64,000 nt of DNA from Raillietiella orientalis. Taxonomy: Eukaryota. The stretch is from NCBI GenBank assembly GCA_036172245.1, contig JAYWIR010000005.1, forward strand, positions 6,076,001 to 6,140,000. Direction: 5' to 3'. Under the pieces are notes generated by a model, which saw only the letters and a list, made by a program, of their open reading frames with translations, made no database searches and was not told the origin of the DNA. A program made the translations under genes and the position numbers. Positions 1-64,000 of the stretch are shown here, in pieces; position 1 is the first letter of the stretch, and each line of letters begins with the position of its first letter.

Positions 1-358
1 CCCTGGGAACTACGCCGCTCAAGGAACACACGTCACCGCTCAAGTGTGCTGCTCACCCTGACCACATGGAGCGTGATCATTTCCGTCATCACGAGCCGCC
101 TTCGCAGCTGATCGGGTCTTCGTTCGGGCAAAACTCCCGACACTCTCCCTGTGAACGACGGCGACCTCGGCAAACGCTGGTATGCCGAGGTCGAAAGAAA
201 ATATAGGTGCTCTTCTGCTCCCAGCGTGAAAATATCGGTCGAAAAGACCACCCCTTCGGCCATCAGGGAACCCGAAGTTCAAAGCACGCGGAAAATTGAA
301 ACTGGGAGCGATCAGACGGACCTTCCACCTGGGAACCCGCATCCCTGGGGATACAGAC

Positions 359-391
359 TCCGTCACGAGTGATGCTGTCACTCGTGACGGA
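359..391. repeat. Perfect inverted repeat, 14-bp stem with 5-nt loop
   Basis: tccgtcacgagtga-tgctg-tcactcgtgacgga, pairing checked base by base. Confidence 0.9.
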
Positions 392-819
392 AGTCACCGC
401 CTCCTGGGATCACACAACCATCTCCTGGAAGACATGAGGAAGGACGCGTGAAGGGCATCCAGAGGGAATTCAGAGGGAATCTTCAGCCGCCTTGAAAGCT
501 GCCGCGCTCTGCCCCGTGAAGGGGCCTTCGAAAGAGAAGGCGTCGCCTCCCTTCCATTCTGGACGGCCTTCTCTGCCACGCGTTCGGCGGACCGGACCCT
601 CGCGCTCACCATCCGCTTGCTGTCTCCCGGAGGTCTGCTCTTTCAAGGTATCCTGGTGGAAAATCGGGAGTTTCCCAAAGCAGTGGTCTTGCAGCGTTGT
701 TCGTGGCACGCAGATGAAGAGGGTGTTTGGTCCTTCAGGGGATGTCGACGGAGGCGCCACCACCCCTGACTCCGAAAAGAGCGCGCTCGTCCCGCGATTC
801 GAAGGTGGCGCGGCTCGAG

Positions 820-833
820 GTTGCCTCGGTAAC
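820..833. promoter_or_regulatory. RFX X-box motif
   Basis: GTTGCCTCGGTAAC fits GTTGCY-N(1-3)-GGYAAC. Confidence 0.4.
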
Positions 834-3800
834 GGGAGCTGGTGTGCCTTGCATGCGGGCCTGCATCGCGCTCGCATCTTCTTCGGACCGAAGATGCCCA
901 GAGATCCATTCGCACCGCCGCTCCCTCGTCGGCGAAGTCGCTGAACGGCCGACCTGGAGACGTTCGCTCGCTGGATGGGAGGGGAAAGGGGAGAGGCGCT
1001 AGAGTAGGGCACCGAGGGCAGACCGCCTCGAACACTCGGTCATCACCTCGGGACTCCTTTCCTCGTGGTTACTCCTCGGCGATCCCACAGATCGGGAGGA
1101 AGACCGCTCTTCCTGAGCGCCCGGCGCTGCTCCCGGAAAGCCTCCGAGGGCGCTCTCGAGCCCGCTGCCGACGCGGGCCTCACCTTGGTGCCATCTCGAC
1201 GTCAGTTCCCGCTCTCACGCTCCGGTGAGGGGGGGGCTCTCCGCTGGCATGACCTTCTTCCCTTCCGCAAGTGGAGGTTCCTCTCCTAAAGTCCAGAACC
1301 TTCTTGAGTGCGGTCGTCTGCGAGTTGCTCCGCTGCGCAAAAGGCGGACCGCGGAGGACTGATTCGCTCGATAGGACCGCTTGCACTACGCCCCCCCTCC
1401 TTCCTCGCGGAACTCGTCCGGTCCCTGGGAACGGCGGACGGGCTTTTCCGACTCTCGCCCACGGGCGGGGAAGCTCCCGTGCTCGCGCCGCCCGTCCTGA
1501 AGTCAGGTGCGTCTTCGCGGACTCGCACCCTTCTCCCGAGGCCGGAGGACGAACCCGTCCAGAAGAACAGGCAGGCCGGCACCACGCACACGCGAGCGCG
1601 CCAAGAAGAAGAGCCCACGTTGGCGACAGTGCGTCTGCGGCGGTCCCAGCGCGCATGGCACCGAGCGTAGCGAGTTCGAACCCCTCCGGGGAAAGGGTCG
1701 ACTCCGAGAACGGGGGGCGCATCACGGGGGTTTTGGTTCTGTCCCTCCCTCCCTCCCGCAGGATGACGCCGGTTGGCCCCCGGAGTTTTCGGGTGCGGCA
1801 CGGGAGGGAGCCAGTAAACCCTCCGGGAGTTCTCCCGTCGAGTGCCGCCCACGCGCACCTTCTGTTCCTCATCTGCGCGGAAGTCCCGAAGGCCCGTGCG
1901 GATTCCGCGCGGCGATCCTCCAAGGCCCACAGTAACTGCGGCGACGCGATTCTCTCCCTGCTCCCTGCGCACGTGGGGAGGACCATACTGCCGGACACTC
2001 CCGAGGTTTTTCCTCTCGCGTCGGGCAGGCCAAAGTGTTTGCGGAGAAAGGAAACGGGAAAGCTCCACCTCGCCTGCCCGGTTTTCCTGGTGCCAAGGGT
2101 CGCCTCGGGGTCACGCACGGCTCCGGCTTCAGACCCCCCCTTTCTCCTTTCCCGTCCTCTTTCCTGCAAGCCTGAGGAAAAACCATCCCCGCGTGGAAGG
2201 GATGCCGGAAAATGCATCCCCGGCGTCCTTTCTTCCCTCAAGCCTTGACCCCACTCTCCCACTTTTCCCAGAAGTCGTCGACTCCCTGACGGCGCTCCAT
2301 GCGCCTCTGGACCGTTCTTCGGAAGCTTGTGCTCTTTCAGCGGCTTTTCCGCCCCGTCACTACTGAGTCTGCATCCGCCGTTCCTCCCCTGCGCCCCTCG
2401 TTCTGTCCGACCTCGCCCGACGTGCGGATCGGATGGCCCAAGCGCACTCCGACGGGGGACCGTCCCCAAGGTCGACGGGGCGGAGTCGCCTTTCCGTGGG
2501 CAAGGGCAGGCCCACAACTCTCGCCGGGAACGCAGCAGCGCCACCTCTTCCGCGGAAGCCTATCGCCCCCTCCTGTGAGCGCCGCCGTTTCCGTGCCGAC
2601 GGCCTGCGCTGCTGCTGGCGGAAGCGTCGTCGTTGGTGGCGTCAGGAAGGTGGCATCTCCCCTTCCCGGCGGCTCCTGAGGTCAGCGTCAGGAGCGCCCC
2701 GGTGCGTTCGAAGCGCACTTCCGGAGCAGTCCAGGGGGCCTCTGCACCGCCCTGGACTCCCCTCCAGGCACGGAGGCCCGTCCCGCAGCGAGGTCACGCG
2801 GCCAGGGCGAAAGGCGGCGGACCGAGGCAGGGGAGAACATAGGAAGGGAGGGTCCGCTCTCGTGGGCGCTGTTCTCGGGGTGGAAAACTCCCCCCGAGGG
2901 TGACCTGGTGCCCAGGGCGGCGTGAGAAGAGTCGCCCGGACGTTCGCTTCCCCCACGGAAGGAGAGCGGTGTCTTGGCGCCCCCTCTTCCCGAAGGATGT
3001 GAGGGGAGCGTTCTCCTGGCGGGCAGCGACCCTCAGGGGGAGCCTTGGAGGCTCATGCTCTGCGGAAGGGTGCAGGTGGGCGCGGGAGCCGCCCCTCTGC
3101 TCCCAGGGAAGAAAGGGAGACCCCGGGAAACCTCGCCCGCCCGTTGCAGTCTCGGGCGCCGCGCCGACCTCCCCCAGCCGCGAGGGGCGTTCGGGACAGA
3201 GAGGTTGTCTGGAGATGGACGCATTCACCCCCACCCCTTTCCTCCCCGCTTCGACCTTCTTCCCCTCCCACGCTCCTTCCCGCGAGGTCCCGCGGGGAGT
3301 CATCGCCTCGCGTAGTCGAGGCTGCGGGGTATTTCAGGCAGCCCTGCGTCCGGTCGCTGGCGACGCGAGTGCCTCCGCGCCGTCTCCCCAGTGGCGGGGA
3401 GCCGGGGGTTCCTTCTCGGGATGAGAGCGTCCGGGACCTCCGGGGTCCTTCCGGTTCCTTCCTTCCCCCGAGTCGGCACAACGGTGCAGCAGCAGGTGAG
3501 GAGCGCCTCTAGTGCATCCGGAGGGACCCTGTTGCCACGTAAACTGGCGGCACTGCGGCGCAGCGCGGAGGCTCCCGGTGACGATGTTCCTGGGGTAGGG
3601 AACGTCCCGCACATGCAGGGGACCTCCACAGCACCGCCCACGATCTTCCCTCCTCCTTCCCCTTCCCAGACCCCTTTTCTCGCTGCGCGTCACCCGTCGG
3701 AGCTGCCCGCCGCCGACCCCTGACGGACTCAGGCGAACGGCGAAGCGGAAGAAGCAGTGCAGTGCGACCGGATGATCTGCGAGGGGTCTGGGTGCGCTCG

Positions 3801-6800
3801 CCTCAGAGGCGCAGGCGGCCCTGCAGGGGAGGGGCGGCTCAGAAGTGGCATCGGGTCGGGCGGGCCATGGGTGGCAGAGGCTGCGGGGCCTAGATGCCCA
3901 GACAGAAGAGCACGATAGCAGAGCGGCGGTCGCTCGGAGACGAAGCTCGGGGGCACCGAGCACTGAGGGGAAAGGGGGGAGATGAACGATGAGGACCAGG
4001 TCGCCGGGGTTCCTGGTCTCCTCCGGCGTTGCAAGGGGAGGCAGGAGCGGTCGCAAAGAACATCCCCTCCCTGTCCGATAGCAACACCGAGGAAGGACCT
4101 GCCCCAAAGAGACAGCCCTGTCGCGTGGCGGCGGAGATCCTCTGGGCGACCCCTGACCACGCACGTCGAAAGCGGGGAGGGTGGAAGGTAGACTCTGCAA
4201 AAAGACCCCGCGTCAGGTGAAAAAATCCTTGCCCTCGAGGCATTGTCGCTCGTCCTGTGCCAGCTCGTTGTCCCGGAAACCCCTCTCGAGGAAGAGCTTC
4301 CTCCCTCCCGACCGCGCTACCGCGGGAGTTCACGCTCCGCAGTCCTCTCCCCTTGCTCTTGAACGGAGTTCTGCCGGTCCCACCAGGGGGCTTGAGGAAA
4401 ACTCAAGCCATCCGTCCTCCGCGGGAAGCGTCATCTCCGGGTTGGTTCCTCCTCCATCTGCTGCTTCTCTTCCGGAAGCGTGGCGTCTTCCCGGACGCCT
4501 CACCATCACCCAGGAGCAGCAGCACCGGAGGGAACATCAGAAGGAGACATCCTCTTCCTCCTGGAAGCCAACGAGAGGGCGGAGCCGGGCGCTGCTACGC
4601 CGACGGCGGAGGAACTGCTGTCGGCGAGGACCTCTTCTGCCCCAGGGGGAGGAATAAGGAAGGGCACGACCTGCAAATCGGCGCGAGCGCTTCCAGGCGA
4701 TTCAACCCTCCCAGAGTCAGGAGGGAGGGAGCCGCAAGGGGAGGGAGAGGAAGAATTCCCGGCGGGCGAAGGCACGCGAGAGCGCATCCGCGGACGGAGG
4801 TGAGGGTGAAGAAGGGCCGTCCACGTGACCCTACCCTCCACTTCCCTCCGAACGTCCGCAGCCCGCGTCGCCCCATCTATCCATTGCTGGCTCGGGAGGA
4901 CGGGGCACTTCCAGAGACCTTCTGGGTGAGATCGCCTTCCCGGTTTAAAAGGCAGCGACTGCTTCTTCAGCCTTTGGGATAAAGGTGCCTGGCTGTCCGG
5001 GACGGCGGGGATCGTGGAAGAGGACGTCGTCACATGACGCGCCCCGATACGCGGCAGCACCAGCAGCGATCATTCGGCCAACGCGTACCTGCAACGAAGA
5101 ACGGTGCGAGAAGAACAATCGTCGGCATTCTTGTAGCAGGTGAGCACCAATTTTTTTGTGTGTGTTGTTGCTGCTGCTGCTTACCCTGTGGTTGAAGGGC
5201 GGTGCAGCCAAAGAATCGGAACCAGGTCAGTCTGGAGATCTGCCTGAAGAAGATGAGGAAGGGATGTTTGCTCGCCGAAGAGAAGCCCGCAAGAAGGAAC
5301 GGACAAGGGAGGCGAACGAGGCAGGGTAAGTGTGGCCACGGGCTGGCTGGCGGCGGGCTCCTAGGGTCCGCGGGGATGGGTCATCTGCGGCCGAGAACTG
5401 GAGGTAGGAGCCGCACCTCTTCCTCCCAAGAGATGCGAGGGTCGCGACAGCACTACAGCCTAAATCTGAACCTCCGTTGAGACTCCAAGCAAGTGTTGGT
5501 CTAGCTGTACACAGATCCGGGCACGTGTGCACGTATGTGTGCGTGCAAGTACCCATAAATACACACACGGAATCCACAAGTTTTTATTAGGATACTTAAA
5601 CACTATTGTTAAAGTAATAGACTGCAGTAAAATCTCACTCGGAGTCCGCCGTTGGGACGATGCTTCAGGGTACATTTTAAATACGATGTTTGTTCTTGCT
5701 TCCGATTCCTGATATGTATGAATTTCGGAGGGAACACTTTGTTCTAGGTCAGCTAGAACAAGGTGTGTTCCCTGGAAGCATTGGACTGAAGTGCTTATCT
5801 CAACTAGCAATAATCCCATCTCCACTTTCGTCCTCGGTTAGAATAGCCGCCCGTGGGCAAAGCTCATGATCTGTGCTTTCATTTTAATTTTGGTTCCTGA
5901 ATGAATCAGCGAGGCAGATTTTCACAGTTGCATTTCGGTCCGTGCATTGTGAATGTCCGAAAGAATGAAGATCATTAGGAAGAATTTAGAATCCCAAATC
6001 TCAGAAAAACCATGCTTAGCCGGCGCCGCCACAAGCTATGCCCAAAAGCGTGTACAAAAGAAAAGATGGAAAACGCTTGACTGTAGACAAAACTGTAGGT
6101 ATCAGGAATTTAGTAGTCAGCATTTAGAATACTTCGGTACATACGAGCGAGAACTTCTGCTCGATTTAAAATGGTGGCGCATGCGGGCATTTTAAGTTGT
6201 GCTTTTCTTTTGAACCTCCAAGTTGAGAACCCTGGCGCGGACACCCCCGGCTGTGCGCATTGTTGCGCAGCTTGGTGTGCGCCTAGGATACGAGCCATGA
6301 CAACCAAGCTTCAAGGTGCAACCGAGTTGAATGTGCGGATGCACTGCAGAAGTTGTGGCGATGACTGTATTCTGATAGAGACCACGCAGATTTTGTTAAT
6401 GAAAATACGTTGTACGTCATGAACATGTAGTGTGGCTGAATACAAGTGGTGCACGCAACCTTCAAGTACGTTTGTGTATGTGATGCGTGTATGTAGGTGT
6501 ACATATAGGCTACTTACGTAGACATGCAAGTATACGAATTCATGCCTGTGAAGCAAAAAATACTCATAGGCACAAGACACACAAGACGTGCCTATAAGCA
6601 CATCATGTGTGTGTACTTATCTAAACATGGCATGTACGAAATGGCATGAGCTAGCATACATGTATGAAAACAAAAGGCGTCTCTGACAGAAGGCTGCCAT
6701 ATTCTAAGAAACTGCCGTGAGGCGACACGAGTTTTATGCGAGCTATAAGAGCTTTTGAGAACACGCTATGCACACAAGTGTACACTGCAGGAAGCTGTCT

Positions 6801-7799
6801 TTGGCAAGGGGAAGGGGAAAAAATGCGACTCGACAAAGCTGTAGGAGGAGAAGAGAGATAGATGGCAGGCCCTCGGATCCCCGGAAGGCCCTGGCTGGGA
6901 CGCCGCAGCCTCTTCCAAAAGTTGGACGCAAGAGTTTTGGGAACTGTTTCCATGGCTAGGAGTAGGGGTGGATCGGGCCGTGGTTCAGATCAAGGAAGAC
7001 TCTGGTACGAAACTGCTTTTGCGGTACATGGGTTGCGTCCAGATCGGCAGACTCGGCCACATGAGTCGATTTGTATTTTCGTCCCAGCCTGGGTAGATAG
7101 GTAGTTCCCACCGCCCGACGAACGGAGCAGCGTGCGTACCGCCCGCCACCTCCGCAGGCGTTCTCCGACGGAACCGCTTGCTCATCCCTTTCGTTCTTCT
7201 CCTTTGTCCCTTTGGTGACGCTGGAGGCAGGATGCTCATGCCATTCGAACTTGGTTCTGCGCAATGGGGAGCCTAGAGCGTTGCACGAAACTCCTCCAGA
7301 TTCAATCATGGATGTGGTGACCACCCTCCTCCCTTTCCCTTCCCGGGTATCACCGACCTCAGCCCGGCATACGAAAAAAGTGGCGGCCGTCAAGGAAAGC
7401 GCAAGGGCCGAGAATCCATCAGGCAATGCCCTCCTAACAGCAGCGTCTTGATGCGCCAGCGCCAGCAAAAAGTCGCAGGGAAACATCCCTCGAGACAGCA
7501 AGGCCAACCCCCCCCCCTCCACTCCCCCCGAAAAATTGATCGGCTCCGCTTTCTCCTTCTCTTCGCCCATTTGGAAATCTCCGTTTTTCCCGCCGCACGC
7601 GCCGCCATCAGTTGACTTCGCGTTCGTAACCCCGGCCGCCGCCGGCACGTGATCGCCGATGCGGAGAGATCTCGTTGGCAAGGTGACGGGATGGCTGCTG
7701 CTGGCGGCGGCGGCGGCACGCCGTAGCGAGGAAAATGCGGTTCCGGGAAGCGGATCGTCGTCACCGGCGCCTCGCCGGAAGCCGACATTTCCCTTCCGC

Positions 7800-8060
7800 T
7801 CCTGCGCGCACTCTCGCTCCGCTTTTCCTATTGGGCGTCTGGACAAAATGCCGTTTGCCGCGCGCGCATGCGCACTGAGCGGTTTTCCGTAGGCAGAGAG
7901 CACGCGCCGATGGCATCGCTGCGGACTCCCAAAGCAACGCGTTTTGTATATGTGTCTGCATGTGTTTTGTTTCCTTTCTCCTCCTCCCCTCCCCCTATTC
8001 CGATCTGTTCCTCCTCTTCGATTGCATCAAGGTTGCAGTCAGCGCGCATGCGCTACAAGG
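7800..8060. promoter_or_regulatory. Promoter-like CpG-rich element with two NRF1/Ewg motifs
   Basis: GCGCATGCGC at 7864-7873 and 8044-8053, plus ATTGG (CCAAT box) near 7830. Confidence 0.45.
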
Positions 8061-11000
8061 ACGACGCGACCAGCTGCGCCGCCTCTTTCCCCCTTCTTCC
8101 CCCTCTGCTCGCTCGTTCTCCCCCTCCCCGTCTCCCTATGCATCCATCGGGTCCATCCGTTGCACCCTCAAAACCTTTTCGTACGGGGAGCACCCAGGGC
8201 CGTGCATTCCACGTGAATACGCAGCGGAAGAGAAGGAGGAGAGGGAGTGGGGGGAGGAAGGGGCAGGATTCCCCGTATGCTGCTTGCCAGAGACAGGATC
8301 CAGAGACACGCTTACGCGCGGGAAGGGGCAGGTTGACCGCTCCACTTCAGCTGCCATCTCGGATCGCGGTGCAGTCGTTCCTTCCCTTCTCCCTCGCTTT
8401 CCTACCCTCGGCTGCCGCGCGCTTTCGTCCGCCGCTTCCTCCTGGAACGGGGGGTTCTCCACGCTTCGGCGAGCCCTTTCGGGCGGCCTGCCGCACGCGG
8501 TCACCTCCCCCAAGCAGGAGTCGTCGCCACGGGCAATCCGAACGCGTGTGGGCCTGCGCGGGAGCAACGTGGAACATTGTCCTACAAAGTATTTCGTTGT
8601 AAGCAGGAAGCGGATGTTCAGGGGACCGCCATCGCACCCTCTGCCTCCCCATGATGGAAATTAGGGGAACAGGCAGGGGAGAGGGGCGAGCGAATTCGGG
8701 TCGCAGACCTTCTCCTCCCTCTCCAAGCCCACCGTCTAGGACAAACACCCCCCAGGGTTTGCGCGGAAACAGAGGGTGGTGCCTCCGGATCGTTCGTTGC
8801 GCGCGCGTGTGCTCCCTCCCTCTCACGGGGGGCATTGCGGTTTCTTCGCAATCGGCAACCGGCCAGCTTCTCCGGCCCCTCCTCTTTCTTTCCTTCCGAA
8901 AGAGACGGAGCTAGGAAAGATGAGTGCCTCCTGTTTTTTTTTTCTGCTTAGCGTCCGCCCCGAGGGCCTCGACGATTAGTCCTCAGCGTTAGGGGTGAGG
9001 GCGTGCCGGCGGCGACGGTCACGGCGACTGCCACGCCGGTCTCCCTCGTGCTCTTGGTGCTGACGCCCCGTCGATCCCTCGCGTCTGCCCGCAAGTGAGG
9101 GCATCTTCCGTTCTCTTCTCTCGTGCGCCTCCAAAAAAAGAAAGAAAAAAATGGCTCCATGCCCCTCCCTTCTCAGGTTTGAACCCGTGAACTGTCCAAA
9201 TCCCCCACCGGGAATGCCCGCTCTTGGGTGGGTAGACGGGCACATTCCCGCCTCTCGAAAATGGGTGTGCACACAGCAGACTCAAGGGGGTGCCGAAGAA
9301 GCAGCAGATCGGCAGTTTCCTTTGGGGAGGTGTAGGGGAGGGATCAGCCCCGGTGGCCTTGGAGTGCAAGGCCAGCAGAACCAACGCAGTACATCCCCAA
9401 GCTAGGAGCTGTTGCGATCCACTCGGTGTCCGCCACACGTTGAAAGAGCGCCCCAGCGCTTCGTCTTGCAGACGCGTGTGATGCTCCGGTCCGCTGGGAT
9501 TCGCATGGGCTGAACGCGACACTTCGATCCAAGGTGACGAACCCCCGGAGGCTGAAACAGCTCCTGAAGAGGCCAAATTGTGCTGTCTCGACTGCACACT
9601 ATCCTTCGCAAAGGCTTCTCTGCCATCTATGATGTACGTGAAGAACCATTTCCTTTGAACCTATGCTATGCCCTTTGTGTGCGCGTGCGCGCCTGTGTGT
9701 GTTGGTGGTTTTCGGTTTTCACCTGATTATGCAGACTCATATCGTTAGGTCCCATTTCCACGAAATAGGGCGCAGTGTCTTCACGATCTCAACGAAAATA
9801 TCAGTCAGCTTGGAGCACACCATCCGCCTCCTGGATGGTGGTGCACGAAGGTCGCTGCGCGCGGTGGACTGAAAGCCTCGCTTCCCATCGAATGTTCAGA
9901 CGAGACTCTGCTTGGTCCCGTGGATCGCCTCGACCTGTCCGGAGTCAAACGCGATCCTCCTCTCCAGCCGGTGGACATGTTCATTTCATTTCCCGGCTAC
10001 TGCACACTCGAGGACCCTCGGCAACAGGAATAGGCATTTGCTCTCTTCCGACTCCATAGGCTCCGACAACGCATCTGCCTAGCTCCCCTTGTGGATTACC
10101 CGAGATTTGCAAGCTGGACGACGATCAACTCAGATGAAAACTTGGAAGCCGAGCCCCTCTGATTCCATCCCTAGGATGGAGAGAAGCAAAGAGAGAAAAA
10201 TCACCGACACCCGATGACTGTCCCTGAAAGAGCTGAATTTCTTCTTAGAAGTGTCTTTTAGTGAGGCCAGTCCATCGAGTGTCCCTTTCTTCTTTACGAA
10301 ACGTGGAGTTTGGTTTGTTGATATGAAGAACGAAACGCATCTTTTCCAACACAGCCTCAAGGCATTCCAAGCAGGGAGAGAAAAGACTCCTTCCTTTCCT
10401 GGCTGGCTGAGGTCTCTCCGCAGAAAGATGACTCCGCTCCAGCAACTTCACAGGCAGGGAAGTCTTTCCTTCGGAGAGGAGAGGATCTCCTGCGACTCTC
10501 CTGGTGCTCTATGGGGAAGCCTTGAATGTCGAGGTCCTTCCACCCTCAACAAAAGTCGGAGAAAATGGGAGCACTTTGATCCCAGCCTTCCACGATCTCT
10601 TATACTTCTACTTCCGACCGGAACCTCCACGTCTTTGGTCCGATTTTTCACCTCTTCCTGAAATTTCGACTGCTCGGAGATTTGTTGTCTAGGTGACTGC
10701 TTTGGATTCTCCCTCGTTCCGCTACAAGCTCTCACGGAAGGAGCTCTCCAGATGGATAAGACGCCTTCTCGGAGTTCCGCAATGCACACGTAAGTACACC
10801 TCCACATGGAGGAGTCCATGGAAGTGTGCTTGAGCGAGCGGCACGCCCATCGCTCTCCCTCCCAGCAATCAGAATTTTCCTCTCTGGGAATGGCGCTGCG
10901 ATGTGCGAATCTCCCTGCAGCGGTCTCAAAGCCGCCCTGCTAAGAAATTTGCGACCGCGTCCCCAGTTGGATTTTGGAAGGGTGCAGAGGCGGCGAAGTT

Positions 11001-14000
11001 TCACCTCTTATCCAGCGGAAGGGGGTGGGGGGTGGGGGGGGTGCTTTGGGCCTAGAAGCTTCTGAACGCTCCTGTCAGCATTTCCCGCTTTCCAGCTTGA
11101 GAGAGTTTCGGACCAGTGTGAACGAGGACTCCCAAGTGGTCGCAAGTGTTGCTACTTGAAAGCGAAGGCGAGCATAGGAGCGCTGCCAACACCATTTGCG
11201 TGGCTCCAGCATTCGCTTTCCAGAGTTCTTTCACACCTTGGCGTATCTGGAAGGGTGCGTTCGCCTCGTGTCGTCACGCCTCGCGCGCCGCGTGCTCGCG
11301 TTTTCGGAGGAAAGGAGGGAAGTTTCGCGATTGTGCTCGCGCTTTTGAAATCCCCGTGCTTTTTTTCAAGGTGAACCTCACATCCTTGTCTTATTTTTCG
11401 TTTTCTGGAAAAAAATCCTGCTTTGTCGACCCTGGCTTAGTGTAACGGAGCTGGCCGCCCTCGCTTTTTTCATTGTCTTGAAAAGGAGACCAACTGTTGG
11501 AAGCGCCCCATTCTGAAGAATCTGTGCGTCACCTGCTTCTCATATCCAAAGCACTGGGAGTCTCACCTGGCTAGGAAGAATTCTCCTTCAAATCATCGCG
11601 ATGGCTCATTTCCCGCCTCCAAACTGACTCCGTAGCATCTGCTACCGCACCCGTCACGCAAAGTGGAGCTTAAAGGGCAGGGTTAGTAGAAGTAGCAAAC
11701 AGAGAAGGAGCCAGCAACTTGTTAAATGTGATAAAAGGGGCTATCAGAACCAACCTGGAAAAACGTTTAATCTGAATTCTTGAACATTTATTTGGAGAAA
11801 TGATGGAGCTCAAGTCTCCACATAAATACATAGGTAAGGTAACAGTAACTATAATGGCACAATAATAACTACATTGATGCTTGTTAAAGGAAGCATGATC
11901 AAATTATGATACGGCTTGTGCCAACTAATAAAGCAAACAATAATAAAAATGATGTGAACGCAGCAAAAAAATTAACATAATAACTACAATCTTAGCAACG
12001 TAATGACAGGAACCAAGGTGTTTAGATTATAATCACAATCTTGTAGCGATCATTCATTATTTAAATAGCACCCGAAGCAGTAACTTTGCAGCAACCGTGA
12101 AAATCATGCGACTATAAATAATGGTAATCATTAGTTTAAATCACTGCTTTCACTTTACTTGAAATGTTATATTAATCACATGATGATGGCAGCACCAAAA
12201 ACGCTTTATGGCTGTGAATCCAGGACCTTCGATTTGCTTCACAAATTGCAAATCCACTCTGCCGAAGAATGAGACTGAAGAGCGAGGTGCAGCTTGAGAA
12301 AAAAGTTTTAGGAGCAAAGGGTATAATGATCAGTGGGGGTAAGGATTTAGACAAAAACGGCAAGGACCGCAAACTGTTGGCTTCGGATACACGAGCAAAA
12401 GATCTTTAGAGAAACGGAACTCTAGGAATTCCACTTAGCCTCTAGATATTCAAAACATTGTAGGGATACTGGCAGAGGGTGCCATTGAGGAATCCAAGAA
12501 ATCTGAATTAGAAGAGGAAAATCTTCATAGATTAGAAAAAAGATCGAAGAACCCCCCCGATACTGATAACAAGCATAGTTTTCTTCGGTTTTTTCCAGTA
12601 AACGAATTCAATCATTCCTATTTGGTTCATATGAAATCTTCAGGAAAGCTCCGTAAAAGGTCCTATTCATCTCAGTGAGTGCCCTACTGAATGGAAGAAG
12701 TAAGAGAGATAATTAGCTGATTCCTGAGCTGCGAATTTGGGTATCCAAGCAGTGTAATAAAAACACTGAAATTGCTATAAAACGGATTCGCAGCTGAAAC
12801 TGAAAAATTTGCTGATCAGGAAAAAAAATTCGGATGGACTCCTGTTGCTACTATAAAAGCATTCAGCTCTGTCATCTTTCTCAAAATTTACTTAGGAAAA
12901 AAGCATAAACCTTCTTTACTGGTAATAAAAGAAATTTGCTCTTAGTACATTGTTAAAGGGAAAGGGAGACTCATCTTAAACCTAACGAAGAAGGTTTAGA
13001 ATGAACTACATGGTAGTATTTTAATGGACAATAATCATGTCTGTTCATTGAGAAAACCTACATGCCGTCGGCTCTCTAATCTGCATGAGCATGTCGTGTT
13101 CTCTAGCCACGTCGGTCCTCGAAAGAAGTGGATCCCACGTCGATAGTACTTGTCTTCGACACCAGTTGCATATATTACTAGTTGCGTACATTTCGGGTAG
13201 AGTAGGTGCCTGTAAACATTAGTTCTGCTTCATTTGAGGAAGAAATGATGAGCACTCGCTCTATGCTCTTCAGCTCTATGAAGCTCTTCGCTACGAGTGT
13301 GTTTCATGACTGTAAGAGACGAAAATTTTAGGAATCAACTGGCAATTCTGCTAGCGGGAGATCAGGAAGCGGTTTCCGTGGCTGGTGCGCATGCGTAGCA
13401 CATTCTTGCTTGCCCTGCTCAGCATTTCATTTCTAAAGATGTAAAAGATCGGAAGTCCAGAGGAATTAAATTCGAAACATTTCAAGATCTGAGATACTGT
13501 GATGAATACCGGATCGTTCTCATACAAATTTCAGCAAATGCTCTAAATGCTCCCTAAAGAAGGAAGTGGCAGTACGCATAGCTGATCTCCATGAAACTGA
13601 TGAAGATCAAAATTATTCTCAGGAAGAGAATCATGTAAACGTTTACGAGTTGCAAGTTGCTGTAATGGATCAGTTTTTTTTTTTTTTTTTTAATGCGTGT
13701 TGGGTGAATTTAGCGTTTTGTTAGCTTCGGCTTGATTTTCCAACTCTACAGGAATCATTTTACGGTTGATCCTCATCTGTGGGCTTCCCTCGTGGGTTTC
13801 CGTGCAGTCTTGGAAGTAGCGGTTTCGTTCTTACCTCTCATTGCTTACCACCATCGGATCCTCTTCTGCAGATTTCTGCTCGCAGAGTGTGTTGGTGTGC
13901 CGGAGTTCGGACCACGTGCCGCTCTTTTGTTCAGGCCTTTTTTCTTAACAACGCGTTTCCATTGAAATTCGTATTCGCGTGGCTTTTGTGGGTTTGCACA

Positions 14001-16684
14001 CATCTGCAATCCGCCACGCATGCGAAGCCCTCCCTTTGTTAAAGACAACTGAGATCAATCCTGCAATAGGAAGATTATGGGCTTCGAAGCGAATGGTCAT
14101 ACTACTACTACTACTCCTTCCTGCACAGAAGGGAATCGTGATCCACCACCGAATGGCCGAAAAGCTAATGAGAATTTGATGCGGGCAAAGAAAAAGGAAA
14201 GCAACTGACAAATCAAGTTGTAGCCATTGGGTGTCAGCACACTTATTAGTTTCTGCCTTTCCTCTTTTGCTTTGAATTTGCGAATGTTTTCGTGTGTCGA
14301 GTGTCCCAAACTTCGTGTCTTGCAGGCGGTCGCATTTCCACTTTGATTTTTGGACTGAGGTCCCCCAAAGGTGCAGTGGGATAGGTCGACAAGGGGTTTC
14401 GTGGAATACCAAGTGCGTTTTCAGACAAATGACGCAAGTGCATCTTTTTGGGGAAGGGGGGGTCTTTTTGGGTTGTTGTAGACTCTAGACGGCTTTCTTC
14501 ATTCTGTGACTCCCGAATTCCAAGTGTCCTTTCCGTGGTGTCTTCCTCTTGCAGTAGGCTTTCAATACATTGACGTTGCCCTCTCACGTGTTCTCAACTG
14601 CAAGAAGCTCGTCAGACTTTGAGGTGTTATTTATTTTTACTCGGAGCATCACGAAGTACACGCGTTAATGGAACTTGGGGCAGTTGTTAGCATCATCTAA
14701 ATGCTAAGGTAAACACCACTTTCACATCCTGAACACGTACATTCAGTTGGTGCTTGCATCAGTGCAGTTATAAGCTTTGGACTAAGTGGTATACGAAAGC
14801 AAGGGCAGTTTAGGGGTACGAGGAATGTAGCAGGTTTTTGGTTTTATTTTCATAACTGATTCAGCCCATACAAAAATTCAATCGACCCAACAAAGATTTT
14901 TCAAATATGTTTTCCTTACGGCTGTGCATTCATTTTTTTAATTATTAGTATCATTATTGTTTGTATACTACTATTTGAAAGAAGTTCATAAAGTTGAGAG
15001 AATGAAAAAAATCAATCCCAACAACAGTTTTCCAATACTCATTTGTAACTGAGCCATCTTTCTGTTCTTTCTGTATGGAGTTTTTTTCATTCTTTTGTTG
15101 ATGCACACTTAAATGTATACATTCATGTTCCTGGGAAGTTTCTTAATTCGTTTCAGTGAAGTTCTAAAAGAGAATAAGCACTCCTTTCAGTATGAATTAC
15201 ACATAGAATCTTATCTATCTTGTGCTTTAACGGCTGCTCACATCATCTAAAGTGCCGTGGTATCTACAGGGGTGTTTTTTTTTCTCGCAGGTGCTTGGGT
15301 TCAATGAAATCCACAAAGTTGAAAATGATACTTTGCTCACAGATATAATTTTTTAGTTTATCCCTCTCTGGAGAAAAGTTTGAAGTTGCAATTTGTGCAA
15401 TTACTGAAGCAGCAGTTTAATTTTTCATCATCATCATCATGATGAGAATATTTGGAGAAAGGGCTTTCAAATGTATTGATATCCAGCAAATATGAACGAC
15501 TTAGTCCTGGTCAGTGAATAATTAACATCAGGAATCAATAAATAACAGATGTAGACAGTGGTTAGGCAACAAATTTGTTACTTCATTAGAAAACAAGGCA
15601 CTCTAAGACCAAAGCATCCAAAAGAATGGGATTTTTAAAATGGCATTGGTATGCTACTATAAAGGAAAAATAAACATATCAGTTGAAACAATTCAAAATT
15701 GTGAAATCATTAATATTGTAAGCGTAAATAATTTTTGCCAGTAATATACATGGTTGTAAAAATATATTTTTTATATTTCAGAAATTAAAAATTCCTGAAA
15801 TATAAAAAATCATCATTCAATTTTGTATGTATGCATAGCATACGTATATATGTATGAATTTAATTCCAGAAACTCTCCTCTTATCCAGTAATGGATTTTC
15901 TTATGATAGGAAAACAGACATAGTATGATGAGCAACATTATATTCCAGAATTATGTCTTCTTGGACTGTTTTAAAAGACAACCATTATTGTTGCATTTGG
16001 TTCCCATTTTTAAAATTAAGACAAACTTTATCAGAGAATTTTATTTTTTTTGGCTTTTCAAACATGTGAAAGTACAAAAATGGGAGGCAACAACAAGGAA
16101 TTTAATCCCAAAAGGTTTCTGCATATACATATATAAACGTATATGCATAATAATGTGAATATTCAGTTAGGAGGTACTAGAAGCAACTGTACCCTCAGGT
16201 TTCATGAATATGGACTTTTCATGTGATTGGCAGCAGAGTTTCATTTTTAACTTGTATAAATCAAGAAGGCATTAACTGTCAACTGTATAGATGCACTGCA
16301 TGTTTTTCAGTGATTTTATAAAGTAGGATTACAGGTGCAAGTTGAGATGCATGGTTTGGGACTCCATTTGAGAGAAAAAAAACCTGTATTCACACACACA
16401 TGCATATATAACAATAGCATAATGGACATGGTGCGTAATTTGATGACTGCTTGGAAATAGGTCTCAAGCATATTGTTTCATAAACTTGGTAGTAATGTAT
16501 CATGTCCTGCTAGCATGAAGTAAGTTTTGCATTGTCTTTATGCTGAAATTGAGCAGTCTGAACATCGTAAAATGTCATAAATTATTCATGCAATGAAAAC
16601 AAACTCTATAGTATGTATAAGTAGATATACATGAAAATAAATAAATAAGTATATTTCTTTCCACATGGCTATAAGAGTAACTAT

Positions 16685-16804
16685 GCAATACCATCACACA
16701 GAATCCATCATCTACTTTCCACAATGACATGAAGATAGACATCCTTTGATTCCATGCTATTATTGCAGCAGATTTAGGGATCATTTTTCTTTGCTACTAA
16801 ATGA
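16685..16804 (-). pseudogene. Degenerate tandem duplicate of the last Med16 coding exon, lying in or just after its 3'UTR
   Basis: Aligns by eye with 16841-16964 (shared cagaatccatcatc, gacatgaagatag, ttgcagcagatttagg, ttgctact) at roughly 80% identity, with 1-, 2- and 3-nt indels that break the frame. Confidence 0.88.
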
Positions 16805-16846
16805 ATACATTTGTTTCTATGTTGCTGTAGCATTAAATAAGCAATA

Positions 16847-19532
16847 TCAGCAAACAGAATCCATCATCCACTTTCCAGAACATGGACATGAAGATAGCCA
16901 TTTTTGATCCCATGCTCTTGTTGCAGCAGATTTAGGAGGCATTTTTCGCATTGCTACTGCATGACACCTGCAAATGATAAGTGTAAGATAACACTTTATA
17001 TTTCATACACCTTGAAAATACTTCTACTAAAAAATATTTACAAGCATGATTTAATCCATGCTCACCTGGTGCAAGTTTTGTAGAGTTGTGAATTGCTACC
17101 TAAATACGTATGATGCACTGCATCTTTTAAGGGAGACCTTTCTTTTACTTGGGTTTTAGTATCTCCGTATTCCACCTTACAGAAAGTAATGTAATGATTT
17201 CTTCAGAAAAAAAAAACTTACAAATAAGGGCATGTTGGACAACATGAAAGTTGGCGACAAAACACCCCTAGCAGGGATTGTTACATTCAAATTTGGGACT
17301 AAGACCTGACTAGATAGCAGGCTGCAGTCATCTGAAATTCAATAAACGAGTATCATAGTGTCAAAGTTCAAATCATCAAAAATCTCACCTAACAAGGACT
17401 CATCGAGTGTTTCTCCTGCATGCAGCAATCTAGTTACCAACCGGTATAGGATGGACAATACATCCAGGTTATCTGCTACTTTGAAAAAGATTGGCAGACA
17501 ACTTGCCCTGACTAAACCCCACATGCGAATTAGAATTAACAACTCTCTGAGGGTGGACAACACTTTGACATCTAGGAGAAGTTCACTATGGGGTCCTTTG
17601 TTTGGAAGGGCAGTCAACAGGTAGAGACTGAGATCAGCAACCCACTGAGTGAGTTGCTGCACCGATTGCAGAGTGGTGGGTTCCACTGTGCACTCCATGG
17701 ATAACTTATCTAAGTGAACTACTGCTTTGTCTAGATCGGCCATTCCTTCCATGCCTTTGCTACTTAGAACAGATGTCAATGTGTCAGCTAAATCTTTTTC
17801 CTGATTGATTGTGAGATCTGCTGGTCTCAAAAGGGATTTGCAGAAGGATGCCACACAGTGCAGCATCAGCTGCATATAGCAATCTGTTGCCTGACTGCTG
17901 CCCTGAGCACGCAATAAAATGACCCGAATGGAAAGAAAACGAGAATAATAAAGTTGCTGGGTTATGGCTGGCTGGCGAAAAAACTGTTCTTGCAACCGAA
18001 GTGCTAGGGGCTCAAGCTGTACTGCCTGTGCTGCTGCTAAGACATCCCAGCAATCTGTGCCTGTGACCAAACATTTTTCTAACAGAAGGATCAGCCAGGA
18101 TAAGCTAGCCTGGCTGTCTCCAAGGGGAAGGCCACGAAAAACACATAAGTCGTTATTGGTGCTTAAGCCCACCAGTATGCAACCATTTGGGGTCCACATG
18201 AGTTGCTTCAACGAAAATTGCAGCTTACTTAACTTTCCTTCGCTCCTTTCTATGTTAGGAGTAGGAACTGAAGCAAGCTGCTGCAAAGAGTCTGCTGCTA
18301 AACAGTGAATTCCACCATCCTGACTATAGATGGCTAGCCATGGCAAGCCTGGTACAACATGCAGCAATGGGGATACGAAAGAGCTGGCAGCCTGAAGCTG
18401 CCATGATAGTAAATGCAGGGGTTCTGCTTTTAAAAAGGTCTTGTGCAATGGTACTGACTGCATGTGTAACTGCCACAGTTCTAGTAATCGATCTGAAGCA
18501 TGGCTATAGCTTATGAGGAGCTTCAGGGTGCCCAACTCTTCTTTTGTGGCAAATCTCACACTGTAGATGCACCCTAACCATTACTGCATTAAATGTTGCT
18601 CATTCCTTCTTTCATACCTGGTGCACTATGTTGGGACACTTGCAGGCATGGCATGGCAACAGATGAAAGGTTGATATCAGCTCCTACTTGTATTTTACAA
18701 ATACATATAGGTTCCAGCAAACTTGCTGAACTTAATGCAAGCATCAAAGACCCATCTGATAGGATGAAACGTATTCCTAAGTTGAGAATTCATAGATTAC
18801 CTTGCATGTAGCAATAGTCGGCTTGAGAGAATTTGATCTGAGGGGTTTCCAAGCAACACTGTGTTACTGTGGACTCCACCCCCCACTGCAAAGGTATCAA
18901 TGATACAATTCCTGAAAATCCTAGAGTAAGCAGTCCATCTCCAGCACAACCACCACATATTCTCCAGGTAGGTACAAAAGGCATGCTAACGAATTTGTCT
19001 TGGTACAAACTGCTATCTAATTTATCAGGTACCAGCGTCATCTGAAATGAGAACATTGAATGCTGTTGTTGAAATTTCTCCTTGCCTTATTCCAGGGGTG
19101 AAGCCACATTCCTAAAAGCAACTTTTCTCCTGGCAGACTGGTTTTATGTATACATTCCCAGTTATTCAAAATGAAATCCTGGGCCTGCCATATTTGTGTT
19201 TCTCCAGTAAAAGTCAATATAGCCAGACGAAAACCAGTGAAGTCCCATGAGATATGTGTCACTTTTGGGTGAAAAGATGTTACTTTATATAATTGTCCAG
19301 GAAGATTTAGATCAGTCACATATATGTGACTACCATGAGTTTCAGAGTCTTGAGACTGGATAAGTGGATAGCAAGAAACGAAAGCAACAACATTATGTAC
19401 AGACACATCTAAAACTTTTTTTCCATGACATCCATCCCTGGAAAGCATTTCACAGAAGTTGCCATTTTTCCAAAATTATATATCTCACTGGGTGCTCTGA
19501 TGTTTGCATCCAACTGAATAAAGCAGCTCCAT
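16847..19532 (-). CDS. MED16: Mediator of RNA polymerase II transcription subunit 16 (8 coding exons)
   Basis: Hand-spliced exons 19532-19489, 19437-19086, 19041-18801, 18755-18618, 18573-17389, 17331-17222, 17175-17066, 16967-16847 join in frame. Protein starts MELLYSV..., has a WD-like N-terminus (ISWDFTGFRL, NNWE, WLHP), central LVTGTDCWDVL, LQSVQQLTQWVADL and LRELLILIRMWG motifs, and a C-terminal KTCTRC...AWDQKWLSSCPCSGKW segment, all matching known MED16 motifs. Intron 2 is GC-AG. Confidence 0.95.
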
Positions 19533-19624
19533 TTGAACCAACAGTTCCCTTAGAAAAACCAAAGTTGAAAGAAAACTAATCTTCTACAGGTGGTCTGATG
19601 GCCATCAGATGCCTCCCACCCCCA

Positions 19625-19664
19625 TTTATTCCCTTTCAATCCAAGAACTCTTAAAATTATTTAT

Positions 19665-19665
<1 letters not shown>
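19625..19665 (-). terminator. Candidate Abi polyadenylation signals (AATAAA at 19665-19660 and 19630-19625)
   Basis: Two canonical hexamers immediately downstream of the Abi stop codon on the coding strand. Confidence 0.6.
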
Positions 19666-21870
<2,205 letters not shown>

Positions 21871-22984
21871 AATCGCACTTTCCTTTGACTGTCTGCAGCT
21901 TCCCTCCGACTGTATCAGTTACGGATGCCGAGTCTTCTTCTCGAGTCCCCTTCCAGGATGGCGAGGTTCGTGCAATTTGTCATATCAGCAAACTCTCACA
22001 CGGCACTTCCCGCCGGCTCCCGCCACAAAACACACCAACCACCTCCGGCCTGGATGCGCGCAAGACGGGACACCCCTGCAAGAAGTCGGGAGGGAACACT
22101 TCGCGTTGCCAACGGACCGAAAGCCACGGTTCGCCATAGAGTGTGCTCTTTATTTGGTCAATGATGCGTGCACGAGGTGTTCCACTTGTCGCCGATCAGG
22201 GTGGGCTTCCGACTTTTCGGCTACTTCGACAAGTAGGGTCAGACGACCATGGGGCTGAGAAATCGGCGTTTTCGAACCACCTGCGTCCACGGCCACGGAT
22301 CGCCACATTTCCACGGATGGCTGGCGTACGCATGTCTGGAGCGACCCATCCCGCGGGTGTGCGTAGTCACAAGAAGGTTATCTCCGGCCTTCCAATTACG
22401 CGCGGTCGGTGAGCAGGTGCGTGAACCCCACGCTCTTGCCGAACAGGACAGTGCTGACATGGCAACGGGTTCTGGAAGCCGAGGAAGCGAAAGGCTGCAT
22501 CTGGAAGAGGATGACGCCTCACCCAGCTAAGGAAGGTCATCTCGGGAAAGCAAAGCCGTGTCCATCCGACACTCTTCCTCCAGGACTTTCGAAACGAAAC
22601 AGTTGCCTGAAGTTCTAAAAGTATGTTCTCTCTGCCTCCCCCTCTCTGGGTGTTCGTACACCCTGAGTGCGTGATGCACACACAAACGCACACGCTGAGC
22701 ATTCTGGATTCATTGTTTATGTTGTCATTGGCAGTAGTGTTTATTTAAACACATCTCTCTTTGGCGTACTTCCTGGATGAACACACCACGAAAAACGTTG
22801 TAAATGATGGATGGAAACGCCCATGGATTTTGCCTTCAGATTCACTGACGGAGCTGTGAGGTCGGGAGGAAGTATGAACGAAGATGCGTTTACGCCGTGA
22901 AGATTGAACAAGCTGCTGGGAATCGATGCATTTTTTTTTTTTCTCCCCTTTTCTTCCAAACCCCGAGCACCGGCGCGGCTCTTC

Positions 22985-23172
22985 CTGCAGGAGTGCAATG
23001 CTGATTTCCCGTTCCGCATGAGGGAGTGGCTGGCCAACGTCCTGCAGGACCTCTCCGAGAGGAGGGAGCTGGGCGACCGCTACAGGGGCGTGGACGCTGA
23101 TCCGGGGAAGGACAGCAGCCTCCTCTGGGCAGAGGTGCCGCCGCCGTCTGTAAGTGGTGTGATCTTCTTCAG
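22985..23172 (+). pseudogene. SPARC: Isolated, frameshifted SPARC/BM-40 extracellular-calcium-domain exon
   Basis: Translates DFPFRMREWLANVLQDLSERRELGDRY...LLWAE, then after a frame shift at about 23135 AAAVCKWCDL, matching the arthropod SPARC pattern DFPxRMRxWLxNxxxDL...WxxAAVWKWCDL. Ends at a CAG|GTATGT donor. Strongly GC3-biased island in AT-richer surroundings; no other convincing SPARC exon seen. Confidence 0.72.
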
Positions 23173-25082
23173 GTATGTGAAATGAAAGACACGATGCGAG
23201 TGAGACAACCAGTTGAGAAACAAAAGGCACTCCTCGTTGCCCACTCCTCTTCTGAATATGGTTTCTGTGTGATTCAGAGAAACTGATTTGCAAGCTTTCA
23301 AACAGATCATTTAGGGTGTGTTTATCACCCAGCGGCTTTTCATATGTTAGAAGCCATTAGCATATTCAGATAGATGACATTTGCACTTCATTCGAAAAAT
23401 CGGAATTTTCAGGAGCATCTGTCAAATCGGAAATCCAAAAACACTGCCATTTCTATGCAGCTGATCGGAAGGAACGAGCCAACGATGTAAATAACCGGGG
23501 TGTTCCCAAGACCTCTAGGAACTCTAGAAAACGCACTTGCTATTCTAATGGAAGAAGAACAACGAGACTGGCAGTTTCTCACCACACTGTCTTTGAAGGT
23601 TGTTTCCGATTGCTGAAGATCGATTGGTTACTTACTCCTTAGTTGTAGTTCCTATCGTTGAGGAGTTGCAAACGTTTGAAGGTATGCAAAACAAGCTATT
23701 GAAATTCAACTGGTGGATATTACAAACGAAAGGCTTTCATCGTTCCAGGATCATCATGAATTTTGATTAGATACTTAGTCTCCACTTTACAATCTTCAGT
23801 TTCACAGGGCAAAGAATATGGTTGGGTTTTGCCGAGCATGCAGATCTCTTTTCTTTTCTTAAAATTCACATCAGAACATCCTCGTGCTCTTACTCAAAAA
23901 AAGCATTCTCTTTTCGTGCAGTCCAAGCATGCGTATTCTTCAACTCTTTGGTCTTTTCCTTGCGTAACGCAATTAAATTCTGTTTCAAGCCGCCACAGGA
24001 CCAGGCATCTCGTCCCTCTTAGCTCTTCTGGGTCTCAAAGAAGTGGAAAAAATGATGATGCTGAACGACTTCGACGCGAGTTCTACGCTGAGCTGCCTGC
24101 GTCTGTTCTGCTTCTTCAGGAAGAAACTTCTTCCATCGTCGCGTTGTCGTAGAAGTCTTCAATTTTCAAAATTTCCTCTTTGCTCGAGTCCTCAGCTTGA
24201 CTGCCTTCTATGTTGCTCGTTTCTTGTGCGCGTCGCAGCAAATTTTCAAGACCAAACCATCGGAGGACCTCTCCAATATTGGACCCTTGGACTTCATGGA
24301 AGGCACGATTTCTTCCCGTTCATTCGGTGCAGACGAGTCGCCGGTTCGGCATTCTTGCAACCTTTTAAGGGGAACATCCATGAATCCCGGCAAAGAGCTG
24401 GAATCCCTTCGTGGTGCACGGCCAACGGGATGTCCAAAGGATGAGGAAGGGCGCCCAGAGCAAGGGCACGGACGCCTTCGAGAGACGGAGAAACGCAACC
24501 TTCTCATTTCGATCTGTTTGGACGAAAGTGTCCTCTTTCAAGAGGGACCACCGGAGGGGGTCTCCAAGAAGTTTTTGGGGACCCCCTCGGTAGTCTTTCA
24601 GAAGCGTATGCTGCAACGCATATCGCTTGAGGCCCAATTTTTCATTCCCGCAAGCGAAGGATTGGTTCGTCCAGGGAAGAAGGGTTTATGGTCCATTAGG
24701 GGTCGCAGCCCAGAGTTCTCCACGTTTGCGCCATTCCCGAAAGTTCGCCTCCGGGATGATTCCGCGTTTGCCGACCTATGGAGTTCGTCCATCATCGGTC
24801 CGGGGACCTCTCGGCCACTGAGAGAGCGCATCGGAATTGCCCGGGTCGGCAGCTCGAGACGGAGACCGGAAGGCTCCACCCGAAGTTACGGGGACCCCGC
24901 CTGAACGCTTCGATTCGGCGGGAACTTCCGCTGGCAGGCCCACCTGTTGAGTGCTCTCCGTGGCCACCTCCTGAGAGCGAGGTGGGGTGGGAATGGTGGA
25001 GGGGGCACGCGTCTCCGAGCGGACACATCCGCCCTCTCGTGATTGTTTCAAGACTCTCGGGCGAAGCAGGAGCTGCTCGGGT

Positions 25083-25121
25083 CGCCATGGAGACCGGCGG
25101 AGGGCGCCGGTCTCCATGGCG
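25083..25121. repeat. Perfect inverted repeat, 17-bp stem with 5-nt loop; arms resemble RFX X-boxes
   Basis: cgccatggagaccggcg-gaggg-cgccggtctccatggcg, pairing checked base by base. Confidence 0.9.
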
Positions 25122-28100
25122 TAAGCTCGCAGCGGGTGGGTCGCGGATGACCGCATCTCTGTTCCTTTCTTCCCCTCCCCTTCCACTCTCCCGACTTGAG
25201 TGCTCTCGGGGGGGGGGGGGGGGGGGAATCCTCCTGGTCACCGCCACGCTACGGGGAGCACCCAACCAGCTCTTCCTCCTCCCCCTCTCCCTCCAAAGGG
25301 AGGACATCGCCCGCGGCGAGCGAGGTCCGAAGCCTCCCCATTGCTTGCTTTTATTTGTCGCCCCTTACCCTCTGCACTCCGCGCCTTTTCCTACGGACCA
25401 CGCGCGCGACGCTTCTCTCCCTATGCTGCCTCACTGTGCACCCGGTCCCGATATGAGATGGAAGAGTCCCATGGTGATGACGCCGATTTCCGCGGGTCCG
25501 GGAAGCGAGGTGGATGCAGGGAGAATGGGGGTAGAGGTGCTGTTGTCGCGGGTTCACGCACTGGCTAGTCGGCTCGTAACTGCCCTGGGGCCACCGCCGT
25601 GTATCTGACATCCCGGACTGGTCCGTTTCGTCGCTCCCAGAGCGAGGGCGGTGGCGATCGGACATGGCGCCCCGGGACGACGGCCACACCTCCTCCCTCT
25701 GCGCCCGTCCCCGCTGCTCACTCACAGAAAAGGATTGTCAGCGGGGCGAAGTCCGCAGAAGGTCTCGTGGGACATCGTCTAGGAGAGAGGAAGGAGGGGG
25801 GAGGGAGCTAATGTGGCCTCTTCCCTTCCCCACGGTGCGCACTCGGAAGAGATCCCGCTGCTCCTCGGCGGGAGGGATCCTGGGGGTTCTCTGGAGCGCC
25901 GCGACTTTCCTCGCTTCCAGGAGGACTGCGGCGGCCACCGGCAAGATAGTGGTTGCGACGAGAAAGGGCGGTAAGACAATGTGGGAAACGCGACTCCTCG
26001 GATCGCCAACGGCGCGTGCCCTTTCCCCTATTCCGCTTGCCCAGTCATCAACGTTTTCAGCCCGCCCTACAATCGCTCCCAGGTTTTAACTCTTGGAGAC
26101 TTGGACGACTTACGCTCTGGTGCCTTCCGCATCTGGGTGCGGGTCTTTGGGTTGAGCAGTTTGCCACCCTCCTGGCGGGCAGGAGCTCCCCCCCTCGATC
26201 GTCCCAAGAGCCCTCGGCAGTGCTCAGGGTCCCTGGCTTTCCCCCCCTTGACATTGGCCCCCTTGACCAGAGGCGGGTTGGTTCCACCCCCTCGGGGCAC
26301 CCTTGTCCGGGGACACGCAGTTCGAGGTAGGAGTCCCTCCCTGGACCTAGGAATCCCAGCGGTTCGCCAGGGGGACGCCCTCCCCTTTGCGCTCGTCCCT
26401 CCTGCGCGGGTTCCGGCGGCTGCCCTCCCAGTGCTCGCTGCTCCTCTGATCCCGCCTCCGGGCTCTCCGCCCCTATGGGCGACGAGCCTCCCCGCCCAAC
26501 TGCACGGGCTCTTGGCTCTCTTCGACCAGCGGAGCCTCCTCCTCCATGGGCCCTCCTCGTACCCAGAGGAGTCTTTCCGATGAGGTCAGGGCAACCGACG
26601 AGCCATGCGACGGTGCGCCCCGTCCCAAGAGACCCGACAGCCCGGACGGGGGCGGGCAGTTTCGGTGGGAATGCAGACTCCGCGGCCCCTGACCAACCGG
26701 GAACCTTCCGTTCCGGGGGCAAAGGCGGAGTCTTGACCTTTCTCGGGAGCGTAGAGCCGGAGCCGTCGCCGCGGAGACCCTGGTTTCGACCGGCACCGGC
26801 TGCAAGGCGTCCGGAGACGTGGCCTCCCAGGGTACGAGTATCCCTTCCTCGGCAGTGGGAGGCGCCGGCTCTGAGCTTCGCCGCCAGGACGAGGTGCCTG
26901 CTGCCTCCCATCGTGGTGCGCGGCTCGCTCGAGCCGGGGGCTGAGAAGGGGACCAGAAGGAGGTAAGGGGCACTTTCCGGGGTGGCCTCCGGGAGTCTCG
27001 AACGCCAGGGTTTCTTCCGGCCGCTCTCGGGGCGAGTGGTTCACCCTGGGGGTGGGGTTCGCGCGCGCGAGGACGGTTGCCAGCCGTGAGCGCCTGCTGA
27101 GGCGGCACCGCGCTTTGGGGTCTCGAGGCTCGAAAGGGAGCGGGGGCAACCTTGTGTGTTCTCCTGACGGATAGCCCTCCCGATGACGTCGGCGACACTC
27201 CCGGTGACTCCGAACTCGCCCGGCAACTCCTGTCCGCGCGTCCGACCATCCCGAGAGTGGCGAGCGACTGCGGCGGCCAGTGGAACGCTCGAGAGGCCGT
27301 AGGATGGATCATTTCATCGGCCCCTGCCCTTTCCGCAGGGCGCCACTTCTGGGCGGTACTCCCTGAGGAGGATTCCTGGACGTGAGCAACGCTGGACGTG
27401 CGTCGATTGCGTCCTCGTCCATTCCGGACTCTTCCGACTGCCTACAGGGAGCATCCCCACCGCATTACGAGCCGGCGACGAAGAGGAGGATTTCAGGAGA
27501 TTCCCTGTCCAACCGGGGATTTGCCCCGGATGAGGCACCCTATTCTTCCTTGGATCAAAGATGAGGGCATCTGGAAGGAAGGGTTCGGCACTTCCATGAC
27601 ACACACACGCCCTTCCCTCTCCTCGAAGGCACCTTCCAAAGGCAGGTGGGGAACCCAAAGAACCCGCTCTTTTCCCCGCCGTCGGGAATCAAAATGGACG
27701 TTGCAAATGGGGAGCAACAAGGACGACCTTCCTATTCTGTTCCTGAACCCTTCGCCCCCTCCGGCTCTTCCGAGATCGCATCCTCGAGTGACCTTTCCGT
27801 CCAGTGCTCTTCGGGTGCCGCGGCTGTCCCTCTCGGACGCTCTCGCAGGTTGCTCAGGATGAAGCGTTTCGCGCGCCGGGGTTGCCGGAAGAGGGCAGAT
27901 CGCCTCCAGCAAGAGAAACGTACGAGCAAAAGGGTCCGGTGAGGAGCGCACCGTCTTGTTGCTGTCTTCGCAATGGCTCTGCTATCCCCGGATGCTGGGT
28001 CGCGTCGTCAGACGCCCTGCTGCAGGGAAGGACCCGCTGCGTCCTTTCGAAAAAAGGCCGGAAGCGACGGGCCTCTTTTGCATTCTTCGCGGCAGCGGTA

Positions 28101-31100
28101 AGAGGAATCCCACGTCTAAGGAGGCGTTCAGCGGATAGCATGGACACCAGCGCCATCTCGTAGAACTCAGCGGATGCTTTTCCAGGCCGCACTCTATCGG
28201 CAAAGAGAGAAATCACAGTGAACGGGAGCACAGAGGGAAAGAACGGACAGGACAGTGGTAGCGGAAAAAGCAGGGGAACCTGCACGAAGGATCAACCGAA
28301 TTAAATCAGTTTCTCGCAAGAAACACAAAACAGCAGATTTCGTCTTTTTCTATTTCTTTTTTTTTTTTGGGTGGGGGTGGAGGCACGCTCCATAGCAGCT
28401 GCCAACTCCATTACCGCATTCCTATAAAGAAGTTGGATTGCAGGAAGCGATCAACGTTTCCTCGTAGTAAACAAGATCCCCGGAACGCTCAGGAAAGCGA
28501 TGCACCCGAGTTCTTACAGAAAAACAAGGAACGAAGAACAACTTCCAGGGGGTGACAGACAGAGAGGCTAGGAAGGGAGAAAGCAGAAGAGATGCTGGTT
28601 CCATCTTTTTCTTGTTTCGTTTCCATTTTTGTTCTCGTTGCCACTCGCACGTTGGATGCAGGGACTCCTGAATGCCACATCGGAATGGTTCGTTTCCGGA
28701 AATTAGCGGTGACTGCAATCGATGCGCGTTCGGGCGTTTCGCCGCTGAGCCCGTCCGTCAGGAAGTGGCTTGGTGCTGCAAGACACTACCCTCAGATCGA
28801 GAAACAGAGGCATTCGTTGGCCGTGCCCCATTGGCTCAGTTATCGGAAGAAGTCGCCAGGGCCCGGGAATCGCATCTGCGCCGCGCAGATGGCTTCGAAG
28901 AATGGAGGGATCTGCAACAGCTTCTTTCGCGAACCATCTTCCCAGCCTCCTCGCAGGAAACGAAGGGAGAACGGGTCATTTCAGCCGAGTTCGCTGGGCT
29001 TGCGAATTCCTCGGAGCCATTCCGGAACGCTCGTTTCGTGTTCGGTGTCTTGCAGCTACGTGCACACTCGCGCGTGTGCGCTCGCGATGCCCCCACCCAC
29101 CACATAGGTTCGAACTCGAATTCATCCCCAACCGCACCCCCACTGCATCCCCTTTCGACGGCGAGCGTTTCGCTCCTGGACTTTTCTCTTCCAGCGCCCC
29201 GAAGAAACTCGGCTGCACTTCTGGGCGCTGGTTGCCTGTGCGAATGTTGGTGGCGAGAGGTGTGTCATCGCAGTGTTTCGAAACACACACACACAAGGTG
29301 GGTTGCAGGACCCGATTTCTTCCTAAACGGGATCTCTCCAAAACCCGGGTGCTGATGGTTTTCCCTACAGAACATGCGAAGATGCTCTACGTTTGGAAGA
29401 GTTTGTTCCTCTGTACATGAGGGCAAAGAGATAAGGAGAAATTCGTCAAAGGTTCACCTTTCGTCCCTTTTTTCACAGCCCATGCACCCCAAGAGAGCCT
29501 TGCCGCTGAGACTGCTTGTTGGGTGCAGTAAAGAGTGAATGGAAGGAGAGTCGAAACCGTGGTCCTGGGTGGTCAACCTTTGTGGGCGCTGGGTCCTCAA
29601 AGCGCTTTGTGATGCAAACTATGGAAGGCTTGGTGGGGAGCGAAGCCAAGAATGAAGACAGCAGCGACACTGCGTTTGAAATCTAAAGCTGCCGATGTGG
29701 CGCAGTTGACGGAAGGGGAAGGAGACCGATGCCCGCATTTCTTCTTTCGAGGGCGATCCTGAGGATCTATGGGTATTGGGATCTGTTTCCCTACTTGCTG
29801 AGAGAGGAGTCAAAGATGATTACCCGGACATAACAACAGCGAAATCGAGAAAGAAATCAAATCCATCAGACAAGTAAAATGCGACTGCTTCCCCTGAACT
29901 TTTGGATAGAAAAGAGGCGTCTGGGTCTCCTGGTGTTCCTGTGACATCTTAGGAAAATGAAATTTTTGGAAAGTGATGAAGGGGTCACGAGAGGCACTCA
30001 GAACGAAAGCAGCTTCTTGAAGTGTCTGCTTCTTCACGGCACAAATAACTCCAGTCATCCATCATCACAGTCGCCTCCTTTTTCAGTGCAGTTCTTGCAC
30101 GAATCGGATGGAGGAACACCGTGTGAAAATGTTTCAGCGACCGGCCGCGCAACAGAAGTCTCTCCCCCATTCTTCTGTCCGTCTCCGGCGGCGCGAAAGC
30201 GGACTTGCGCTGGGTGAATGAAGGAGAACCTCCCACAGGAGCTCTCCCACTCCAGTGCTACCCATCAGAACTTCTCGCCGTGGGAACTCCACGCTCCGAA
30301 CCAGCAAAGATGCCATCCAAGGGAGACGGCGGGCAGCCGCACACCGAAACCTTGAAATTCCCGACCTCACCTTAAGCATACTTGGTTCTGGAACGGAGGA
30401 AATGCAGAATCTGTGGAAAAGATTCCGGGTTGGAGCACCCTCAAGATCGAGAACATGCTCCAATGAATTAGCTTGATGGGAAATGAATATCTTCAGAGAT
30501 GTTGGGAATCACAACCAGGAATGTCACGCCGTTGCCGACGCTTCCAAGAGTGCGCGTCTTCCAGAGACTGTGCATCGGTGTTTTTTTCATGGCATTATCA
30601 AACTGGAAGCCAATCCTCGGCAAACAGCATCCCAATGGAGCTCAGCAGCAGTTGCAGGAGACGTGCAAGGTGAGCGGAGACGTAAGGAGTCCTGAGTGTT
30701 CCTTTAAAGACACGGGGCACTTCCTCCGTTGCACGAAAGCAGAAACATCCATATGAGCCATATGCATCGAAGAGAGATCGAGAAACTTTTCCGTCACGAG
30801 TCCTTCCCTTCCGGAGAGGAGTCTGTTGGCACCCACTCTGAAGTTGTCGTTCGAGAGATCCTTGGAACCGTGTGCTCCATTCTTCTTGGTATCTGTTCGG
30901 ACTTCGCACGTGACCTCAGTGTGACTGTATATCCGTTCAAGTATGCCGCCCACTAGTGGAGCTCAGGATGAAGAACGGAACCGAAATCACCTCCCATCTC
31001 CAAGGGTTGCTTTCCTGCAAGCCAGTAACCTGCAAGACAGTAAAAAACAGACAGGCGTGGAACCCGAAGAACCCTCTCTTTTTCCAGAGTGGGCATCTGA

Positions 31101-32599
31101 CGAAAAGAAGGAAAAAAAACGAGGGGGGGAGGGAGGAGGGGAATGCAGGTGAAACGCTAAAGCCTCGTCGGATGCTCGGAAGAGCCGCGCCGTTAGTTTT
31201 CAGCAGCAGCAAGAACCGGAAGTGGGAAAGGAACGCTCGCAGGCAATTTCATACCGCAATCCCGCTGTCTTCTCGGTTGCCTTCTTTCCAGCACTTCTCC
31301 CACGGTTCCAGAGCGAATTCTCCGCGACTGCGTGCCGCTCCCTTGATGCCGCGATGGTTACAGCACGGAACGAGGTGTCCAGTGTTCCGGAATTTCCGAA
31401 GGGACGCAACCGTGGTGACCGACGCCTTTCCGTGTGACTCCAGAGGATGATGGCGGCGGCCTCGTTCGAGGTTCCTGCGCACTCGCCTGTGCACGGAGGA
31501 GCACGTGCCTGTGTAGGGACGCGTACCCGATGCAAACCACAGACAGGAGGGGGAGCGTCCCCCCCAATCGGTCCTCCCTTGCGATCCAGACCGTCGCATC
31601 TCGAACGCTAGGCGCACAATCCATGATCACTGGAGACGGCAGTCGTCCTGCGACTCACTCTGGTGCTGTTCTTGCCGACCGATAGGGCAAGTGCGCTTAA
31701 GGCGACCAAAAAGGGCCACGCCGCCGGCAGCCGCAACCGCAGCGTTTTGCCGCTCGGGTGCGCGGAGTCGTTGCTTCTGCTTTGGCTTCTTTTTCGGTTT
31801 CCTCCGTGCTCGTTGTGGACTCGGTGGGCGCTCAACCAAACTCCTGTACATTGACGAAGATGGAAAAGTAAAAGAAAAAGCACTCAGTCAAGCACCAGTG
31901 CTCTTCAAGGGAACACACTGCTTTGTGGCTGGGAATAAACAAATACGTTCGAGATAAACGAGATGACACGAGATGGAAAACAAAGCAGGGGGATTCAAAG
32001 TCGAAATGCAGCTCCATCGTCTAGGTGAGGGCCAAAGCTTAGACCCTAGGGTTCGTTAAAAACCACTTTCTTCCTGGAAGTTTCCTTAGCGTAAACACAG
32101 CTGATGACCGTTCCCGACGTTAATTGCGACGAATTAGACAAGAAAATATTTCGTGGGCCGCGGATCGTTACCGATCTGTTTGTGTTTCAAACGTGTCCGT
32201 GAATTTACTGGTGCCCAGAAATTACAGTCTCTGTCTCCGTGCAATCGGACAGTACATGAATGCCTTCGGAAATCAATTAGAGGAAGCTGTTTACATAAGT
32301 AAATAAAACACTACTGCCCACAGACTTCCGATGTAGGCAGTCGTATTATGATAAAGGATGCCGACATTTGATTCCCTCTTGTAGTGAAGGATAAAGAGGC
32401 TACTCGAAGCGAGAATATCATCGAGATTATAAGAACGCATTTTTTTTTCTTTTTCTTTTCCTGTGGGAACAAGAAGCAGACACGGCGTGAAGAAGACTTG
32501 GGAGACGATTTGCTGCGAGGCGACTTCTTCCGCGCCGCGCTGCGCCCCTTTCTCCTCTTATGACCTGGGCAATCTCGAAGCAACCGTGTCAAGTCATTC

Positions 32600-32623
32600 A
32601 GTGACGTCACTTGCGTAACCAAT
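32600..32623. promoter_or_regulatory. Abutting CRE, C/EBP-type site and CCAAT box
   Basis: agTGACGTCAc-TTGCGTAA-CCAAT with essentially no spacing. Confidence 0.4.
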
Positions 32624-33503
32624 GGCCTCCATGAATAATATTTGGTTACACTCGATCGGTTCGATCCATCCAAGTTTGTGTAAATGATAATCAGACCTTC
32701 GATAAGGTCGCAGCGGAGGCAAGAACCTCCACCGGCTCGCACGGAGTGTCGAAAACGGCTGCTGACCGACTTTTCCGTTACCACCGCGGTCTGCGGGCTA
32801 ATTGGGCATCTCGGGGCCTTTAGACGACGGGCACACTTGTGCTGAAATCTACTCGGGTGGTTAAAACAGCACGGTGAAGCCTTCAAGCTGCAAAGGACAA
32901 ATCCAGCAAAACAAAGAAGAAAGAGGGAACAAAAAGGAGAAGCAGATCAGTTTCCGTTGCTTGGAGAAGGAGACACTCGGTGTCATTTTAAGCGGTCGTC
33001 CCTCAAATCTCACACATGAGAAAACGAAACAAAGTGCTACAAACATGTGGGAGTTGAGTGACACCACCAAGGTTCGAACCACGCCGCCCGCGTTTTGTAC
33101 ACGGTGAAACGTACACAGCGCGTGTGGAGTGGTCGCGTTTCAGGAACCCCAACGCGAAGGTTCCGTCGGCTGTGCCTTTTGGTGGTGCGTGCGTGCACCC
33201 CATCCCGCGAGGTTCTCTCCCCCATTCGGTGCGAAAATATTCCTCGCACCCGGCGGGAGACTCCGCAATGCCGAGTGCGCTGCACTTTTTTATTTTTTTC
33301 CTTCCTTTCTCTTTCTCCTCTCTCCCTCCTTTTTTTCCTTTCTGTGCTTTCCCGGAAAACACGGCAAAGTCGGACCTCCACGTTCACTTGCCTTGCTTGC
33401 ATCAAGTGAGTTCCTACATCCGCACATGGAGGCAGCAGAATGCGATGATCGGCGGTTTGCTCTTTTCTTTTCCCGCCCTCTTCTGCGGGGAAAGCGAAGG
33501 AAC

Positions 33504-33625
33504 CGTCGACGACGACGACGACGTCGACGTCGACGACGAAGAGGTGGTTTGTGTGGACACAACGCTCCGTTGTGCACGCTCGGGTTGGGCTGTGGGGTCG
33601 TTTGCTGCTGCTGCTGCTGCTGCTG
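33504..33625. repeat. Microsatellites (GAC)n and (GCT)n
   Basis: gtcgacgacgacgacgacgtcgacgtcgacgacg at about 33505-33538 and (GCT)7 at about 33604-33624; another (GCT) run lies near 37106-37125. Confidence 0.85.
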
Positions 33626-34587
33626 TTCGACGTCCTGCCTGCATCGCAGCAAGTGCTTGGAAAGGGGGAAAACCCCTCGGCGCTCTTTTCCCATCTTGCC
33701 CTGCCCCTCTCCCCCCCCCCCGTTTTTGTTTTTTGTTTTCGTTTGTTTTGCTTGTTAGCTGTTGCGTAGCAGTGCCCGGCATCGACGGACGCCTCAGCAA
33801 GCGCGACACACATGGAGTTTTTTTTTTGTTTTGTTTTTGCAGGCGAAAAATGCTCTCGGGAAAGCCCGGCGAGAGGGGTCTTCGGCGTGCCAATCGGAGC
33901 CGTAGGTGTCTGTCGATTTTTCGGGAGGAGCAGGAAGAGGAGGACCGACCGCAGTGTCTTTCCGAACAAGCTGCGGCTCCGCAGGGATGGAAAGATGCGC
34001 AGTTTCCATTCCGTAGGTGCGCATGATAGATTTGCTTTCAGCGGTATTCCGACGGTGGAACACACACACACGCAGACACCACAAATAAACACCGAGCTGG
34101 ACCGGGACGCAGGTCCGGCGGTTGTAACACGGCCGGAAGTCCTCGCTCTTGGATTTTTTCCTCGTCCGTACGCGCTCCGTCGGATTTTTTTTTTCTTATT
34201 TCTTCTTCTTTCTTCTCCTTCCTCCCCCGCGTTTTCACACAGGCAACTTTCACTCTTGATCAAGAGTATCGAAAAAATCCCGTTTTGCGAAACTGGGGAG
34301 CGCCGTGTTTGGCCTGGGTGGACGGCCGGATATTCCCGGAAGGACTACCGGCGATTCCTCCGCCACCCCTTCCGCCGCCCGGGCGGTTGGCACCTCCGCG
34401 CGGTGCGCGCGTGGGTGGACTGGGGACTTCTGCCGAAAGGAAGAACATAATAGGTAAATAAACGCAGTTGTGGGCTTTGCGCGGCAGCCGGGCGGCGTCG
34501 GGCTGGTGGGTGAGGGAAAAAGTGAGGGGGGGCTGGGGGGAGGGAAGGGAACCGAAAAAACGAAAAAGGAAACAAAATAGGATAGAT

Positions 34588-34684
34588 GAAGAAGGGGGGG
34601 GGGGAGGGAAGAAAAAAAAAAAAAGAAAAAAAAGAAAAGAGGAAGGAGGAGGATGAGGATGAGGAGGAGGAGGAAAAGGGAAAC
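34588..34684 (+). repeat. Polypurine tract upstream of ANP32
   Basis: Almost pure G/A run: G11, A runs and GAG repeats. Confidence 0.85.
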
Positions 34685-34977
34685 GAAGGTGACGTCCGCC
34701 TGGGTTCGAAATGCCGGGGAGCCGAGGGTAGCCGAAATAGGCGTGGGTCCCCGGCCAACGTGCGTGCATACGCGCGGATCGTCGACCTGCGCATCAAGCA
34801 TCTGTATCACTGCGCTCACAACTTTCCTGGCTGTCCTAGTGCGAAGTATGTAACTCCGTGACGTTACTTCGAAAATATATTTTATTGAGTGGCGTGGCAT
34901 ACCTAGTAGAAATTGAGGAAAACTTGTCGAGATTCCCCCTTTTTTTTCTTTCACACGCAGATCGTAGCAGCCGAAAG

Positions 34978-36235
<1,258 letters not shown>

Positions 36236-39200
36236 ATGTCTCATCCCAAGCTGTCCCCGATCTCAGCTAGGCATCTGTATAAAGTCAACTACCCCTTCTG
36301 TGCTACTGTGACAGTAGAACATCATTGACCAGTGCCAGCTCCGTCCTCCGCATAAAGATCTTTGGAATTTTATTGATTTCATGGGACATGGGGATGAATA
36401 TCGGGGGGCCGGGCAGGGAAATGAATAATTTGTAGTGCAGACTTTTAAAAAAAAAAGAAAGAAAGAAAGACTACTGGAGAATAGAGCTCAACAGGAGGCA
36501 GGTAAGGTTTACAGCTCTATGGCCAGCCGCCTCCTCACTTGTGTAGTTCCCAATAACCTGATTCGATGGAAGCACCGCATCGGAAGCTGCATGCATATCA
36601 TAAAAATTAGCTCATACCTGGAAGGCGCATCATTTTAGAGCACGAGAGGGGGGGGGGGGGTGAACCTGGCAAGGGCTGCTCCCTTACGCTGCATTGAAAT
36701 GCGTTGCCGTTTCCTAACACGTTGATGTCAAAGCGATTTCGCGGTGGACGGAGAGCGCCCCGCCGCAGCGCGGGTCGTGAGATCCGAATGTGCAATTTTT
36801 GCGGGCGGCGGCAACCATTAGCAACGACCTGCCGGAAGGCGCGGCGCAGATCCGCGATGGCGCAATAATGAGACGGCGCTCGCATCGCCGGGTTGCAACA
36901 CGAGCGCGCCACCATCATCCTGCCCCACAAACCATGGTTTGTGGGCAGCCGCCGTCAAGGTTACCGGGCCCGTGAAGCCGAGTGCGCGTCTCCGAAGAGG
37001 GACGCCGGGAACTCCGCACGCAGCCCTCGGCCCGCCCGCCCGAGCGAGCGGCGCGAAATCTCCCTCTCGCAATAAAGTAGTAGGTCTTCGGGATAGTTGG
37101 GCCTGCTGCTGCTGCTGCTGCTGCTCAGCCGAGTCGAGTTGGTCCCTACGTGGTTGTAAACAAAACTCGCCCGCGGTGAGTGGTCACGCCCGTCGCGATC
37201 CGTCCGCGCCCCCAACGGGTTGAGGAGGAAGCGCGCTGCTCACCGTTTCTCCTTAAAGAGAGGAAGGAGAAGAAGAAATTCGGACTGAGTACTGAGAATC
37301 TCTCTCGCCCGTCTCCCTTCGAAGTTATTGACACACTGCCCAATGCTGAAGTGCTGACCACTTTTTCACACCGGGAAGTTGGTGTGCGAAAGCCCCACGG
37401 TCAAGGGGGTGGCTGCTCTTCCTGGAGAGAACGTCTGACCTGGCAGCGCTTGCCGGGGGAGGCCATCGACGCGCGTGGCCTTCCTCCTATCCGTTCGGAG
37501 CGAATCCGAAGCCGAGTGTCCCCCTCCATCCCCCCCTCTCCCCTCCCCAAATCGAATAGTTGCTCGGAAAGATTTCACCCTCCCGGTTTATCCGTGCCAT
37601 CGTGGAGCTGGTCGCTCCTTAACGAGGTAGTTAACATCTAATGTTTGGGTTTTGACATCTCTTGCAAAGTTCAAGAACTGCGCTTCAGTCCAACGGAGAA
37701 AGAATCGGGCGTTTCCCTCTACCCAGGAAGTCGTGTTAATGGGTTAATTAATTACTTGAAGGAATATTTCAGACATTTATGACTTTTTTCCTTCTTTCTT
37801 TTTTTTTTGAAAAAGGAAGATACGGATATTGGTTTCCACTACGGGAGAAGGAGCAGCGATGCAAACCAACTGATTCCCCAAAGTGGTGGTTCGTGATGCT
37901 GCAGATGGTGGTGGTACCGTGCGCCACTGGACCCAAAGGCGCTGCTGGAATCTTTGACGAGCTCGATCGGATGCGGAACCTCTTGTTTTCGCGCTGGTGG
38001 GGCGCGTCTCTTCCGTGGGGGCTGCACGCATGCGCATTCGAGGCGTGCATGGGAACGTGTTGTTCCAAAAGTACCACTTTGGGAGGCCGAAAAATTGAAG
38101 GCGGTGTTTTTTTTGTTGCCTTCTCTTCTCTCTCTCTCCCCCTTTCCCTCCCTCCCTCAGACGAAATCCCGTGGGGCATGGCCGCTTCTACACGCGCTTG
38201 CGAACGAGGGGAAGATTTTTGGTTCGGGGCAAATCGGTTTCCCAGATACGAGTTGTGTTGGAGGAAATCGTGTGCATCGCAGGGTCCTCCCCCCTCTCCC
38301 CACCCCTTCTCCCCGCTTTTTGGTCTGTGCGAGAGGTGGCGCCTCTGCAAGAGTGGAGCGTTTTCCCAGGAGACGACAACCCTCCCCAAGCAAATCACAG
38401 AAAGGATCCTCTTTTGGGATGAAAGATACGCTCGCGGTGTATCGCATACTCTGCGACTATCGAAGATTTGGAAGGATCGACCCCCCGCAAATAAACCTTT
38501 TGCTCTTCTGTTGTCACTTAAGTCTCTCAACCGCAGTGTGACTCCATCTGCTTATTTTCTGTTTAGGAAGGGAGCCTCCGGAGCTGTGCAGCCGAGTTTC
38601 TTCCCGTATCCATTATGCACCATTCATTGCTAAACGGATTCAGATATCTCCTTTTTTTAAAAATAAATAAACCACTCTTTATCAGTACGTAAGGGAAAAC
38701 CAAACTGTTTTTTCCGGCCTCGAAATCAGCGTAAATCATCAGTGCCAGTTTTTATTGCTGGGGAAGCATCTATGAAGATGCGTGCAGTTGTGAATCCGGA
38801 GAGTGGCTCGAAGAGGATGAATGAGTTTAACCAGAAAGGCATCGCAGCGAGTGATTTTAACCAGAAAGCACTTTCCCATGCAGCATCTCTCCTGCTATCT
38901 CACGTGCGAGTCCAAAAAAACAAAAAACAAAGCAGGAGCTGGGGGGGGGGGGGAGACGGAGAAAAGGAAAAGAAAGTACACACGCATGTACATACATCGC
39001 ATAAGAGCAGCCTGTCGAATGGCAATTTGCTCAGCGGCTCGCTTCGGGGGAGGCAGCTACGTACTTCCGGTGTTGTGCAGTCAGGTGTCGGGTTTGTGGA
39101 GTTCGTACGAAGCGAAGCGCACCGCCCTCTCCCGTCTGGCCTTGCAAGCTTCCAGGAGAGCCCGGCAGATGGGAGCTCCGAGACGGCTTAGGCCGGCCCC

Positions 39201-42200
39201 TTTGCGAGAGGATCCGGAGGCGCCGTCGGCTGGCCTCCCTCCCGAGGGAAGGGGGAGGAGCGCGTGATGTCCGATGTCTCCCGGAGTGGAAGGAAGCTCC
39301 CCTCCTCCGGTCGCCTCGACGCTCCCCGCCAACGCAGCCTCCCCGCGCGTGACTCCGCGTCGTCGTCCACGCGGGCTTCGGACCGCCCACCAGATGGCGC
39401 GGAACGGCTCCAGCCGGTTTCGGCGCTTCCCTCCTTCGCCCGAGCGCCACGCGGTCGGCTCGAGGAGCGCGACGGACGCGCCTTCTTGGTCCCTTCCGTC
39501 CTGAGCTCGTGACCTTCCCTCTACCTCGGGGTGAAGGAGGGAGCGCACATGGACTCACGCCCTTCTCCTTTTTCCCTTCTCCTTGGGTGGCAGTGGGCTG
39601 CCTCTCCCGAATGGGAAGGGGCATGGACGGGACGTGTCGACCGTCCCTCGCGTCGGGCGATGGCTAGGCGGAACAGAGACGGGACGGGAGCTGTCCGCAG
39701 GGGATCGTCGCTCGCCGCTGTTTCCCCGAGGACGGGGACGGTGCGAAGGTCTGTGGCTCCCCACCCCGCCCTCTCTCGCACCAGGGACCTCCGTCCACGC
39801 GCGGGTCTGCTCCGCGGCTCCCCAGCAGACCGCCGCAGCACGTGGACGGATGCGCGCACTTTGCCGGTGCTCTCGTTCGGCCCGCATAGGGACGGGAGGG
39901 GGTGTTGGCGTCGGCTCCCTAGGTGCCTGGGGTAACCGATTACTCGCGCCTGCGGGCAACGAGCATCACTCTCTCTACCCGAGCTGTGGGCCTCTGCACT
40001 GTGGCGCCGCCCCGCGGGCGCTCCCTGTGAGCACGCGCTGGTGTGCAGGTGGGCGCTGCGTGGAAACGCGGGTACAGGAGAGGTGGGGGAGAGGTCAGCA
40101 GGGTCAGCCGAAAGAGCCTTCTGCACGTTGTGGGCGGGCCGCGGGTTCTGAGTATGCCGCTGGTGTGGGCGCGCGCCGCGCGCGCCGGCGATCCCACGCC
40201 GCCTGTGCGGAGGCGCGTCGTGCGAGGCGGTGGCGGCGGCCTTCCCGTAGGGAAGGGTCGGCCCGAGCGAGGGTCCGGAGTCCGCGCGTTCGCGCCCAAA
40301 TGTGCGCCGCAGGGCAACTCTCGTCGCTTGGCGCCTCGGGTCGCGTGACGCCAAGACATGACCGTGGACGCTCCCGAAGCGTGACGCTGAAGGCGAAGAA
40401 GCCTCGAGGTTCCGGGCACCACCAGGAGGCCCCTGGATCCGCCCGCACCCACGGGGACGCCGCAGCAGTCGAGCGATCCCGTTGCCTGGAGACCGGCAGG
40501 CTGCCGACCGACGCCACGCCTGAGGAATGCGGGGATTCCCGTCGTCGCGCCGGAACTGGGATGACCTGCGTCCCCTAGTGCATCGCCAGGAAGAGGGTCA
40601 TGGTGACCTGCGTGCGGTCACCAAGACCAGCGGATAGCCGCCGGGTCTTCTGGCTATCGAAGTCGCGCCATAGGTGTGCAGGGTCTCCCGGCAGTCGCCT
40701 CCGCGTCACCCCTCCCCACTGCAAGGAGGCGGTCATCTTGCTGGCGCGCGGGCGCTCACCCGCGACCTCACCGCGTCCCGGAGGGCAGGAACAGCGCCGG
40801 CTGCGGTGAGGCGGAGACGTCCTCCGTGCGCAGGGTCAGGCCAGCGCATCCCGGTCCCCCCTCGCCCTTCCTGTGCTGCTCTCCCCATCCCCATCCCAAA
40901 GGCGCGGCTGCCCCCTCGAGCGCTACTCCCCGCGTGTCATGCGCGAGCAGAGGCGGCCGCCAGCATGGCCACCGTTACCCCGGGCAGGTGAGGTGACCGT
41001 CGCCCGTGTGCAAGGAGCAGCGAAAGGGTCCGGTCCGGGGTGAGGGGGTCCAGGGGAGTCTTCGGACGACCTCGGGCAGACGGATCCCATACCGGTGACC
41101 TCGTTCCTCCCCTTCTTTTCCGACGCAGGTCATCCCGTCCCCTATTTATCGGTTCGCTGGATGTCCCTGCTTCCCCTGCCACCATCCCTCCCCACTTCCA
41201 CCCCCAAGCTGGGGCAGTTCCCTCGGGATTTTGAAAGATGGCAGGGCATCCTGGATGGGGAGGTCTCTGCGGAGCGTTCCTTCGAAGTATGGAAGGACGC
41301 AGGAGGACTTATGCTGACTGCCAGATTACGAAAGAGGAAAATGGGCTCCGCGTGTCGGAGGGATGGCGGGAGTGAATCGGGGAGAGGATTGGCGCAGAGG
41401 ACGTCGGCAACCGGGAAAAGGCAGCTCAGGGAGAAGGAGAGGGAGGGGTCAACCGGGGACCGCTCCCTGGTTCTCGGCCCGACCGCCCTCATCTCGGAGA
41501 GGATGGACCGCCGTCCCATGAAGAGACCCGACAGCCCGGCATCTGCGGACGTCCCTGTGGCGGGAAAGAGCCGCCGGGAGTTCGCTTCCCCACACGAGCG
41601 CCCGGTACAGCTGGCGAGAGGGACCCCCTTCCCTCCACTCCTTGAAACGGTGAGGGCGCCAGTCGGGCAGGAGAACCCGACGCAGCCAGGAGGCGCGGGA
41701 TCGGCACCGCTGGAGGGCGGCGGCAGTAGCCGCTCGGGGTGGTGCTGGAGGAGTCTCCGACCCTGACCGAAGGCAGCGAAGGAGATCCTCCTGGCTGGGA
41801 GGGGTCGCTGTCGTCGTGCCCCGCAGAGCTGGCGGAGGCGCGTCCGAGGTCGGCCCGTCTCGGGGACTCACGGCAACCGTCCGCGGCTCGTGCCCGGACG
41901 GTTGCTTCCACCGGCGCTCTCAGCGGATCATCCGGGGAAAGGCGCCGCTCCTGGGGGAGGTCAGGCAGCATAGCTCAGCTTCCGACCGTTCCCATGGAGA
42001 TAGGGACCTCCCGCCTTCTCCCGGCGGGCGAGTCGCAGGCGGACGAGAGTAATGAGGTTCGCGGGGGGGGGGCAAGGACGAGGCCCTCCCGGCGCGACGC
42101 TTTCCGCTTTATGGCTTATTGTCTTCGGCCGGGGGTGGTGCCTGGCTCTCTACCGCCACCGCGGGCGCCTGCTGGTGCCGCCTTCCCCCCCCGTTGTCAG

Positions 42201-44039
42201 CAGCCTCTCCTTGCAGTTGCCGAGGCAAACTGGCGCAGCTGGTTGCGGCGCCAGGGTGCGCGCAGCCCTGCCCTGGAGTCTCTGCGTGAGCTGGCTGAGG
42301 TCTTCTCCGTCGGGGTACGTGAGCCTTTCCGGCCGCTCTCGGAAGACGCGGCCGGCCCGCGGTCCCGGGACTGCGGTACTGTCCAGTCAGACGGACGTTC
42401 CCTTGGCTCCGCCTTCGCACGCTCGAGCGGGGCCGCCTTCCTGGCAACGCCGCCCGCGAGGCTTCGTGAGCGCGGAGGAGGGCCTGAGGGCAGGCCTTCG
42501 AAGAGCGGCGCCGAACTATGCGGGATGTTTCGATTCCCTTTGATCCTTTCCGGGTCACGCCTTCCCACAGAAACAGGGGGGATCTCAGAGACCCCCATGC
42601 TCGTCTTCATACGGCTTGAAAGTAGGAAGGTGCCTTCTTCTCCGGGGAAGGGGGGGGGGAACGGCAGGGTCGTGAGGAATCGCCTCTCCCAGCCCTTCGA
42701 CTCGGCGAATCCCCTGCTCGCTGGGCGCCGGACGGTGTCCATGGAGGGGCTGGCACGGATCTGGAGGGGGGGGGGGTGCGGGGCGTCCCTGGCAGGCAAG
42801 GAGACAACGGCAGTAGCAGCAAAATGGAGGTCGAGGGCGGGGAGCTGGGAGGAGTGCCGAGAGCCGCCTCTGGCGGGAGACATGGAGTTGTTCCCGGCGG
42901 ACGTCCGCGGCGCCACCGCCTCGCAGCTTATCCCGGGAACCACTCGGTCCGGCGCTCCCGTCCTCGACCGACCACGAGCGTGGAACCGAGGGGTCGACGG
43001 GGTCATCCGATGGACTAGTCACCTTCCTCCGTCCTTCCGCTGCCAGCCAGCTCGGGACGAGGGACCACGGGAGAGGACAGGGCGAAGGGGCGAGAAGGAA
43101 GGTCCCGGACGAACGGCGTAGCCTTCGGAGATCGCCCTCTGTGCCGTTGGCGACCACGTCGTTGGGTCACCTTCCTCCCTTCGAGCTGGTCGACCTCCAG
43201 GTGGCGAGACGTTCGGGAAGTGCGAGGGCGCTGACCACTCCGCAGAGGTCAGCCGCTTTGACTGAGCCTGCTGAGGAAAGGTGCGGAAAGGGGGCAGGAA
43301 AGAAGTTCAGAGAGCGTCCGTTCGGCGCTTCCGTCCGGGAATCGGAAATGCCCTCTCCCCCTAGGGGGACTCTTCCAGGCGAAACGACACCGAAGGGTTC
43401 TCCGAGGAAGTTGCGGAGGAATCCTTCCACGCGCCGAGAGCGCCTGCCGGCCCTCCTCCCCTTCGAAGGACCACCCGGGTCAGGAGCATGCGGTTGTGAG
43501 TGTGTGTGGGGGAGTCGGCCCGGATGCTTCCGCGCGCGTCCGCCTCGTTCGGGCTCGGCCCACTGCGGTGCAATCCCCGCGTTCGAGGTTCCGGTTGAAG
43601 GTCGTCGCTAGGAGCCTCCCGGCTTGCAGCGAGAGGGCGCGAGGACAGGCCACTGTGGGTTCTCCGTATTCCGGCGGAAGGAGACGGTGTGTCTTCTGCG
43701 CAGCGACCACCGTGTGCAAGGACCTTCCTGCCCCCCCTTCCACGATCTCGAGGACCGCCAATCGTGGGATGACTCACGGGGGATGGGGGGGGAGCTGCCC
43801 GCAGGCGACAGCGAGCACTGCGGGACTTCCCCAGAACCCGCAGAAGGTCGTGGGTGAGGACTGAGTCGAGGGCGACTCCCCAGCTTCCTATCTCTGCGTG
43901 TGCTCGGGCCAGGAGGAAACCTCCTGAGGGTCCGAGAGGGTGTGGCGCTTGATTGTCCTGTGGGGGTCTCATGTGGGATCCTTGTGTCTCCGGTACCATC
44001 CGCAGAGGTCCCTGCATCGAGCTGGAGCTCCACTGGTGC

Positions 44040-44203
44040 TCGTCACGTGACGATGGCGTACGAAAGCGTCACAACGTGACACAGGCATGGCACAAGGAAT
44101 GAGCGCGTCGGCAACCGCCGAGACGTCACGCGGACTGCGCGCCAGCAGTTGCGCCGGAACGTGAAGGGTTCAGTTCTTCGTTGCCAAGGGGAACCTTGGT
44201 GAC
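44040..44203. promoter_or_regulatory. Motif cluster: palindromic CLEAR/USF-type E-box, CRE-like site, Inr-like TCAGTT and X-box-like site
   Basis: tcgtcacgtgacga (44040-44053), gacgtcac near 44122, TCAGTT 44170-44175, GTTGCCAAGGGGAAC 44180-44194. Confidence 0.4.
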
Positions 44204-44337
44204 GGCACTCAGGCATCGTAAGAAATAGAACTCAGGTGGTCAGGTCCAGCGGAACAGGCAGATTAGGGATGGGGGTGGTGTCGGCGGCTGTTGGAAAGGC
44301 ACGCCCAATGGCTGGTGAGATGCCAGCAGCTGCGTCT

Positions 44338-45065
44338 CTCAGATGGTTTCGACGGCTCAGAAGCAGGCGGTTTTCTCGAGGGAGAGCAACCAGGCCCGTG
44401 TCGGAGGCCGTGCGTGACACCACCAAGCGTCGTGGTTTCGAATCTCACCCAAGGAAGATCGACTCCAGAGAAATGAGGTGGTGCGTCGTGGGTTTGGAGT
44501 CCCCCCCCCCCCCGTAAGGAGATGACGCTGGTTGGCCTGTAGACTTCGGGTGTGGCACTGGTGGAAACTGAAGAACCGGATGTCCCGTTGACTGGCCGGG
44601 ATTGACCCTCCGGCGTTCTTCCAGAAATCAAGGTACCCTTCGGGGTCACCCTCCGGTTGTGAAATTGGGACTCTCCCTTACTTCCCTCAGAAAGGGGGAT
44701 CCTCCATCTGGTACCATGGAGCTCGTGGATCGACATTCCTCCAGAGTAGGAGGAAGCGCGCCGTTCCCTTCGGGGAGCGTTTCTTCAGGAAAAATTGGGA
44801 AGCTTCCCTTCGGGGTTCTCTTCAGAGCAGGAGGAAGCGAGGAGCGTATCTTCTACGGCCCACAAACCGGGAGAGGCCCTCCGGAGACAACCAAGGCGAG
44901 GGTTCTCTTCGGGGTTCCTTCCCAGGCGCGAGAGGAGCGGACTCCTTCCTCCACAACCCTTCCTGGATTCATAGGGTGGTCCCCTCCCGGGGGACCTCCT
45001 ATCTTGAGCAGTTCACCCATGGGTGGCGTGGGCCAGCGTCAGAGATCTTCGTGAGCCTCCAGGAC
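44338..45065. repeat. Arm A of a diverged inverted duplication (partner 47128-47849)
   Basis: 44821-44846 ttcagagcaggaggaagcgaggagcg is the exact reverse complement of 47409-47434; collinear blocks continue on both sides. Confidence 0.9.
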
Positions 45066-47127
45066 TTCTAATCAAGAAGACGCCGGAGGAGAAGAAAAAA
45101 GAAGGGGGTGGGTGGGTAGAAGTGGACCACAGGATGCTAAGTCCAGAAGTGCAAAAGTGATTTTACATCGGAGTGATCGGCTTGTTGGAGGATGACGGGT
45201 TAAGGAATGTGGTCTCCACTGGGCAGCAGGAACAGCACGTCCTCCTGGTGCGAGGTCCGGTCAGTCGTCGATGGGTGGCATCTGGGCAGGGAGGCGTGAC
45301 CTTGCTGGCTCCAGGGGTTGTGCTCTATATGGATGGTCAAGGGTGGTGCGCGTTCCGTGCGCGCGAAAGGTCACTGGTGAAGAACCTACTCATTCGCGAT
45401 AGGGAGAAACGTTAAGGGGAAAAGGGAGGGAAAGCAGAGGTGACTGGGGTTCTGAATGCAGGCATCCTCTGCAGCAGAGCGAAAGCAACGGGATGCTGCG
45501 ACCAGGACTTCGTCCACGATGGAAAGTGGGAATCCGAAGCTCAGATCGGTGTCACGTGGGGTACGACGTAGTGGGGGGTCTTTACGGGATGCGCTCTTAA
45601 TACACAAAAAATGGGGCTTCATTTCGGGGGTGACGATCCCATTTTGCTAAGGCTAATTAATAGTTTTTGATCATTAATTAATCTTATTAATTGATGCTGA
45701 AATGTATTAACCACATTTAATTATCCATGTGGTAGGGAGATATCGCAGTGGGCAACACAGAAGTTTCGGCCTAGGACAGCGTTGGTCAAAAAGCGATCAC
45801 GGGCGTGAAATGGGGAATTCTGGCAAACAACTGGTCCAGCGGATGTGGAAGGGTTAGAAGGAGGGGGACGAGATGTACCTTCAAGAATTTCACTCGCAAG
45901 ATGCCTCTAGAGGACGTTTTCGCGCGATGGTCAGCATGCGAACAGCGCTGTTCCCGTCTCTGCCTCCCTCAACTGCAAAGGGATCCAGGCACGGGAGTGG
46001 CGAGGTCGCAGGCATCGCTCTGCGCGCCTTCGCGTAGCGAGGGAAAGTCCCGGGCTGGACGATGGTGACTTCCCCCACTGGGTCGCTGCGTCCGAAGCAC
46101 GTCCTTCTGACTTTCAGTCTTGTGCTTGCGCCGCCGGAGGCCACCCGCATCTCTGCGCGCCTCAGCTCCTTCCTTCTTACTTTCTGAGAAGAGAGAGCAT
46201 TTGAAGCACTCCCGGTTTGCTTGCTGAAGGAAGAGAGAGAGCCTGTGGTCCCCGTGCGCTGCGTGTATCTTTGGGACGCTCCAAGCTCCCACCCCTCCTC
46301 CTTCTACAGAGCACGCTCCGTCCGGGCTGGTCGGAGCGGGCCGCTCTCAGGTCGCATCTGCGTTGCGTCTTCCCGATTGGCAGGGTGGCCCCGCGGTTCT
46401 GCTAGGACTGAGCGTGTTCGTCCGGAACGCAGGGGAGTCAGCTACCATCTCCACGTCCTGGATCCACGCATCGAGCTTTCGCCTCCGGGAAAACAGCATT
46501 CCGGAAAGAGGAAGGGACCTCCACGGACTGCTGCGGGGGTCCGGCAGCATCCCAGCGGAGCAAAGGCAAAGACGTACTGATCACATGCGCCTCCCGCTCT
46601 GGAGCGCCCAGCTTTGATGCAATCGAGTTTCCCTTGGAGGAATCCCTGCCGTCCCTCATTACTTGAAGCGGACCATCCCAGTCTTGTGAGGCCGGAGAGG
46701 CAGTTGGCATTCTCGACGGCTGACTGCCTGCAGCTAAGGTATCAGCCATTCCTGAAGGAACCGGGCAGAGATGATAATCCAGGATGACCAGGGTCCTCCT
46801 GAAGGAACAGCGGTTTCATCGCGTATCAGCTCGAAGAAATACATTCAAGGTGCGGGCGCCATCATCGACATCTCTATTCCTTTCGGATGAGACATTCTCA
46901 GCACAAATATTTCTTCCATATGTTCCTGCTTCCCTGGTCTCATCTTGAAGGAAGAGCTGCCCACATTCCAACGATGCGGAGGCAAAGCGAGGTCACCCAG
47001 TAGGCATCAAGGAACGGGCCGTTCCAAAGGATGATGGAAATCCTTCTGGGTTCTTCTGTTTCGCTGCTTCCCTTCCCGCTTTTTTTGTCTGGTTCGAAAG
47101 GAGTGCTGAACAACCGTTCGCCTCTTC

Positions 47128-47849
47128 AGGGGACCCACGAAGCTCTTTGACGCTTTCCACTCCACCTAAGGGTGTGTGTAGTAGCTCTACAAGTTAGAGG
47201 GTATCCCGGGAGGGGACCGTTCTATGAACCCAGGAAGACTCCGGAGGAGTTCCTCTTACGCTTGAGAGGGAACCCGAAGGGAGAGTCTCTCTTCCTTATT
47301 CTCTCCGAAGGGACCCTCAGAGGGGCCACTCCTCGTTTCTTATCCGAAAGGAACCCGGAAAGGATCCACTCCTGGAATTCCTTCCCCGGAGAAAACCTGC
47401 AAGGGAATCGCTCCTCGCTTCCTCCTGCTCTGAAAAAATTCCCGAAGAGACGCTTCTTAATTTTTTCTAAAGAACCTTCTCCCCGAAGGGAGCAGCGTGC
47501 TTCTTCACACTCTGGAGGAGTGTCGATCCACCAGCTCCATAGTATAAGGATCCCATGAAAGATTCCTTCTCTAGGGGGGAAGGAAGAGTCCCATTCTCAC
47601 AACCAGAGCATGACCTCGAAGGGCTCCTTCTGGAAGAATGCAGGAGAGTCCATCCCGACCAGCCCACAGGGGCATCCGGTTCTTCAGCTTCCACCAGTGT
47701 TGCACCGAAGTCTACAGGACAACTAGCGTCATCTTGCGGGAGGAACCCCAATTCACGGCATGGGATTCGAAACCCGCGACGCACGGTGGCGCCGCGCGCG
47801 GAGGCCGTAGCCGCAGACCCGAGGTCGCTTCTGTCCGCGAAACCCTGAA
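47128..47849. repeat. Arm B of a diverged inverted duplication (partner 44338-45065)
   Basis: Blocks such as actctggaggagtgtcgatccaccagctccat and catccggttcttcagcttccaccagtg...ccgaagtctacaggacaactagcgtcatct match the reverse complement of arm A with scattered substitutions and indels. Confidence 0.9.
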
Positions 47850-48973
47850 GTCCACTCGAGGACGCCTTTGCCTCGGCTATGCGGAGGTGCGTGGTCCTCC
47901 CGGATCGAGTTGACGAAGGGAATGCCGAGAAAGGGGATTCGCTCCACCCGATCTTGTCGGCGCGACCCGGACGGCGGAGTGGAGGACAGTGGACGCCACG
48001 CGCTGCTCATCCAGCAGGTCACTTACGCCGCGTGCCGACTGTCACCGTCAAGAGAATCCAACCCGACCGACTGGCGTCTGCGCACGAACGCCTGGAGAGA
48101 CCTGACATTCCCGCAACCCGGCTGGAGCAGAGTCTGTCTGCTAAACGATCTCTTGCTGTTGGAGCCGCCCAGCGCGCTCCCACGGCACCCGCGAGCAGGC
48201 AAAGTCGCGGGTCAGGCGTGAAGCGGCGATGCCCTGAGGTTCAAGTGACAGGGGGGTAGGGGGTGAACGCCATCTGACCACCATCTGCGACCTGCGAGCC
48301 TTCGCCACAGAACCGATACGAGGCAGTTTCCCTGCCGTTTCCCCCGCAGGAGGGCTCCAGGATGCGAGCAGGTGAAGAAGGCGGCGGGGCCCCAGGGCGC
48401 GGAGCCCGAAAGCACGGGAGGCGTCGGAGACGCCCACGGCAACCAACGTTCGGAACCGAGGAGCGGGGAATAGGAAGGGTGGAGCCGTCGGTGGTGATTC
48501 GACCTTTCTGGCTCCTCCGGCAAGAGGATCCGGGAGTTGGGGCCTCCCCGCAGCGTCGCCCCGGAGCGGCAGTAAGGATCGGGAACGCCTGGTCCCGGGA
48601 CGAAAGCAGCGGAAAACACCCTCGAGCGGAGCGGTCTCAATCGCCCTTTTTCCCCTATCAGAGTGCCGCGCCTGCGGGCATCTGCAGGTCGCCTCTCCTT
48701 CCTCCGCACCGCAGTGCCTGAAGCTGGTGTAGGTCCATCCCGCTCGCCTCTTCGGTTCTCGTAGGATGACGAAGCCGGAAAGAGGACCCGGGAAGTGCAC
48801 CATCGGGTGCCGGATCGGTTCGCCGCCGCGCCCGACGGCGATCCGAGGTCACCGTACCAGCCTGCGGTCCGAGAGACGGAGAAAAGTACCACTCTGCTTG
48901 TCTCCGTGGTGGAACCTGCCAATCAGATTGCTTCCGGGCGGATGTGCTCACGCGTCGCAGAACGCATCCGCGT

Positions 48974-48987
48974 GTTGCTAAGGCAAC
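48974..48987. promoter_or_regulatory. RFX X-box motif
   Basis: GTTGCTAAGGCAAC, near-perfect palindromic X-box. Confidence 0.45.
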
Positions 48988-51302
48988 GAAGCGCTCTGAG
49001 ACTCCGTGCGCCTTGACGCATTTCAACGAGAAACTACAAGTGCAGGCAGAGGCTGCGGACGGAAGGACGCCGCCAAGGGCGTCCTTCTCCGAGATCCCGC
49101 CATAAGCGTCGAGGTCCCAGTCCCTCACTTTTGCTGAGGACACTTTTTCGGCAGCGGCACCCGGGTCGCCAGTGCTACCGCGGGGGGGGCATCGGAAACC
49201 GCTGTTCCGAGCTGTTCCGCAGCTGTGTGCTGCTACTTTTCCAGGAGTCCATCATCCGGGCGCAGACGGGCGCAGAGAGAGCCCGGGGACGCCTCACGGC
49301 ACCCGAGGGTCCAGAGGCTGGATCAGTAGGCTCTGCACCCGCCTCCGGTCGAAAGTCGCCGCTGCCATCGCTGCGGGCTGCACCCCCTCGAGGAATCGCG
49401 CCTTTGTATCTTGGGGCAGGGTCTCTCTGCTTCGCCTCCCGCCCTAAGGAGCGCCGCCTGAGGAGGCAGCTTCAAAGTGCTTGCTCCGCAGCGGCAGACT
49501 TCCTCCTCCCTCCGCTCCCGACCAGACGCCCGATCCGGTGTCGTGTCCCCCCCCCCCCGGGCGGTGTGAGACCCTCTACTTCCATTCCCTCTTCGAGGAT
49601 ACGGCAAGGGAGAAAATTGCGTGACCCACCCTCTGTGAACCCGCTGCTCGAAAAGCGGCGAGGACCCCTGCATCTCCCCCACGACAGGGTTCGCCCCTTT
49701 CCCCTCCCGCCAGCACGCAAAGAACATGCAAGCTGTGGCTGCACGCACTCCCCTCCAGTGCATGGGGGGTCCGGAGGCTTCCTGCTCTTCTTTCCTCGTG
49801 GAGCAGGAGGCAGGTCGACTGAGCACCGTGCAGGCCACTATGGAGTCGCCCTCTCACCCCCGTCCTCCGCCGCCTCGGGCTTCTCAGAACTGGGGTGAGG
49901 TGGGACGCGCGACTCGAATCTTCCGGGTTTCCTCTCCCACACGGCTGGAAAGAAAGCCCTCCCATTCGTCCTGTCCAAACGCAGACGGCAAGGTGGCCCA
50001 GGACTCCTCCGCTCGGGTGGCGACCGTCGTCTCCTCTGTCGCTTGGGAGCGGCCAGCGGAGGGGTGTGCGAGATCTTCCTGGAGCTTGAGCGACGGATGC
50101 CGACGGGGGGAAGGGGACGTGGAGGTTTTGCACGGACTTTGGTCGGACGATCCGCTCCCCCCCCTCTTCGGCCTCCTCTTGAGACACCTCGGCGTTGCTT
50201 GCAACCCACTCTGCAGCCTTGGCGCCGGCATCCATTTGCCCGCCCCACCGGAGGCGCACCTGGAAGATGAGCGTCCGACTCTGACGGATGCTGGCGAACC
50301 GCTCGCTGCCGAAGGGGGAGGGGGGCCTTCTGCTCCCCGCTCACTGCCGTGTTTTACGGGAGAAGACAGAACGCTGCCCGAAAGTCCTGCGAGCTTTCTG
50401 CCTCCCTCCCTCCTTAGCCGTTTCCTTGGCTACCGATCGGGTTGGGAGGAAAATCGAAGGTCCCGTCACCATGGGGGGAGCCAAAGGTTGTGGCGCTGGC
50501 GTCCCGAAGGCGCCGCCAGCTTCGCCAGAGGCTGCGGGCTTCGAAGGAGGCAACCCACATCTTCCTGCCCCCCACCGTTTCGGGGTTGCAACGTGGGCAA
50601 AGATCTACTTTTTTATTGCTAGGTGGTCAACAGTGGCGAAGCGAAGGCGTGGCTTTCTTGGTGTGTGGTGGATTCCTGGCACCACGTGGAGGGAAGGGGA
50701 CGTTCCACGTGGGATTTGCAATCAACTGTTGCTCACATCTCGCCTGCATCCCCACCCCCCACCCCAGTTCCAACCGTTACTAAGCTACGAAGGGACGAAT
50801 GCGCTGACATGATCCGCGGACCAGGCCTCGCTGGCGGACCAGGTCTCGTTGCGCTGGTACAGCAGAAGCAACGAGCGGACGGATGGTGGTATCGACGGTT
50901 CGGTTCACCCTGGTCCTTGTCGAGTCTCCTCCCTAGAAGGCGCTCCCCTTGAGCACTTCTGCGGGCAGGCATCGGTCGTATCACGTGGTCGAAAGGTTCG
51001 CAAGTCTTCTGGGTTCTCTATTTCTTTCTTCTCTCGAAGTTCGGAACCCTCTCTCGTTGTCCGGGACGTTCGTAGGAGGGAAAAAAAAAAAAAAAAAAAA
51101 AAAAGGCGGTTTGTATGATACAACGGTTCAAACAATTGCTTTTAGGCTCCGTCGCTAGATGGCACGCCGCATCGCTCTGCCAGACTGTAAGACGTTACGT
51201 GCTCCTGAGGGGGAGAGAGAAAAAGAAGCAATAGGATCAAGATTCTGTGTAGTGGCAATCTATCCTGGGAGGGAGTGCCCGAAAGCGTTCCCTCTGGATC
51301 AT

Positions 51303-54300
51303 TCAACGATAGGGAAGGTCCCTTTCGTGACATGGAGACCGACATGCCTCCTTCTGTCCCTCCGCTCTTTTCCCGCTTACGTACTCTTGCACCCTCTGTA
51401 TCTCCTCCAGCTCGCGGTGGGCTTCGGCGGACCTGCAATCCAGCCGCAGGGCCTGATTGGCGGCCTCGCGCGCTTCCTCAAGTTTCTAAAGAGGGGTGGG
51501 GAAGGACAGTAGATCAAGAACCGGTTCCCGGATTGCGACCCGCTCCCGACCCACACTAACGTTCATTTCTCTCTTGCACCGGGACAGAGAGACAAAGAGG
51601 TCGCGCTTCAGCCTCAGGGACTCCTGCCGCAAAGGATCTGCGTCTTCCAGGATGGCGAACTTCTTGAGGGCGTACTGGAAGCGGCAAGCCGCATCCGCTG
51701 GCTGGAGCTTGGTTAGAAGGGTCAGTCCGTCCTCGTGGAGTTTCCGGAGCAGCAGATACCTAGGAATAAGAACCGGTGGTGGCAGGAAGTCACTCTCCCA
51801 CCGGTTTCCCGGCGCCGCAGTTGGCTTACAGAATTTCCGGTTTCCCGGCCGCAGCGGTCCACGTGGTCTGTCCGAGTCTGGCTCCCTTTCGGAGGAAATA
51901 CTTGACGAGGGGGACGTGCCCGAAGGCTATGGATCTGTCCAGGGGTCTCATCCCGTGGACGTCGGTCTTCTCTATCTGCGCTCCTCTTCCGATCAGGAAC
52001 TGGGAGAGAGGCAGGAAAGTTGCTGACCGATACCCCCGCACGGACGTGACCTACCTGCACGATGCCGAAATCTCCCTTGACGATGGCCAGGGACAAGGGA
52101 GTCCTGCCCACCTTATCCACGTGGTCGATGTCCGCTCCCATCTCCACCAGGAACTTGCATACGATCGAGTGACCTCTGAGGCACGCGCAGCCCAAGGCCG
52201 TCAAGCCTTCTCGGTCCTGGTGGTCGAGGTCACTGCCTGCAAAAGACCGAAGCGCTGCCGTCCACGGGGATGGAAAGAAAGGACGCGAGTGGTGCGAGGA
52301 AGGTGGGACAGAGAAGGCTGCCTCCAATGGGCGGAGGAGGCATCCCTGTCTCCCTCCTCGTGACCTTCACTCCTGACCTTTACTGAGCAATGTCTCGACG
52401 ATCCCGATGTGACCTTTTTCTGCGGCGAAAAGCAGCGCGGTTCTGCCCGAAGCATCCGTCTGGTCGACGAGCGCCTCCCATTGCAAGAGCAGCTCCACGA
52501 TCTCCCAGTGACCCTCCCTGGCCGCCAAGACGAGGGCGGGAGACTCGCCTGATGTCACGTCGCAACCGCCGCGCTGGAGCAGGGCCGCACAGATGCGCTG
52601 GCGGCCCGCGCGGGCAGCGCTGCCTAGTGCGGACTCCTCCGACACCACACCGTTGACGTCGACGTCGGTCACGTCCAGCAAGAACTCCACGACCTGGAAA
52701 CGTCGCTCTTCGGAGAACGATCGGCGACGGGGACTCTCCAACCCTCCCGAAGGGGAGAGGAGGAGGGAGGGGGAGAGAAGAGCCAGAATTACCTGAAGGT
52801 GATCGTTAGCCGCCGCCAGGCACAGGCACTGCTGGAGGACGTCACGGAAGAGCCTGGGTCCAGGGGTCCACGGACACGATAGGAGGAAGCTGACGACGGG
52901 GAGGTGGCCCTTGGATGCCGCGTGCACCAGAGAGGAGTGCCCCGTGTCGTCTTCCTCCGCCATGTTTGCCCCGGCCTCCATCAGGAACTTGACCATGTTC
53001 AGGTGCCCAGCCCGGGCCGCCAGGGATAGAGGGGTTGCTCCGCGGTTGCTGCGGAGGTTGACGTTGGCGCCGAACTCCAGCAGGCAGGCCGCCATGTCGA
53101 GGAAGCCTTTAGCGGCGCAGACGTGTAGCAGGGGGGCATCTCTGGCGGTGCAGGCGTCCGGGTCGGCGCCGGAGGCGAGGAGCAGGCGCGACGTCTGGAA
53201 AAAGAGGGAGTAGGTTACGTGACGTAGCGCGCGCGCCTCATACGCCGAGGTCCGGAAACTGTGCGTTTTTCGGGCTCGCCAGGGCGCTGGTGGTGCTCAG
53301 GGACGCCGAAACCAGCCAGAGGGACTGCAGGTCCTCGTCATCTTCGGGATCTTGGTTCCCGCTGAAGACCTTGGCCTGCAGGATGTGATGGGCGAGAAGG
53401 AGCGTCTTGTCCGCTTCCAGGGGAGCCTCCACGCGGCTGAGCCTCAGAGCGATGTAGGCGTGGCCCAGACTGGGGTAGGGAAGAAGACACGACTCACTTC
53501 GCAGGAAGAGGTCTCTGCGCGGGGCGCATCCCTACGCTGCGTCTGCTCCCCCGCGCGACGATGACGGACGGGAAGCAGGGTGGGCTGCCCCGGGCAACTC
53601 CAGTGCCAAGAGGGTCGTCTTCTGTGCTTCCTTCCTAAGGTTGCGGAGGTGCACCCTTCGACAAGAGCGCGGCGGAGGAGCACAGCACGTGGAGCACTGC
53701 GCGGCGGAGCAGACGCATCCGCGCGTGCGTCAATGATCGACTAAAGGAGCAGGGAGAGACCGGACGGAACGGCAGGATCCGACCGTCGAGATTTCAGTCA
53801 CGCGTAGGTCCAAGCGGGTGCTTTTCTCGTGCTCACAGATGCGATCGGCTGGGCTCCCTCGGGAGCGCGAAGGGTAGATGGCAGGCGAGGCGACTTTCCC
53901 GATGCGTTTCCACAGCCTCACCTCGCCACTGCCGCAACCGACCGGTCCCGGTTTCTCTGGCAACGGCGAAAAAAGCCGACGCTCTTTCCTCCCCTTCCGA
54001 GAAGCTGCGCCTCGACTTGCTCGAAGAGCGATCCGAGTTCTTCCAAGCGTCTTGCTCTTCCTTTCCGGGGACGGAGATGGTCTGCGCCCGCATCGTCTCC
54101 GCGCTGTCCCGAGCACGTCCTAGGCTTGCGGCCCGAGGGCGCCACCTTTCCACACCGGAAACGAGTGAACCGCAGAGGGCTCCCTCGACCTTCATCGGAA
54201 AAACTGGGCCTCTTTCCCGGTCAGATCTGAAGGAGGGATGCAAACAAGCCAGCGGGCCGCGAACAAGGAACCCGACCCATCTCTGCATACCTCGAGTTGC

Positions 54301-57300
54301 CAGGCAACATGCATGTCTCCCATCGAGTCCGTTTTTCATTCTGGCTCGCAGGCTGTGTGCAGCTCGAGCTGCTGTGCACTTGCCAGATGCTCATCACACC
54401 CGCGACGCAATGGCGTCGCGGTGTGACACCAGTGGAGCCACCAAGCCCCCCGGACTTCGATTCGCAGGCACCACGAGGACGAGATGTTCCCATATTCCTC
54501 CCGATCTGCTGCGTCCTGCACTGACTGATCTTTGGAAGGTCGTCGCGGAAGGTGGAGGGCGAGGCTGACTGGACTTGCCAGATCGATGAATCTCGAGGGT
54601 TTCCGCCTCTTGGATGAAGAGGCCGTCCGAAACGCGGATGCTGCGAGGGAGTTGGGCGTGAAGACTGGGGCGGCTGCGGCAAGCGGACCGACATGGTGGC
54701 GCAGCGAGGGTACCGTGAGCAGCAGCCAAAGAGGCTAGAGTGGTTCCGGAGCACACGTTCTGCAGAATCATGGACCAGGGAGGACCAACATCTCAAGTCG
54801 ACATTTCGCCCTCGGCAGCCACGCAGTATGTCGGCCGACTCCCGCCAGTAAGTCTTGCCTGTGAGCGACCTCTTTCGGACGACGTTTGCCTCGGAGGGAA
54901 GCGCGCCGGAGGCATCGCGGGATCCCCGTCAAGCATCGGTGGGGAAGAGCACTAGAGGAGGGGACACCGCCGCGCTTTACGTCCCCCCTCTGCTTCTAAG
55001 GACGACGAAGAGGAGGCGAGCAGGGAGGGGAAGAAGAAGAAGCCCGTTCCAGACAAGGAGGCTATAGCCGGACCCGGCGGAAGACATCTACGATGACCGC
55101 GTGCGTTCGGGAAAGCTGCAAGAACGAAGGTCCGCGCGCGGGAGATGTGGGACGCGCCGTCCCTGGGCTGCGCTCCAGAGCGAGATCGATCCTAGAGAAC
55201 GGGGGAAGAGACTCTCTCCTTTCAAATGCTGTGGGTAGCAGCGACGTTCTCACGGAAGAGCTGGTCGGCCTTGGCCACCTCAAGTTTGTGCGCGCAGAGC
55301 GCCTGCCGGACCACGTGGCCAGACACTCCAGGAGGAACGCCGGTCCTTCCGGATGGTCCCCGTTGGCTGGTTCTTGAAACACGCGCTTTCCGCGCACACT
55401 TTTTTTTGTACTGGAACGCTCTTTCCTTGTTCGGTCCTTACCCAGATCTACGGTTCCTGCTTATCTCCCTTTCCCCCTCCTTTTTTTTTTTTTTGCATCA
55501 AAATTCCAGGACATGACCGGAAGCGCCGCGTAGACGAACTGTCGACTCACTAGCCTCCTTCATCCACTCCGTGTCCGGATCTGGAGCTCCCTGCGATTGC
55601 TCATCAGCCGCGGTTGGCGCGAATGCATCGTCTGCAGCAAATCTGACCAAGGCGAGCACCGAGGGATACGAGAGCCTTTTTCGAGGGGGCTGCAGGCCGA
55701 GGTCAGCCGTAAGGGAACGGCGATAGGCGCGCGCTGAACCGCCGGCGTCCTGGCGAAGACCTCGACAAGCGAAGCTGTCAGTGAAAAAAAGGAAGGGTGC
55801 GGGGGAGGAAGGAGACACCCTAACTCTTCCAGGAGGCTTTTCGAGTTTCGGACGATCTTCCCGGCAGCGCTTTCGCCCTTCCCCGTGACCTGCCCGACGC
55901 CCTCGACTGACCGGAATTTCCGGACGCCTCGACTTCCCTTCCCTCCCTTCCGTGCTCTGTTCGAGGCGCCCCCCGCCCAGCGGTCTGCGCGGCAGCCACG
56001 GCCGCACTCGCGGAACCGAAGGATCAGGGAGCTGCGCAGAATCCCGGGGCCTCGAGGCAGAAAAATCTGCAGGCAGCGAACCGTCGCAGCGCTTGAGGAT
56101 GCTGCAGCGACGCGCGCTCACGCGACGGCTCTTCCGATGAATGCGTGGAAGAGTGGATGTTTCTCCAGGACCGGCGGTGGTGGTGCGGGCGGCAGGCAAA
56201 GACGCCATCCAACGACGGAAACAAAAAGGCATGAGGCAAAGGGCGGACTTTGGCAACCCTGAAGGAGGATCGCCCGGACGACTGTATGACGGTTCCATTG
56301 GAGGCAAGAGCGCCGGAGACGTCGAGGGATCCCTGTCTCGCGTCGGCGGGAAAAGCACGGGAGGAGGGGACGCCTCTGCAACCCTCGTTGGGATGGGATG
56401 GAAGGCGCGCTGGGCGGGAGGGAAAAATCCAACCCCAGCCGGGTTGTGCGAGGAGTGAGGGTCTTCCTGCTCGAGCGTGAGTCTCGACGCCCGAAGGCGA
56501 AGCCTTCAGTGCTCCGGGTTTCCCGCGACGTCGAGCCACGGCGGCACGCCTCTTCAGGCGTTCCCGGGCACGGCGCCAGGATCGCCTCGGCCTCCAGGCA
56601 ACGTCTTTCACCGTTCCCTGTAGCCTGCCGCGACTCCCCTCTCTGCTGTGTTCCGCCCCAGGCCCCCCAAGGTCCTTCCCTTCTTCCCGGAACTGCCTAC
56701 CTCCGGACACCCGCGCCACGTTCTTCCTCGAAGCTGCAAACTCATCCGTTGGGAAAAATAGGGAGGAGGAGGAGGAAGGGAGAGACGCGCTCCAGATTGC
56801 TGCAGGGTTGTCGCGGTTCGGGAGGAAGGAATTCTGCCATCTCGTTTCCGGCGCCTCCGCGCATCGACCTCTGGCAGATTACGCCCAGGAGGGATCTTCA
56901 GTGCCACTAAATCCGCCCGGCTGGGAGGGAGTCAACCCGGCGGAAGAGTCTGGAAACACGGGGAAGAGGAGCGGGGGGAGGAGAGGAGGCGCTCCTTCTT
57001 GGCCGCAGCTCGCCGAGAAAACTCGGGGTGCCCGCTTTCGGCGCAGCCGCGGGTCGTTCGGAAGGTGACCATCGACGCCCGCGCCCCAGCCTCCCTGGAT
57101 CAATCGCAAGGCGTCCCGTTCCATCCAGCTCCCCCTGATTTGTTTCGTGGGTGCGTCCGCATCTTTTTCTCTCCCTCCCTCCCCCTAGCTCCCCCCTTCC
57201 TCGTTCTCGCACGGACGGTCAATTTACGCACGCGTTGCCGAACGGAGGCAGCTCGGGATGGGCGTCGGGACCTGCCCGGGGGGAAGAGCCGGCATGGACG

Positions 57301-60300
57301 CGCTCGGCGGCGGATCCCTTGCGGAGCCTTTGCGCAGTCGCCACTTTGGGGGTGGGGGGTGGGGTGGGGGAGGACTCACAGGCAGCATGGCGCAGGCCGG
57401 CCGCCTCAGGAATGCAACCCGGTTGAAGGGCCGAGATTTATGGGTTCGTTTCGCGTTCCGGAGGTGTTGCGCTTGTCGCCAAATAAAGGGCTCATCTGAA
57501 TGTTTCCAGGAGACGATGTTTACTGTCTCTCTCTTCATCCCCCCTTCCCTTTCTCTCTCTGCGCATGCGCGTGTGCGCTTTTTTTTGTTTGGCTGTTTTC
57601 GAAAGTGTTGTGTGCTCCTCTCCAGACGACACCAATGCGGCGACACCCTTCGGCCGAGCTGCGATTCCAAAAGCAAAGAGAGCAAAAAGGAAAGAAACGC
57701 GCCAAGGGATGCAGAGAGGGCGAAATGCGAGCGCGACCGCGTTGCGAAAGTCGGCTCGCCGTGAAACAGCAGCGGCGAGCAGCCCGGAAAGCGCCAAACT
57801 TGGAGAACTTGGCGTTCCCATGCTGAGTGACGGAAAGCCGCAGCTTCCGCCACGGGAAGGAAGGGGGGGGGGGGGGGGGGGAACGCTGCTTCCGTGCCCG
57901 GGCGCCACTTCCGGCGGAGGCGGCATCATTCTCGAGGCCTCCGCGCTCCCGGAAGTGCAAGCGGTCGAAGCGCTTTCGAGCAGCCCGACGCAACAATGCT
58001 CTTTCGCAGCGCGGCTTCCTCAACAATGACTCCATTGTTGAGGCGCGCGCGCTTCCTCGCCGGGAAGCCGCGCTTCGCCAGGGGTCTGTCGACGGCGCTG
58101 TCGAAAAAGCGCTTTCCCGCAGGGCCTGACCACTTTTGCGACCGTCACGGTGTGCTGCTTGAACTGGATCGGAAGCGAGCCCGCAGGCCCCGGGACCGGG
58201 AGATGCCGATGACGTGCGCTGCGCAGTCGTCATCCCTGGGGTGCATAGAAAAGGCCTTCACGCATGACCCTTGCTCGGCTCCAGCGCTCCCAGCCGACCC
58301 GCTGTGCAGCAGAGGACTCGCAGGCTGCAGGGATGGACTGCGATCCTCCCCTTTCGATCCCACTCACGACGTGAAGCTGCTCTCAACCTCGCGCGGTTTG
58401 CCTGCGACGGTACAGGAAGAGCACGTTCCGCGCGCACCCTGGCACGCGTGCGCTGCGATGCGGGCGGCGAGGCCCGAGGAAGCAGCGGCGGACGCTTGGA
58501 CCAGCCGGATGATACGGCGCGGTCCACGCAGGGAGAAGTTTCCCGATCTCCCTCGCGCGCAAGGTGAATGAGGACGGAACGGGGTGAATCTCGACTCCTG
58601 AACGGTGGCGCGTAATCGTCGAGGGCGCTGCCGGCTACCGTCGTCCCGCATCGGCTGCGACACGTGCGCAAGCGACCGAAACGCCTGAGAGAAGCGCAAG
58701 CCCCCCGGGGTGCCCCACTGGGGACGCAGAACGGGGGTGGGCCGATGCGTTCGCTCGCCCAGGCAGTGCGTTTCGCGAGGAGCCACGACTCTGCAGCGGG
58801 CAACTCGCACTTCATCCACTCGAGCGGGCCCCCTCGTGCCACGTGACCCGCTGGCACGCGGATAGTCACGCTGGGCGGCGAAAGATAAAAATCGAAAGTC
58901 GTTCTTCACGGCTTTCCATTCGGGAGCACCTATAGTGCAGACAGGCGCGGCTTGCGCAGATGCCGATAACTGTCAACAGTCGACGGATGGTCCTCAGTGG
59001 GCCGAGAAGTGAGCGGCAGCAGCAGCCGCACCTCGCCTTTTGGCAAAAATGAAAGAAAAAAGGAGAAGGGAGGAGGGGGAGTGAGAGACCGCCGTATCTG
59101 GTTCATCCAGTTGGTGCGTACCGCCTGGTTGGTCGTGTGTGACTCGAAGGGTGCAGGGAAAATGAATGTCTCGGAGGTCCGGTGCAAGTGACTCCGAACG
59201 CGCAAATATGGAAGACATCGGATGCAAATGCCTCCAGATTTTCCGTCCGCTCCCCTTGGCAGCCACGCACGTGCCAAAGCGGCACGAGCGTGGCTGTGCC
59301 AAACCGGCAAATGACGTCAGAGGCTGCTGCGTGCCTGCAACGCCTGGAAGCATCCGTGCGCAGAATCAGCGAAGATGCTGATCGAGAGTGCAGCGATCCG
59401 GGAGCGGACGCACTCGGGAGATGGCGTGGATCTCCACGGTGGATCCGCAGACGGGTCTGTTTGTGCCACCGCGAAACCACTTGGCATGCAGAATGCAATG
59501 ATGATGATAAGACGGCAGGCGTAAATCCATAGGTGCAGCCCCTGGAGCGCAAAAGGGAAGGTCACAAGGTCACGACCGCGGCGAAAGACATCCCAGGCGA
59601 AGGGGGAAAAACGGTGTTGGTGGTTCGGTTTCGGGAGGGAGGAATCCCGGCGGCGCTCCCGCGGCCCCGTCGCGACCAAGCGAAAAGGGACCCTCCCCGG
59701 TCATCCGCCGGTCCGGGCACGAACGTCGATTTGGGCGCATCGCCCGCCACCACGCTGGGAACGGCAGGGAGCGGGGCGCTTGCAGACGAAGGGCGGCCCG
59801 GAGCGAGCAGGAGAAGAGGGACGCGGTGGTGGCGGTTCGGGGAAAGCTATTAGGAGTACGGGAAGGGGGTAGGGTCGAGGAAGGCTCCTCCCGCGGTGAC
59901 AAATAGGAGTGACCAGGTAGGCGAAAGGGGAAACGAGCGCTGCCCGCCGGAGTTGGGCGAAGACACCCGCCGCACGCCACTGCTGGACCAAAACGGCGGC
60001 TCTCCGGCGGAAAGTCGAGGATCCGGTGGCCCGGCAACACGTCTCCTTCCTGCGCTCCGGAACTCGCGGTCCGCAGCGGGGTGAGCGGAAGAGGCGGCAG
60101 CAACGGAAGTTCCCATTCACAGGACCGCCGTCGCGCGGATCTTCCCCGCACAGACGACTGGGGAAGATCGACGTCGTCCGGAAGCCTCGATGCAAAACCT
60201 CCTCGACGCTGAATGATGAGGGAGGAGGAGACTGCTGCGGTCTTCAACAGGTGGAAGCCCAGCTGCCCGGTGAGGGGGGGAGGGCGTGACAACGGCGAAC

Positions 60301-62519
60301 GCAAGGGGAAGCACCCACCCCCTCGCGGGAGGCCGCAACCTCCCTCCCACTTACCTGACGTCACACCGAAAGCGGCCGCTCTCTTCCGCCAGCAGCCACT
60401 CTTTGAAGCACGGGTGGAAGAACATGTAAGTCTCATCACGGCGGCGGACCACGAAGCTGGACAGCACCTTTTGGAGGAGGGCGGGTGGAAGATGAGGTTG
60501 GAGGTCGGGGGGGCGAGGTTAGGCATCACCTTCATTCGCAGGCAGAACTCGTCATAGGTGAAACCGGGAACAACTCCGGCGCTTAGGGTGGCGTAGAAGA
60601 TCTCTTCGGCAGTGGGGGGATCCGCAGCGGCCAGGCAGACGTCCAGCAACGGACGCACCTTGTCGTAGGCGGCCATCGTAGGGAACCTTATGTTGAAGCT
60701 GAGGATGAAGACCTCGGCCAGGGTGGTGGGCAGCACGCGGAAGCTGGTGGACTTGACTACGACATGGCCGCGCTCCACCAGGTCCAGACACATCTTGGAG
60801 TAGAGGAAGTTGCCTCGGGACAGCCGCGACAGGTGCTCGACAAACGCTCCCTTCTTGCAGACAGGGAACGTCACGTTGCTGGAGATGGACGGGCTGTGGG
60901 TCACGCGCAGGGTCACGTAGTCGCGAACGTCCGCGACCACCGCTTCCTGGGACACGTCGTCGAGACTGCAAGAGCTAGATGGAATATAGAGACAGAGGGA
61001 CGGCGGCAGGAGATCAGGCAGCAGCAGCAGCCACGTCCCGGACAACCGGAAAAAGCAGCAAGAGAATGAGGAAGAAGAAGCAAACGAGAGTGAAGATCCG
61101 AGGAGAAGAAGAGGGACCAGTGGAAGGATGGCGAGAAAAAAAGAGGATGAAGATGGCGACGAAGAGAAGACAGTTCGAAGGCGGAGAAAAAGAGGGAGGG
61201 AGAAAGGCCACCCACCGCAAGCGGCGCAGAAGGCCGCGTTCCTCGACGGGCGGACGGCACGTAGCGACGACCTTGAACCAAACGGGGAAGTGGCACAGGT
61301 TCCGGAGGAGGAATGAGGATATGGTGCTCCCGTGGTTGGCGGCATGCTGCTCGGCCTCGTGCAGAGAATCCACCACGACGAAGCAGGGCGTGGCGGCGCG
61401 GAGGCTGCGCAAAGGGGCGAGGATGCCCTCGACTAGGGCCCGGTCGGGGTCGGAGATGCACTCGTTCATGGATAGCAGCGCCTGCAGCTGTGACTGGGTG
61501 GCCAGCAGGTCGTAGAAGGAGCGCAACTGCGGCGCCTGGCACAGCTGGGCGGCCAGGGAGTGGACGAACTCGGGCACCTGGCAGGTGGCGCTGCTGCCAG
61601 CCTGGCAGAAGTGGTAGGCGACCAGCTTGGAGCTCAGAGAAGCGAGTAGGTGGTTGCGGCAGCCGAACCCGCTTTCTGAAAGGGAGAAAGTGGAGGGGTC
61701 GAGGAGGGGGAAGCTGGAAGCGCAAGGGCGGAGAGGGGAGCGTACTTGCCTGATTCGTCGCGTCTCCTGCCGAAGCAGCTGCGTTCAACGAGCTGCAGGA
61801 TGCAAGCAGTCTTCCCCGAGCCGGCCTCCCCAACAATCAGCAGCCCGGGGCAGTCGCTACCGGACGCCAGGACGCCCGCGATCTCCTGGAAGATCCAGTG
61901 GCGCCCGACGAAGAGGGGTTCCTCTTCTCCGGAAGGCACCTCGAAGAACAGCGGCTTGAAGTGGAAGGCAGCAAAGGCAGAAGACAGCCGGGAGGCTGAG
62001 GCGGCGCTGAACTTCAGGTGACATCCCCCGACGCCTCCTCCGGGGGAAGGAAACTTGCAGGAAGTCGTCCCTCCTCCTCCTGGCCTGGAGCGCAGATGAG
62101 GGGCCTCGGTCTCGCTGCCGCTGCGGCTCTCTGGGCACGCAACGGAAGGAATCTTCCGCGCTCTTCACCTCCCCCCAACAACACACCCCGTCCCGCGCGC
62201 GCGCCCTCACCGATGGCGGACCTCCTGAACAACGCGTTGTCGATGTACGATGCGCTGCTGGACAGGGACGCCAGGGAGACCGTGCTGCCGGAAGATCTGC
62301 TCCTCGGGTGGCTGGCGGGCTGGTTCGTGGAGCCGCAGGATCCTTCGAAAGAGGGCCAGAAGGGAAGCAAAGGAAAGAGAAGGGGAGGAGGGATAAGCTT
62401 CAGACGAACGGGAAGGGGGAGCAGCTCACCCGTGAGGCTGGATACGCAGCTGGCCATGGGGGGAGTCCCCACAGCTTTCTGCATGCTGGTGTGGAGCGCC
62501 TGCTCCGAGGCTTGGAATT
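51303..62519 (-). CDS. rols: TANC1/TANC2-like (rolling pebbles) protein: P-loop NTPase domain, ankyrin repeats and TPR; 5' end not resolved
   Basis: Exons 62519-62430, 62342-62211, tentative 62152-62055, about 62011-61750, 61675-61216, 60965(or 60974)-60530, 60467-60355, 53469-53244, 53194-52793, 52693-52378, 52236-52055, 51999-51830, 51759-51561, 51485-51303. Diagnostic motifs FKPLFFEVP...LFVGRHW, Walker A GEAGSGKT, VAYHFCQA...VPEFVHSLAAQLCQAPQL, RRRDETYMFFHP.FKEWL, ankyrin repeats, FLRKGARLG..TW, and TPR-like A.RFQYALKK...LSRCKR. The 3' end is uncertain because a possible donor sits near 51380. Confidence 0.92.
54296..54308. promoter_or_regulatory. RFX X-box motif inside the large rols intron
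   Basis: GTTGCCAGGCAAC; a second near-match GTTTCTCTGGCAAC lies at 53951-53964. Confidence 0.4.
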
Positions 62520-62716
62520 CTGGAAGAGAGGGTGAAATAGGCAGGAGGAGAGCACGGGAAGCCTTCCCGCTTTCCCCACCCTCCTTGGAGGAGTCCCTGA
62601 AAAGCCTCGAGGGCACGCCGACCCGTTGCAGGTCCCTCCGTCGAGGTAGCGCCCTCCGGGGAAACGCAGGAAGAAAAGGAAGAGACGAAGGGCAGGTGGT
62701 CCAATTCATCCTGCCA

Positions 62717-62765
62717 TCAGTCGCTGGACAGCGTTCGCGTCCTGCGAACGCTGTCCAGTGATTGG
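62717..62765 (+). repeat. Inverted repeat, 15-bp perfect stem (22 bp with three G:U pairs on the + strand) with 5-nt loop
   Basis: tcagtcg-ctggacagcgttcgc-gtcct-gcgaacgctgtccag-tgattgg. Confidence 0.9.
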
Positions 62766-63585
62766 ACGGGAGGCAAGAACCTGCGCCTAGAAGATGACCC
62801 TGAGGGAGCACCTCTGCGACCGTCCCCCGGGACGTCCAAACGCCGGACCGCAGGACAGCGGTGCCGCTGACTCGTGCCGTACCTGCGGCGTAGCAGCGAC
62901 GGGTCAGGTCGCCCCCCTTTCTCCACCCGGCCATCTTCTCCGGACCACGGAGGGAGGAGGCCCTCTCCCTGCTCCTGAAGGGGAAGTCGCCGCCCGCACC
63001 GCGCAACAGTGGAGCCAGAACACGTAGAATGACCGCGGCACGCTTTGTTGCCTTTTGTCCGCAGGGATACCCGCGCCTCTGCCCTTCCAGAGTCCTCCTT
63101 CTCGGACTAGCTGGACATCAGACAGTATCCGCTTTCCATTCAAGAACTGGTGCCCTGCTCCGCACAGGAAGGATCCAGAAAATTGCCTGCAGAAAGCGGA
63201 GTCCTGGGTGGAAAAAAGGCGGTCCCATCCTCCCGTCCCGACGGCCCTGGGGAAAGGGGCGTGGTGCTGCCGTCCCCTCACCTTCGTCCGGTGGCGCCCG
63301 GAGGCGTCCTCTCACCGCTAACTCGGCGTCGCGATTGTTTCCTGAAGGGGGTAGGGGGAACGCGTTTAGACGGCAAAGGGTGGGGAGGGGCATCCGGGAA
63401 AGGACCCGAAAAGAGGACTATAGATCGAAGGGAATGGTGGCAGCGGGACGAGTCCCGAGGCGATGCTGGAGCGGGAGGGAGATCTTCCCGCCCGAAATCC
63501 CACCGGGATCCAGTCCCCTCATCCACCCCTTCTGCCCCTTTCTTTCTCTCATCTCTTCCCCCTTCTGATCATCCGCCCGTCTCAC

Positions 63586-63986
63586 CTGCGTGACCGGGAT
63601 CGCCGTGACTGACCTCTACGATGGACGACATGCGGGCGCCTCTCTGCTTCTGGACTACGGTCGCGAGCTCTGGAAAGGAAGAGAGGAGGGGCGAGGTGGA
63701 CGCTAGCCCGCGGGCACGCAGGGGAGGGAGACCACCTGCGGCGGCGGAGGATTGCTCCCCCCCGCCTCCCGGCAGCGCGCCGCTCGCCTGGACTCCCTCA
63801 CGGAGGAGGATCCTGGCGAGGAGGGCGTCACCCTCCCCCTCCTCCCGGTCGGGATCGGGTGTGCGGAAGGCCGGACCCCCGAAGAAGGAGGGTGCGCAAA
63901 AGAAAAGTGCGAAGGAAGGGGCGCCACTCACCGCAGGTGGAGCTGCTGCACGGCTTCTTCCAGGAGGTCGACGAAGCGCCCCGGAA
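63586..63986 (-). CDS. Two candidate upstream exons (63986-63932 and 63669-63586), probably of the rols/TANC gene
   Basis: Both segments have polypyrimidine-AG acceptors and strong GTGAG donors on the rols strand and are open in more than one frame; no recognisable protein motif. Confidence 0.4.
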
Positions 63987-64000
63987 CTACGAAGAACGAG

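Follow-up and report, generated by a model that had tools for sequence, protein, structure and literature searches.

Abi and Med16, a closely spaced gene pair, as a candidate trans-spliced operon in an animal with the CpG signature of gene-body methylation

Operons have been described in several animal groups, and the spacing of their genes is one of the properties by which they are recognized. In C. elegans, intercistronic distances are mostly 50–200 bp, with a median of 129 bp (excerpt of PMC7668243). In Ciona intestinalis, about 20% of the genes belong to operons, which were called from same-strand gene pairs with a distance of less than 100 bp (excerpt of PMC2760879). In the chaetognath Paraspadella gotoi, 18% of the genes are located in operons, which are enriched for broadly expressed genes; neighbouring genes were counted as an operon if the gaps between them were below 250 bp and one or more of them carried a spliced leader. 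According to the same excerpt, chaetognaths and nematodes have lost gene-body methylation, and this loss has been associated with the emergence of trans-splicing (PMC12460157). Drosophila melanogaster has 159 annotated dicistronic pairs, corresponding to 2.5% of its genes (excerpt of PMC4528330). For copepods and amphipods, Wenzel et al. 2021 state that no operons had been reported (excerpt of PMC7986045), and our literature searches yielded no later report.

Here, we describe a junction between two unrelated housekeeping genes, Abi and Med16, which lie head to tail on the minus strand of a 64-kb stretch of animal DNA (the window) and are separated by only 132 nt from stop codon to ATG (19664–19533). 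The coordinates that an initial annotation had assigned to this junction (Table 1) all proved correct when re-read from the sequence of the minus strand. The upstream gene was confirmed by its encoded domains as a member of the Abl-interactor family, with both the Abi_HHR domain (exon 3, 2.6e-21) and a C-terminal SH3 domain (last exon, SH3_9, 1e-17) being present; in addition, exon 2 matches the N-terminal helix of human ABI2 (1.6e-12). Its exon borders were inferred from frame-preserving GT/GC-AG pairs; two splice sites of this gene model are ambiguous, namely the intron 1 acceptor and the intron 4 donor. The downstream gene was located by tblastn with homologue P0001, and its predicted product was confirmed by domain matches as Mediator subunit 16. 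Both the central bridge domain (Med16_bridge, 9e-53) and the C-terminal domain (Med16_C, 1.1e-5) are present, the protein matches mouse (1.5e-45) and human MED16 (4.7e-44), and a word-indexed search gave one match with 37% identity, which is too distant for a taxonomic placement of the animal; no match to Med16_N was obtained in the domain scan of single Med16 exons. The N-terminus MELLYSV resembles MDHIYTV of homologue P0001, and exons 1 and 2 are joined via a 51-nt GT-AG intron, which argues that the Med16 start codon is real and that the 132-nt gap is no annotation artefact.

Table 1 Features of the Abi–Med16 junction and its surroundings; positions refer to the window
Feature	Position	Strand	Remark
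CpG-intact GC-rich Abi 5' region	21250..22500	-	first exon, start of intron 1, upstream DNA
Abi (Abl-interactor)	21870..19665	-	ATG 21870 to TAA 19667-19665; six inferred exons
Abi inferred exons	21870-21754, 20959-20792, 20745-20598, 20554-20129, 20081-19893, 19828-19665	-	
CpG-depleted AT-rich block	15000..21250		spans both genes and 1.8 kb past the Med16 stop
CpG-free stretch, 760 nt	19380..20139		last two Abi exons, spacer, Med16 exons 1-2
Good candidate donor CAT/GTAAAT	19668-19667	-	overlaps Abi stop; 120 nt to AG 19549
Abi stop TAA	19667-19665	-	read from sequence
First AATAAA	19665-19660	-	overlaps Abi stop codon
Second AATAAA	19630-19625	-	likely Abi poly(A) signal
Weak candidate donor GGG/GTGGGA	19619-19618	-	71-nt interval to AG 19549
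Perfect 16-bp palindrome TCTGATGGCCATCAGA	19609-19594		where Abi cleavage is expected
T-rich tract, 18 T of 28	19579-19552	-	candidate Abi poly(A) downstream element and/or pre-acceptor pyrimidine/U-rich element
Candidate (trans-)splice acceptor AG	19550-19549	-	16 nt before Med16 ATG
Med16 start ATG	19532-19530	-	read from sequence
Med16	19532..16847	-	ATG 19532 to TGA 16849-16847; eight inferred exons; ~765 aa
Med16 inferred exons	19532-19489, 19437-19086, 19041-18801, 18755-18618, 18573-17389, 17331-17222, 17175-17066, 16967-16847	-	

Both genes are embedded in a block with a GC content of 0.38 and a CpG o/e of 0.22, in which the ratios for TpG and CpA are 1.35 and 1.40, respectively; in the flanks, CpG o/e is 0.93–0.95 and TpG and CpA are near 1. 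By this composition, the block carries the signature of germ-line methylation and the flanks are without it. The CpG decay continues unbroken through the Abi–Med16 junction, as 760 nt around it contain no CpG at all, compared to 29.4 expected at an o/e of 1. The 5' region of Abi, with a CpG o/e of 0.8–1.1 in 250-nt bins, is on compositional grounds likely to be the promoter of the unit. In the 400 nt preceding the ATG, there are 32 CpGs at Abi (31.5 expected) and 27 at an ANP32-like gene (23.3 expected), these being the two other CpG-depleted genes in the window, but none at Med16 (13.0 expected), so that Med16 displays no sign of a promoter which is unmethylated in the germ line. These counts agree with the initial annotation, which had noted that the spacer, unlike the DNA upstream of Abi, has no CpG-rich promoter-like sequence. 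Tight spacing and the lack of promoter-like DNA at Med16 suggest that the two genes are probably co-transcribed, and the earlier proposal that Med16 depends on the Abi promoter gains indirect support from the decay footprint.

The CpG counts bear on the alternative that Abi and Med16 are two independent genes overlapping at their ends, with a CpG-poor core promoter of Med16 being located in the spacer or in the last exon or 3'UTR of Abi. We consider this arrangement unlikely. In Ciona, promoters remain free of methylation over a region that begins about 800 bp 5' of the transcription start site (TSS) and reaches 1 kb beyond it, even when they are placed inside a methylated host gene (excerpt of PMC3827831), and if the same rule applied here, an active germ-line promoter of Med16 should have left CpGs. 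The scope of this argument is three genes in one window plus the analogy to Ciona, and a CpG-poor, methylation-tolerant promoter or a promoter used only in the soma would leave an identical footprint. Besides, tight packing of independent genes would not be surprising at a locus where 11 of the 12 inferred introns of Abi and Med16 are just 43–98 nt long, and same-strand gene overlap is common in the Drosophila annotation (excerpt of PMC4528330).

The reading which we prefer, and to which we assign a probability of roughly 0.4, is that the Abi promoter serves a single transcription unit comprising Abi and Med16, in which Med16 receives its 5' end by leader trans-splicing. Transcription would start 5' of Abi, in the CpG-intact region with the likely promoter at about 21.9–22.5 kb, and the polymerase would continue across the 132-nt spacer. 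The Abi message would be cleaved and polyadenylated 3' of the second AATAAA, with the T-rich tract as downstream element, and the uncapped downstream RNA would be turned into a translatable Med16 message by SL trans-splicing, which would supply a short, capped leader originating from another locus. If the leader were joined at AG 19549 or at a nearby AG, the 5'UTR would be composed of the leader plus 16 nt and would contain no upstream ATG. The layout would be that of a spaced, nematode-SL2-like operon. Within this scheme, we infer co-transcription and the site of Abi cleavage with more assurance than the trans-splicing step, which is the weakest link.

The two genes together span 5,024 nt. 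Both AATAAA motifs of this span are located within the 135 nt of stop codon plus spacer, the remaining 4,889 nt contain none, and at least two copies occurred in only 49 of 20,000 shuffled spacers. A genuine Abi poly(A) region within the spacer, as assumed in the initial annotation, is thus supported by a signal density above chance. CA dinucleotides follow the second AATAAA after 14, 25, and 28 nt (19611, 19600, and 19597); Abi is probably cleaved at a CA between 19611 and 19597, which predicts a distance of 48–62 nt from the cleavage site to AG 19549. The T-rich tract further downstream is also above chance, its richness being reached by only 23 of 6,873 windows of the CpG-depleted block. 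For comparison, the 12 cis introns end with 7–15 T in 28 nt, and the value for the spacer is 17. Downstream U/GU-rich elements are, however, expected at any poly(A) site, and the tract therefore does not require trans-splicing as an explanation: the U-rich tract reported previously is present and rare in the block, but it is weaker support for an operon than had been stated. The spacer contains no copy of TAYYTT, the Ur motif of nematodes.

The Abi poly(A) site alone would explain the T-rich tract also in the case of an independent Med16 promoter. On the other hand, the Abi poly(A) signals and the tract, which ends 2 nt before AG 19549, occupy all of the spacer except for 19 nt in front of the Med16 ATG, so that Abi polymerases would presumably run over a promoter located there; a TSS past the Abi cleavage site would leave Med16 with a 5'UTR of less than about 80 nt, either with or without an intron from 19619 to 19549. 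Two ATGs (19625 and 19605), which open ORFs of only 6 and 9 codons, are present in the spacer 5' of AG 19549, whereas none is found between this AG and the Med16 start. Any TSS upstream of 19605 would include one or both of them in the leader, which is a further argument against an independent promoter.

The same signals are relevant for a dicistronic mRNA of the Drosophila type that carries both ORFs and from which Med16 would be translated by internal entry or re-initiation. The Drosophila pairs likewise consist of two unrelated same-strand ORFs that are closely spaced and share one promoter (excerpt of PMC4528330), and the short gap and the missing promoter footprint at Med16 are in accord with such a message, for which the number of annotated Drosophila cases provides precedent. 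Whereas the Drosophila dicistronics are processed mRNAs with both ORFs, the Abi–Med16 transcript would have to bypass two consensus AATAAA signals that are found between the ORFs and nowhere else in the two genes. Moreover, the first ORF has a length of about 400 codons, the two upstream ATGs are unfavourable for re-initiation, and the spacer has an unremarkable fold (z −1.25) without a hint of a structured entry site; since 21 of 200 shuffles folded equally well, a structured RNA element in the spacer was rejected altogether. We regard the dicistronic mRNA as quite improbable.

The palindrome in the spacer is a perfect 16-bp palindrome as described before. It is unlikely for the spacer taken by itself, as only 32 of 20,000 spacer shuffles contained a palindrome of this kind. 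The 64 kb, however, contain six such palindromes (1.3 in shuffles), one of them within the Med16 coding sequence, and we do not count the palindrome among the features beyond chance. The idea that it is a promoter or insulator motif recurring in the window was rejected: window-wide searches with the full 16-mer (up to 3 mismatches) and with its 10-nt core (up to 1 mismatch) returned only the palindrome itself, and the half-site gave four matches with 2.5 expected and did not recur at gene starts.

For the evaluation of splice sites, matrices were built from the 12 inferred introns, and the sites were compared with 412 AGs and 388 GTs. AG 19549, which has an A at position −3, scored 2.8 bits, i.e. 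under the median of the true sites and at the 87th percentile of the AGs. As the spacer holds nine AGs, of which AG 19650 outscores AG 19549, an acceptor of this quality is expected by chance. As support for an operon, the "orphan" acceptor of the initial annotation is thus weaker than had been stated, and candidate cis donors that could pair with AG 19549 are available at 19668 and 19619. An acceptor and a palindrome that are no better than chance fit with an independent promoter of Med16. The donor at 19619, which the initial annotation had proposed as a weak donor 71 nt from the AG, is indeed weak: with 1.3 bits (69th percentile of the GTs) it ranks lower than all 12 true donors, and this argues against an independently transcribed Med16 with an intron in its 5'UTR.

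The donor at 19668 is better, as its score of 5.6 bits (94th percentile of the GTs) is within the range of the true donors. It forms the basis for a further alternative, in which the Abi transcript is cis-spliced to AG 19549, either from this donor or from a shared untranslated leader exon. Splicing from 19668 would remove the Abi stop codon, and the joined frame is open and reaches the ATG of Med16 with five additional codons in between, so that an in-frame Abi–Med16 read-through protein could be formed, which would be a minor or accidental product. Such a frame match would arise by chance roughly once in four cases, and with 120 nt the intron would exceed all but one of the 12 inferred introns in length. 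From Abi exon 1 the frame would not match, and no upstream Abi leader exon was identified. Abi–Med16 fusion models were not encountered among the relatives scanned from other organisms: neither Abi_HHR nor SH3 was detected in any of seven Med16 relatives scanned, which had been picked from the 150 listed for their long length or a shifted N-terminal match, together with the top match. Taken on this evidence, cis-splicing to Med16 appears very improbable.

Among the systems described at the outset, the proposed trans-spliced Abi–Med16 unit resembles the SL2-type operons of C. elegans, with which it shares unrelated same-strand housekeeping genes and a short spacer that holds the poly(A) signal of the first gene. 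The T-rich tract, situated past the predicted poly(A) site and ahead of a candidate 3' splice site close to the Med16 ATG, would correspond in position to the U-rich stretch of these operons. In contrast to the C. elegans operons, it lacks the Ur motif and is known from DNA alone, and its host genome exhibits gene-body CpG decay, which is not known from nematodes such as C. elegans. The predicted distance from cleavage site to acceptor falls at the low end of the C. elegans range (excerpt of PMC7668243). Ciona intestinalis combines, as the present host would, mosaic gene-body methylation with SL-resolved operons. The genes of Ciona operons, however, abut with zero intergenic DNA according to the excerpt of PMC2760879, in contrast to the gap of roughly 50–60 nt between cleavage site and acceptor predicted by the Abi–Med16 signals; the earlier statement that tunicate operons are defined by spacers of about 100 nt is hence wrong for Ciona. 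From the chaetognath Paraspadella gotoi, the Abi–Med16 block differs by its decay footprint of gene-body methylation. With respect to the spliced leader itself, neither an SL RNA gene nor an Rfam SL family was detected in the 64-kb window, either at the gathering score or at E values up to 1; no Rfam family at all matched at the gathering score, and the five weak matches at E up to 1 include no SL. Among the windows of other genomes compared, there were no look-alikes of the present stretch or of Med16 exon 5.

If the proposed unit is real and one of many in its genome, operons would have arisen independently in a lineage for which none is in print, and polycistronic transcription would have been invented by the host on its own, as by nematodes, tunicates, chaetognaths, and a few other groups. 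The host would have done so while keeping gene-body methylation and proteins that are still vertebrate-like, as illustrated by the match of Med16 to mouse MED16. That Abi–Med16 is a true polycistronic unit resolved by SL trans-splicing in such a slowly evolving, methylating animal is a tentative and somewhat doubtful proposition, and the junction alone is a modest, unproven example. A positive outcome would also imply that the DNA sequence suffices for mapping operons, via the missing CpG-intact patch at downstream genes: under mosaic methylation, a downstream gene without such a patch at its start would be one without a germ-line promoter, a test which could be run across a whole genome ahead of any work on RNA.

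The window was also scanned for other genes. Among the ORFs of 110–199 aa, 134 of 182 were scanned, namely those up to 52,023 except for three inside Abi and Med16, and a single one was assigned to a family (LRR). There are 65 ORFs of at least 200 aa, 64 of which were included in the scan, the Med16 ORF being scanned separately; families were found for four of the 64, all of which derive from one TANC-like gene. The word-indexed search gave two matches to vertebrate TANC1 with 32–34% identity, again too distant for placing the animal.

The upstream gene of the pair is an Abl-interactor (Abi) gene, with matches to Abi_HHR on exon 3 (2.6e-21), to SH3 on the last exon (1e-17) and to human ABI2 on exon 2 (1.6e-12), and the downstream gene encodes Mediator subunit 16 (Med16_bridge 9e-53; Med16_C 1.1e-5; mouse MED16 1.5e-45). 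Both are sequence-only models, the exon borders of which were derived from frame-preserving GT/GC-AG pairs and a tblastn alignment with a single homologue (P0001). Eleven of the 12 introns placed in this way are 43-98 nt long (ten of them 43-64 nt) and Abi intron 1 has 794 nt; Med16 intron 2 (19042-19085, minus) is an apparent 44-nt GC-AG intron (AAG/GCAAGG). The Med16 start is credible because the N-terminal residues MELLYSV are similar to MDHIYTV of P0001 and because a clean 51-nt intron links exon 1 to exon 2, and the short gap between the genes is therefore taken as real and not as a start mis-call.

Features of the Abi-Med16 junction, in window coordinates
Feature	Position	Strand	Remark
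Abi gene	ATG 21870	minus	6 inferred exons
Abi stop TAA	19667-19665	minus	end of SH3-encoding last exon
AATAAA, first	19665-19660	minus	
AATAAA, second	19630-19625	minus	
GT, candidate donor	19619	minus	
Perfect palindrome	19609-19594		
T-rich tract	19579-19552	minus	
Candidate acceptor AG	19550-19549	minus	16 nt ahead of Med16 ATG
Med16 start ATG	19532-19530	minus	132 nt beyond Abi stop
Med16 gene	stop 16849-16847	minus	8 inferred exons

Base composition changes in a strongly mosaic fashion along the window. Flanking DNA is 56-62% GC as a whole (at most 71% in single 1-kb windows), with a CpG observed/expected ratio (o/e) of 0.93-0.95 and no TpG or CpA excess. Two AT-rich islands with a CpG o/e of 0.22, at 15000-21250 and 35000-36600, both coincide with housekeeping genes, the second covering an ANP32-like gene; the first has 38% GC, TpG 1.35 and CpA 1.40, the pattern that decay leaves where gene bodies carry cytosine methylation in the germ line. 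The ANP32-like acidic leucine-rich-repeat gene (34978-36100, plus; LRR_4 1.5e-10, acidic tail), named from reading the translation and not from a family match, has its ATG (34978) exactly at the border of CpG-intact DNA. Such DNA extends to the start codon at both Abi and the ANP32-like gene, where the 400 nt ahead of the ATG contain 32 and 27 CpG (31.5 and 23.3 expected at o/e 1); the same interval ahead of Med16 contains none (13.0 expected), and CpG is absent between 19379 and 20140. In Ciona, which also has mosaic methylation, promoters and intergenic DNA are described as unmethylated, and a promoter inserted in a methylated host gene as keeping around it an unmethylated zone that begins ~800 bp before the start site and ends 1 kb after it (PMC3827831). 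Because of this analogy and the missing CpG, Med16 would appear to have had no common-type promoter active in the germ line, and its 5' end seems to behave like the interior of a transcription unit starting at Abi, both statements being drawn from three genes in one window. The dependence of Med16 on the Abi promoter, as proposed in the initial annotation, thus gains partial support of a new and indirect kind, whereas the trans-splicing step is only plausible. The value of the locus lies partly in the CpG-footprint test that it suggests and partly in the genome-wide pattern to which Abi-Med16 may belong.

Read on the minus strand, all spacer features listed in the initial annotation lie where it had placed them. 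The poly(A) signals exceed chance: over the 5,024 nt that the two genes span, the sense strand has two AATAAA, both of them in the 135 nt of stop and spacer and none in the remaining 4,889 nt, and only 49 of 20,000 shuffled spacers contain two. CA dinucleotides follow 14, 25 and 28 nt past the second AATAAA. The richness of the T-tract (18 T of 28), reached in 23 of 6,873 block windows, also exceeds chance; per 28 nt, 17 T are counted in the spacer, more than any of the 12 cis introns has at its 3' end (7-15). The RNA fold of the spacer is no better than that of shuffles (z -1.25). The palindrome is improbable for the spacer taken by itself (32 of 20,000 shuffled spacers have one of this kind), but it adds little weight: the window holds six perfect 16-bp palindromes, two homopolymer types included (1.3 in local shuffles). 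No other place of interest in the window repeats the spacer palindrome or a part of it. Three further non-trivial examples lie at 19315-19330, 34252-34267 and 36927-36942, one of them within Med16 exon 2.

The 3'-end signals of Abi fill the spacer to 19 nt short of the Med16 ATG, and polymerases transcribing Abi must therefore enter Med16. This read-through and the missing CpG footprint speak against a CpG-poor promoter of Med16's own overlapping the Abi 3' end, the ordinary alternative for a compact genome; a start above 19605 would moreover entail two upstream ATGs, and the donor at 19619, suggested earlier for a 5'UTR intron, scores below all 12 true donors. We rank such a promoter second among the routes, not far behind leader trans-splicing. 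A dicistronic mRNA carrying Abi and Med16, for which part of one source gives a precedent at 159 Drosophila loci (PMC4528330), is improbable and would need both AATAAA to be passed over.

Among the four routes considered, leader trans-splicing at AG 19549 or a neighbouring AG is the best fit to the layout, and we tentatively assign it a probability of about 0.4. Along the order poly(A) signal, cleavage site, U-rich stretch and acceptor, a capped leader joined at this or an adjacent AG would give a translatable Med16 message; no ATG lies between AG 19549 and the start codon. Predicted at 48-62 nt, the distance from cleavage to acceptor lies near the lower limit of the values given for C. elegans (PMC7668243). 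With a matrix built from 12 inferred acceptors (leave-one-out scores -5.2 to 11.0), AG 19549 reaches 2.8 bits, which is below the median of true sites and below one of the eight remaining spacer AGs; the orphan acceptor described initially is thus in place, but at the 87th percentile among 412 AGs its strength is not beyond chance. The same AG could be reached by cis-splicing from the Abi transcript, as a good donor (CAT/GTAAAT, 94th percentile) overlaps the Abi stop and its use would delete this stop and leave the frame open into Med16. By chance alone the frames would agree in roughly one case in four, and Abi domains occur in none of seven scanned Med16 relatives (taken from 150 listed); we regard this route as improbable. 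With trans-splicing as the preferred reading, the locus is a candidate spaced spliced-leader (SL)-type operon. Copepods and amphipods are known to use SL trans-splicing, and a passage of PMC7986045 states operons there as unreported; a full-text literature search found no later report of arthropod operons.

In P0008, a predicted 1,079-aa protein of another organism, a complete Med16 is linked to an RNA methyltransferase domain of the SPOUT type (Methyltrn_RNA_3, 3.6e-102). Either the two are genuinely fused, or the gene model has run together two same-strand genes that, here too, stand very close to each other, with Med16 as the second. Past the Med16 stop, the AT-rich, CpG-depleted block continues for 1.8 kb (15000-16846) without a recognisable gene, with the first AATAAA at 16045, and may for these reasons represent an extended 3'UTR or read-through, or contain a third gene that escaped recognition. 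The final ~105 nt of the Med16 coding sequence are repeated in tandem, in decayed form, about 50 nt past the stop (16685-16800, minus; 89% column identity, frame-breaking indels). A TANC-like gene (51700-63100, minus) with NPHP3_N, AAA_lid_TANC1 (2.5e-26), HTH_TANC1 and ankyrin repeats has long open exons in GC-rich DNA that is not CpG-depleted; its identity to vertebrate TANC1 is only 32-34%, and the closest Med16 and TANC homologues found share only 32-39%. At 5701-5864 (minus), a weak full-length U4 snRNA-like match scores 32.9 bits (gathering score 46; E 0.0011).
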